From contig CAIIXF020000001.1 of NCBI GenBank assembly GCA_903813345.2, forward strand, positions 24,180,001-24,244,000: DNA of 64,000 nt, read 5' to 3'. Both the position numbers and the translations under genes were made by a program. Below, piece after piece: positions 1 to 64,000 of the stretch. The notes below the pieces were generated by a model. It did no database searches. It was not told where the DNA came from and saw only the letters and a list, made by a program, of their open reading frames with translations. Within the stretch, counting starts at the first letter, position 1. Each line of letters opens with the position of its first letter. This DNA comes from Owenia fusiformis. Lineage: Eukaryota.

Positions 1-3000
1 AAGATAACAGCATCAAATATTAGTGGCAGTACAGTATTTGCATGTGAAATAATTATGATATATTAATATAATAATATAATAATTGATGAAACAATTGCAA
101 TGAACTGTTTTGATAAGCCAAGGCCAGAGCATTGGAATTTGAACTAAAGTTGAGTATAATGTTATTGTATAAATTAAAAAAATAATTATAGAGACTTCTT
201 ACAAAGTTGATCTTCATTCAAATAGCTGAGAATATTTCCCAAAATAGATTGACTAGGCCTTCAAATTTTTTTAATTTCAGTATTACTTTTACTCATACAG
301 TAAAACCTGTCTAATCCAAATGCCACCGTGCAGTTAAAAACATTCAGATTGGGAGGTGTTCGTTATCACAATAGATTATAATCATATCATTGATAATTTA
401 GAGTTTATTCAAAGATGGCAGCAGCATTCTCAGAACAAAACAATCAGAATCTCATTAATCTTTTGTTCACGTTAGTTATTTAAACTTTATATTCATATAT
501 AGATGGCAGTTCTTAAATATATGATAGACACCAATAATTCAACATCATAATTTAACCTTTTCCATTAAATATACCCTGTATCAAGCACAGAAACGTATTT
601 ACACCCTTTACTAAAATGGCAACCCCTGTATCACGCACTTGTTTCTCCTTAAATATATTTACACTAACATTTTGAAGATATCCCAGTAAAATTACACATA
701 ATGCTGTTCCTCAAAGTAGCGTTTTTGGGACTCCTCAGAAGCCCAAAGAACATCACATCAAAATTCTGAAAAATGCATCCCTAATTACAAATATGATGTA
801 ACAGACTAACTCCCTTATCTTGTTCTATTCTTGACTTTGAAAAAAGGTATAGGGCAACAGGGGCTAAACCTAATTTTTCAGAAAGTTCAGAAGTTTTCTT
901 TCAAGAACTGTAAGATTAGATTTGAAGATGTGACTATGATTAGTGATTACTCTTTGCATTAGTTTGACTTCACTTGCTAAAAGGGGGCTTCATCTACAGG
1001 TAATTGAAACTCTCCATTCAGGGTAGATTTATGTACTAGACTATGACAAACTGACAAAATAATACAGCCTATCATTTTGAGATCTAAATTAATATTTTCT
1101 AATATGTTGTACACATTTTTTATCAATCTAAGGCGAAAATGTAACTTTAGAGTTGCTAAAGTAGCAATGTAACCTTTCAGAAATACTGGAATATTTTCAT
1201 TACACAGCATGATTGCGTACATCCTAAATACCTGTTGGAAAAACCTAAGTAGCTGCTCAAGATACACTAGATATACGAAGTGATGATGTTCTCTCAAAGC
1301 TAAAAAGGGAAAGTTTTAAGCATCAAAGAAGTCTGAACGTAACATTTCTGATAAAACTCTAAAAATATGAGGTATAACTCCGAAAGGCTCTCTCAAAAAC
1401 TAAACAATTATTTTGTATTTCACATAGCACTAATTATACAATGTCTTACCATAATTCTGATAATAGTATACTTGCTTATGTTAGCAAGAATCAAGACTGT
1501 GAAAGTACTAGCAGAATGCACATCTCTTAAATGAAGAATATCTAATATTATTATCAAGTTAATGAGTTAATCCCCTGATAGCCATTAAGACATGAATGCA
1601 AGTAAAACATACTCGTACTTCATTAAAGCATGAGAATCTCTAAGCTAACTGGCTGCCTCTCAGCTTATAATAGCAGGCATATAAAACAATTTTAGCATAT
1701 AAGATATGAGGAAAAATTATATTATGAAATCTTATCACTGATGTTATCAAACTCATTAGAATGCTTCCATTTTAGTAATCTATACATTATATAATTGTAA
1801 ACCTAATGAAAAATCTTTCCTCACTGCTTTCTAACAATGTAGTAGTACATGTAGATGCATGAAATGATACACATATTATCACCTAATAATTTAAAAATAT
1901 TATTTTCTTCATATTATTGATGATTTTGGTGTTTTTACTCATTCCAAAATAACAATTAGAAATCGAGAACTCTGCATAGTAACATATCCTAACAAACATA
2001 ATATTTGTGAATCGTATACATGTCACAATGTACTATTTACCATCTACTCTACCCATGACTTCCAGATAAATTCCCGCTATTTTTAAAGTGGTGGCAATCT
2101 TGAAAAATTTTTTTTTTGCGTAAAACTATTCACAGTGATATACATCTTTCTTGAGAATATGAAAAAAATCTGTCAACTAGTATTCAAGTTATCAAGATAC
2201 AGAAATACACCATTCATCTCTCCCTGATTGATACTTGTATAACAATATGTTCCATGCATTGCAATTTATTATAAATCAATATGGCATATCGATTCAAGAC
2301 TTAAAATCTGGACATTATATCTTCAAGAGCAATTCAATCAGTGGTAGTATTCATACCTGACACAAAAGCAAACATTTACTGATTATAAAAAGTTGTTGTT
2401 CTATCGTGTTAAATGAAAAAACAGTCCCAAATTATGAAATGAATGGCTGTTTACATGTGTATTCACCTATCACATTGATGGTAAAGTTCATTTCTGGTCA
2501 ATACATTCTTTATCTAAGCTGAACAACATAGAAGATTTCAGGATTTATGGGGGAGTTTATAACCAAGGTATTCAAGGTATTATTAACAGCACGCAATATG
2601 CAGTTTTTCCAGTTGTTTTTACCAAAATTACCTGTATGTGTTGTTTTGCATTGTGCAATTGTTTAATTTACAAAAACCTAGTGCCTGTATGTTTCCAGGA
2701 TGTTCATTGTGTAGCAGTGTAGCTGACTGCCTCTATTTTTTGAATGAAAAGATGAATGACTTATCTATGCCCAAAATATACAAGTATTTGTCTCTGTCTA
2801 TAATTTGAAGTTTGCTGGCAGTGAAGCACAATCGGTTCCCCTGTTGTTTTCCACAAAAACACTTATTCAATATATCAATTCCATTATAAATAACACGTTA
2901 TCTGCCTTGAAGCTTCTGTTGGAGTTTGCAACTTATGCCTAACCAGTAAAGAGCCTATTACTGATACAATTCTGTCAATATTACTGTGCATAATTGTTAT

Positions 3001-4002
3001 GAACTTGATTGGTATATGGTAACTAGAATAATTCTAACGCATGCCTACTGGCCTAATTAAATAATTCATACCAGACAATTCATAAATTCTTGTTTTAAAA
3101 ACCTACATATTCTTAATCGCTGAATACCTAATAGAGAAAAATAGATGAAACTGAACTAGAACGTCATGTCAAATTGCATTCTTACTTCTCTTCATCTCAT
3201 TATTGATTTTGTTAGTATTATGATCTCCATATAGTTAAACCGACTGCAATTCTTAAGCCAGAGCATGGAAACAGTTATATGTTATTGCATTGATGATTGA
3301 ACAATTAGATTCACCCACTAAATACTTTATCACATTAGTTGGAACATTATGGAACAATCAAATGTCTATCATAACCAAGTTACGTTATATATACTAATGC
3401 TCAAGATGCCCAAAGTAACAGTTTTAAACCTGACTATGTTGTGAATGAATTCTTGTTTGTATTTGGTATAACTATAAAGCATTCATAGAATATATGGATT
3501 ATAGATTATCAAGGTTAGTGCTTTATGGATTTTCCATGTTTCAATGCCTGTGTCAGGATTTTAAGGGCATAATCAATTTTCATATGAATACACGCTAAAC
3601 CTAGTTTTATTGTATGTAGTCTGAATCCAATATTTATGTAGGTTTAGTCACTATCAGCAAATGAGTTAAACATGTACTTCATTTATGTACTCTGATAATG
3701 TTTTGATGATATACAACTTGTAATTTATAGGACCAAAGTAAAATTAATAGAAATTAGTATTCAGTGAAGTAGAGGACCAATGATTGCACTTTATATGACT
3801 GGAATATCTAGGAGATGAAAAGCACAGCTGTTGATCAATAATGATATCATCATGTCATGTAGTATTTTTGAACAATTCCATTCCATTCAATGTAAAATTT
3901 AGTTATTTAGTACAAGTATTTAGCCCATGGACAGATGTAATAAAACATAATGGGACATGACATTATGCACAATTACAATTTTACTAAAATCAACTAACTC
4001 AC

Positions 4003-4179
4003 CTTATAGTTGCTGCAGTTAACCCAACCAACGAGTCCTTCAATGAACTGATCAAAGTCCTCACATGATATTGAACATATGGGGTCCTGCAGGTGTCGTA
4101 CTAGATCCCCATGAACCTGCAGCCTCTTACGGGTGTCTTGAGTAGACACTGATGCCGCAAACTCATCCAAAGTTGCCAT
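4003..4179 (-). CDS. CLASP1: CLIP-associating protein (CLASP), first coding exon (start of TOG1 domain); rest of gene presumably left of the window
   Basis: MATLDEFAASVSTQDTRKRLQVHGDLVRHLQDP...DQFIEGLVGWVNCSNYK resembles the CLASP N-terminus (KRLQVG...WVNSSNYK). ATG 4179 in aggATGg context, donor GTGAGT at 4002, acceptor ttctggcag ending 4261 (exon 4003-4260). Candidate upstream 5'UTR exon has donor GTAAGT at 6364. Confidence 0.85.
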
Positions 4180-4492
4180 CCTGATACTTATATCCAAATT
4201 TTGACTTAGAGTGATTTCTTTCAGCTATAGTTCTATCTATGACTAATTTGATTCGGTTCACTGCCAGAAATTGGTAAAATATATTTGAGATATGCTATAT
4301 GTCATTTCATTGTTGTCTGCTTATGTCAGATGTATTCCTTTCACACAATTTCACGACCTGAAAAATTGCAGATGCTTCAATACAAACATGTAGCATTATC
4401 AAAAACCAGTTGGTGTTTACAAGTTTCACGTTTTCTATATATCAATATCATTAAGAATAGTATGTTTCTTTCAAAACATATTATTGTTCAAG

Positions 4493-4645
4493 CCGCCCGT
4501 AGACAGCTTTTGCCAAGGGGGTTCACTTTTCAAAACACTTCAGGGGGTTTACATTTGACAACTTTTGCCCAAAATCACTTGAAAAATGCTCCAAATGGTC
4601 AAAAAGTGCATGATTATGAAACAATTTCTGGCCAGAAGGGAGTTA
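4493..4645. mobile_element. Decayed copy of a short interspersed MITE family (better copy at 55852-56039)
   Basis: Shares GCCAAGGGGG..TTCACTTTTCA...CCCAAAATCAC.TGAAAA.TGCTC..AATGGT...TGCATGATT.TGAAA..AT with 55852-56039. Confidence 0.6.
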
Positions 4646-5028
4646 ACTTGAACACAAGATGAAAATATAAACGAAAAAAAATCAATCCAAGTTCTCATTT
4701 CATATTTATTTGCTTATGTGGCTGTGATTGCAAAACAAGATGAATAAACAACAACAACAACAAATAGTGACATGTACAGCAAGTACATAATTCCAGATAT
4801 ATGCACTGGTTATCCGCTCGATCATGCTGGTTACCGAAACAGTTAGTTTTGGTAACAAAATGTCGGAACGTCGAAGGTACGATTTTTCTGGAATTTTCGG
4901 TTACTGGCGTAATCAAGTGGATCACCTGTGTATATGAACAACATTGTGATAACTGACAGAACAACAAACACTGTTTAATAACCTCAGCCAAAATCAAGTA
5001 AACTTAGATCCAAAAGCAAATGACCCTG

Positions 5029-5700
5029 TAGTTCAACAAGTTAAACCCAATACCACGGCTTTCATTTATAATCTGAGTGTTCTTGTTGCCGTGGTTGGGT
5101 TTAACTTCCGTGCTATGCTTTCAGTGGTTGCAAATTCTCACTATCAGTTATTAATAAAACGCGCATGAAATTATATGCGCTGCCATAGGCCATCATTAAA
5201 AAATTTTGCATCAAGGGCCGAATAGGCACGGATGTTAAACCTAGGGCGGGCCACAAGAAATGTCAGATAAGAAATAAGGCCCAGACTAGAGTCCATTTCA
5301 CTGCTTCATTTCGTCAGTAGAACGGCAAAAATAAGAAATTGGGAGACCATTGTGCAATAATATATGGAAAAGTATATTCATAATGTACATGAATGACATT
5401 TGTATATCTTGGATTGCTTCTAGTTTGGCTTATAAAGTGTGTGGCCTCTTATATTTGGATGTTTCTCTGCCATGTTATTTTCAATAAGATTAACATGGCT
5501 GAAATTCTTCAAATTACAAGACGGCACAGGCTTATTGCACAAAAAACTAAAAAATCTGAAATATACAAATGTCATTCATGTACATTATGAATATACTTTT
5601 CCATATATTATTGCACAATGGTCTCCCAATTTCTTATTTTTGCCGTTCTACTGACGAAATGAAGCAGTGAAATGGACTCTAGGTTTAACTTGTTGGACTA
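5029..5700. mobile_element. Non-autonomous DNA transposon with TAGT(T/C)CAACAAGTTAAACC TIRs and a 9-bp TSD
   Basis: TSD ATGACCCTG at 5020-5028 and 5701-5709; related to 32265-33115. Confidence 0.8.
5286..5682. mobile_element. Foldback MITE with ~120-bp essentially perfect inverted arms, nested at the right end of the previous element
   Basis: ctag-AGTCCATTTCACTGCTTCATTTCGTCAGTAG...CTACTGACGAAATGAAGCAGTGAAATGGACT-ctag; a partial relative lies at ~8660-8715. Confidence 0.85.
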
Positions 5701-6857
5701 ATGACCCTGGAATGGTACGAAATATGCATGACACCCAACAGCTGATGATATGTGACAAAAGCCATTACTTCTTAAAATGTTATATGAAACCATACAGTAT
5801 CCTGACATTTAACGATTACCTAGAGTAAGAATTGGTGAATTGCCTGACAAGTGATCCCTCAGGTGGAAAAGCAATAGAATTCTAGGGAATGAAGAATTCT
5901 AATGCCAAGACGAAAGTACTGTTTGAGCAAAACATTATCAATCAATTCAATAAACCTGAATACAAATGCTAAAAAGATAACTGAAAAATAAAAGATATTG
6001 GTCCTGCTGTGTTTTCATTCAATTCAAGACGGTCTCTGAAAAAGGATTTTTTCTTTTTTTTTGAAGGTGATCTCATGTATGGTTTGTCAATTTCAGCCAT
6101 ATCAATCAGAGTGAAGATTATTAAAAACATCTTAGATAATTATGCTTCTGTAAAAATATATAAAAAATGTATATATTCTAAGCATGGTGATGCAAACTTA
6201 CCGATATTTAGCAAAACTAGTCGGCGAAATTTTGTACAGTCCTGTCAGCCATCTTTGATCAATTTCAAATTTATGACGTCATGGACAGCAAGTGCGAGCA
6301 ATAAGTTTGCGCAAATATTGATTAGTCTATACCCGCCTAAGAGTTTATGCTGACGTTCACTTACCCTTGAACATATTACATCCCGGATCACATTCGACGT
6401 GCGGACATCAAACCTTTAAATATATTGATATGTATCTTACCGAATTTTAGACATGACATAGACATTTTCATGTTAGATTAATTCTGGACCCGGGATTTTG
6501 AAGAATCGGGCAATGCCATATCATACGGTTCCCTAACCCAAATCTAATCAATATACCAAGCCGAGAATATTCAAGTAATGACTTGACATCAAAACTGCCT
6601 TTCATGTTAGACCTGAACTGTGAATCAATCATATTCCCAGACCCCAGGGGAAGATAGATACTATATTCCCGGGTAAGTTAAGTTCGCACATATAATATGC
6701 AATATTTGAATTATGTGTAAAATCCATCAAAAAGGCATCTGTAATAACATGTTCATAACAAAAGCTATAGTTTAGAACAAATATAACTATCTGTTGAATT
6801 CTAGATGTTAAATTATGCCTTTTAATGACAGTAATTTGATTTTCAATCTTCAATATC

Positions 6858-6909
6858 TCCCGCCAAAATTGTTGCATTCTGGGAGCCCATGTGTTTGTCA
6901 AAATGGCGG
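6858..6909 (+). promoter_or_regulatory. E2F-like site (TCCCGCCAAA) and YY1-like motif (AAAATGGCGG, overlapping the ATG) at the PA2G4 start; part of the CLASP/PA2G4 divergent promoter region
   Basis: Motif matches at 6858-6867 and 6900-6909; function not shown. Confidence 0.45.
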
Positions 6910-9900
6910 ATCACGACTCTGATGATGAAGTGCAAACTATTGCTGAGGATATCGTTGTTACGAAGTACAAGATGGCAGCGAAACTTGTCAATGGTAAAGT
7001 TATTATCTTCTTCAATTTTATGTTATCAATGGAAAAATAGGCTATTGCCGAAGTGCAATTTTTCAGCATAAAAACTTCTTTATTCTCTGAAACCACGTTT
7101 CAAAAATTTCATTTTCATTGTGCAATTCTTGTGTGGTTTCAGCAGCTACACTTACAATGTACAATTGGTGAAAAATAATAAACCATATGTTGAATTTTTT
7201 GATTGGGCAAAAAAGCTAATTATCTTTTTCCATGGCACCATTACGTTTTACATGAGTTTTACTTGGGGTTATTTTAGCCAATGTATTGAGAACATATGGT
7301 CAGTTATCCCGTTCCAGGACTATAGTCCTGTACGGAGCCAATACATTTGCCTGTACGATTACAACTTGGGAGAATTATCTACGCCCCTTCCACTTAAGAA
7401 ACCTACCTCAATGCATTCTAGAACTCAAAATGTAACTTCTAATATATTGGAACCGCCGATTGTCTGGGTTAGTTGGCAGAACGAGGTCTTTTTGTTTCTT
7501 ATGGCTCTTTTGGTCGAAGTTCGATTAAGATGGCGGTTATAACGGAATTTCCCGAACTCTTCCGTAATAGCACGAACTTGGTTTTTCGTTACGTCACTTC
7601 CGTGTAAAATGGATTTGTTTCGGGTAAGAGGGAATTTCGAAAATTTCGGACAATATTTTCAATATTTACTGCCATGTCGACATCCTATGCTCTTAACTGT
7701 ATACCGAATGGTTAAACAATGTTTCTTACCGGAAACAAATCCATTTTACATGGAAGTGAAGTAACGAAAAACCAAGTTCGTGCTATTACGGAAGAGTTCG
7801 GGAAATTCCGTTATAACCGCCATCTTAATCGAACTTCGACCAAAAGAGCCATAAGAAACAAAAAGACCTCGTTCTGCCAACTAACCCAGACAATCGGCGG
7901 TTCCAATATATTAGAAGTTACATTTTGAGTTCTAGAATGCATTGAGGTAGGTTTCTTAAGTGGAAGGGGCGTAGATAATTCTCCCAAGTTGTAATCGTAC
8001 AGGCAAATGTATTGGCTCCGTACAGGACTATAGTCCGGGAACAGGATAAATGGTCAGTCTTGTCCAGTTCCTAAACTATAGTCCTGCGGGCATCCTTATA
8101 TGTTGTGTGTATGATTATAATATGAGAGAATTTGGCATGTGTAACTGCTACAAATAACATACCTGATCATAGATTCCTGAGTATTTCAGATTTTTTTCTG
8201 TAGGAGTTCTAATTTTTATTCTGTGAACCAGTTCATATGGTTGAAATAACGAAATAATGAAATGTTACCATGTGTCTACTTAGCAGTTTGTTCTATGTCA
8301 ACCATCCTGCTAGGTTACATTGTGGAACTCCTCCAAACACGACACTGATGTGGTTTTGAAAAGGGTTTATCAACTTTGAAAATTTAATTTTCTTTGAAAA
8401 TGTGACTTCTAGGTCGGGGAGGTTCCCCATAGACCCCATGTTGTAAAACTACAAAAAGTGAAATATCTTTTCTTGTGTTGGGCAGATAATATTTTCTTTT
8501 ACTGGACATATTTTAATTTGTATAACTATCACATACATAAGGGTAATTTGAAAAGTGAAGCACTAAATCTGCTGCATATTCAAGTTTAAGGGAATTTTGT
8601 TATACCCTGCCATGGCGAAACTGGTAACTACCTACTCGCATCTGAGTAATTGTCTCCTGATTTCTTATTTTTGGGGTTCTACTTGTACTGACGAAATAAA
8701 ACAGTGAAATGGGCTTTACTATTATGGAAGACTTTGGTAAATTCCGTTTAAACTAGCATCTTGATTAGAGCTGGCATCAAATGTCGGAATGGTCGATTGT
8801 CAGTCGAATGCTCTCTGCGACACCCATGTCGACACAACGCCTCTTGATCGACAGTCGGAATTCACAACATAATAAGCTATTTCCCTATGAATTAAAATCT
8901 TTGTTACTACCTGCTGTATGGTGTATTTTAGTTAAGTTTTACCGCCTACATTTTCAAATTTTCTTTTTTGTTTTGATCGACTTGCTGCTCTCGAATTAGG
9001 TCTCGGGGCCCCTCGAGATTTACCCTCGAGATTTATTTTCAATGGCTGCCCGGAAATAACAACAGAAATCGTAGTTTTATGTCTATTTATTGCTTTTTCG
9101 TCAAAGTCTGATACTTAAACATGGTTAACATGTAAGTTAAATATAAAACATACAAGTGAGGATGACTATTGTGCATCGTATTGCTAATTACAAGCCTAGA
9201 AAATCTTAAATTCAGACGGATTTTCTTCAAATTTTTTTCATTTTTCTAATATTATTGGACCCGACAATGTCGATATCGTTGTCGATCGCGAGCTCCGACA
9301 TGTCGACATTAAAATCCTATTCGATGCCAGCTCTAATCTTGATATAAATTCACTCAAAAAATCAAAAAAAAAACTTGTTCTGCCAATAATCTCAGGCAGA
9401 GGATGTTATTTGCATAATGAGGTATGTTATTTCACTGTGCAAGGCATGTCCCAAACTTCGAAATTGTAATATTATAAAGACAGAGTATACTTTAAGTCCC
9501 AGGACTACTAGTCTTGGTGTTGAATAACTTTGTCAAGCATTGAAAAAATACTAATTACTGTATGTATTTCATTTACAGAAATCCTAGAGCAAGTTTCAGC
9601 CAAGTGTGTAGAGGGAGCTAAGGTTTTAGAGCTATGTGAGTTTGGTGACAAGCTCCTAACTGATGGCACAGCCAATGTTTTCAAGAAAGAGAAAGAAATG
9701 AAAAAAGGTAATAGTATAAGCTAGTGTTGTCGCGATTAATCGATACATCGCGATATACATCGCAAAAGCTGATTCTGGCGATGCATCGATGTCTGAAACA
9801 AAACATCGATGTTTTTGAAAAAAATTAATTTGCTAAAAATCACCCTTTCTTATCTTATTTTGACGCAAATCGCTTACCTTTCTCATGTCTTATTTCATTT

Positions 9901-12900
9901 TCCAATGTTTCCTGATATTCTTTCGCTTTAAAACTGTTTTAGCTATTCGAAATGAACCATTAATCTAAAAAAATTACTTTACTTTCATTTCACCTTTCTA
10001 GAAGTTCCCGGATGTACCGGATGTTCGGTATTTTAGTGCATTAGCGTTCGGTATTTCAGTGCACTTTTCTCTGACTTTTTCTCGATGTACATCGCGATGT
10101 GCATCGATGTTTACTACTGAAAATTGCCGATGCATCGATGTACGATTATGGCACATCGCGACAACACTAGTATAAGCATATGAATTTTCACTTCAGGGGT
10201 ACTAAGGTAGACTATATCCTGTAGTCTGAATTTTTTTTGAACTTTGGAATGAAAATATCAGACTATAGCCCACATATATTAAATTTTGGGATTGAGCTAG
10301 CTTTATTCCCATTTGGCAATATGCTGTGTTACTTTTTGTAGCACTTAATTATACCTTAATACTGAAGAATACTTAATAGTGAAGTGAAAATTAATAATTT
10401 TATGCAGAAAATTTCATGTTTTTTTCTATTGGAAGGACATGATGATCAAAAGACCGAATTCTCAAGATATTCAGTCTATTGAATATAGACTAGGTACTTA
10501 GGCAAAGAAACAAAACATAAGGAGAAAGATATGATAGTGCAATAACTGTATAGAAGTGAATATTTTACATCAAATCCATTCATTATAATAGTCAGCGACT
10601 CAACATCAGAATAAACATCAGTGAAGACACATTATTATGCATATTATTAAGTTTATTACTAATATTACACATATGATCTTTTTTCAGGAATTGCGTTTCC
10701 TACCTGCATCTCTGTAAATAACCTCATCTGCCATTTCTCACCTCTCAGGAGTGAACCTGATGTTGTCTTGAAAAATGGTGATGTTGTAAAAATGTAAGTG
10801 ATCAAATCAAGTTGAATGTTAAGTGATCTTTATATTCATCATCTTATTCCAGTACTAGTATTTAATCACGTGTAATTTATATATTGTAAGATTTACACAA
10901 TGTATCAAAAGTATTAATTCTTTTGCAATTCATGTAACTTAAAAACTAACAACCACTTTTCATATTTGATTTCTGTAGATTTAAAAGCTTGAATAATATC
11001 TTGAATGATAATTATTATTATTTTTATTGTGATATTGCAGAGATCTCGGGGCACATATAGATGGCTTTGCAGCTGTTGTAGCACACACACTCGCCGTAGG
11101 TTCATCCAAGGTAATATATGCTTTCATTATGGTTTTATTATCCTTTGAACGAAGGTCGGAGGGATATAGGGAACGCCTCCATCCGTCCGGGCAGTAACTC
11201 AAATACTGTTGGCCTGGTTTTGTTCATATTTTGTACACATATACCCTATGGGGGTAGAAGTTCTGCTCAAAAACCTATTTTCAAAATGGCCGCTTATTTA
11301 AAAATGGTGGCCATTTTAACATGGGGTTGACTATTTACTTAGCATCGGGGTACCATCATGTATGTCACCATGGGGATAGGTACAATATGTAAAACTGTAA
11401 TAGCAATATGTTTTGAATGTAAAAAATGCAGCAAACTCCTCGAGTCGAGGTCTCCAAGGCAAAAAAATTCCTGACCCTATCATATATCTGTTTATTATTC
11501 TGTTTATAACTGATTCAAGAGTGTGGCACTGAACGAACCTATATGCCTATTTGTTATTTGTTTAGTTGTTGGTTGGGTAACATGTTTATGACGTCACAAA
11601 TGATGCGAAGAATCTTTAACCCCGTCAATGCGAGAGCCGATTAAATCGGCTTTGACGTCACATTTGTGTTTGCGAGAGCCGATTAAATCGGCTCTGAAAA
11701 ACCTTTGCTTCAGTGCTAAAGCCGATGAGATCGGCTCTACGTCATCCCCATGTAAACGGGGCTTCCCCTCAATAATTATGTAAGATATGCAGATCTTCAC
11801 AAATAAACATGATATTGTATGTCTAAAACAATAAATATTTCGAAACACTGTGCTTGTTTGTTCATTTTACTCAACTTGATCGAGTTTTTAAAAACAGAAA
11901 AAATAAAAACAAATTTTCAAACAAATATTTGGCGGGAAAAATGGCGGCACTAAATGACGATGGCAGTGATTTTTATTGAGAGCTTATTTGATAGTGATTC
12001 TGATCTCTCTGGTGTCTGAAGCAAGTCAGATGATGATGGGGATATTCCCATACCCTGTAATCAGTGAAGATGCGTCCCTGGACCTCAGCAATCAAAGGAA
12101 AGATTACAATTTGATAAGGTAAACAGCCCGGGAGGACCAGAAAAATTCCAGTCAAGATTTTTTTGAGTTGTGTCAATTATAATCGACATTGTAAGTTATC
12201 AGCTGAATTATTTGAACTGAATTATTTTCATTTAACTATTAGATGAATACTATTATCGAACAAATTTTATTTATAGTGAAAATAGAGCAAATAACATACT
12301 TGGGAAACTAAGTCACATGACTTGATCATGGTGATCATGTGACATTCAAAATGGCGCCATCCAGGTTAAAAATGAACAAATTTGCTCTTCAATATATCGC
12401 ATATTTTTGAGGGATCATTGTCTTTTTGCAATGTAATGACACAGAGAAAGGTACTGTATGTATACCTGATAACAAATATTTATTGATTTTATGATATTTA
12501 TGGCTCTATAGTGTCTAAACCACTAATGAACTGCAGAATTCATGAATATTTTTTCAATTTTATTTTGGATTTTTGATTTTCTTAATGTTTCTTTATCATT
12601 TCATTGTACTATTTCATTGCCATGGACAATGCAATACATATACTAGTATACCGAATACTCCTTTACAATGACGTGTATGGCTATGTACAATATCCATGCA
12701 TCTAGAGCTGATACCAAACTTTTTCAAAGACAAAAATGCAGTTGGGAATTACCGGGGGAATTACCTTCTTCTAAGGCCACTACATGTTATTGTATATCGT
12801 GAGAATTGGCTAGAGACCAACCATGGCCATCTTTACTTTCCAATATTGTCTTAATACATATCCCCTAAAATTTGTATGTTTTACATTTTTCTTCAAAATT

Positions 12901-15900
12901 CTCTTATTTTTAACATTGGGAAACCCTCACTTCAGCAAATCCACCTGTCATTTATTTATGTTCCAATCTGTATCAGATGTTTTTTAATTGAATTACAGTA
13001 ATGTTGTATTTCAGTCCAGTTTTGCCTTAGTTATCCCACCTCGATTTATTTTTTTAATCCCGGCTTTGACTACAACCTAGTCAGTCACTGAATAAAGTGA
13101 AGAGCTATACTGTTGTGAACTTCATGTATAGCTGACAATATATGTTTTAGGAACCAGACCCAAAGCAAACAATACCAAATGCCGCATCAACGATATTTAC
13201 TTTGATTAATACATGGATGGAGTTTTGGATCATATGACTGCTGAAAGTGCAGTGTAATGTTATGCTGAACAACTGAAATGTACAGGTAGGCAATTAAACA
13301 GTGTTTCAGTGTTTACCAATATTATTAGAGTATAGTACATAATTACAACTTATGTACATGTACAAGCTTTATAATATTGATTATAATTAATGTAGTATAG
13401 TACAATACAATATACTGTTTTACAATATATTACAACATGTACAAAAGTGTTTAACAGTATATGTTCAGCATGGAGATCATATATGTACATCAAAAGGGAT
13501 GTATCAATAATTTATCTACTGTATTCATACAGGCAGTTATACAGTACCTGTACCTGTAACATGGGTGAAGCCAAACTTGAGACAGGTGAGGCTTTTGCCT
13601 CACCACCATCTTTCAGGAAAACATTTATTTGGACAATATGTGTATATTAAGTCTGTGAAGATAAAGGAAAGCACATTATTCTAGTATTGCCCCAATAAAA
13701 TCAATTTGATCTCTGGAAGAGGCAGATTTCAGTATAAATATTTTTCTGAAATTTGCCTCATTTCCATTATGGCTACTCCCTTGTATATAGTAAATGTTAT
13801 GTTATATAGAGATTATTTAATGGGAGAGATGGTATATGAATTTTATTCTGTGGGAAAATATAATATTGGCCAAGGAAAATATCATATCGACCAAGGGCAA
13901 TAGCCCAAGTGTCAAAGTGATATTCTTCGAGGTCAATATCATATTTTCTCAGGGAAAATATTAATATTCCAACACAACTGAAACTTTCGAATTTTTTTCT
14001 TTTGAAAAGTTTTGAATGTCATTACCCAATGATTGTGTGATATAAAATGATACAATTGAATTCATCATACAGATTAAAATTTTCAACTTTAGTTAGAACA
14101 AGTTTTAAAATAATAAATAATTGGAAATCCCTGGGAATACATGTAGTTCTAATATCGGATCCAATACGGGATCTGATACAGGATTTTGCCTTTATTTATT
14201 TCCCAGGGAAAACATGCTATTATAATTATGGAATAAATATTGATATACAATGATCTTTCCTTCACAGCACAAAGAGAAGAGGAGTAACTCAAAGATTGCA
14301 GTAGGCTATACAGCGGGAAAATACAGTACATCCATCCCTGAATGAAAGCCTTCATTGAGATGCTGCTAAATATCTAAATATGAGTTTGATACAGAAAGCA
14401 ACACTGGAGTCATATTGGACAAAAACAAGGTAATGATTTTTTATCACTGATGGCCAAGGGGAAAGGCAGGTGTCATTCTTAGCCTAAAGGCTGAAAGGCC
14501 ATTTCTTTGTACTTTTCTTTGGCATTTTTGAAAAAAGTGGACCCAAAGCTCATTTATTTAAATTCAAGTCCCGCAAGTCAATTTCCAGAGCCAACCCTGA
14601 ACATATGTGTATTGCCATTATTGTGACACTATAACCTTTTCATAAGATTAATTAGACTAATCAGAAGACTGATTATAGAGTATTTTATAGGTCATGTACA
14701 GAAACAGGGCACTATGTAAAAAAAACAAAAACATTTTGTAATGTATGAATTCAAATCATGAAGTGATGATAAAAAGTACTGTATATGAAAAAATGAGAAT
14801 TCGGCCCAAAATGAAAAATTTGTCTAAAATGAAGATTTTTGAAGGAAAAAGAATTTAATTTTAGAAAAGAAAATTCGAAAAATGAAAAATCATGATCCTA
14901 GGGAAATAAACCCCATGTTCAATCCCTCCCAGTAAATAACCTCTATGCATTTTCTCATTATAGATGGAATCAGGCAACCCCCAGTGAGGAAAAAACTTTA
15001 CGAGAGACCGATTTCAGCTGCTTTTGCGGTTCTGGCACATCAACAATAATGAGGTTGCAGTAGTTGAAGACAAGCCTGGCTGCGACCCCTATATCAAGGT
15101 CAGGTGCTTGGTTTCTGCATTCAACAGGAATTCTGCCATAATACTCTCCATGGAAACATTGCTCTGGATGAGGGGCTGGTCTCTATGAGCAATAGGTAAA
15201 ATTTTTACCTGATAACTTTCTGTGAAAATATGTAATACAAGACCCTATTTTTACACTTTTATATTTTGCTTTCACATTTAGAACATATTCACACCACAGG
15301 AAAAGTGCATTACTTTCCTGGTTAATGCCATATATCTTTAGACAAGTTACATGAAATAACTTTATTTTATTTTTTTCTTTGTTCCTCTCAGACATTTGAT
15401 TTAGTTTACCCTGAAAACAGAAGAAGGGTACTACTGAAATTAAATCAACAAAAATCTATTTACTTTCTTATTGTTTCTAAGGTGGGATATGTCCTGAACA
15501 TAGAATTCACTCAAATAAGCACATGATGCAGTAAGATAATCACTGATTATAGGTAAAAATCAATATGTTGCGGGATATGCACTAAGTAGGAAGAATATTA
15601 TATATTATTATATCACTATCATATTCCTCACTCTCTGATTGGTCCATGCCCTACATGTGACTTAATAAACAAGCGATATTCATCTGTCACAACTTAGTCC
15701 AGTGTAATTTTGATTGTATATATTCCGAGGGTACATTGTTATGATTAATTAGACATCAATAGTTTGTCATTCCATATATGTGAGTGAGGAATATAACAGT
15801 GAATAATAAAATAAATATTTAATTCTATTTTCGGTGAATGCTTGTGACACTTTCACAAGATATTCAACTTGCACTTCGGGCTTCGCGAAATATCACTAGT

Positions 15901-18900
15901 GAAAGATGCCCAGGTATTCAACCTCAATAGAATTAAATATTTGTATATTATTTCTGACTGGTGTATATTGTAACTTCTAAACAGTAGAAAGAACATATTG
16001 AACAGACTCAGTGAAATACATGTCTCAAGAAAGAAATCATGGTACATAGATTTGTACAAAATATTTATTGAACATATAGCGCATTTTCTGAAACTCGGTC
16101 ATATGATAAGTAAAACTAATATTTGTTATACAAATGTTAATCAGATAATCATTAACATATTGCAGGATAACAATGATTTATGGGGACAGTGGATAGCACA
16201 GATCAAATGATCACACAGTGATGGATGAACTCCAATACTGTCAAAAAGTGGGCGTTGCAATACTCAGTTAAATGCTGCTAAACTCTTACATTGTATATGG
16301 AGCACACAGATACAGAAAAGACAATGCAAAGGTATGTAGTTTAAGAAAACTCATGTCAGCATGAGCTACAGGTATGGTCGAAACTGATCATTGAGAGGGT
16401 ACCTTTGGTACATACATGTACATATACTAGCTAATCTTTTCACTAGGTGTCGAGTTTGCAACTGTTCTGAACAGTTAGCTAGCCCCTTGACTGTCAAGTC
16501 TGATTATGAATTTCCATTACCCTCATATGGCAGTGTAATCATGTAACAAATGTATATTGTATCTTTTTTAAAGAAACTGATATAAAATGATTTTTTTTTC
16601 TTTAATTTTCTTTTAATCATTCAATCAATCACAATTTTGAATATACATCACAATATATATATCGATTTCAATGTAAGTGAACATTTATAAATAATATTAT
16701 TGATGTTTGTATTCAGATACTCATTTATGATTGACCTGATTGAGGGCCTAGCAACTGCCTCCTGTCCTGCACTTTAGTTAATGCACTAAGCCATTGGCCA
16801 GGGATATTACCTGACAACAAGAAAAGCAGTATGTTCTGTGTAGCCAGCTAGGGACCTGTCACCATTCCAGGACAGGAAATGTGGAAGGGGGTTCATTTGA
16901 AGTGTTTCTTCTAAACAGCAAGAGTAGAGGATATGAGTTTGAGCAACTCCTGCTGGCAGACACATTGAACATGAATATATAGTAATACTATAGCTCAGAA
17001 TATATAAGGGTTATGTACTGGGAGGTTTTGGATATGGGGTTTATCCAGAGGGAGATATGCATATCTACCTGAGGGACCGTAGGGACCGAAGGTAGATGTG
17101 CATATCTCACGAGGGATGAACCCAGTATCCAAACCCACCGTACATAACTGCTTTATCCTATACCAAGTAGAGTTTTCAGGGGCATATGGCCATTTCAATA
17201 GTACAAGGTGTATGCAAAGTCATTTTATTGCATTTCCACTACTTACCGGAAGCGGGAAGATATGCACCGAAGTGGGAAGATATGCACCGAAGCTGGAGAT
17301 ATGGCGGGAGATATGGAGGTTCTGGATATGGAAACCTCAAAATCAGGATACGGGATATATCTTACCAACTTATCTCCCTAAAACTCTACTTGGCATAGGA
17401 TAAATCTCATTCAATACCTTCTTCAACCAACAATCTGTAGGTTGAAATGTAAAAACGATGGGAAAAAATTAAAGGAAATTACAAGGGGCATAAATCAATC
17501 AATCTAAATGTCAAATTTATATGACTGTAACTTTTCAATATAAATAATGAATAAAACAAACAAACAAACAAACTAAGCATGACTTGTCAAGTTAAACCAT
17601 AATCTGTTGCCATGGTAACATACATTCATTGCCATAATGCCAACAATAAGTTAAAACTTTGAGCAGATTTTTTTGAGGATAGAATTGAAATCAATCTGGA
17701 CGCTAGTGAACTAATGTACTGTAAATTGCAAATTCTTACAAAATGTTACATCCACTTACCCATTGTCATGGTAACAGATATTGATATATGTATGTGTGAA
17801 ATTCTCTTATCTTCTATACATGTATTGATCTAGAATGATTTAATTAACTTCATATTTATTATATTATGTATTGATATCAGTAGACAAAATAAGATACAAA
17901 TGTAATAATTAATTGTTTTTGTAATACCACCAATATTTTGGTAAAAAATCAAGGATTTAGTAGAAAATGAGCTTTGATAAGATTATAAACGCTATGGTCG
18001 GCCGACGGTGCTATGTATTGTTCCAGATATCATCTGAAAATGACAAATTCATGGGCAATTGTATTTTTGTCTAGTTTTTTGTCCTATTTTATAATTTATA
18101 TTTGATTGCATGTGATGTAGGGGCAAATGGATTAATTCATGATAACCTATGAATTGTATTTTACAGCGTTACTTTTCTAATAAGTAAAATGGCGGCCATA
18201 TTGATGACGTCATATCTAATTTGCATATTTGAATAATTTTTTCATAAAGATAATCATTTTAGCTTTCCAACGTTGTATCACACATGGTTCCTTCAGAAAT
18301 AATGACAAAGTTATGAAGTCAGATATACCGAGGCATAATTTTCTCTATTTTACCATGAAAAGTCTAGCACTGAGCCAAAAGCTCTTCATTCTTGAATTAG
18401 CAGCAAAATGAAATATTTGCCTTTTTTTGTAGCATTGATAGGGTTAAACCAATCAGTGAAGTCTATATTAATTGTTTGTCCAGTAACGCCATTTTACGAC
18501 ATTGCATAATTTTAGCTGATTTGGGCTTCATTTCACTTTATTTGAAAGACTTTTAAAAATATAATAATGAGTCAGTATTTTTTCTTATAAATATTAATAT
18601 TTGAATTTGAGGTCAGTCCGAAAATTTGATCAACTGATTGAAATCACATTTTAAAGAGGTGAAGAAGTGAATAATTACAGGAGCAAACGTGATCAATGGT
18701 TCGAGATCTCCCGCAAAGTAGTCGCTACGCTCCTACTTTGCGCTGCCTTTGGCAGAGGAGACCTCGAAAAAAATTGTATAGGACATTAATAAAGCTAGAA
18801 ATGTAGATATTAAAGAAGCACATGGCAGCCATCTTGAAAAATGGCGACCTTTACTTGTTATTTTACGATTTTTGCTGTAACTCGAAAAGTAGTGGAGCGA

Positions 18901-21900
18901 TTTTGTTCATATTTGGTATGTGAATACTATAAGCTTGGCACACTGTCTTATGACACTTTTGGTTGAAGGCGGCCATTTTGAAAAATGGCCACCATTTTAA
19001 TGTATTTTACTTTAAGTCGAAAAGTAGTGGAGCGATTTTGTTCATATTTGGTATGTGAATACTATAAGCATGGCACACTGTCTAATGACACTTTTGGTAG
19101 AAGGTGGCCATTCTTGCTATATATAATGTAATTCAAAAAATTGCAAAGTATTTAAACTTAACTTAGGATATATCACATATACATAAGATAAATAAACTCT
19201 TTCAAAGTGTCATCTCAGATAAGGGCTGGCTATTTTTGTTGAGTAGGTGACACTTTAATCAATAAATAAATACTAAATGTTTTTCCAGGATAAAATAATA
19301 GAAGGCAGGCTGGCAGATGTTATGCTAGCTGCACACTATGCCAGTGAGGTGGCTATTAGAATGGTCAAACCAGGCAATGAAAACTACATGGTAACAGAGG
19401 CTATACAAAAAGTTGCAGAAGCATTCAAATGCAAACCAATAGAAGGTAAAATGATCAGATATACAAAGAATATATACCAGTTGCAAAAAGCTCTCTTTAT
19501 TTTTGGCACATTGGCAAATTAAATGCTTTAAAAAACGTTTCACAATTGGCTTGGGAGTAGCCAGCCAGCCATGAGTCAAATGAGGCAACTGTTTCTCCAA
19601 AATAATACAGAAAATACTTAAGTATCAATTGAGTATTCGGATTTTTTTTCAATTGAACATGTGAAATTAATGTCTATTGCCTTGAAGCTCACATGGGTGA
19701 CAATAATGTCTAGGATGCCCTAAGGCCTTTCACCATATGAGCCCAATACCCAATTTTTTGCCTTACCTGTTTTGAATCCTATGCTGTCTGTTAAAATGGT
19801 GAACTTTTACTTTTTGGTATGTTTCTATTAATTAGTATTAATTATTAGTATGATATCAGAAAGAGAGGCACCTCATGAAAAATATTTGAAGACTCCAGAT
19901 GTTTGAAAAACCTTTTGAGCTACTGAGGTATTTTTTATTGTTTTTATTTCATAACTACTGGTTTTTATTTCCAGGAATGTTATCACATCAGCTCAGTAAA
20001 CAAATAATAGACGGTGAAAAGGCCATCATTCTTAACCCATCAGAGGCCCATAGGTAAGTTCATGATTATTACAGACTTGCTTAGCTTATTCCACCGTGCC
20101 AAACCAGTGGCTGTAATCTGATATCTGCATGTACATCTGTATGTGCATGTTCATGATTGATATCTGTATGTATTAGTACAAAAAGAAAACAACAGATTTT
20201 CTTTTAGTTATCATTATCATGACTGGTTAATGGCCAATCAAGTTTCCTATTCTGGTATTGTATGCAGTTGAGAATTTTGATCCGTGCAAGTATTGCTATA
20301 TTTTGTATGAACTTTTACTTTGTTACAGTATCAGAACTGTCACTTTGTGTTATTATATGAAGTCTCACTTACTATAATAATGTCTGAATTGATGTTTATG
20401 TTATGTAAACTTCCATTTAATGTAACATTTAAGGATTCATCGTGAGCACTACATATTTCAGGAAAGAACATGCCAAATGTGAGTTTGATGTTCATGAGGT
20501 GTATGCCCTGGACATGCTTATTAGTACTGGAGAAGGCAAAGGCAGGGAACGAGACGCTAAACCAACAGTTTATAAAAAGAGTGATTCAACATATTCACTA
20601 AAAATGAAAGCATCTAGGCGTAAGTGGAATTACTCTTTCACTCTCACTTTAAATTCCTGTATTTCATACTTACTTCTGACAACACCAAATGGGGAACAAT
20701 ATGAAAGGAATGGAAGATTTATAATCTTTGATAACTAAAAAAACAGTGGACAGATTTGGTTCAAATTTTATATGCTTTATACCTAGGGATGAAGGAGCTC
20801 TGTTAAAGAAGAAATTTTCAATATGGCCACTATTTATCAAAACATGTTTTGTTAGGTGGGAATTGCTGTTTCCTAGTTCAACAATATATAACGTACTAGA
20901 TTGTGACATGCTGTCATCTTAATGCCTCGTACATTGTCTGTGACAGCAGTCGTCTGTTTTCCAACTAAACATGGACTCATTATCTTTTTTACTATTTCAG
21001 AATTCTTTAGTGAGATGGATAAGAAATTTTCAACAATGCCTTTCACAATAAGATCTTTTGAGGAGGAGAAAAAAGCCAAGATGGGAGTTGTAGAGTGCTT
21101 AAAGCATGACCTCGTAGAAGCATTCCCAGTCTTGTATGAACGAGATGGTAAGCACTCGTCTTTTTGTACAGTTCATGATTAATGATTGGCTGCAAAGACA
21201 AAGAGTTAATATAAACATGTTGTAAGCAAACCTCATATAGTACCATTCAAAAAGTTCTGAAAAGCAAGCCTAATGTCTTGTTTAAGGACCCTCTTCTTAC
21301 TATTGAAAATGCATTCCTGCAAAACTATCCAGCTTGAATCCACTTGTTGAGATTTGATCAACTTGAGTTCCGAGAAAATGAGGATTTAAGCAAGGGTGCA
21401 TTGATTTAACATGGGGTTGACCATTGACTTAGCATCGGGGTTCCATCATATATGTCACCATGGGGATAGATACAAAATCCTCATTTTCTTGGAAAAACTC
21501 TTAATTGATTGAATCTCAACAAGTAGATTCGTGTTGGAAAGAATTGCTAGAACAGTGCTAGTTATCACATCTTTGAAATTTAGGAGGAATACATGCAGTT
21601 TACTGTTTTTTTTATAGAAAATACAGCTCTCATTTGGACCAATCCATTTTGTCATTGTAATATCTCTTGTAATTTCTCCTCTCCCAACTTCGTTTTCGGC
21701 TTTAATTGGTACTTTTTACATAAACACACTTTGCTTGAATTGTAGGTGAAACAGTTGTTCAGATGAAGTTCACAGTACTCCTGATGCCAAATGGCCCAAT
21801 GAAAATCACAGGACCCACATTTAACCCAGACCTCTACAAATCGGAATATAAAATAGAAGATGAAGAAATAAATGTAAGGAAATGTCTTCATTCGTTTTTA

Positions 21901-22499
21901 TTATGTAGCTGAATCAAAATTTAAGGTGACCATTTGGATTTTCCATCCTAAAATCTTGTAGGATGAATTGATTACTGTTGGGCATTAAATCTATATTGGA
22001 TCACCCAAGTTGTGGGAAAATGGTGTACATATTTGTGTGTCATTGTTTATTCAAAGCAGTTCTGCTTGAAACTGTATTATGTTCAATAATATCTTGCATA
22101 CAGTATCAAGGATTCTATTTTGATGTTTTATTTCTGGAAGTCGTGTGGCAGTGCTCTCCCCACAAATCACTGTTCGCTACCTCAGTGTTTTTCATTTGCT
22201 CCTCAGTTCAATGTGTTTCATAAGATATTGTAATAAAATCACAAAATTGTGAAATGTTGCACGAGAAAAATAACATAATCAAATAAATATCAAGACTCGA
22301 TTTTAGATCAGTCTTAAGAAACCTAATAAAGTCTATTCTATATGAAAAATCATGCTTCTTTTACTTCCAGAAACTCCTGGCCACCTCTGTGTCAAGAAAG
22401 GCTAACAAAAAGAAGAAGAAGAAGGCCGTAGAGCAGACTCAGGCAGCCACTACTGAATCTGAAGACCCACCTCAGCTTGTTGAGAAACCAGAGGCATAA
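6903..22499 (+). CDS. PA2G4: Proliferation-associated protein 2G4 (EBP1), complete, 10 coding exons, 397 aa
   Basis: Exons 6903-6993, 9579-9707, 10688-10793, 11041-11110, 19289-19445, 19975-20053, 20462-20619, 21001-21147, 21746-21873, 22371-22499. All GT-AG and phase-compatible, total 1194 nt. Motifs [61 protein letters not shown] and the Lys-rich [12 protein letters not shown] tail. AATAAA at 23173. Confidence 0.97.
7304..8049. mobile_element. Foldback element with ~315-bp near-perfect inverted arms and an 8-bp TSD, in PA2G4 intron 1
   Basis: Arms ~7304-7620 and ~7730-8049; TSD ATGGTCAG at 7296-7303 and 8050-8057. Confidence 0.9.
8766..9335. mobile_element. hAT-type MITE
   Basis: TIR TAGAGCTGGCATC / GATGCCAGCTCTA; 8-bp TSD ATCTTGAT at 8758-8765 and 9336-9343; subterminal GTCGA repeats. 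Confidence 0.85.
9722..10169. mobile_element. hAT-type MITE
   Basis: TIR TAGTGTTGTCGCGAT / ATCGCGACAACACTA; 8-bp TSD GTATAAGC at 9714-9721 and 10170-10177; subterminal ATCG motifs. Confidence 0.88.
11133..11380 (+). mobile_element. Left part of a HINE/Helentron-like non-autonomous element
   Basis: TTATTATCC start, small hairpin ending GAAGGTCGGAGGGATA, TCCGTCCG, then a core with GTTCATATTT and AAAATGGCC. Related cores at ~18830-19110, ~20730-20830 and ~62050-62410. Confidence 0.5.
11941..16910 (+). pseudogene. piggyBac (PGBD4-like) transposase pseudogene in several exon-like pieces
   Basis: ~14340-14429 MKAFI..LL../[17 protein letters not shown]; ~15005-15182 [16 protein letters not shown]...DPYIKVR.../NIALDEGLV; ~16166-16310 [12 protein letters not shown]...MLLNSYIVY; Cys remnants ~16830-16910; acidic start after ATG 11941. 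Multiple stops and frameshifts. Confidence 0.8.
17003..17404. mobile_element. Hairpin-bearing non-autonomous element (Crypton-like architecture) inside the piggyBac
   Basis: Imperfect hairpin ~17010-17150 centred on GGACCGTAGGGACC; inverted pair TTTATCCTATACCAAGTAGAGTTTT (~17152) / AAAACTCTACTTGGCATAGGATAAA (~17380-17404). Confidence 0.5.
18830..19112. repeat. Two tandem ~134-bp core repeats of a HINE-like element
   Basis: TCGAAAAGTAGTGGAGCGATTTTGTTCATATTTGGTATGTGAATACTATAAGC occurs at ~18882 and ~19017. Confidence 0.7.
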
Positions 22500-24552
22500 T
22501 CTAGCACAACTCCATCCTCCATGTTAAATGTTGCCACACATATACCAGCAGTTTACTATCAACTCTACATAATGCAATGTTAGAACATTGGAACACCTTC
22601 TTGGTTGGGTTTGAGGCGAGGATTTTGCCAAATGTTTTGGAGATTTTGAATCTTTAGAAATAGGAGAAATTAGTATCTCCAGAATTGAACATCGACTTGA
22701 TACACATGATTTATATGAGTTATAATTATTTGGACTAATGAAGGACTTGATTTCATAAGAGGCAGTTATTTTAGAGAGTGCAGTGAAAGAATATTTCTGG
22801 ATTTGAAACATATTGGATTAAATGAAATAACTGATGAATATGGCGCATGAGTATCGAAATTTATATTTATAGAAATTTTATAGTGATGCTAAATATTAGA
22901 AGTTCAGAAATGAAGTTTATCATTGAATATCATGCCAATTAAGTTGAAATTATGAGTGAATCTTACAAAAAACAGGTGAATAACTGGGTCATAGTAATCT
23001 ACCTACAAAAGCCTCCAATTCTAGCCAAGTTTTCTCTTGAAAATCTTGTTGAACTTGCTACTACATAGTATATTTTGATATTCCAAAGTGACTTTGGAAA
23101 GTATTTTTATTGTTACTTTATTATTAAAATATTTGCCGATGTACTGGATAGGCGCTGGGTATGGTATTTCTTAATAAATTGCAAATATGACGAGAATTAA
23201 CTACTCCTGTTCCATCATTTGGCATTTCTCAGTTCTTCTGAAGTTTTTCTAAAATCATACTAAATGATTCTATGAAGAATGTGTCAGCATACTGTACCTA
23301 TGTGAAAACAAAAGACACTTAAGTCTTTAAGAGGGATGTTTCTGACTGAGCGCAAAATGCTGCAGGGGACATCTAGAAAGTTTTGCGCTAAATTTTACAT
23401 GTGTGTATACGCTTACACATTCTATTCTCAAAATTCAATTGGTTCGTTGCGTACCATCACTACCTCTCTGACTATGTTAAATCAATTGTACAATTCCGGC
23501 TCAGGGCATGATCTCCAAAACCTGGAGAAATTAGTCCTGTCTGTAATAGTGAATCAACAACGGCAAATCTTAAATACAACATAAATGATAACATTTACAA
23601 CTCATTTTACCATAGAAATTGGTGATTAATGTTGCATGTGTTTTAGGCAAAAATTTCCGAGGATTAACAATTTGTAATATGTCAAGATCGGTAATCACTA
23701 TTACTACATGTTTTCAAAATGGCGGTTTTAAAATTTTCTAAAATCACATCAAATAATTTTATATTAATTTCTTGTTTACCTATATCATAATCATAGCTTG
23801 TTATTTCACTACAAGATAAAGAAATGTGTAAGCAATTAGATTTTATCGATTAAAACATCTCATTTACATGTGGTATTCGTAAACTAGCTGGTAAAAATTA
23901 CGAATGCGGGGGGGTTGCAATGACGTCAAGGGAATTCTCAACGAACTGCATAGCAATGGTGTTAATAAACAATTTCTGATCGCAAAAGGTCAATTCATTC
24001 ACTTATTTTTATCAGTTTCTCACGAATTACTTAATATTTTTCTTACGAATGAATTTTTACAACATAAGAAATAAACATTTTATAAAATATGATGAATTAA
24101 ATCAGTAGCAAAAAAACTATGTACTAATTACAATTGTACATATTTCCTTCAAATACAAATGAAACTAATCTCCTGATATACTCCCAAGTTATGCCCCTGA
24201 TGGTCTGACTGATGGAGGGCTTCCCTATATTCGTACCACTATATTGGGATCATAAAATAGTTTCTGGAGGGAATTCAAGTAAGCTTACATTGATTAAAGG
24301 AAAAATAAAAATGATTTACACTTGTGAAGTACATTTTTTAGGACAATAATTGATTTTATAGAGGTTATTTACTGGGGGGATTGAATCTGGATTACATACT
24401 AAAAGACTGAGGAAATAAGTATCCTACATCCATGGTGTGAAATGATTTTGAGATGCTTTAAGTATCATGATGATCAACTTAAAAAATGATAAAATACATG
24501 TTTATATATTCATGAAACATTTTGTTGCTGTTTGCTTACGTTTCTGTTTTAA

Positions 24553-24829
24553 AGTGCCATTACGGTGATTATGGGAGTTTTACATTCGTAGGCAAGCGCT
24601 CCATCTGGCCGTTCAGAACACAGTATAACAAATGCACCAAGTAGTCCACATAATGCGTCACTGCCTAAAACCCATAACTGGGTGGAATCATGTTTTTCCC
24701 ACGAAATCTTATTTTGCCATGAATGAATGATTAGAATAAATTGTGAATCTGAATGACTATTATTTTCCTTACCAATATCCACTGAATCTATTTTAGTGAG
24801 AAAAACATAAAAATTACTGAAATGGCACT
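24553..24829. mobile_element. Kolobok-like MITE (TTAA flanks, purine-starting TIR)
   Basis: TTAA|AGTGCCATT...AATGGCACT|TTAA (TTAA at 24549-24552 and 24830-24833). Confidence 0.65.
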
Positions 24830-26171
24830 TTAAAAATAAACATTTTTGAAAACATAAACATGTAAGAAAGGGCATGACCAGATGAATGTGATTCCAAAAC
24901 GGATGACCGGGTGAATACGATTTAGGGATGGTATGAACAAATTACATAAATACACACTACTATACCTAACACCTAGAAATGCATAAGATACTTTGTTTGT
25001 CTAATTGAATTGTTTAATATATTTTTGAAAGTACCTTAATTAACATCTAACTTTCAACCGATAAACCATTAATAAGAAACAGACAAATAAAAACAAATAC
25101 ATAATCATTACTAATAAGCCAAATGGGTTGCTCATGAACACCAAATGCAAGGTATAGTAGAGTGAAATAATAGATTTTTCAAAGGAAATTGCATGGACTG
25201 GAAAAAAGTCATAATTGACCATATCAACTGGAATGTTTTATGGAATAGCATTCACTGGTTTTAATTTCCCAAGAATTTTGAATTTTTCCATTTCCACCTG
25301 TTGTTGTCATTTGGCCTATTGTAACATTTCAGAGATTTTTATGGTATAGGCCTACTATAAACAGGTTATTTTTGGTTGGGATATAATATGGGTTTTATCC
25401 TTAGAATCTTGTAATGACACTCAATCACTATACTCGCTTCGTCAATATCACCTTGTCATTAGAAATGAAACTCGTTTTCAATCCTTCCCAGTAAATAATG
25501 TTTCGTATGTTTATTTATTTATTGATCTGGTCCCTTACAAAAAATAGTAATAGTGACAATGCAGTCATATCAAAATTGAGTGTGGGTATTGGACATACTA
25601 TAATAAACATGAAGCAAAGGTGATTAATTCAAAATGTCAACTTCTAGAACAATCAGAATATTTTAGATCTCTCCAAATGCTGACCTCTTTGGATAATGAT
25701 TTTATCAAGGCAATTGAACATTATTTTGCAGCCAAGAAGCTAGTTTCATACATAATGAGGTAAGCAGAATTGGCATTACATCAGGGATTTGCATTGTGGA
25801 TTCATTTTTTTAAGTTCAATTCTCATAAATAGTTACATTATAAATACTGCCACAAGAATAAGTAAGTATATATAGCTTTAACAATAAGTTTTAGTTTATT
25901 ACATAATATAACTTTTTACATAAAATTCAAACAATCACTAGTTTATCAAAACATTCATATTCATGTTTGTTTCAAGAGTAAAAACAGCAATACTGAAAAA
26001 CAGTACCAGTATATGAATTATCTAAATAATTTGCAAATGGATCACAAATGTAATGTTTGGGTATGACTCTCACTTAGTAGTATACATTACAAGTTACAAA
26101 AATTTATTATCTTCATTATTAAAAGCTTCATTATTGAACACTGGACATGTTGGGCATACCCAGGCAAGAAG

Positions 26172-27030
26172 CCTGTATTTCCAACCAGGTGACAATGTAT
26201 TTTCAACTGGGTCACATGTATTTCCAACTGGGTCACATGTATTTCCAACTGGGTCACATGTATTTCCAACTGAGTCACCATGTATTTCATTCTGGGTCAC
26301 CATATGTTTCCAACTGGGTCACCAAGTATTTCCAACTGGGTCACCATGTATTTCAAACTGGGTCATCATGTATTTTCAACTGGGTCACATGTATTTCCAA
26401 ATGGGTCACCATATGTTTCCAACTGGGTCACATGTATTTCCAACTGAGTCACCATGTATTTCAATCTGGGTCACCATATGTTTCCAACTGGGTCACCAAG
26501 TATTTCCAACTGGGTCACCATGTATTTCAATCTGGGTCATCATGTATTTCAATCTGAGTCACCATGTATTTCAATCTGGGTCACCATGTATTTCCAACAG
26601 GGTCACCAAGTATTTCCAACTGGGTCACCATGTATTTCAATCTGGGTCACCATGTATTTCCAACAGGGTCACCATGTATTTCAATCTGGGTCACCATGTA
26701 TTTCAATCTGGGTCACCATGTATTTCAATCTGGGTCACCATATGTTTCCAACTGGGTCACCAAGTATTTCCAACTGGGTCACCATGTATTTCAATCTGGG
26801 TCATCATGTATTTCAATCTGAGTCACCATGTATTTCAATCTGGGTCACCATGTATTTCCAACAGGGTCACCAAGTATTTCCAACTGGGTCACCATGTATT
26901 TCAATCTGGGTCACCATGTATTTCCAACAGGGTCACCATGTATTTCAATCTGGGTCACCATGTATTTCAATCTGAATCACCATGTATTTCAATCTGGGTC
27001 ACCATGTATTCCCAGCAGGGTCACCATGTA
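26172..27030. repeat. 21-22-bp minisatellite (CTGGGTCACCATGTATTTCCAA and variants), ~39 units, with a 264-bp (12-unit) higher-order duplication
   Basis: Directly visible. ORF-track peptides starting at 26564 and 26828 begin identically, 264 bp apart. Confidence 0.95.
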
Positions 27031-30000
27031 TGATTTCAGTTTCCACATTCCCCTGTTCTACAAGTGCATTCACGGCTTCCCCCTGTTCCATATCTACATC
27101 TTTGGTACCCAGTTCTATACTAACAACCCCATCTTCATTCACAGATGTGAGTAAGACAGCATCATGTTCAGTGATATAATGTTCCTTCATTTCTTCCTCA
27201 GTCTTTAATAGAGCATTACAGCAACCACATGATATATACATCTGTTGGTCCAGTTGGGGTACATGGGTCCTCTGGTGCTCCTGTACTTCAGTCTTTGTAA
27301 TGGCAGTGAACTCACAAAGAGAGCATTTATAGCAAGGTATGTCACTGTGAGAATTCATATGCTTCATCCAGGAATGACGTTTAATACCAGACCAACTACA
27401 CAGCTCACATTGAAATGGTCTCTCATCTGAAAGAACATGTGTAAACCATCAGTTCAAATGGGACGTAACCACCAACAATGATAATGTGTTAGTGTGTGTG
27501 GTTGAAGGGTTTATCTTTATTCTAGGCATGTGCAGTATTTGTAATCACCTAAGAATATTGACCTGACAATACCTGTGTTGGCAGAGTGAGCCACAAATGA
27601 GTCATACTGATGTGTTGAGGTTAAGGAAATTAGAAAAGTTGGTGACTTGCCATATATAATACATTTTTCTCTATTTTTATAAATATATACAGCCAGTAGC
27701 TGGAGAAGTAAAACATGCATAAAATGGCAATAATTTCCTATTAATTCTTGGTTCACAGACGAGAAAAGTTCACAATGCTGTTCAAAATAAACTTGATGAC
27801 ACTAGTGTCATATTGTTTTAACAATACTAGTATACCAAACTAAACAGAGGGGAAAGGCAAATTTAAAGCAGGTACGTTCAAAAGATTTGTAGAAAATTGA
27901 TTAAAATGTTCAAATGATTATAAATATGTAATTCAAGATATACCAGATATACCTTAAGGACTTTCTCCGATCTGGCAAAGCCATCAAACTTCGATTATTT
28001 TGGTACATAATTATTAAACAAGGTATGACATGTATGATATTATTTCAATTTTTGTTTTAATACTTGCCATGGTGAATAGTAACTTCTATACCTGAATGCG
28101 TCATAAGATGACGTGTCAGCTGTTGTTTTTGATATGACGTAAAGCTGCACTGGTCACATGCAAATTTCTTGATTTGATGATGTACACGTTCAACATGTTG
28201 TCTCATGTTGCGTGGGGTGGACAGTGTCTTACCACAGTGGATGCACACTGAGGGACCAGCATTATGGATGTGGGTCCTGAAACAAAAGCATCGAGGCTCT
28301 TAAAACGAATGCAAAAGATTTTTCTTAGGCTCTGTTAATATAGTTCACAAATGAAATATAGTTTTCTTTTGATTCTCTTTTCTAATCTCATTGCTGTTTT
28401 GCTTTCATAATAAACTGTCCAAAATTATCAACAAACATGACAAACAGAAAGAGTGACATCCCTCTTTCTTTGCTAATTCCTTGAAATATAAAAATCCAGT
28501 AATAAAGTTGACGGATCATATAAATAGGTGAAATCATTGAATAGACGGACAGTCCCTCCTTCACCAAAACATACGAAAAACTTTGAGCCTGTTGATGTCA
28601 ATCCCAAAATATAAGGACCTCAGTATCTAGAGAAAACTCATAAAGTGCTAAATCTTACTTGTGATGTCTAAGATGTAGCTTTGTTGTGTACTTCTCATTA
28701 CACAGAGAGCAGCGTAACAGCCCCTCTCCATTGTGTACCAGCTCAATGTGTTCCTTCAGGGGCTTATGGGATTGGAATGCCTCCCCACAATGTTGACACA
28801 TAGGCTTAGACTTGTGAACATTGGTAATATGTTGCTGCAAGTTAAACCTCACTTGGAACTTAGCTCCACATGTCTCACAAACATAAGGATCATCCTTACT
28901 TCTATGAAGATCTTGATGATATTTATAATTTTGAGGATTCTTTGCTTCAAAACCACATATCTTACATTTTAATTTTCCAATTTCATGAGCATATAAATGT
29001 TGCCCTAGAGTGTTTTGCATGTTAGTAGCTGCTTTAAAGGTTCTGCCACATATTAAACATTGATATTCATCTATACCTTCATCATTTTTTATTAGTTTGT
29101 ATTTGTCTGGAAACCTTTCCAGATAATATTTCTGTTGCTTCTCCAATCGTGTCATATACTTTTTAGTTTTAGTTTGTTTACTTTGAGATCTGACCAAAAT
29201 TCCAGTTATTTTCACATGTTTAGCTTTACTCTGAGGTAAAATACAAGAGTCCTTATTAGGTGAGGAATTTTGGTTTTTAGAATCATCAGTTTGATCTGCA
29301 ACTGATGAGTCAATGTCACTAACATCATCTCTTTTTTCAGTTTGAACATTTTCATTTAATTCTGTAGACATGCTGTTTTTATCACTAACAGCAGGTATGT
29401 CCATTACATCCTCATTATCCACAGGAAAATTTTCATGAGCATCATTTGTTGCTGCATTTTTTGTATCATTCTGTGTTACGCTCTCATCAATGTTACTACC
29501 TTGCTTCTCTATTGATTCACCTACTGAAGATACTGTCATCATTGTTTCATCAGTTTCAAGTTTATCTGACTCCTTTGGTTCAACTGGATGTGCTAAATCT
29601 AACGTGTCTGTAGCTTCAGCAATGAATTCAGAATCTGTATCCATATAAACTTGTTTAACAGTTGTGTTACTATTCTGTGATTCGTTATTGTCATCGTCAT
29701 TGTGACAATGACTACTGGGATCTCCAAACCTCTTGTGGCACTTGTGCTGAGCGAGGTCTTCTTCCAAAAGGAAACCTCCTTTGCAGAACAAACATATATT
29801 GATGCATAATGAGAAGTTACCTTCCTCCTCTGAAAAACAAGTAACTTTATATTATTTCACAAAGAAACATACAACATGGTAAATATGTAGTGTATGTATA
29901 GACTGCGCATGTAATATACTTCACTCATTCAAGTTTTCAAACTAAAGTTATTTGGGTGTTTTTCATTGAATTAAAAATGATTCGACTTATATGTAAAGAA

Positions 30001-30351
30001 TTATTATACCACCATTTACATTTAGATATACATGTACAGTAAATCTAAACTACCTGATGGCCAGTTGAACAGTTTCTTAGGGTTTGGCAGGAAGTCTGCA
30101 ATAATATTTCCAAGTTGTATGCCTTCATCATCTGCAGAATGATTCCCTTGGGTAACATCAGCACCATCAGTCGATAGTGACCTTGTGAAAGCAGCAACAG
30201 TGTTTTTCCTGGAGTTAGTTAGGGGTTTAATTTGCGGTGGACTTAGGTTCCGATCTTCTGTTTGTTTATCTGCTTCGTTATCTAACAGTGCTGATTCATC
30301 ACTTTGTATAAGTTTATATGTAGGTTTTCGTTTCCTCTTTGGTCTATTCAT
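26999..30351 (-). CDS. Multi-C2H2 zinc-finger protein, ~693 aa or more (10 C2H2 fingers plus one degenerate finger, acidic spacer)
   Basis: Exons 30054-30351 (frame open upstream to the exon start at 30411), 28659-29829, 28092-28276, 26999-27426. GT-AG and phase-consistent, 2082 nt. CxxC...H...H repeats and a THSDERPFQC linker across a splice junction; basic RPKRKRKP near the start; AATAAA on the - strand at 25895-25900. Confidence 0.9.
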
Positions 30352-30860
30352 GTTTATTTTATATATTGATCCTGATCCTAAATATAGTTCTATCTCCTCA
30401 AAGACAATCGTCTGAAATGAAATACAGTAAATATCATGCTTTTGGAAACATATAAATTCCTGCCTGTTCAGCAGTGAACAGCTCCCATAAAATATTCTCA
30501 GGCATGTCGGAAATTATCATAGATTTTGTTTATTGTGAGCCATTGCATTAGTTTTAGAGGGTGAACTGACTGTTCAGAGTTTAAATCTCATAAGATACTC
30601 TTATAGTTTTTCAACCTCATTAATATTATAATAAGTAAATATTCAAAGCATTTCAGTAGGGGATGTAGGTTCGAACCTAAATCGAACCTAAAAATGAGTC
30701 CCATAGTTAGTTGATTACATCAACAAACCTACAAAAAGTAGGTCCACTTTAGGTTCGACCTAATACTACCTAAAACACTTATAAAAATTCAAAACTTCTA
30801 AATTTTACTCACTTCGAGAACCATGTTAGATTGAAACTTATGGCTCTCCAACGGAGAAAT

Positions 30861-31331
30861 GGACAGCTGAATGATGGTGACCTTTGAAACACGAACTAAG
30901 GTGATCAGCGGCTTACTTTTGTTCTCCATACATTATCATCCTTCCGTGCAAGTATTGGAGCGCTGGAGTACTTCCTTTTCGATCAAGACTTGTAATTTTT
31001 AGTCGAGTGAATGTTTTTTCTGTCAAATTCCAATATGGCGTTTTCTGCTCGGACATTTCCGTAAATCTACGGAGGTTGTCCGGACCTGACTCATTCTCAA
31101 AATTCATTTCGTTTATTGCGTATCTCACTCCTAGAAAACCACCATATTGGAAATGGGTCGAAAAAACATTCACTGGATTAACAATTTACAAGTCTTGATC
31201 GAAAAAAAAGTATTTCAGCGCTCCAATACTTGCACGGATGGATGATACTGATGTAAGACACAGTTAGAGACCAAAAGTAAGCCGCTGATCTCATTATTCA
31301 TGTTTTAAAGGTCACTATTATTCAGCTGTCC
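30861..31331. mobile_element. Diverged foldback/inverted-repeat element in the ZNF 5' region (symmetry extends weakly to ~30660-31570)
   Basis: GGACAGCTGAAT...GATCAGCGGCTTACTTTT...CCGTGCAAGTATTGGAGCGCTG is mirrored by CAGCGCTCCAATACTTGCACGG...AAAAGTAAGCCGCTGATC...ATTCAGCTGTCC. Confidence 0.75.
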
Positions 31332-31341
31332 AGTGCGCAGT

Positions 31342-31461
31342 TACCCCCATAAATGTGGAGTTATTTTGAGTTTTTAGATATTTCGGACATTTGTTTCTCA
31401 AAAAGTAACAAATGTCCTAAATATTAAAAATCCTCAAAATAACCTCACATTTATGGGGGTA
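31342..31461. mobile_element. 120-bp palindromic mini-MITE with a 9-bp TSD
   Basis: TACCCCCATAAATGTG...CACATTTATGGGGGTA; TSD GTGCGCAGT at 31333-31341 and 31462-31470. Confidence 0.85.
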
Positions 31462-31825
31462 GTGCGCAGTGGGAAAGCTATTATATCAAAATCCCCATAG
31501 CTTTCGCAGGAAGTAATCTAGATTCACTTCTAGTACGAACCTGAGGTACGAACCTAACGCAAACCTGAAAAACTTGAAATATGATAATGCGTCACAAATG
31601 AAAGATCTTACCATGAATAGCATTTGATACATGTATATGACTATATTGCTTTGGCTTGGCATTCGAGAATCATAATCATGAGAATTGAGATTTGAGTTGA
31701 AATTTTTTGATTTGATTTTACCTTATATCAATTATTAAATCAACCAACCATCATTCTACAACTCGTCTACTACATATACAGTAAATAAAAAAAATCAAGA
31801 ATGAATGATTTCTTTGTTTACTTAC

Positions 31826-32009
31826 CAGTACTATCACATGATATCAGTTAACTAAAAAAAAAACAATCCAATTTTGAAAAATTGAAAACCGGAACCGGAA
31901 GTGTGCTATCTGGTAGACTATTTTAAAAATTTCAAATAATTTTTGTTTATTTTAGGTTTTTGTTTCTCCACTTGAGACTGAGATTGATACTTTTATTTAG
32001 TAATCGATG
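31826..32009. promoter_or_regulatory. Putative compact bidirectional promoter and first non-coding exons for ZNF (-) and DFFA (+)
   Basis: Tandem ETS motif CCGGAACCGGAAGTG at 31889-31903, flanked by outward-facing GTAAGT donors at 31825 (-) and 32010 (+). Confidence 0.55.
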
Positions 32010-32096
32010 GTAAGTCAACATTCTCATGAATAGGATGATATTTTTAAATGAGCAAATAATTGTTATATCGAGACCTGAGTGTATTTTCTAATTTTA

Positions 32097-33359
32097 GGTT
32101 CAGCTGGAAAGTAACATTTTGGTAAAAAATTGCTATACCTGCACATGTTATTTTCTGGTACATAATTAAGTATGAAGGCATGTGTGTATTTCCTTGCTTT
32201 TTTCAGGAAAGTATCATTACACTGTCTACTTTTAGTAAACCTGGAAACAGGTCAATGGTAGCTCTAGTTCAACGTCGTTAAACTCAATAACGGCGTTCTT
32301 TATTATTAGGAATTTTCTTGGGGCCATTATTGAGTTTAACCTCCTTACTATTCTTTCCTTTGATGCAAGTTCTGAATCCATCGAAACCATTTTTCCGCGA
32401 TAATGTGCAACTGATACTTGACAATAATATAAAAACATGTAACATCAAGCGATTTAACACAATATTATTGTGTTAAATGTTCATTTATACGAGTAAAATG
32501 AGGCTACACTTACCAATCTCTAAAGTGACATTTCCGCATGTCCCTCATTGTGTCTGTTCGTCTGAGTGTCCCGGATCGTAAAATTAAACTACCAGCGAAA
32601 CGAAATTGTTGTCAAATAGATTGATAATTATTATCGCGATTACTCGGGATAAAAAGATCAATTTTGAGGATAACAGGTATCTTTGATTAATTTATATAGC
32701 GTGTATATACACGCAAAATAGTTATTAATTGCAAACCAACTGTTCGTTAATGCAGTGCCGTGATGACGGTTAATTCCTGAAACGATTTGCAATTTCGATG
32801 TTACCGAAACTGACCGACATTTTCGTCATATTCCAAACCTGTCTCCAATATTTTCGTAATTATGCATCAATAGGGTCTAAGGGGGATACGGGACGGCGTG
32901 TATGTGTTTATAAGGTATGTATGCATGCTTGAATCACATTCTTTGTGTAATATTGCCATGTTTTCACGGTTCAATTAGCTCCGCTTGTCGAAACCTGCTG
33001 AACGAATAAATTAACGCATCAAAGGCAAAATGGTCATGGAGGTTAGACCTAGCCGGGCCATAACACATGTCAGATAAGAAACGAGGCCCGGGCTAGGTCT
33101 AATGTTGTTGGACTATGGTAGCTCCTGTGTTGTCTGGAAACTTTGAAAGAAAATTTGGAAAAACAGGAAGTGTGAAATATCAGAATTCCCTGGAGTTCCC
33201 TTTGAACGCCTACCAGATATTCTAAAAGAAGACAATGTAATGATACTTTCCTGAAAAAAGCAAGGAAATTGATACATGCCTTCATACTTTATTTTGTACC
33301 AGAAAATAACATGTGCAGGTATAGCAATTTTTACCAAAATGTTACTTTCCAGCTGTACC
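32097..33359. mobile_element. Kolobok-like palindromic MITE, copy 1 (interrupted by 32265-33115)
   Basis: GGTTCAGCTGGAAAGTAACATTTTGGTAAAA...TTTTACCAAAATGTTACTTTCCAGCTGTACC|TTAA with ~130-bp arms; left flank is TTTA. Confidence 0.8.
32265..33115. mobile_element. TAGTTCAAC...GTTGGACTA element with a 9-bp TSD, related to 5029-5700
   Basis: TSD TGGTAGCTC at 32256-32264 and 33116-33124; the matching site is single-copy in the uninterrupted sister MITE at 33508-33911. Confidence 0.85.
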
Positions 33360-33507
33360 TTAACCAATGGCAATGGCAAAAAACTTTTTACTCAAAATAC
33401 TGGGAAATGAAATTCCATCATTCAAAATGCTATATACTCGAGCTCGTTCATTCTTAAAGGTTGTATATAACTATCAAAGTGTTTTTGACACCTTGGCAAA
33501 GACTTAA

Positions 33508-33911
33508 GGTTCAGCTGGAAAGTAACATTTTGGTAAAAAATTGCTATACCTGCACATGTTATTTTCTGGTACAGAATTAAGTATGAAGTCATGTGTGTAT
33601 TTCCTTGCTTTTTTCAGGAAAGTATCATTACACTGTTTACTTTTATAATATCTGGAAACAGGTCAATGGTAGCTCCTGTGTTGTCTGGAAATTTTGAAAG
33701 AAAATTTCGAAAAATAGAAAGTGTGAAATATCAGAATTTCCTGGAGTTTCCATTGAACCCCTACTAGATATTCTAAAAGAAGACAATGTAATGATACTTT
33801 CCTGAAAAAAGCAAGGAAATTGACACATGCCTTCATACTTTATTTTGTACCAGAAAATAACATGTGCAGGTATAGCAATTTTTTACCAAAATGTTACTTT
33901 CCAGCTGTACC
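33508..33911. mobile_element. Kolobok-like palindromic MITE, copy 2 (uninterrupted)
   Basis: TTAA at 33504-33507 and 33912-33915; long inverted arms; near-identical to copy 1. Confidence 0.88.
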
Positions 33912-34058
33912 TTAATTCAGCATGTTGCTGTGTATTTATAATACTTTTCATTACTTAAATATTTAGAGTGGATATTCATCTTTCATTCCATATGAAGAAA
34001 ATGTAAATTTATAAAATATTGACGGAGTTGGGAGGGTTCTCCAAATATATCGTTGTTA

Positions 34059-34117
34059 CGGAAATGACGTCACATTAAATTGGATTTCCACAAGAGCGGG
34101 CTATGAGTATTACGTCA
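34059..34117 (+). promoter_or_regulatory. ETS-CRE-like composite and a second CRE-like site upstream of the first DFFA coding exon
   Basis: CGGAAATGACGTCA at 34059-34072 and TTACGTCA at 34110-34117. Confidence 0.4.
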
Positions 34118-34327
34118 TCAATATACTTTCACTTTTGTGTTAGAGCACTTTGACATTCAATTGGAAATTTAAAGTGCATTTTTTAGATTCAGTTAATTAA
34201 AAGGAATCAAATTGATGATTATCCTCAAAAAGTCGTTTTTAAGAGCCCATGAGTTTTCTAAGGCCTAGATAGTTATACACATCCTTTAATTAATTTTTCA
34301 GCAGTGCACACAGCAGTCCTTTGAATC

Positions 34328-36127
34328 ATGTCTGAACGTAGGCCATTCAAAGTCTGGAATGCTGAACGGACAATAAAGAAATCTGTAACTGCAACTAACC
34401 TAGACAACTTAAAACAAAAAGGTGAGACCTTCAGGTGGAAACCAAATCTTTGAAACAATATTTGAAAAGATATGCTTATCAAATAGAGGATATGAGTGGC
34501 AAAAATGATCTGTATCTATAAAGTGATTGAATACTATGGTGATTGTTTATAATATTTTATTTAAAAATTGTTACACTCATGCTTTGTTTCAGCCTGTGAT
34601 AAACTAGACATTGATGGAAACGTAAGGGTTGTATTGGAGGCTGATGGTACAGAAGTTGATGATGATGATTATTTTAGCTTTGTTGAAGCAAATTCAACAC
34701 TTATGCTCTTGAAGGATGGAGAGAGTTGGAAACCTGAAGGTATGGAGGGTAGGTTCTTTGCTATGGCAAGTTGTAGACTTAGTCCTTTCACAGTATGAAA
34801 TATATTTGAAATAGTTATGAGTTAGGGCATGCCCATGGTTAGGGTATAGTTTATGCCTTCATCTTGCGTGAAACATTGAAAGTTTTGTTTGTTGGGATTT
34901 GCACTTATTACATACGTAGCACAAATATACATGGCTTATTTCAGCTCGGGGCCAAGATGTTACTGACTTCATGGTAACAGATGGTGTTGAATCTGATGGT
35001 GTAGGGACAGGGGCACTGCTGAAAGTACAGAGTCTAGCTGATACTTTAAGATCAGATATCTCAAGGATTATCACATTCTCCAGTGAAGAGATGCAGGTAT
35101 GTATTGTATTGTACAGTATTGTATTGTATTGTATTGTATCCTTTATTACCATATTATTTCCATGTGAGTACATTACAATTTTTGGTAAAAAAATATTTAC
35201 ATGTGCATCAAAAGATTGTGTTATGATAATATAATGATTATATTATATTTAATACTATTATGATAATAGTATGATAATATTTTGTTTGTTATACAGTCAA
35301 ATTTTATTACAGCATCATTTTGTTAAGTCTTGTTATAAAGAATTTATGGAAAATTCCAAGTAAAAATGTTAAGTACTTTCATTTGCTATTATTTCACCCT
35401 TTTAAATAAGTAGAACATCTTAAGATGGCCCAATATATCCATCCGACAATGAGTACTTCCTATTATCCTTTTCAATTTTTAAAATGTTGGTATTCAACTT
35501 ACGAGGTGTGGTCAATTTGTTGGTGTGTATACGAATCAGAGTTAGATATTGAACAACTTGAAAGACAGAATCATTAAATTTTTCATTTGTTTTATTTTAT
35601 TTTACTTGTGTAGGATAGGTAAATGAGGGATTCTTTTTGCTATATCACCAAAGATGTAATGCTTTCTGAACACAAAGTATCCATTATGTAATACCTTTTG
35701 AATACAGATACAGCAAAACCTGCCTTAATTAACACCTCTCTCTTGTGAACACTTTTAATAAACACCACTTTAAGAAACATTGACTCCTGTATTGAATCTT
35801 TTCTTTGGACTGAACACCTACCTACAGTGAACACTTTTTTGTGACTTCATAGGTGTTCACTTTATTCAGGTGATACTGTTGATGATATATTCCACCATAT
35901 TCTTCCAGGCTATAATAGACACTCCTAGACAACACTTGGCAGGGTTATTGAATGACCCTAATATGGCCAAAGCAGTACAGGAGACCTGCCAGGAACATCT
36001 TGACAACAGGGAGCAGACCAAGGAAGCCATGGATCTTCTACAACTCTATCATAAAGCCAAACAACATAAACTGCAGCATAATAATGACAATTCAGCAGCT
36101 AAAAAGCCTAAATTAGACACTTCATAG
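34328..36127 (+). CDS. DFFA: DNA fragmentation factor alpha (ICAD/DFF45)-like CIDE-N protein, ~203 aa
   Basis: Exons 34328-34421, 34593-34739 (alternative donor after 34748), 34945-35096, 35909-36127. CIDE-N motifs RPFKVWNAER..KKSVTA and VVLEADGTEVDDDDYF. LRSDISRIITFSSEEMQAIID...EHLDNREQTKEAMDLLQLYHKA resembles the DFFA middle region. DVTD follows the CIDE-N domain. Confidence 0.85.
35099..35139. repeat. (TATTG)n microsatellite just inside a DFFA intron donor
   Basis: gtattgtattgtacagtattgtattgtattgtattgtat. Confidence 0.8.
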
Positions 36128-39100
36128 ACCTTTTGTTGAATGATCTTGTCAGTAAAATCAATTTGCATAAGGGATTTTGTCTTTTAATACAGTTTATGAA
36201 ACAATCTAATAGGCTAAACTCAATCCCTTCCGTTAATTACCTCATGTATATACGAGGGTGGTTTATCAAATTCATATTCTGTCATTTTGACTCATTGTAG
36301 AGTACCTTTATCAGTTGATCAGCTGGTTATAGTGCTAGAATACTCGAAGTGAAATATGTACATACATAATTTAATCATAATTATAGGAATATATTTTTAA
36401 TAAGCATTTTTGCTTTATTTAGACATTTGATAAAAATTATGAATATTGGATATCAAGTTAAAGTTTGAGTAGATGTTTCACTTTTACTGTAGATTGTAGC
36501 TTTTGTGTGTTGTTTTCTGTGACTATTTGAAAGTATGTTAATTAGTGTGTAGAGGCATCATGTAGCAACATCAAACTGTCTTTTTATTATAGACTGAAGT
36601 ATAAATGGGGATGTGTTAGTTTTGGTATCATCAAACCTCACAAATCATCAGTTAAGAAATAAATTTTACAGTTAAAAGAATGCAACCATACGAAAACTTC
36701 TGAACATTTGGAAACCAAGTAAGTTTATAATGTATAATTTTCAGTGCCTGGATATTGTCAGTTGAGCTTTTTTGTGGTGCTTTGAATTATCAGCATGCAA
36801 ATACCACTGGGCCTGGCACATAAGAATTAGACTGGCACATAAGAATTAGACTGAGTTTTGTTCAAAAAACATTCACTAGGTATGTATTACTGCTGGCAGT
36901 GGATTGATATCAATGAAGACGAGTCAGACAATTGAGGTACAACATAGATAGTTATACAATATTGCAATATTTATTGTTCATTTGTAGAATTTTTATTGTT
37001 CATTTTGTAGCTATAAATATATAATATTTACACACCATATTTTTTATTTTTATGTGTATTACTTACAGGCTGATACAGAAAAATGTGCCACTCTAAGTCC
37101 TGTTATACAGCTATGCTATTTACTGCATTTTGATAAGCCAATAAAATTAATTTTCAATATTCAATAGTATGCAAAAATCCTTTGTTATATTCATATTGAG
37201 TTAAGTGAAATATCTGAATCTGATTGCTGTCAGCATTCCATTTAAATCACAGCAAAGTAATCTTCATGGCATTACTCTTGGCATTTTCAGAAAGCACCCA
37301 TGTGCTACATCCATGTAAAATGGCAGGTAAAATCATCGAACTATAAATTGTAAAAAAGAGAATTTGAAAATGAACAAATTAACAAACACAATTTTTGATG
37401 CAAAAGAATTATGTATTTTCAGCCAAAATGTTTATTACAGAAAGCATAAGATAGAGGATAGATATTATGAAGTGTTTACAAGACAAAAATATTCATGAAA
37501 CAGTTTTAATAGTACAACAATATAGTACACATATATATAGTACAATACATACAGTACTCAACATTAAAGACCTCAAATCCAAACACTTTTGTTGAAAGTT
37601 ATTTTATGAAAAGAAGATATTTTTCTTATTTTTATTGCATAAAAGATATCTTGAGTTTCATTAAAAATAGAATGGCTTACAAAATCTAATTTTGAAGATA
37701 TCATATTTTGAGATTTTACCTGGGATATGTAGATTAGACTAAATAATATTACAGATAATACAAGAGAATGTCATGGGGCTATGTGGCAAATATACATTGT
37801 ACTCATATTGTGATACCATTTTGCCCTTAGGGCTTCAAGGAATACCAGTTTTGATATTCAGACATTTTTTGGTTTTTCGATCTGAAATACTAGTAGAAAA
37901 TTGTTTGTTGGTAATATTGATGAGTATAATAGTCAAAGAAATAAGAAAAGTTTGACATTTTGTAATTAAATCCAAAGATTTACATGAATGTAACATTTTC
38001 AAGTAAAATTCACGTCCTGAAGAGTAACATAATGGAATAGGAAAGGGTGATTTACAGTATTTTAGCGTAAAATGAAATGTAAAACTCTTTCACAGAGTCT
38101 ATGTGACATTTTAAACGTACATCTACCACTCCTGGTACATATGTATTTGTCAAAGGCTTAAAGATAAATTGCTGTAATGAATGATCTCTATGACAACAGA
38201 GAAAATACAGTTTAAATGTTACCACAATCACAAATATAATGAAATATGAACAGAAAACATGCCTTTATGAACACCTCTCTCTAGTGAACACCATTTCTCG
38301 GAACATGCCTCACTGAATTTTGTTTTATCATCAATGTTATTGACAATCTTTTTCAATTTGATTTATTGCATAGAAAACTTAACATAATTATTCCATAAAA
38401 ACACCCTCTGTAATGAACCCCTAAATACTACAGAGAACACTTTTCTGCCTATTAAGGTGTTCACTACATCCAGGTTTTACTGTCATCATATAATTGGCAA
38501 TTCTTTTGACACTTTGGATTCATTGTCAAAAGTTCATTTAAAGGTACAGCGAAGACCACCAGTTGGGAATTGTCCTTTTCCAAACAAATTTCATAATTAT
38601 ATTTTTTGCTAACAACTATTTTCTAAAAAGCCAAACATTTCTGAACAATCCTATCTGATTTTTATCTGGCAATAATTTTAAAGAATTTTGACTTTATCTT
38701 ATTAATCTTTAATAACCCCAGTCTATATTTGATCAATTATTTACCAGAAGAACAAAAGGACAAAATTGCATGCTTTTGGAAAAGATTGCTTTCACCACTT
38801 TTTCTCTATCCTCTGCTGCCACTTTTATCTATAGCAGTGTCATTTTCTCAATAGCTTCAGTTAGTAGTATGAATATCCATAGTCCCAGTCCAATTCATCA
38901 GAATTTTCTGGGTGAGAGAGGCTGTCATTGTTAGTACCATGACATTCAAGTGGGCCCACGCTTATGTTACCTTTCTCAGGTAGTTCCCCTGCAGATTAGA
39001 TACAATAACACAGTTAGTTTGTAAAGATTATAGTACATAATTAACATCTTAAAATATGGCTTAAGTTGATGAATTCTATGGTCTACAATTGGCCTGAATG

Positions 39101-39259
39101 TAGGATTGTATTTTTATAACATTGTTAAAACGAACTTCTCAATAGGCTGACTGTAAATGATAGTAAATCATGGAATCAAGATTTTTGTTGTATCATTCAT
39201 ATTATTCATTGTTCATTTATGCTACCAGTAACTCCTGGTTTCAATCAATCAATGTATGT

Positions 39260-39545
39260 AGCCTTTGTGGCATTCATGTTTACGATGCAGTAGATACATT
39301 TATGTATACAATATACATGATGATATAGGCTCTCCGACGCAACCTTTGTTGTATTCATGTTTGCAATATAGGTTGATCAACACAGCATTTGTGACATTCA
39401 TGTTTACGATGCAGTAGTGACATTCACATATACAATATAGGCTCTTCAATGCAATTTTAGTGGTATTCATGTTTACAATATAGGCTGTTCAACAAAGCAT
39501 TTGTGACATTCATGGTTACAATGCAATACAATACAATATAGGCCT
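39260..39545. repeat. Degenerate short tandem repeat
   Basis: Recurrent TTTGTG.CATTCATGTTTAC.AT and ATATAGGCT motifs. Confidence 0.6.
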
Positions 39546-39839
39546 TAAGACATTCTAGGGCCAACAAGAGGTATCACAAAGAAGCCTCTTACTAAACATT
39601 ACAAAGGAGGAGGGAAAGTATGGCAACAGATTTCGGACAGTCATATGTCACTTATTCCTTTAAAGGGGTTATCTGTGTCTTCAAAATCAAAATTATTTTA
39701 TGATCTCTACGAGTGCTTTTCCTAGAGATAATGCATTGGCGTAACATATGCACCTGTTTAAATCCTCAGAAAATAGCCAAAATCCAACACATGAATGTAC
39801 TAAAATCTGCTGCGATACTTTCCCTCCTCCTTTGCATAT

Positions 39840-40134
39840 CACTGGCAGATCCAGCCCCCCCCCTAAGGTGGGCCCATAAATTTTTTAGGGCCATAATATT
39901 TTGTAGGGCCTCCAAAATGGGTCTTTCTGGGCATAACTTGGCCTATTTGGGCATTTTTAGGCCAAATAATCAAAACAAAAAATGGGCCTTAAGTTTTCAA
40001 AATTTGGGCCCAATTTAAAAAAATTTAAGGCCCATTTTGGCACAAGATTTTTGCTCAAGCGTGGAAATTGTTTTCCTTTCCTGACTTGAAATGTGAGCCC
40101 CTCTTGACCTTGTTAGCTTCTGGATCCGCCAGTG
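39840..40134. mobile_element. MITE with CACTGGC(A/G)GATCCAG TIRs
   Basis: Inverted termini at 39840-39854 and 40120-40134; internal GGGCC repeats; flanks catat/cttat (imperfect). Confidence 0.65.
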
Positions 40135-41569
40135 CTTATGTTAGTTCATTGACTTACCCTGGTCATAAAGCACAAAGAATCAATTTCCATATGGGGTATT
40201 CTATAACTTTTAAGTTGTGCTATTCAAAACTATTTCAGATACTTTTGAAAAAACATCACTATCTAAGAAATATGATTGCAAATACTAATTAATTAGTAAG
40301 TTTTCTCTAGTAGAATAGCTATATACTGTACATTTACATCTATCAGTATTCTCCCCAGAATCTTTTTTCTCAAGTAGGTGCAAAATTATCATTTTCACAA
40401 TTCTTACAAATGGTATGTCAATTTTCCTAAGCCCATTTTCAAAATCTCAAGTGGGGGCAGTACCCACTACCTTCAATGCTGGAGAAATCACTGGATAGTG
40501 GATATGGTGTCCAAATATTTACATTTGTGGAGAATACTAAATTAATTTAATTTTGTTTCATTTTTAAACATTTGCTTTGCTCCAAAACAAAATTGGTAAA
40601 ATGTTGATTTTGCATTTACATGATTTCAAAGCAATATTCCTAAATACAAGCAAAAGTTACAAAGTAATTTATCCCAAACAAAAATTATTCAATTCAAATT
40701 TCCACAATTGTTGATATTTGTACACTCAAACACAAAGAACATTAGAACACAAAGCACACAAACACATATCTGATCCAACAGTACAATATTAACTAGCTAG
40801 AAAGCGATACCAATGATATGGGAGAACGTCTACATGAACGACTACAAATCACTACTCTAGGAAATGCAAAGGTTTAATGATAAAAACATGTACCTGATTT
40901 AAAAGTAATAGTACGGGTTCCTAAATTGAATGAAAAATCACAATGAGACACAAAGTATAAAGGTTACATAAGATTAATATTTTGAGCATAAAGGCCTCTG
41001 GAGATACCAAGGTAATATTTCTTGGTCCTATTCTCTAAATATAAATCCAAAGGGAATAAATGTACCCAATGTTAACACTTCCGAAACACTTCAAATTATC
41101 TGCTGAAGATTTGATATCCAAATTATGTTCCCAGGTGACGATAATACCTTATACATAAGGGGATGGCCTTCATGCTCCATGATGTCATTTTGCTAAAGGC
41201 CCACCATGTATACTTCATAACATTAAAATACAAACTATTTGATTACTAAAATAATGTATGTCATAGATAATACTAATTTTAATTTTAACAATATGGTAAG
41301 CCACATAGAATGAGTTAATGCGGACCTTTTGCATGTACTGACACAATGCACAAGGCCTACAGACTAAAAATGCAACATGGGTTTAAAACTACTTTGACAC
41401 TCAAAATTAAAATTTCATGTCTATTCTAAATTATCAATATAAAAGGATGTCCAAATATTTCTCACAACAGCCAGCAAAAATTCAATAAACACTGCATGTT
41501 ATCTTCTGCACTGTGAAAACAATGGAATAAACAAAAGATACGAACATACACCAAAACTTATCTCATGCA

Positions 41570-44500
41570 CTGCAAATGCTATAGAATAAGCAAAACATCT
41601 GAACAGAAATCCTAGATTATTTACTGTACGGCAAATGCTACAGAATAAGCAAAACATCCAAACAGAAATCCTAGATTATTTACTGTACAGCAAATGCTAC
41701 AGAATAAGCAAAACATCCAAACTGAAATCCTAGATTATTTACTGTACGGCAAATGCTACAGAATAAGCAAAACATCAAAATTGAAATCCTAGATTATTTA
41801 CTGAACTGCAAATGCTACAGAATAAGCAAAACATCCAAACCAAAATCCTAGATTATTTACTGTACGGCAAATGCTACAGAATAAGCAAAACATCCAAACT
41901 GAAATCCTAGATTATTTACTGTACAGCAAATGCTAAAGAATAAGCAAAACATCCAAACTGAAATCCTAGATAATTTACTGTACGGCAAATGCTACAGAAT
42001 AAGCAAAACATCCAAACTGAAATCCTAGATTATTTACTGTTCGGCAAATGCTACAGAATAAGCAAAACATCCAAACTGAAATCCTAGATTATTTACTGTA
42101 CGGCAAATGCTACAGAATAAGCAAAACATCCAAACTGAAATCCTAGATTATTTACTGTACTGCAAATGCTACAGAATAAGCAAAACATCCAAACAGATAC
42201 CATAGATTATCTATTGTACTGCAAATGCTACAGAATAAGCAAAACATCCAAACAGATACCATAGATTATTTACTGTACTGCAAATGCTACAGAATAAGCA
42301 AAACATCCAAACTGAAATCCTAGATTATTTACTGTACGGCAAATGCTACAGAATAAGCAAAACATCCAAACTGAAATCCTAGATTATTTACTGTACGGCA
42401 AATGCTACAGAATAAGCAAAACATCCAAACAGATATTTATTGTACAGCAAATGCTAAAGAATAAGCAAAACATCCAAACTGAAATCCTAGATTATTTACT
42501 GTTCGGCAAATGCTACAGAATAAGCAAAACATCCAAACTGAAATCCTAGATTATTTACTGTACGGCAAATGCTACAGAATAAGCAAAACATCCAAACTGA
42601 AATCCTAGATTATTTACTGTACGGCAAATGCTACAGAATAAGCAAAACATCCAAACAGATACCATAGATTATTTACTGTACTGCAAATGCTACAGAATAA
42701 GCAAAACATCCAAACTGAAATCCTAGATTATTTACTGTACGGCAAATGCTACAGAATAAGCAAAACATCCAAACTGAAATCCTAGATTATTTACTGTTCG
42801 GCAAATGCTACAGAATAAGCAAAACATCCAAACTGAAATCCTAGATTATTTACTGTACGGCAAATGCTACAGAATAAGCAAAACATCCAAACTGAAATCC
42901 TAGATTATTTACTGTACTGCAAATGCTAAAGAATAAGCAAAACATCCAAACAGATACCATAGATTATCTATTGTACTGCAAATGCTACAGAATAAGCAAA
43001 ACATCCAAACAGATACCATAGATTATTTACTGTACTGCAAATGCTACAGAATAAGCAAAACATCCAAACTGAAATCCTAGATGATCTACTGTACGGTAAA
43101 TGCTACAGAATAAGCAAAACATCCAAACTGAAATCCTAGATTATTTACTGTACGGCAAATGCTACAGAATAAGCAAAACATCAAAATTGAAATCCTAGAT
43201 TATTTACTGAACTGCAAATGCTACAGAATAAGCAAAACATCCAAACCAAAATCCAAGATTATTTACTGTACGGCAAATGCTACAGAATAAGCAAAACATC
43301 CAAACTGAAATCCTAGATTATTTACTGTACAGCAAATGCTAAAGAATAAGCAAAACATCCAAACTGAAATCCTAGATTATTTACTGTACGGCAAATGCTA
43401 CAGAATAAGCAAAACATCCAAACTGAAATCCTAGATTATTTACTGTACGGCAAATGCTACAGAATAAGCAAAACATCAAAATTGAAATCCTAGATTATTT
43501 ACTGTACGGCAAATGCTACAGAATAAGCAAAACATCCAAACTGAAATCCTAGATTATTTACTGTTCCGCAAATGCTACAGAATAAGAAAACATCCAAACT
43601 GAAATCCTAGATTATTTACTGTACAGCAAATGCTAAAGAATAAGCAAAACATCCAAACTGAAATCCTAGATTATTTACTGTACGGCAAATGCTACAGAAT
43701 AAGCAAAACATCCAAACTGAAATCCTAGATTATTTACTGTTCGGCAAATGCTACAGAATAAGCAAAACATCCAAACTGAAATCCTAGATTATTTACTGTA
43801 CGGCAAATGCTACAGAATAAGCAAAACATCCAAACTGAAATCCTAGATTATTTACTGTACTGCAAATGCTACAGAATAAGCAAAACATCCAAACAGATAC
43901 CATAGATTATCTATTGTACTGCAAATGCTACAGAATAAGCAAAACATCCAAACAGATACCATAGATTATTTACTGTACTGCAAATGCTACAGAATAAGCA
44001 AAACATCCAAACTGAAATCCTAGATGATCTACTGTACGGCAAATGCTACAGAATAAGCAAAACATCCAAACTGAAATCCTAGATTATTTACTGTACTGCA
44101 AATATGCTACAGAATAAGCAAAACATCCAAACTGAAATCCTAGATTATTTACTGTACTGCAAATGCTACAGAATAAGCAAAACATCCAAACTGAAATCCT
44201 AGATGATCTACTGTACGGCAAATGCTACAGAATAAGCAAAACATCCAAACTGAAATCCTAGATTATTTACTGTACTGCAAATATGCTACAGAATAAGCAA
44301 AACATCCAAACTGAAATCCTAGATTATTTACTGTACGGCAAAACATCCAAAATGAAATCATAGATTATTTACTGTACTGCAAATGCTATAGAATACGCAA
44401 AACATCCAAACCAAAATCCTAGATTATTTACTGTTCGGCAAATGCTACAGAATAAGCAAAACATCCAAACAGATACCATAGATTATTTATTGTACAGCAA

Positions 44501-45310
44501 ATGCTAAAGAATAAGCAAAACATCCAAACTGAAATCCTAGATTATTAACTGTACGGCAAATGCTAGAGAATAAGCAAAACATCCAAACTGAAATCCTAGA
44601 TTATTTATTGTACAGCAAATGCTACAGAATAAGCAAAACATCCAAACAGATACCATAGATTATCTATTGTACTGCAAATGCTACAGAATAAGCAAAACAT
44701 CCAAACAGATACCATAGATTATTTACTGTACTGCAAATGCTACAGAATAAGCAAAACATCCAAACTGAAATCCTAGATTATTTACTGTTCGGCAAATGCT
44801 ACAGAATAAGCAAAACATCCAAACTGAAATCCTAGATTATTTACTGTACGGCAAATGCTACAGAATAAGCAAAACATCCAAACAGATACCATAGATTATT
44901 TATTGTACAGCAAATGCTAAAGAATAAGCAAAACATCCAAACAGATACCATAGATTATTTATTGTACAGCAAATGCTACAGAATAAGCAAAACATCCAAA
45001 CAGATACCATAGATTATTTATTGTACAGCAAATGCTACAGAATAAGCAAAACATCCAAACAGATACCATAGATTATCTATTGTACAGCAAATGCTACAAA
45101 ACAAGCAAAATAGCTAAACAGATCTATCCTAGATATTTACTGCACAGCAAAGCAACAGAATAAGCAAAACATCCAAACTGAAAATCTAGAATATTTACTA
45201 TACTGCAAATGCTACAAAATAAGCAAAATGATACCACAGACCATTTACTGCACTATCAAACTACAGAATAAGCAAACTATTGAAACAGATAGCATAGATT
45301 ATTTACAACA
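41570..45310. repeat. 59-bp tandem satellite, about 62 copies
   Basis: Unit CAAATGCTACAGAATAAGCAAAACATCCAAACTGAAATCCTAGATTATTTACTGTACGG. Two main variants (CTGAAATCCT vs CAGATACCAT); degenerate edges. Confidence 0.98.
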
Positions 45311-45359
45311 CTGCAACAAAGTTCGCGATCACTGCAAAAAATATAAAATTACCAAAGTA

Positions 45360-48300
45360 TCACAGCACTAATCTGTATAAATAAATAAATAAGCATGTAG
45401 ACACTAAGAAATGGTTCAGACATTGAACTGACCAGCCAGTTTCTTTATTCTTGTCTGGTGACACATGTTTGCCATAGCATTCCAAAGGGCCAATGGTGAA
45501 ATATCCCTTCTCCTGTTCGCTATTCCCTAGTTGTAAAAATAATTAAGATGAACTTTACAGATGAAGAAAATATTTTCAATGTTGTTAAGTTGTCACATCG
45601 TTAAATATTGTGAGTATTCCCATGAGTACATGTGCAGCTGTATAGTGAATGGTGATGTTACAAATGTAACCATGTGGTTCCTCATCTTCCTTAAATCCTG
45701 CAGAAGTTCTCATCTACAGAAGTTACTTCACCTACATGAATATCTCAAATGGTATGAATTATCTGATTTTCTACTTCTTATAATAACACATTTTCATCTC
45801 AGACCCACCTGTCTCTCCAGCAAAGATAGTATGTACAGGAAGATCTTTCTTGTGTTCAATATAGCCCTCATCAGATCTCCATACATTATCATTAGCATCG
45901 CAGTTACACACAGTGGGGGGAGGGTCAGGCAACTCAGTGCTTCTGGCGCAGGATTCATTCATATAACAGGCACAGGCCTTGCTGTCTACATCTGCACCAC
46001 CCCAGTAGTACCTGCGGAAGCAATACAAGGGGTACTCAATAGTACTAATACATGTGCTTGTATGTTCATGTTAACTGAAGAATCAAAATGATATATTTAC
46101 AGAGATTGAAGGTGACATGTAAGTCTAAATGCAAGCTATGTTATGAATTTATTCTTGGCACCTTCTTGGCAAAATAACTGTTAATATAAGGATGATGGTG
46201 CATATTTTCTCAAATGTGTTGCTAAAAATGTATTTAAGTCCAAAATGGTTTAAACCTTTGTAAACAATAGCATTTTGATCAATCACAGCAACCCATGTAG
46301 AACCCACATGGGTTGGCCCCCTTGACTATATGACTGATCCCAATTGATTTTCTCTTATTACTAAACCCCACACTTTGTTGCAGAAACCATATGACCTTTG
46401 ATGCATCAGCTGTTTTTCAACCAAGGGATGTCCCTTATAGGATTAACCTATAACCAATAACTTACAAATTATTTGCAAGATATTTTTTCATTGGTATAAT
46501 ATGCAATTAATCATGTACAAAATCAGAATTAATCCCTGTTTAGATGACAAACACTGCATCCCTGGTTAAAACCTTAGCAAGCTATTTAAAAGACCTTCAA
46601 TCTATAAATTCTGAGAATTTGGAGTACTAATCCTTACTTTTGTATGTTTTTCCTGTTGGACCAGAATGTGTTCTTGCTTTCTACATCATAGGGGCTAGTA
46701 ATGGCTGCATTGTAGCACTCCCATTTAACATACTGCCTACAGTACTCTGATCGGTCCACTAGGGCTATGACATCACTCATCTCTAAGCCATAATCAAGAT
46801 CTTGTTCATATTCTCCTGGACCCTCATAACCCTGGACCTCCATTTTCTCCTCTTGATTGTGATCTGATAAATAATTTAGAGAATCAGCATTAAGGATATA
46901 TATTGCACTTTGGATCAAACATGTATTTCTTGAAACCAGAAAGGGATGCAATGGTGACAAAGCGATAATGTGACAAAGTGTCACAAGGTGTAACAATTGT
47001 TACAGACACTGATTCCAAAGCTGAATGCTTATTACAAAAAATTGTTACTTTTAACAGTATGTTACTATTTAGTGATATTTCAGTTCCAACTGGTTCAATG
47101 AGTTCAGGTTTACATAAGTTAAGGTGGACACTATAGATGGTGTGAACAAACATCATTATACTATTCTACAAGTAAAAATCTCATACAAGTTAAGCAACTT
47201 TGCTATTCAAACTCAGTCTCTCTTTAAATGTATGTAGTGTCATTTGATGTGTCATTCTGGATGTACTTACGTAGCACCATGACTCCTACACCATCCATCA
47301 TCTCCAAGTCACAATATACAAATATAGGGCCATATGACGACTCTTCACCATCTGGATCTACCTCTGCAAGCCTGCTTTCAAGTAAGCCTCTTTCCATCAG
47401 CTCTGAACATGTCCGAGCTACAATCATATATCAACTCATGATTTCATCATAGTTTGTAATGGGCAATAATACAGGTGCATTCACTCCATAGCACTTCATT
47501 CATGATTGCAATTCCATAGCACTCCATTCAAGATTGCAATAATATTTCTAATATCAATAGGATGGTTACATTCTGGGTTGATGGGAAGAGCAGTGAAATT
47601 AATGCAAACATTCTTCTTATACTGTACTCCGGGTATTGTTCGCGTGCGATTTAATTTCGCTTTGTTCGCGAATGTAGTAAAATCGTGAACATTTATCGTC
47701 GCGAAATTTGTCTTTTAAATCCCCGGGGATTTGACCCGGGACTTTTGATATGTTTCGTTCGGTGTAAAACGCTGATTTACAGCTGATTGTGATCACTCTT
47801 TTTGTATTTGATTATCAACAATTACTAGTATTAGTAATAGTACTATACTCTCAGACTGTATGTTCTTTTTCTTCAATATACAGTACTAGTACATTGAGAA
47901 AATGTTAACATGGGGTATTGTTCAATTTTATATCAACAATTGATGTACTTGCTAAGCTCATGCATATGTAAAAAGGCATGTAAGTATGTTAATATTATCG
48001 ATATGGAGTTTACAGAGCTGGAGGAAAAAATTCAAATTGTGCAATCCGCGAAATGTCATCAACTCAAATCCGCGAAATTAAATAGCGTCGAAATTTACCA
48101 GGAGTACAGTATTTCAATTCTCACTTTTAAATGTAATGTAATGTACCTCTGAAATAGTTTTTTATATCTGTAACAGAATATTTTTCATCACCCACCAATC
48201 ACAAAATTCAGACCATGTTTTGGTAACTCTATGTCTTTTGGGTTTCAAACTGTAAATTAAAGGAAGTACTTTACCAGTGCTTGAGAGAAATACATACCAT

Positions 48301-49910
48301 ATGGTTCACAGTCATAGGTGTGGCAATCCTGGGTCTCTGTACTGTTTCCTTCACATTCTTTGGTACGGTCCCCGAATGATGTGGTATTACAGTGGCGCTC
48401 CCTGGAACGGGAACCTCCACCACATGTTGTAGAGCAAGGTGACCATGTCTCCCAACTTAACCATAGTCCTGAAACTGTTGCAAATAAAATACAATTAATA
48501 GATTACTCAATACAAACATACAATAGGTCAAAGTACAACGGCAAGCTCTGTACATACAGTCTACAGTATAGCAAAACAAACGCATGTGGTCAGCCAAAAA
48601 ATACACCCAAATTATCTTTCATGACTAATTATGTTGCATTAGTTTCATCTCAACTTTGAGAGCTTTCGATATAAGTTATTTGGAATATGTATACGCAAAC
48701 TTGTATTTGTACGAGTCAGGTATAGCACAGGGGAGGAACTATGGAATACAAGGTGCTTGAAAGCCCATGATATAAGTTATTTGGAATACGTATACGCAAA
48801 CTTGTACTTGTACGAGTCAGGTATAGCACAGGGGAGGAACTCAGGAAACGAAGATAGAGTGCTTTCATCTTTCAAATCACAACAAAATATTTGGCAAGTA
48901 TGTAGTTTGTGAGTTCTGGTTTCAAACATTGATTACAACTGAGAAATTAATTCTGCCATTGCTGGGTTATTCACATATTAATTCCCTCGATTACATTGGA
49001 TAAGGATTAGGATTACCTTTCCAGTGATGTTTATGTCATTTAAAAGTTAGCCTTGCAGTATAAGTTTGATTGAAAAGTTATATCGAAAGCTCTCTATTAA
49101 AATTATGTACTGTACAATGCACATGTACAACAAGCACATATAGCAATACTATGGTAACTAGAGCCATACAATGGTAACTAGAGCCATACTATGGTAACTA
49201 GGGCCATACTATGGTAGCAAGAGCAATACTAACTGACTATCAGCCACACGCTATACCAATATCTGTTTTACTCACTGTTACAGTGAAATCACTTCTTGGC
49301 ATTGTACAGAATATTCAAATCAAAGTTTAGATATACAAGAAAATAATAAAGATAACATCAAATTGCAAAATGGAATAAAAATACAATCATGTAGCTTTAT
49401 ATAAACATTTCAATCAATTCAAATAAAATATGAGACCAATAACCTACTCAGACATGTTTCTGTTCCACATATCTCTGTCTGTGTGTCGGGACCATGACAC
49501 TCTTCCCCATTATAATATGGGCCATCACATGTCCTGTTACGGGTTCTGATACCTCCACCACATGTAACACTGCATTCGCTCCATAATCCCCAGGTATTGT
49601 ATACACCATCAACTACAAGTAAAATACACAAATATATGATATGAGGAAAGACAATGCAATACAGACGGTGAACACAACTTGAAGTCTGAATTTCTTTATG
49701 ATTCATATGATAATGATTTCAGGATGGTAAGGGGAGGGGGCGTACCTGGACAATGATGAGTGTTACAGTCTGCTGTCTCTTGGCTATCTCCCTCACACGG
49801 CTTTCCATCATAGAATGGCCCTAAACAACTACGCTCTCGCTGCTTGGCTCCCCCTCCACAGCTAAGTGAGCAATCTCCCCATTGTTCCCAGTCTGCATAA
49901 ATTCCATCAA
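45360..49910 (-). CDS. Extracellular protein, 3' part: at least 3 thrombospondin type-1 repeats plus a CASPR/neurexin-IV-type fibrinogen-like domain
   Basis: Exons 49746-49910, 49448-49612, 48298-48474 (each a phase-1 TSP1 exon: W..W..CS..CGGG...R.R.C), 47271-47417, 46638-46863, 45809-46011, 45360-45526. Motifs VDPDG..VYCD, GYEGPGEY, SEYCRQYVKWEC, YWGG..CAC, CNCDANDNVWRSDEG..LPV..GETG, GYFTIGPLECYG. 5' end not identified; last exon boundary less certain. Confidence 0.88.
47622..48109. mobile_element. TA-flanked MITE (Tc1/mariner-like ends)
   Basis: TA|CTGTACTCC.GGTA...TACCAGGAGTACAG|TA; subterminal CGCGAA motifs. Confidence 0.75.
48658..49094. mobile_element. MITE with GAGAGCTTTCGATATAA TIRs and an internal ~100-bp-period duplication
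   Basis: 17-bp inverted termini; GATATAAGTTATTTGGAATA...GGGGAGGAACT repeated at ~48668 and ~48769. Confidence 0.7.
49146..49232. repeat. 20-bp tandem repeat (ATACTATGGTAACTAGAGCC), about 4 copies
   Basis: Directly visible. Confidence 0.85.
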
Positions 49911-51609
49911 CTGGAAGTAGCACAATGTTAACATTTAAACAATGACAGATGTATACTTGTATGATAAAATACATAAAACATTGACTTATTTTCAGCCACT
50001 CTGTGATGTTGTAAGAGAATGAAACTCTGAGAGCAACATTACTGGAATTCACTGTAGTCAAAAGTTGTTTTGAAGCTGATTATAAAATGATGATGTTTTT
50101 ATTTAAAAATGTACATTTGTAGCGATAGTGGTTCAATTGTGTAAAAAAATGATGAAACCAGGAAAAATGATGAGTACAATGTATGATGCCCATGATGACA
50201 GTTTATGCTATAAGTGAAATGCCAAGCACAGTGATTATGGCAATGGTAGGATTTGTACAAGAACATTTTAGCAGACTGCCAGCTGGCAAAGCAGTTCAAG
50301 CAAAAGGAAGTGTTGTGAGATATTCATGTTTAAAATAAATTTTATCAAAGGCATGGCCAATGACAAAACTATAGTTCTCTTTCAAACATTCCTCATTTTA
50401 GATATCTTAAGCTAGAAATAGATAGCAGTTAAACATAGCAGCATAAATGGAATGTGTAACCATGCATTATCTTAGCCCAATGAGTTTACTTTTTTTTCGA
50501 TGATTTAAAAGTTCAGAATGATATTTGGGAGGTGTTGTGGTGTCTCCTGACTACAGGCTTCTACATCAATCAAATGAACTATATAATATGTATCTATGTT
50601 TCAAATCAACTCCCTCTGAAATGGATGAAAAAATCAGTGCAGTAACATTTGAATTATTGCCTGAATTGAATTATTGCCTGAATTGACAGATGGAATTACT
50701 TTCAGAAAGCTATTATCATCTGTTTCATTCCCTAAAAACTCAAGATTATCTAACTCTTCTTTCTGTCACACATCTGTTTCTATTTGCAAGGATTCCACGA
50801 CCAAGGTATTCACATTTATTTCCCTATATAAACTGGATCAGTTTGTGAACAGGCATTTGCATATGGGGAAAACATTCATAATTTTCTTATGATCTTTTAG
50901 CTGTAAACGTAGCGTCATTATTATTTAATAAGGCTAGGATAAATATGATATATAATAAGCGGGTCAAGCAAAGTGATATGACAAAAAAGCAAATATTGAG
51001 TCAAATCCTCTTATTGCGAAACTAATTTAGAAATCATTGATTAGACAAAAGCAAATATTGAGTCAAATTTTCCCTTTGCCAAACTTATTTAAGAAATCAT
51101 AATTGAAGACAAAATTAACAGAATAATTGAGATAAATAGTCTTCAATTTATATTACACAACAGTTTAGAAATGACTTGTTCACTTACATGGCACTCCAGG
51201 TTCTAAAAATCGTAATTGAAATGTTACAATTCTGCAAATCTTATCCAGTAGCCCTTTATATGATAAATGGGATGATACATGTGTTTTGATATAAATGCTC
51301 TCATTTTTTTGCATTTATGCATTTGCAATGTAATGAAAATGCAATGAAACAAGTAAAATAATAGAATGTTTTATTTATCTTAAAACTAAATTGTTTTTCA
51401 TCAATATTCAAACAAATGAAGAAGCATACATTCCAAGGAAAATAACTTGGAAACATTTATAATACTAACCTAACCAGCTAGATCTACACATAGATCTACA
51501 CTAATAGACTTGAAGACATGACAATGATTACAGTACTACTGTATATGAAATATCTTGTGCTGTGAATAATAATTTATTAATTAATCATTAGTTGCCCCGG
51601 CGAAAAAGC

Positions 51610-53600
51610 ATGGAATAATTCCTGATTATTCGTGAATTATTCATCAATATTCATGTAAAATATTCATGAATAATCCACCAATGAAGAATAATTATTCATG
51701 AACTATTCATGAATATGCGTGATCATCAATTTGGACACTTCCCCAAAATTCTTCAAAACTGAATTACTGGAATATTCATGAATAAACTTTCAAGGACCCG
51801 TGAAGAATAAACAAGAACAAAAAAGAAAGAAATATCAAGGAATTTTTGAAGAATAAACATGAATTTATATTCCTTTTTATTCTTCACATTCTGATTCAGC
51901 AAAAATCATGAATTCTTCAAGCATATGCTTGAACATCAATTTGGATATTCTTCATTATTCTTCAAAATCCTTCTATGTTCATCATTTATTACTCATTTTT
52001 CATCATATGATAACTAGCACACCTGCCATGAATTATTCAAGAATAAAGATGAATAAAAATTTTAATTGTCGTGGAATTTTATAAGAATAAAGAAGGAGAA
52101 ATTTTTATGAATCTTTAAGAATACACAAGAATGAGCATTCATGATTTTTGACGAATAAACAAGAATTAATATTCTTCTTTATTCTTCAAATTTCTAGTAA
52201 GCAAATTCATGAATTATTCAAGCATATGCTTGAACATCAATTTGGACATTCTTCATTATTCTTCACAATCCTTCTATGTTCATCATTTATTCCCCAAATT
52301 TTCATCATATGATAACTTGCTCACCTGCCATGAATTATTAAAGAATAAAGATGAATAGAAATCCTGATTATCAGGAATTTTTTAAGAATAAAGAAGGAGA
52401 AATCTTTATGAATCTTTAAGAATACACAAGAATAAACGTTCATGATTTTTGACGAATAAACAAGAATTAATATTCTTCTTTATTCTTCAAATTTCTAGTA
52501 AGCAAATTCATGAATTATTCAAGCATATGCTTGAACATCAATTTGGACATTCTTCATTATTCTTCACAATCCTTCTATATTCATCATTTATTCCCCAAAT
52601 TTTCATCATATGATAACTTGCTCACCTGCCATGAATTATTGAAGAATAAAGATGAATAGAAATCCTGATTATCAGGAATTTTTTAAGAATAAAGAAGGAG
52701 AAATCTTTATGAATCTTTAAGAATACACAAGAATAAACATTCATGATTTTTACGAATAAACAAGAATTAATATTCTTCTTTATTCTTCAAATTTCTAGTA
52801 AGCAAATTCATGAATTATTCAAGCATATGCTTGAACATCAATTTGGACATTCTTCATTATTCTTCACAAACCTTCTATGTTCATCATTTATTCCCCAAAT
52901 TTTCATCATATGATTACTTGCTCACCTGCCATGAATTATTAAAGAATAAAGATGAATAGATTATCAGAATTTTTTAAGAATAAAGAAGGAAAAATCGTCA
53001 TGAATCTCTAAGAATAAACAAGAATAAACATTCTCGTTTTTGAAGAATATATATTAATAAATATTCTTCTTTATTCTTCAAATTTCTAGGAAGCAAATTC
53101 AAGAATTATTCAAGCATATGCTTGGACATCAATTTTGATATTCTTCAATATTCTTCACAATCCCTCTATGTTCATGATTTATTCCTCAATTTTCATCATA
53201 TGATAACTTGACACTTTCCATGAATTATTCAAGAATAAAGATCCTTATTATCAGGGATTTCTTAAGAATAAATGAGAAATCTTCATGAATAAACATTCAT
53301 GTTTTTGATGAATAAACAAGAATTAATATTCTTCTTTATTCTTCAAATTTCTAATCAAATTGATGAATTATTCAAGCATATGCTTGAAAACTAATTCTTA
53401 AATATTCATCGGTAATTCTTCAATTTTCAAACTTCCAGTCACTATTGAGTTCCCAAGAATAAAGATGAATAAACATTCAGGATTATTATTATCACTTTAG
53501 AATAATGAAGAATAAATTCTTCATGAATAAACAAGGATTCCTTTATGATTTTTAAGAATGAAAATATTTTAAAGAATAAATGATAAAAACTTACCTCATT
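51610..53600. repeat. Subterminal tandem array, ~300-bp unit, 6-7 copies
   Basis: Marker AAGCATATGCTTG at ~51919, 52220, 52521, 52821, 53112 and 53374; units rich in GAATAAA/TTTATTC and TCATGAAT. Confidence 0.92.
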
Positions 53601-53883
53601 TCTTTTTACTGAGTTATTCATGTATATGCATCATGGGTAGTAATCAGAAAATGCTTCATTATGCATCACCTCAATTTTTTATCTGATGTTTGCACTTTCC
53701 CTGAGTTTCTCAAGAATAAATATGAATAAAGAATAAACAATTCAATTGAAGTTACATAGAACTGCTTTATATTATTCTTAACAAATACTGTCAAACTACA
53801 AAATGAGTGTCCTTCTACAGGAAAGTTACAAAGTTACAAATACAAGTGTCTTGTCAAGTTGCAAATACAAGTGTCTTACGCAT

Positions 53884-56410
53884 CTACATTCTATTTTTTA
53901 AGCGTAATGCCTTTTGAATGTTAGCAATTTTTTCCTTCGTAATTTTTGGAGAAGTCTTACAATGTCTTTCCACTAAAGTTAGCACTCTGTTAACATTAGT
54001 CTGGTCTAGTGGGGGTCTAGAGCTCTCTGAACGACTTGATTTTTTCCCGGTGACACTATGGAGTATCAACTCTTCTTCTGTGAAAAAATAGCTTACCAGC
54101 TTTTTTGTCACTGAACGGACATCACTTGCTGGTAGATGCTTAATAACATCATAAGCAATGTCATTTTCGTCCATATGCATTGCTTTTCTTATTTCAGCAA
54201 CTTGGTTCTCGAGGTCCTTTACTCTCCTCTTTAGGCTTCTAATAGTTCTAGCAGACCTATATTGAAATAAATTGGAGACATTCAAAATCACAGGTATTTT
54301 TTCATACTTTTTTCTGAAAGGTAAACATGGTCATGCAGGGGTTTCAATAAATATGTTTTCAACAGGCTTTTTTGGCGATTTCAATAGGCTGGAACTTATT
54401 TCACCAAAATTGCTAAGGACAATGAATTTTTTTCTCAATATTTGAACAGGCATACTTGTGATTTTTTGCCGTCTGCCTGACTCATTATGAAAAGGCCAGA
54501 GGGATTAAAGAAGTAGTTTAAGTAAACCTCTTTCAGTAACTAGTAATTTATGCTTGAGTTAACAACGTGAAATAAATAGGTAAAAATTATCTTACTTGTT
54601 CCCAGAGTTTGGGGGATTTTCTTCTTCCAAGTCTTTCAATGAATGCTCATCTTGGTTGGTTTTAATTTTTTCCCTTGATGCCTTTGCAGATCTGTTATAA
54701 ATAAATTGGTGGCATATTTAAAATCTGAGGCATATTTTAATTTTATACTTTATTTCTGAAAGGTGAAACATGGTCATGCAGGAGTTTCAATAAATATGTT
54801 TTTAATAGACCTTTTGGCAATTTTAATAGGATTTCACTAAAATTGGTAATTTCTCAAAATTTGAACAGGCTTAATTGTGATTTGAAATGGTTTTTTGCCA
54901 TCTGCCTTTGACTCATGGTCAAAATGGCAGAGGGAATTCTTTGAAGTATGGTAGTTAACTTAAAGGGGCAATAAGGCTTGTAGAGAGAAAATAGGAAAAT
55001 TTCAACTTTTTCTGAGCTATCAAGGCAACATTTGGCTTAACATCTTCTTTGACATACCTATTTTCTTAAAATGTATGGATAAACTATCAATTTCAGCATT
55101 AAGAAGTGTAAATTCAGTTCAAAGCTAAATGGGACGTCCACTTTTATATTTTTAAGATCCACCATGTTTCAAGAGGAATATCAGCTGAAATAATGTTTAT
55201 CTAGAGACTAGCGGGTTTCATTGTAGATAATAAAAATAGATGTTAGTCTTGATGAAGTATCCAAACTTAAATATATTTTGACACTGGTCCATGATCGTTA
55301 AATAGCCCCTCTGCACTAATTGTTGCACCTAAATTATGCTTGACTTAACAACATGAAATAAATAGGTAAAAATTATCTTACGTGTTCTCAGAGGCTGAGG
55401 CATTTTCAGAGGCTGAGGCATTTTCTGGCGAACTAGCCATATCATCTGTGTCACTCGATGAATGCTCATCTGTCATGTCTGTCTCCCTGTCCCCGGCATC
55501 TTCAATGCAACCACCTCGGTTGCGTGCGATGTTACCCCAATATGCCTTGATTAGACATATAATCTCATCTTGGGTTAAATTCTCATCAATGTACTTATCT
55601 GTCTTTTTGGCAGCTTGTACAAGCTCTGCATCGGACAATGATGCTAAAATAATAAGAGAAATTTCTCAGTCTAAAACTCAATCAGTCTCTAACTATAATG
55701 TTAGCCTGTAAGCGCAAGTCTTCAGTGATCAAAATAGAATAAAATCAACAACCCCAAAATTTTACGGGTGACAAAGTTTTTCATCCGTCAAAATAACCTA
55801 CCTGTCAATATTTCGACAGATTAAAATTAGTTCCCTTCGAATGATGACCTGCAGGCCCTTAGCCAGGATTTGCCAAGGGGGGGTTCACTTTTCAGAAAAA
55901 TTCCAGGGGGGTTCACGTTGACAAAGTTGACCCAAAATCACATGAAAATGCTCAGAATGGTGATGCATGATTTTGAAAGAATGTTTGGCCAGGGGGGGGT
56001 CCGAACCGAATCGACCCCCCCCCCCTGGCTACGGGCCTGACCAAAAGGTCAAAAGTCAATCACACGAGTCGCAACTGACAGAGAGAGAAAAGTTGTTGGG
56101 CCAAATGTGTTACAGGGCCTCAATTAATGTGCCTTTATGTCATTAAAAGGCCTTTAAGGGCCTCATTTTTAAAGAAACTGACCCTAAATTTTCAAAATTT
56201 TGAATTCTAACAGTCTTGCTTACCTCCGATCCCCAAGCAAATAGCGTCGTGTTCTTTAGCTTTCTTTCCAGCACCAAATCTACAAACGACAAATTCACCT
56301 AGTTCTGGGCATGTTCCTTTAGATCTATTGACAAGATTCCTGGCAGGCTCGATACTTTGTGTAAAATCTTCCACCCAAAGTAGCAATAAATAGTCTGTTT
56401 TCTCCGCCAT
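53884..56410 (-). CDS. BEN-domain protein, 305 aa (N-terminal beta-rich module, acidic linker, coiled coil, C-terminal BEN-like domain); likely transposon accessory gene
   Basis: Exons 56224-56410, 55382-55643, 54596-54691, 53884-54256; GT-AG, 918 nt, open. C-terminal TKKLVSYFFTEEELILHSVTGKK...RPPLDQTNV matches the BEN signature (L...FF..E.L...S.TG.......LD). Heptad stretch IRSLKRRVKDLENQVAEIRK. Confidence 0.8.
55852..56039. mobile_element. Short MITE in BEN gene intron 1
   Basis: TIR CAGGCCC.TAGCCAGG / CCTGGCTACGGGCCTG. Confidence 0.75.
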
Positions 56411-58756
56411 CTTCTTCGAAAATTCGCGCGTCTGAAGATTGACGTAATGAAATATTAACCAATCAGCAGCAATGATGCTGTACCCAGGATGCATCGGGGA
56501 AGTGAAAGAAAATGGCAAAATTTACTCTGTGATTTTGTATCGGATTTGTTAAATATTATTATTGATGTGCATACAAACGTAAATGTTATCCTATTTTCGG
56601 TATAAATACGTACAAAACTACAGTATAATAAGAGTAAAACAGTCTGATTTATGGAATTTACATTAAAAGTAAAGGCGCGACGGTGTAATTTCGTTTAGTT
56701 GAGGTTTCAATTTAGACAGATTAACTACTTCCGGCAAATCCGTAAAAACAATTTTAGATCAATATTTTGATTAAAAATAACAAATCAGGTTAGTAAATTC
56801 AATCTATTTCCATGCATAGATGCCGGCAAGATTATTTTTTAGAAGGATAGCTCAATATTATATTATTCAGATGGGACGGTCCCCTCGAAAAAAATCAAAT
56901 TTAAAATTTACGTCAACGATCACGAGTCGGGGGGGGGGGTGCCGCTGAGACTCAAAATATCTACCCACATCTTGGGATTTTGTTCTCTAAAAATGAACCC
57001 GGTTTTCTTTCAAAAATAGACCCACTTCAAGGTAATTTTTAAAACACAAGACCCACTTCCGGCGATTTTTTTCAAAAACAATACCCAGTTTTAGGATTTT
57101 TCCAAAAATAGACCCATCTCTAGGGATTTTTTCCCAGATTTTTTTTATCAAAATGAAACCTCAATCTAGGGTTTTTTCTTCAAAATGGGACCCACACCTA
57201 GGGATTTGGCGAAAGAGTGACCCATTTTAGTGGCACGTCCCCATATATTACTCGAGTCTCTAGCTTACAGCTAGATGTAACTTGATTGATTTCGTATGTT
57301 TTCCTGAAAAAATGTCATACACGCACCTTGAACTCATTTTTAATAGTTTCTATAAATATTTATAAGAATATTAATCATATTGATGTAGAAGCTTTGCTTG
57401 TCTGAATTTAGATATTTCAAAATTTCTTTTCGGAAAAACATTCAAACTCAATGGATCCGCCATTTATACACCTCAGTGACCTCATTCGCAGAAAAATGGT
57501 GGCCATTTTAAAATGAAATTTCGTTTTGCGAAATTAAATGCTAAATACACTCGATTAAGACGGGGATATGAGCTGATTTTCTGCAAATGTATGCATAAAG
57601 GTATGTTTCATATAATAATGACGAAACAACTGTGCGTGGTCACCATGCATTGGCAAATATTGAATACCACAGCTGCTGTAACAGTGGCTCAAAGCCAGAT
57701 CATAGAGAAGGCTTTGGAACTAAGTAACCCATATAGATCTAGCCAATATATGGGGGTTGGTTTATATCCTTTCTTTGAGGTGCTTTAATGTCACCTAGGT
57801 GGTCTCTAGTGCTGGTTTTGTCTCTTGTACATTTAGTTTTGCGATTAGCTACTCTTGTGGTTTGTAGAGTCCTTTTTTGTTTTATATAAAATCCTGTACA
57901 GGTTGGCTAAGATCATATTCATAACTGCGATTGTTATTCACATTGTCGTGCAGCCATTTCAAAAAAATATGAGACATCTCATATCAAATCATATCTCATT
58001 CGAAGCGTCTTGTTATTCTTTAACTTTCTTATCACTAACGAATCGTATACAAACAATTAGACAAAATAGTGATATATATTCAATATTGGTGGAAGGCTGT
58101 CCAAATCTGAATGTGCTTCTGTGATCCGAGAAATGTGAAGTCAGCATTACAATTATATTTGAATACACAGGATCCCAGAACAAGATTCGGTGTCTCATCT
58201 TGAGGAATATTTATTGAGCTTCTGATCCCTACTACAAAAGAATTTTGCTGGCATCTATGTTTCCATGTACGTTTTTACTGAAAATACATGTCGCATTTCT
58301 AAATTGACTTTTTCCTAGAAATTCAAAATTTTGAACCTTAGTCTACAGCACATACAGGGAACAGATAGTACACTGACTGAAATTCTCTCTGTACCCAGTA
58401 GGTAAATTTTGTTCGGTGTACTAAAACTATCTGTTCCCAGGCCTATGGTCTACACAGCCCTAAAGGCTAGAGTTGGAGGAAATGTAAGTTGGTAGTCGAC
58501 TTTTTGTGATTTTGATGTCATTTCTGCATTTCACAATCCACAATCGTGTGATTCATAATTGAAAATTAACATGTGACTCTATTGAGCGTTGCAACAAAAT
58601 TCACCCTGACCTTTACACCAGATTCAAATTTGTCCCACTCACTTTCGATTTATATTTCTCACATGACAAAACAATAATCAAAATCAAAAAAGTAGGAGAT
58701 ATATCTAATTTGGTAAATTTTGTATCAGGATTTCCCATCACAAAAAATAATGACTG

Positions 58757-60068
58757 CAGACTTGCCAACCTAAAATGAAAAATTTGCGTGAGATTTTCAA
58801 AAAATTGCGGTACTTTTACATGAGAGTTCTCCAAAATACGGTAGTTTTTGCGGGAGATTTTTGAAAAAACTAGAGTTTTTTACGCGCGATTTTTGAAAAA
58901 CTGGAGTTTTTAAGGGAGAGTAGTTTTTAAGTAAATTTTATAAAAAGTGGTAGTTTTTGCGGGAGATTTTTGAAAAAAACGGAAGGTTTTGCGGAGGATT
59001 TTTTAAAATACAGGAGTTTTGCGGGAGATTTTTGAAAAACGGGTGTTTTTGTGGGAGATTTTAAAAACGGCGATTTTTATGGGAGATTTTTGAAAAAAGG
59101 GAGTTTTTACGGGAGAGTTTTGATAAAACAGGAGTTTTCGTGGGAGAGTTTTGAAAAAACGGCAGTTTATGTGGGAGAGTTTTGAAAAAAACGGCAGTTT
59201 TTGCGGGATATGATTTTGAAAATAAACGGAAGTTTTTGTGGTAGACTTTTGACAAACGGTAGTTTTTGCGGGAGATTTTTGAAGAAACTGTAGTTGTTGC
59301 GGAAGAAAAAATGGGAGGAGCAGATTTTATTATTCTAGAAGCTGATTAAACATGCGTAAAATGCATGGGGCGTGCTACCACTGATCATATCAGACTAAAT
59401 CATGCAAAGTATGCAAACTATAGACTCTAAAAAGTAGTTCTTATCATTTCCATCCCGTTTTGAACGATATCGCCGATTCATACATGAATCTGTGACATTA
59501 AGGATGCAGTACAGGGTTAGCGTAGCTTACGTTCCAGATATTAGATTATGCTCATATTTTTCGCACTGTATCACAATGATGTTATCATTAGCCAAGTGCA
59601 ATATAAAGAGGACTGACCAGCTGGTTACTACAAGATAAATTATTTACATTGACGGAATTTTTGAAAAAGATTTCTATGCATTTTTCATTTTCGGGTCACA
59701 GTTTCTTCATAAATATTGACTATGTCCAATAGAAACTTCATCTACCGACAGAAATATAAACCATCTATATTACGGATCCATAAAAATGATAAATGGCATG
59801 CAAACAGTTAAAAATGTATAAACATATATAAAATGTGCAAACAGATAAGAAAATTGTTGAAAAAATGAAACGGTCCCCGAGTTTGCAAAATGTAACGCCC
59901 AATGCGGAAATCGAACCGAAGACCTTTCGTTCCCAAGAGAGATTTTAGTAGAAATACGGTACGGGAGTGTTTACGGGAGAAAACGGTACAGGAGTTTTGT
60001 TATTTTTTACGGAAAAACAAAAAATTTACGGGAGATTCCCGTAAAAAAACGGGAGGTTGGCAAGTCTG
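58757..60068. mobile_element. hAT5-like MITE with a 5-bp TSD and an internal ~30-bp degenerate tandem repeat
   Basis: TIR CAGACTTGCCAACC / GGTTGGCAAGTCTG; GACTG at 58752-58756 and 60069-60073; ACGGTAGTTTTTGCGGGAGATTTTTGAAAAA-type repeats ~58835-59305. Confidence 0.8.
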
Positions 60069-60235
60069 GACTGCAAACTTACATTTCTGCTGAGAATAGA
60101 TATATGAGACTGGCGCCAAATTTTGCTCCCCAACTTCTTACTTTCACTGTGCAGCTTGTGGATTGATTATATACATATCATCATAAAAATTTGTCTTTTT
60201 TATTTTGCAGTTAATAGCTTGACTCACCATTTATT

Positions 60236-63200
60236 ATGAATGAATGTGAGAATACAAACCAAAACAGTCCAGGTTTCTTGGTTCTGCAGGAAAATGGAAA
60301 GAAACAATTTGAGTGCAGGGAATGTAGGCGGACTTTTACAAATAAAAGAAACATTGAAATGCATCTACATTCAAGTCATGGCTATTGTAAGTTTCCATTT
60401 TTGAAGTTCAAAAAGTGGTTTTTGAAGGACTTTTTGTTGGAAAATTGTGAATTTGTTTAAAACTAACTTTTAGAGGCCACACGTATCAATCGCCCATATA
60501 CAAATGCATGTAGCATTCTCACATAAATAGTCATCATAGTAGTCATATACTATCAGATACATGAAGATTGATCCACTAGAACTGATGAATATTCAAGTTC
60601 AAAAGAACCTTTTTCTATACTTGCTATGGTATCTGACCCGATGTAGCCACCTTGTGGTGAAATTGGTAACTACCTACTGGCATCTGGGTAATTAAAACTC
60701 GATGAATTTTATAATTTATTTTTGAATCCATTTCCCATTGTGGAGTTAACAAATATATTTTCTTACAGCTTCACCAGTGAAGAAGTATAAATTGTACGAA
60801 AACAAACCAGGATTAAAAGAGAATGTACCAAGGAGTACCGTTTGGTATAGAGCAAATAGGAGTAAATTGGAGAAAGAGCAGGAAGGTAAATAATTTAGAT
60901 TTATGTAACCTCATCTTTTAAGCTCACATGGGTCACGGGCTTATCTACCTTGATCCAATCTTATGTTACTATTGTTTTAGTATAGGATTCCCTAATATAT
61001 AAATATGCTTATTCGGCAAGTTTGAAAAGTGCAGCCCCTCTCTATAGGGAAAACCTCTGAACAAGGAAACTTTCCTCCAGTCTCAAGAGCATTCCCTGTT
61101 CGCAGGTTTTACTGTACATATAATTTAATTAAATTGTGCACTTTTCAGGTACAGATGATCAAGGGCCAGATGGAGAACGTCAAAATGATCAGAAAGATTC
61201 ACAGGATGACATCACCCCTGAGTATTCAGACAAGGCCTATACAATTTCTGAAAAAAGTGAAACCACTAGTATTGAACTTGAGAATTCTATTGCTATTTCA
61301 TCACTCGTGGGTAATGGTACTGTAGTCCAATCTGTCACTCAATTATCAGATTACAATCATGGTGACAAGATTGATGAAAGTTCATCTGCAACTGACTATG
61401 TTAATGGTAGCGAGCCATATGGCAAACTTGATATTGACTCAGACTCAACATCTATGAACTCGCATTCAGAATTGGACTCTGACGGTTATGAAAATATATT
61501 TTCTGACTCTGAATTTGATTCTTATAGTGATTCAAGCATATACAGTTGTTCATCTGATTCGGAGACTGAACGCACATCCTGTTCAGAAATTGAAAATGAC
61601 TCACTTGATCTTGACAAAGATATAATTGGCAGTGATGTGTATTTAAAGATACTGTCATGTTTTATTCGCAATGAACTTTCAGCTACAGCTTGCAAAGATG
61701 TGTTACAAACATTTCAGAAACTAACTCCAGAATCTCAGGTTTGGAATCAAATATCATATGACAAGATATGGAGCATAGTGGATAATGTTACCAAGCAAAT
61801 TCATTATTGCCCAGATTGTAGCAGGATATTTCCCGAGGATGACGTTGACTGTGTGGAATGTCCGTGTGGTGGTCTAAGATATATTGGTACAGCAGAGGAA
61901 CAGAGAAAAGCTAATCGACAACCATGCAAAAAGTTTGTGTTTCTTGATCCAAAGAAATACATAAAGGACCTACTTGAGCTACCAGGTAAAGTATTATTGG
62001 AATGTTTCAGTTCAATTGAATAATTTGGCATTATTTTCTAAAATCCTACTTTTCAAGATGGCCACTGAATTTCAAAATGGCGGCCATTTTCCCTTAAAAA
62101 AACGTAATCTTTGATAACTTAAATACCAGTGAACGGATTTGGTTCAAATTTTATATGATGATGCCTAGGGACAAAGTAGATCTGTTCGAGTAAGAATTTT
62201 CAAGATGGCAGCTGAATTTCAAAATGGCGGCCATTTTTCGTAAAAAAAATAATCTTTGATAACTCAAATACCAGTGAACGGATTTGGTTCAAATTTTATA
62301 TGCTCATACCTAGGGACACAGTAGCTCTGTTCAAGAAAGAATTTTCAAAATGGCCACTGAATTTCCAAATGGCTGCCATTTTTATAAAAGAAAGTAATCT
62401 TTGATAACTCAATTGCTAATTGACGCACAAGACTGTGGGTCCTTTATTACATTGTCCTAATTATCTTTTACAGGAACTTATTTTATTTATCTTTTACAGG
62501 AATGTGGGATGGCCTACAGAAAAACAAAGGAGTCATACTCGAACGCTATGAAACTAGTGATGGGGTACTAAAAGATGTTACAGATGGTGAGGTCTACAGA
62601 AACCTAATAAAAACTGGATTTTTATCAAATCCTCACAATATTAGTGTCATGATGAATACAGATGGTGTTAACCTCTATAAATCAACAGGTGTTGAAATAT
62701 GGCCGATTTTCCTATCAGTGACTGAACTCCCTCCTGCAGAGAGGTTTGCTCGTGAAAATATGATCCCAGCTAGTTTATGGCAAGGAAAGGGTAAGCCACC
62801 TTTCCAACAGTACATGGAAGTATTCTCATCGGAAATGAACAAACTATATACAGAGGGCATAGATATTCATGTAAATCAAGAAATGATAAATGTGAAAGTA
62901 GTAGTCATTACATCACCAGCAGACCTACCAGCTAGGGCAAATATGATGAACATGACATATTATAACGGCCAGTATGCTTGCACAACTTGTGAAATACCAG
63001 GCAAAACTGAAGTACAAGGTGGTGGACACACTAAAGCATTTCCAGCCCAGCACACCTACAAATACAGAACAGACAAGGAGATTCGCGATTGCATGACAAA
63101 AGGCCAAGAGAAAAAAAGAATCCTGGGTTTTAAAGGTAAATCTGGGCTCTATGATCTGAAAGGAGTGGACTTGAGCAAACTTTGCCCACCCGACTACATG

Positions 63201-64000
63201 CACTGTGTCTGTATGGGTGTAATCCCAAAAATTAATAAAAGGTGGTTTTCTTCTGAAAACAGCAATGAAAGTTACCATGTTGGTAAAGAAATAAAAGAAA
63301 TTTCAAGAAGAATGCAGTATATTAAGCCACCAAACATGATAGAAAGGTTACCACGAAACCTGGAGAAACATTATTTACACTTCAAGGCAACTGAAAATCA
63401 AACATGGATGCTTTTTTATGCAGTACCTTGCCTCGAAGGAATCCTCCCTAAGAAATACTTGGACCATTTCAAAAAACTCTCTGAAGGCATACACATTTTG
63501 CTTGGTGACAGTATAACTACAGAACAAATTAACAGAGCAGAACTTCTCCTCAAAGAATTCTACGTTGAATACCCCAAGCTATATCCCCCTGGAGACTGTA
63601 CATTGAACTTGCACTACATTGGAGCCCATTTCGGATATTGGGTCCAACAATTGGGACCATTGTGGAATTGGAGCTGCTTTCCCTATGAAGATTCAAATGC
63701 ACATATATTAAAAATGTGCCATGGAACAGGGGATGTAACAACACAGATAATGAGGCAAAAAACAGCTGAGATTAAAATAAGGACACAAAATCAACCAGTC
63801 AAAATCAAAGAGTTGAATACAACTGAGGAAAAACTTAAAATACATGGTAAAACAAGGCCATTATCTGATTCTGATCATGATCTGGACTCTGTGCCTCAGA
63901 ACTGTACATCAGTGGCTTCACGAATCTCCATAAATGGAGAGATGTTCTACTCTGATGAGTATGCACGCATGAAGAGGAGAATTTGTAACTGTGTGGAATT
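60236..64000 (+). CDS. CMC/EnSpm(CACTA)-type DDE transposase, spliced, more than 868 aa, 3'-incomplete
   Basis: Exons 60236-60386, 60769-60885, 61149-61985, 62500->64000; by my manual translation the last exon is stop-free to the window end. Motifs: C2H2 finger, VPRSTVW, HYCPDC..CPC, DVTDGEVY, NTDGVNLYKS, IWPIF..ELPP.ERF, DLPARA, NGQYACTTC, DYMH, RLPR, FKATE, LGPLWNWSCFPYEDSN. Confidence 0.92.
62050..62412. repeat. ~2 tandem copies of a ~165-bp HINE-like core repeat in a transposase intron
   Basis: AATCTTTGATAACT.AAATACCAGTGAACGGATTTGGTTCAAATTTTATATG and AAAATGGCGGCCATTTT are repeated; relative at ~20720-20830. Confidence 0.7.

Follow-up and report, generated by a model that had tools for sequence, protein, structure and literature searches.

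Organization of the locus

The analyzed stretch of Owenia fusiformis DNA (64,000 nucleotides, hereafter the window) contains, between positions 51595 and 64000 and in this order, a terminus beginning with CCCC, a subterminal zone, a BEN-domain gene on the minus strand, and a transposase gene on the plus strand (Table 1). This segment makes up the greater part of an animal cut-and-paste DNA transposon that is large, apparently intact, and present in multiple copies; the right end and target duplication of this copy lie beyond base 64000, outside the window. The original prediction had described a CACTA-like element with a CCC-starting terminus, an uninterrupted four-exon BEN gene, a divergent, uninterrupted spliced DDE transposase gene, and a subterminal array. 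This structure was borne out, with every listed item present: CCCC stands at 51595, and both genes were modeled with four exons and without internal stops in the window. The array had been put at 2 kb of ~300-bp tandem repeats; its period is indeed 301 bp, but it covers ~1.4-1.6 kb rather than 2 kb, with decayed copies reaching ~53422 in a self-BLAST comparison.

The sequence CCCCGGCGAAAAAGCATGG, starting at 51595, is unique within the window. When the right end of the closest relative (locus L001) is reverse-complemented, it agrees with the first 12 bases of this left end at every position (12/12). The left end is also similar to the ends of another related locus, L011, which read CCCTTG(T/C)AAAAC. 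Contig depth steps up between the bins 50801-51400 and 51401-52000, i.e., at the left terminus. The dinucleotide TG directly before 51595 would correspond to one of the two copies of a 2-bp target duplication.

The motif-rich subterminal zone extends from 51595 to ~53700 (~2.1 kb). It holds 9 of the 12 occurrences of TTCATGAA in the window, and none was counted between 53800 and 64000, so that this palindrome is absent from the 3.8-kb intergenic region between the two genes, which presumably holds both promoters. The motif AAGAATAA occurs 33 times in the subterminal zone versus 11 times in the remaining 61.8 kb of the window. The 301-bp array adjoins the 3' end of the BEN gene.

Table 1. Features of the element in the window.
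Feature	Position	Strand	Description
Left terminus	51595-51613	+	CCCCGGCGAAAA, conserved core of the terminal inverted repeat
Left subterminal region	51614-53700		Densely packed TTCATGAA palindromes and AAGAATAA(A) motifs, in either orientation
301-bp tandem array	51842-53242		Tandem Repeats Finder: 4.7 copies, 92% matches, score 2257
BEN gene	56410-56224, 55643-55382, 54691-54596, 54256-53884	-	305 aa, single terminal stop, introns GT..AG
BEN exon 4	53884-54256	-	Predicted long helix, then BEN domain; stop codon 53884-53886
BEN exon 3	54596-54691	-	32 aa; GT..AG introns, matching phases
BEN exon 2	55382-55643	-	Acidic, Ser/Thr-rich (gene model, composition)
MITE-like repeat, very high-copy, short	55852-56040		BEN intron 1; inverted ends GGCCCGTAGCCAGG...CCTGGCTAAGGGCC
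BEN exon 1	56224-56410	-	ATG at 56410; gene model
Intergenic region of the divergent genes	56411-60235		Contigs identical to the region share the raised depth of the element
31-bp tandem array (x12)	58935-59306		Inside the intergenic region
Related ACGGGAGA repeats	near 59950-60060		Inside the intergenic region
Transposase gene	60236-60386, 60769-60885, 61149-61985, 62500-64000+	+	Introns GT..AG; 868 aa without stop in the window
Transposase exon 1	60236-60386	+	ATG and one C2H2-type zinc finger
Transposase exon 2	60769-60885	+	KKYKLYENKPG...PRSTVWYRANR; splice sites modeled
Transposase exon 3	61149-61985	+	Acidic Ser/Asp-rich stretch, then Cys-rich region; aligned to P0001, P0004, and P0012
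145-bp high-copy repeat (x2.5)	62050-62412		Transposase intron 3
Transposase exon 4	62500-64000	+	Transposase_21; frame still open at the window end

The transposase and BEN genes

Both profile searches proposed in the original prediction gave matches: the transposase matched Pfam Transposase_21 (E 1.1e-15, 57.8 bits, cut-off 28.6), and exon 4 of the BEN gene matched Pfam BEN (PF10523; E 7.5e-11, 42.5 bits, cut-off 23.2). The Transposase_21 domain was also present in all 5 relatives scanned. With the 838-aa relative P0001, the transposase shares 41% identity over 718 columns, unbroken across the junction of exons 3 and 4, and from comparison with relatives roughly 90-100 aa are expected past base 64000. 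In an alignment of 40 sequences, the motifs NTDG, DLPA, and PYED correspond to the invariant residues D55, D142, and E397, in agreement with the earlier proposal that NTDG, DLPA, and PYEDS retain the catalytic residues. In the same alignment, LHYIGAH supplies an invariant H372-x4-H377 and ACTTCE a nearly invariant C161-x2-C164; C-x2-C and H-x4-H have been given as hallmarks of the CMC superfamily besides the catalytic D/D/E (PMC12730594).

The zinc finger of exon 1 gave a weak match to Pfam zf-C2H2 (E 0.005), under the cut-off. The layout of C2H2 fingers ahead of an RTTLWRRKR-type motif is also found in the transposase ORF of L011, and the N-terminus of the related L012 has a zf-C2H2/BED match. 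Exon 2 resembles the N-termini of the relatives P0004 and P0012 by eye, with BLASTP alignments starting only at residue 168 or later, in exon 3. In total, 12,848 representative relatives of the transposase were found. The BEN protein and a close transposase copy (>50% identity) were both absent from the protein collections searched, suggesting that such genes are probably masked or missed in annotation.

In the exons of the BEN gene, BEN was the only Pfam match, and no TnpA-type family was matched. The 62-aa N-terminal part of the protein matched no Pfam family and showed no similarity in the related loci. Exon 3 together with its intron forms a local duplication of the region around exon 4; in the self-BLAST, 54265-54504 matches 54699-54935, and 54544-54621 matches 55330-55407. 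A profile of exon 4 with its relatives matches solved BEN domains, namely those of NACC1, Insensitive, and BEND6. Across the profile searches, E was about 1e-5 and 7e-6 for NACC1, 9e-5 for Insensitive, and 2e-4 for BEND6; these are the nearest solved relatives, and NACC2-like proteins match the element domain with E about 1e-8 and 30-33% identity. NACC1 and NACC2 are BTB-BEN factors, while Insensitive and BEND6 are BEN-only factors. Each of these proteins is a host transcription factor encoded by a single-copy gene and combines BEN with other partner domains (BTB); in the element protein, the middle part is instead acidic, and a long helix is predicted ahead of the domain. The AlphaFold2 model of the BEN exon is all-helical and of modest confidence (pLDDT 68); a Foldseek search with it returned no matches with E <= 0.001, and BEND6 and NACC1 BEN chains ranked 2, 3, 4, 6, and 10 among the weak rows.

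Copy number and transcription

Contigs identical to the element reached 3-10 times the flank depth in two sequencing runs. In run X1, contigs with 0 differences had a depth of 277-906 on the element versus ~85-120 on the flanks, and in run X4 the values were 26-99 versus ~3-6. Run X4 carried the label 'RNA? (a guess)' and was treated as DNA because its contigs were unspliced through introns and intergenic sequence. The raised-depth contigs include 54073-54757 and 53324-54989, which span BEN exons, indicating that the BEN gene was amplified together with the transposase gene. For the RNA reads and some of the summed depth, the acceptance threshold was 85% likeness, and these data describe the family rather than the window copy alone.

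In two stranded RNA runs, transposase exon 4 had a sense depth of 10-34, while sense RNA was almost absent from the BEN exons (0-0.65). The 301-bp array gave plus-strand RNA, antisense to the BEN gene, at a depth of 2-7. The RNA-seq check of the predicted genes was thus positive for the transposase and nearly negative for the BEN gene. The suggestion that the element is young or active was partly upheld: in its favor are the identity of several copies over stretches of 0.5-1.9 kb, the intact reading frames, and the sense RNA of the transposase, but neither an insertion polymorphism nor an empty site was detected, and sense RNA of the BEN gene was nearly lacking.

Related loci and the extent of the element

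The metagenome relative L011 is a complete copy of 12.1 kb (358-12436) bounded by the CCC inverted ends CCCTTG(T/C)AAAACAAAT. As in the window, its gene pair is divergent, with a minus-strand BEN ORF (Pfam E 2.5e-6) and a plus-strand transposase. Its target duplication is 2 bp (TT on both sides), within the 2-3 bp that had been predicted. L011 is nested in another transposase gene, whose frame and conserved spacing (..T-Y|NVHQLLHL) are restored only by removing the element plus 2 bp. All 7 copies of TTCTAGAA in L011 lie within ~250 bp of an end, clustering at both ends only. In the closest relative, L001, the right end has the predicted form ...TTTTCGCCGGGG, the reverse complement of the left end in the window, and it is preceded by 11 copies of TTCATGAA within 330 bp. 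Right ends in ...GGG were found in L001, L012, L054, and L055, and in the copy pairs L054/L055 and L011/L012 the likeness stops right after ...CGTAC(G/A)GG and ...GCAAGGG.

These relatives bear on whether the locus is a mobile element at all. The raised depth might instead reflect a segmental duplication of a host region containing a domesticated gene of transposase origin besides a BEN gene. In line with this, the window copy showed neither the right end (outside the window) nor the target duplication nor an empty site, and the depth table is blind to the difference between tandem and dispersed copies. However, the depth rises exactly at the conserved CCCCGGCGAAAA terminus; relatives sharing this end and the pair of genes have inverted ends and a 2-bp duplication as their boundaries, one of them nested in another gene; and subterminal motif arrays are a transposon feature. 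We consider a segmental duplication highly improbable.

Of 25 related loci that extend 4 kb or more upstream, 6 showed a divergent upstream BEN ORF, and these are spread over both major clades of the transposase tree. Besides L011, the BEN/transposase pair recurs in 5 related loci of four further families. Four of these BEN ORFs were missed by Pfam, and their joint profile matches the solved BEN domain of NACC1 (E 6.6e-6). No BEN ORF was detected in the other 19 of the 25 loci, indicating that the gene is not universal; among these BEN-less loci, the contig of L044 stops too early, and L043, L047, and L050 have internal deletions. Assignment of the BEN gene to the element, and not to a neighboring host gene, is well supported, because the gene is located between the end and the transposase and is co-amplified with the latter, because the same pair occurs inside the complete L011 with both inverted ends and a target duplication, and because the pair recurs in the 5 further loci of four further families.

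Class of the element and comparison with known systems

The placement of the element in the CACTA/EnSpm (CMC) superfamily, with a Transposase_21 DDE transposase, and within the animal branch with CCC termini is well supported. This element type is already known in animals as the 'CCC' CACTA/TRC group, whose members make 2-bp duplications. SmTRC1 of Schistosoma mansoni and its relatives in Tribolium and Aedes have been described as CACTA-superfamily 'TRC' elements (DeMarco et al., 2006; PMC1636069). They share with the element in the window a Transposase_21 transposase, multi-exon genes, and a large size (9.2 kb for an Aedes element). Their inverted ends start with CCC rather than CACTA, e.g., CCCTAGTAGC... 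and CCCAGTCAAC, and their target duplications are 2 bp (PMC1636069), which fits the CCCC end of the window and the duplication of L011. The extra proteins of SmTRC1 are described as products of alternative splicing of one transcription unit with no detectable relatives, and the portions of that account drawn on here mention no BEN domain (PMC1636069). Unlike in SmTRC1, the second protein here is encoded by a separate, divergent gene with a BEN domain, conserved across several families. A conserved BEN helper gene in such elements appears undescribed, as no description was found in the literature.

Maize En/Spm belongs to the same transposase superfamily and likewise has two element-encoded proteins, long subterminal regions, and a motif in both orientations. 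It differs in its 3-bp duplication (PMC12730594), compared with 2 bp in L011, and its proteins are alternative splice forms, whereas the two genes in the window are divergent. The BEN-domain protein has no similarity to TnpA and is not homologous to it. The element does not belong to CACTA/EnSpm in the strict plant sense, which has CAC(TA)...GTG ends, a 3-bp duplication, and a TnpA-type second protein: the window has CCCCGG, L011, L001, and L054/55 have CCC.../...GGG, L011 has 2 bp, and no second protein of that type was found. Chapaev was also rejected, as it requires CAC...GTG ends and a 3-4-bp duplication (PMC4079192), and here the ends are CCC and the duplication of L011 is 2 bp.

Possible role of the BEN protein

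In maize En/Spm, the TnpD transposase is accompanied by TnpA, which binds reiterated subterminal motifs, and by analogy a similar split between catalysis and end binding may be proposed here. The transposase would cut and join at the CCC ends. The BEN protein would be the element's own sequence-specific DNA-binding helper, recognizing CATG-core palindromes confined to the subterminal regions; once bound, it might mark or pair both ends, or recruit the transposase. The BEN domain is known to bind DNA in a sequence-specific manner (PMC11601247), NACC1, which is closest in sequence among the solved relatives, prefers CATG or ACATGT (PMC11472053; PMC7764960), and TTCATGAA contains the CATG core. 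We infer a TnpA-like role at the subterminal palindromes, which would fit the motif distribution. That an autonomous DNA transposon of two genes and ~14 kb in total has its left ~12.4 kb in the window and works by such a helper mechanism is a reading whose chances we judge evenly balanced.

The support for the helper role is circumstantial, consisting of the placement of TTCATGAA and TTCTAGAA and the nature of BEN as a DNA-binding domain. Against it speak the low sense RNA of the BEN gene compared with the transposase, the N-terminal zinc finger of the transposase, which could bind the ends unaided, and the loci lacking a BEN ORF.

The same two-gene transposon could encode a BEN protein that acts outside the transposition machinery, as a regulator that silences, insulates, or times expression, or counters host silencing, from the subterminal array. 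The BEN proteins studied so far are described as transcription or chromatin factors, the BEN-only proteins of flies and mammals being repressors or boundary factors, and TnpA itself represses and reactivates the Spm promoter, as noted in PMC1636069. The array adjoining the BEN 3' end with its antisense transcription, and the uncoupled RNA levels of the two genes in both runs, would also suit a regulator. By contrast, the palindrome is confined to the ends and missing from the intergenic region where promoters should lie, and the L011 motif flanks both inverted ends symmetrically, as end-recognition sites would. We regard a purely regulatory function as possible but doubtful.

Alternatively, the BEN gene might be a passenger of host origin, acquired on one or more occasions in a Pack-CACTA-like manner and without a role in the transposon. 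CACTA elements have been described to pick up host DNA, and the loci without a detectable BEN ORF, the near absence of BEN sense RNA, and the unlike N-terminal parts of the BEN proteins of different families agree with this. Yet the position and divergent orientation recur in at least 6 families (the window, L011, L022, L051, L052, and L054/55), whose transposases are ~34-39% identical to that of the window and fall in both major clades. In addition, the BEN gene of the window is complete and open over its four exons, and the nearest host-type proteins found (NACC2-like) cover just 57% of the query at the identity given above. A passenger origin seems quite unlikely.

Implications

BEN, a well-characterized DNA-binding fold, is here encoded by a conserved second gene in a widespread animal CACTA branch. 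Outside plant En/Spm and PIF/Harbinger, a separate DNA-binding helper is known to be carried or needed by few eukaryotic transposons of the cut-and-paste type. In PIF/Harbinger elements, a Myb/SANT-like DNA-binding protein is encoded beside the DDE transposase, and host genes arose from both partners. The element in the window is similar in having two genes and differs in its transposase superfamily, ends, target duplication, and DNA-binding fold. If confirmed, the system would provide a testable model for the recognition of long subterminal regions by elements of 12-14 kb. Having intact genes, copies that are nearly identical, and transposase transcripts, it would also be a candidate for an active animal transposon system with large cargo. 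Moreover, the BEN domain, until now known from chromatin factors of hosts and from DNA viruses, would gain a plausible mobile source.

On a broader and rather unlikely view, the BEN helper would be an old, integral module of the large animal CCC-type CACTA branch, whose transposase relatives form thousands of clusters. The BEN genes of such elements would then be a pool for the repeated recruitment of host NACC1/2 or BEND factors, BEN would bind CATG/CTAG-core palindromes to pair the ends, and it would be the DNA-binding partner of a RAG1/Transib-related transposase lineage. Precedents for recruitment are HARBI1 and NAIF1 from Harbinger and THAP9 from P elements.

Two intronic repeats are passengers. 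The MITE-like repeat in BEN intron 1 is no working part of the element; it has a further copy at 4495-4643, an X1 depth of >100,000, and loose ends at 55852, 55964, and 55999. The 145-bp repeat in transposase intron 3 has copies at 20721-20831 and 11195-11317 and an X1 depth of ~250,000.

Organization of the element

The element extends from a CCCC-starting left end through a repetitive subterminal zone to two divergent genes, one coding for a BEN-domain protein and the other for a transposase. All of the parts listed in the original prediction from 51595 to the window end were borne out by the sequence, the gene models and Pfam. HMM searches upheld both the BEN assignment (last exon against Pfam BEN, E 7.5e-11) and the CACTA transposase assignment (exon 4 against Pfam Transposase_21, E 1.1e-15). 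The window has a G+C content of 30-38%, and its spliced genes carry animal-type domains, such as a thrombospondin type-1 exon at 49696-50079 (-).

Coordinates of the element features and of the zero-difference contigs mapped to them
Feature	Position	Strand	Details
Left terminus	from 51595		CCCCGGCGAAAAAGCATGG; single occurrence in window
Left subterminal zone	about 2.1 kb after 51595		A+T-rich, made of few short motifs
Tandem array	51842-53242		4.7 copies of a 301-bp unit, 92% matching
Decayed array copies	to about 53422		
BEN gene, 4 exons	56410-56224, 55643-55382, 54691-54596, 54256-53884	-	GT..AG introns, phases match
Transposase gene, 4 exons	60236-60386, 60769-60885, 61149-61985, 62500-64000+	+	868 aa, no stop
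Contig	53324-53799		X1 depth 277
Contig over BEN exons 3-4 and inner part of subterminal zone	53324-54989		X4 depth 26
Contig, BEN exons 3-4	54073-54757		X1 depth 555
Contig	56409-56939		X1 depth 581
Contigs between genes			X1 depth 524-668
Contigs of transposase exons			X1 depth 893-906, X4 depth 34-41

The element has a CCCCGGCGAAAA end, and the short motifs of the subterminal zone include TTCATGAA and AAGAATAAA. The interval 51595-53800 holds 9 of the 12 copies of TTCATGAA in the window and 33 of the 44 copies of AAGAATAA, and the motif count found no TTCATGAA between 53800 and 64000. The reiterated palindromic motifs are confined to the subterminal regions. Neither a second copy nor a right end was found inside the window, and only small high-copy repeats are common to the element and the first 51 kb.

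The spacer that separates the divergent genes holds, ahead of the transposase start, a 31-bp array of 12 copies (…AGTTTTTGCGGGAGATTTTTGAAAAAACGG…) at 58783-59306, and more ACGGGAGA-type repeats occur at 59950-60060. These are possibly regulatory sites, and since they show the same depth as the element, they belong to it.

From Schistosoma, Tribolium and Aedes, DeMarco et al. (PMC1636069) reported 'TRC' elements, animal members of the CACTA superfamily whose inverted ends have a CCC core and whose duplications measure 2 bp. Similarly, the window element has a CCC end and its relative L011, a metagenome locus, has a 2-bp duplication; the element fits this already known TRC type. In contrast, the window element fits neither plant-type CACTA elements, with their CAC(TA) ends and 3-bp duplication, nor Chapaev, with its CAC…GTG ends and 3-4-bp duplication (PMC4079192). 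SmTRC1 also differs, as its extra proteins result from alternative splicing and are described as lacking recognisable relatives (PMC1636069), whereas a separate BEN gene is present here. Our literature search, with Repbase Reports, most subscription journals and supplements lying outside it, turned up no account of BEN genes within DNA transposons, whether CACTA-type or other. The putative BEN helper gene is thus an apparently undescribed part of the element, which bears on transposon biology and on the origin of BEN-domain factors.

The transposase gene

The transposase frame is unclosed at the window end, and the gene lies 3.8 kb from the BEN gene. Among 1.84 billion representative proteins searched in full with HMMER, 12,848 relatives reached E <= 0.001. 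The top matches share only 46-48% identity with the window protein and usually measure 840-900 aa; the named relatives are 'uncharacterized' proteins from a scallop and a thrips. Exon 4 pairs with residues 243-745 of an 838-aa relative, indicating that about 90-100 residues lie beyond the window. The predicted spliced product aligned with the relative P0001 without a break over residues 183-864, a span that includes residue 368, where exons 3 and 4 join. By eye, exon 2 (…KKYKLYENKPG…PRSTVWYRANR) looks like the N-termini of two further protein relatives, P0004 and P0012. Exon 1 codes for one C2H2-type finger, for which the Pfam match was weak and below the cut-off. L011 likewise has fingers ahead of an RTTLWRRKR-type motif, and N-termini of the L012 type match zf-C2H2/zf-BED.

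The residues proposed as catalytic, in NTDG (D), DLPA (D) and PYED (E), proved invariant in a 40-sequence alignment. The alignment also has a nearly invariant C-x2-C and an invariant H-x4-H, which have been reported as hallmarks of the EnSpm/Mirage/Chapaev/Transib group (PMC12730594). The protein is a DDE transposase of the CMC (EnSpm/Mirage/Chapaev) kind.

Intron 3 contains 2.5 tandem copies of a 145-bp unit (62050-62412) with …CAAGATGGC[CG]… / AAATGGCGGCCATTTT motifs. Other copies are located at 20721-20831 and 11195-11317; the unit has an X1 depth of about 250,000, and RNA on it is strongly skewed toward minus-strand first mates.

The BEN gene

The predicted gene model gives a product of 305 aa. 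Exon 3 and the following intron duplicate the start of exon 4 and its preceding intron with 73-88% identity (54265-55407), so the four-exon structure arose by an internal, frame-keeping duplication. In an index of 5.8 billion proteins, exon 4 matched no longer or near-length protein, and the seven-sequence profile A5 returned two NACC2-like proteins only; both were word-index searches, which are weak evidence of rarity. Nothing resembling the N-terminal parts of the protein was found in the best 80 of 366 relative loci. A fold search with the BEN model gave no significant match, and complex prediction for two copies of exon 4 scored 0.03, returning no answer.

Intron 1 houses a repeat of about 190 bp (55852-56040) that contains poly-G/C tracts and is bounded by the inverted ends GGCCCGTAGCCAGG…CCTGGCTAAGGGCC; a further copy lies at 4495-4643. 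Its summed contig depth in X1 exceeds 100,000, and both strands are heavily covered by RNA. This MITE-like repeat is thus very abundant in the genome.

BEN ORFs in related loci

The related loci comprised the best 80 of 366 metagenome stretches that encode a transposase relative, obtained by an alignment-based scan; a transposase pattern search of metagenome contigs yielded 21 matches and no relatives. A small HMM, seeded with the window BEN exon and iterated over every ORF of 40 aa or more from the 80 loci, detected BEN-like ORFs in L011, L022, L030, L051, L052, L054 and L055. Pfam BEN was matched by L030 (E 1.6e-8) and L011 (E 2.5e-6), and by L022 below the cut-off (E 0.0084). No Pfam match was obtained for the BEN-like ORFs of L051, L052, L054, L055 and L048, and that of L048 was dropped. 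The other four break off mid-domain at a likely intron position. They were accepted as BEN because a profile of L054, L051 and L052 matched the solved BEN domain of NACC1 (E 6.6e-6), independently of the seeded HMM; the L055 ORF is identical to that of L054 and was kept outside this profile. The profile of the first group matched the solved BEN domains of NACC1, Insensitive and BEND6. Between the two groups, hhalign gave a weak match (probability 42%, E 2.6e-4).

As in the window, six loci carry an opposite-strand BEN ORF 3.5-7.5 kb upstream of the catalytic exon. Of the loci whose upstream sequence reaches 4 kb or more, 25 in number, these make up 6; including L030, a BEN ORF occurs in 7 of the 80 (both from the best 80 of 366). 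Since L054 and L055 belong to a single family, the six loci plus the window amount to about six families, spread over both large clades of the transposase tree. The conserved BEN gene is a transcription unit separate from the transposase. No BEN ORF was found in 19 of the 25 loci, among which at least L044 ends short of the expected place.

L052 (2533-3882, -) and L044 (378-1994, -) have a long ORF, reaching 539 aa, without a Pfam match. In L052 it precedes the BEN exon and shares its strand, and it is probably the N-terminal body of the BEN protein of this family. L043, L047 and L050, which are also among the 19 loci, retain only its first 171 residues. In L030, the BEN ORF (1634-1861) is on the transposase strand, 409 bp ahead of the catalytic region, and the transposase is decayed, with its N-terminal part missing and the remainder split across two frames. 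L030 may be a copy that has been rearranged or has decayed, or it may have another, perhaps fused, layout.

A complete relative and the ends of the family

L011 contains a complete element of 12,079 bp (358-12436). Its left end is CCCTTGTAAAACAAATCTGG… and its right end, in reverse complement, is CCCTTGCAAAACAAATTTCT…. Both subterminal regions are dense in TTCTAGAA-type palindromes in both orientations, and none of the 7 exact copies of TTCTAGAA is more than about 250 bp from an end. Read from left to right, the first end and its motifs are followed by the BEN ORF (-), by long ORFs rich in Q and in K/E (-) and by the zinc-finger transposase (+), after which come the second set of motifs and the other end.

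This element is inserted in the coding sequence of another transposase gene of the same superfamily (1-357 and 12437-13132, -), which provides a natural 'empty-site' test. Removal of the element plus 2 bp, and only that, yields …GPQFMTY|NVHQLLHL…, which fits the LY-x5-T-[YLF]|N[VI]HQLLHL of relatives: the frame and the spacing agree, and the conserved T is kept. This shows that the insertion duplicated 2 bp of the target (TT). The structural part of the interpretation first put forward is supported. That the window locus is not a mobile element at all seems very improbable.

The nearest transposase is that of L001 (48% identity over 414 columns). In this locus, 11 copies of TTCATGAA at 6165-6459 are followed by the end …AACTTTTCGCCGGGG, the form that had been predicted for the right end, and the first 12 bases of the window left end are its exact reverse complement. 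Likeness stops just after …TTTTCGTAC(G/A)GG in the L054/L055 pair and …TTTTGCAAGGG in the L011/L012 pair. Comparison of the ends thus gives CCC-N3-(C/T)(G/A)AAAA as common to the family. The right end lies 1.1-2.0 kb past the catalytic match in these relatives, which would place that of the window copy about 1-2 kb past base 64000, in an element of about 14 kb; by analogy, it is expected to read …TTTTCGCCGGGG. The left likeness limit of L054/L055 was rejected as an element end, as the first 71 bases of L054 are an inverted copy of the stretch at about 100-130, probably a contig-end assembly artefact.

Copy number and transcription

Reads were mapped to the window at an 85% likeness threshold, so any copy of the family may be their source. 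Contigs came from the sequencing runs X1 and X4; the latter was taken as DNA, though labelled RNA by guess, because its contigs pass unspliced through introns. Flank depth in zero-difference contigs was about 85-120 in X1 and 3-6 in X4, and binned X1 depth rose from 78 at 50801-51400 to 386 at 51401-52000, the bin of the CCCC end. Depth was raised over BEN exons, over the sequence between the genes and over the transposase exons, indicating that these parts occur together in roughly 3-10 copies, contig depth being a rough measure that counts dispersed and tandem copies alike. These copies are identical across stretches of 0.5-1.9 kb. To the left of the element flank, other high-copy repeats at 47201-49600 reached X1 depths of 700-21,000, with RNA mainly of plus-strand first mates.

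RNA evidence came from two stranded raw-read runs; no RNA run was listed among the indexed runs as containing the element. The transposase exon at 62801-64000 was covered at a depth of 10-34 by pairs with a minus-strand first mate, and at less than 1 on the other strand; for the usual library type, such pairs would be sense. Sense reads on the BEN exons were almost absent (depth 0-0.65). The thrombospondin-type exon likewise had almost no RNA in both runs.

Plus-strand RNA covered 51401-53800, including the 301-bp array, at a depth of about 2-7 in both runs. It is antisense to the BEN gene and directed inward from the end, and the preceding flank bin (50801-51400) had almost none. A promoter carried by the end could give rise to it, or the region could be a source from which antisense or small RNA is made.

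Possible role of the BEN protein

The BEN protein, a predicted binder, may attach to the subterminal palindromes and, once bound, would aid the transposase in locating or pairing the ends, as TnpA does for TnpD in maize En/Spm (PMC1636069). We consider the chances of such a helper role to be about even. Sequence-specific DNA binding is established for the BEN domain (PMC11601247), and NACC1, the nearest solved relative of the element BEN domain, prefers CATG / ACATGT (PMC11472053, PMC7764960). CATG is the core of the window motif, which favors the helper role; the core in L011 is CTAG. The promoter region that separates the genes also lacks the motif, again in favor of the helper role. A purely regulatory BEN protein appears less likely. 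Three observations speak against a helper: the two RNA runs have hardly any sense reads for BEN, the transposase carries its own zinc finger, and many relatives have no detectable BEN gene. That the gene is a passenger is improbable, and the divergent arrangement recurs across both transposase clades.

Outside the element, the window contains a long tandemly repetitive ORF region (26026-27033) and a multi-exon C2H2 zinc-finger gene (-, 26999-27448 and 28655-29851); the features at 26026-30513 are host or other repeat features.
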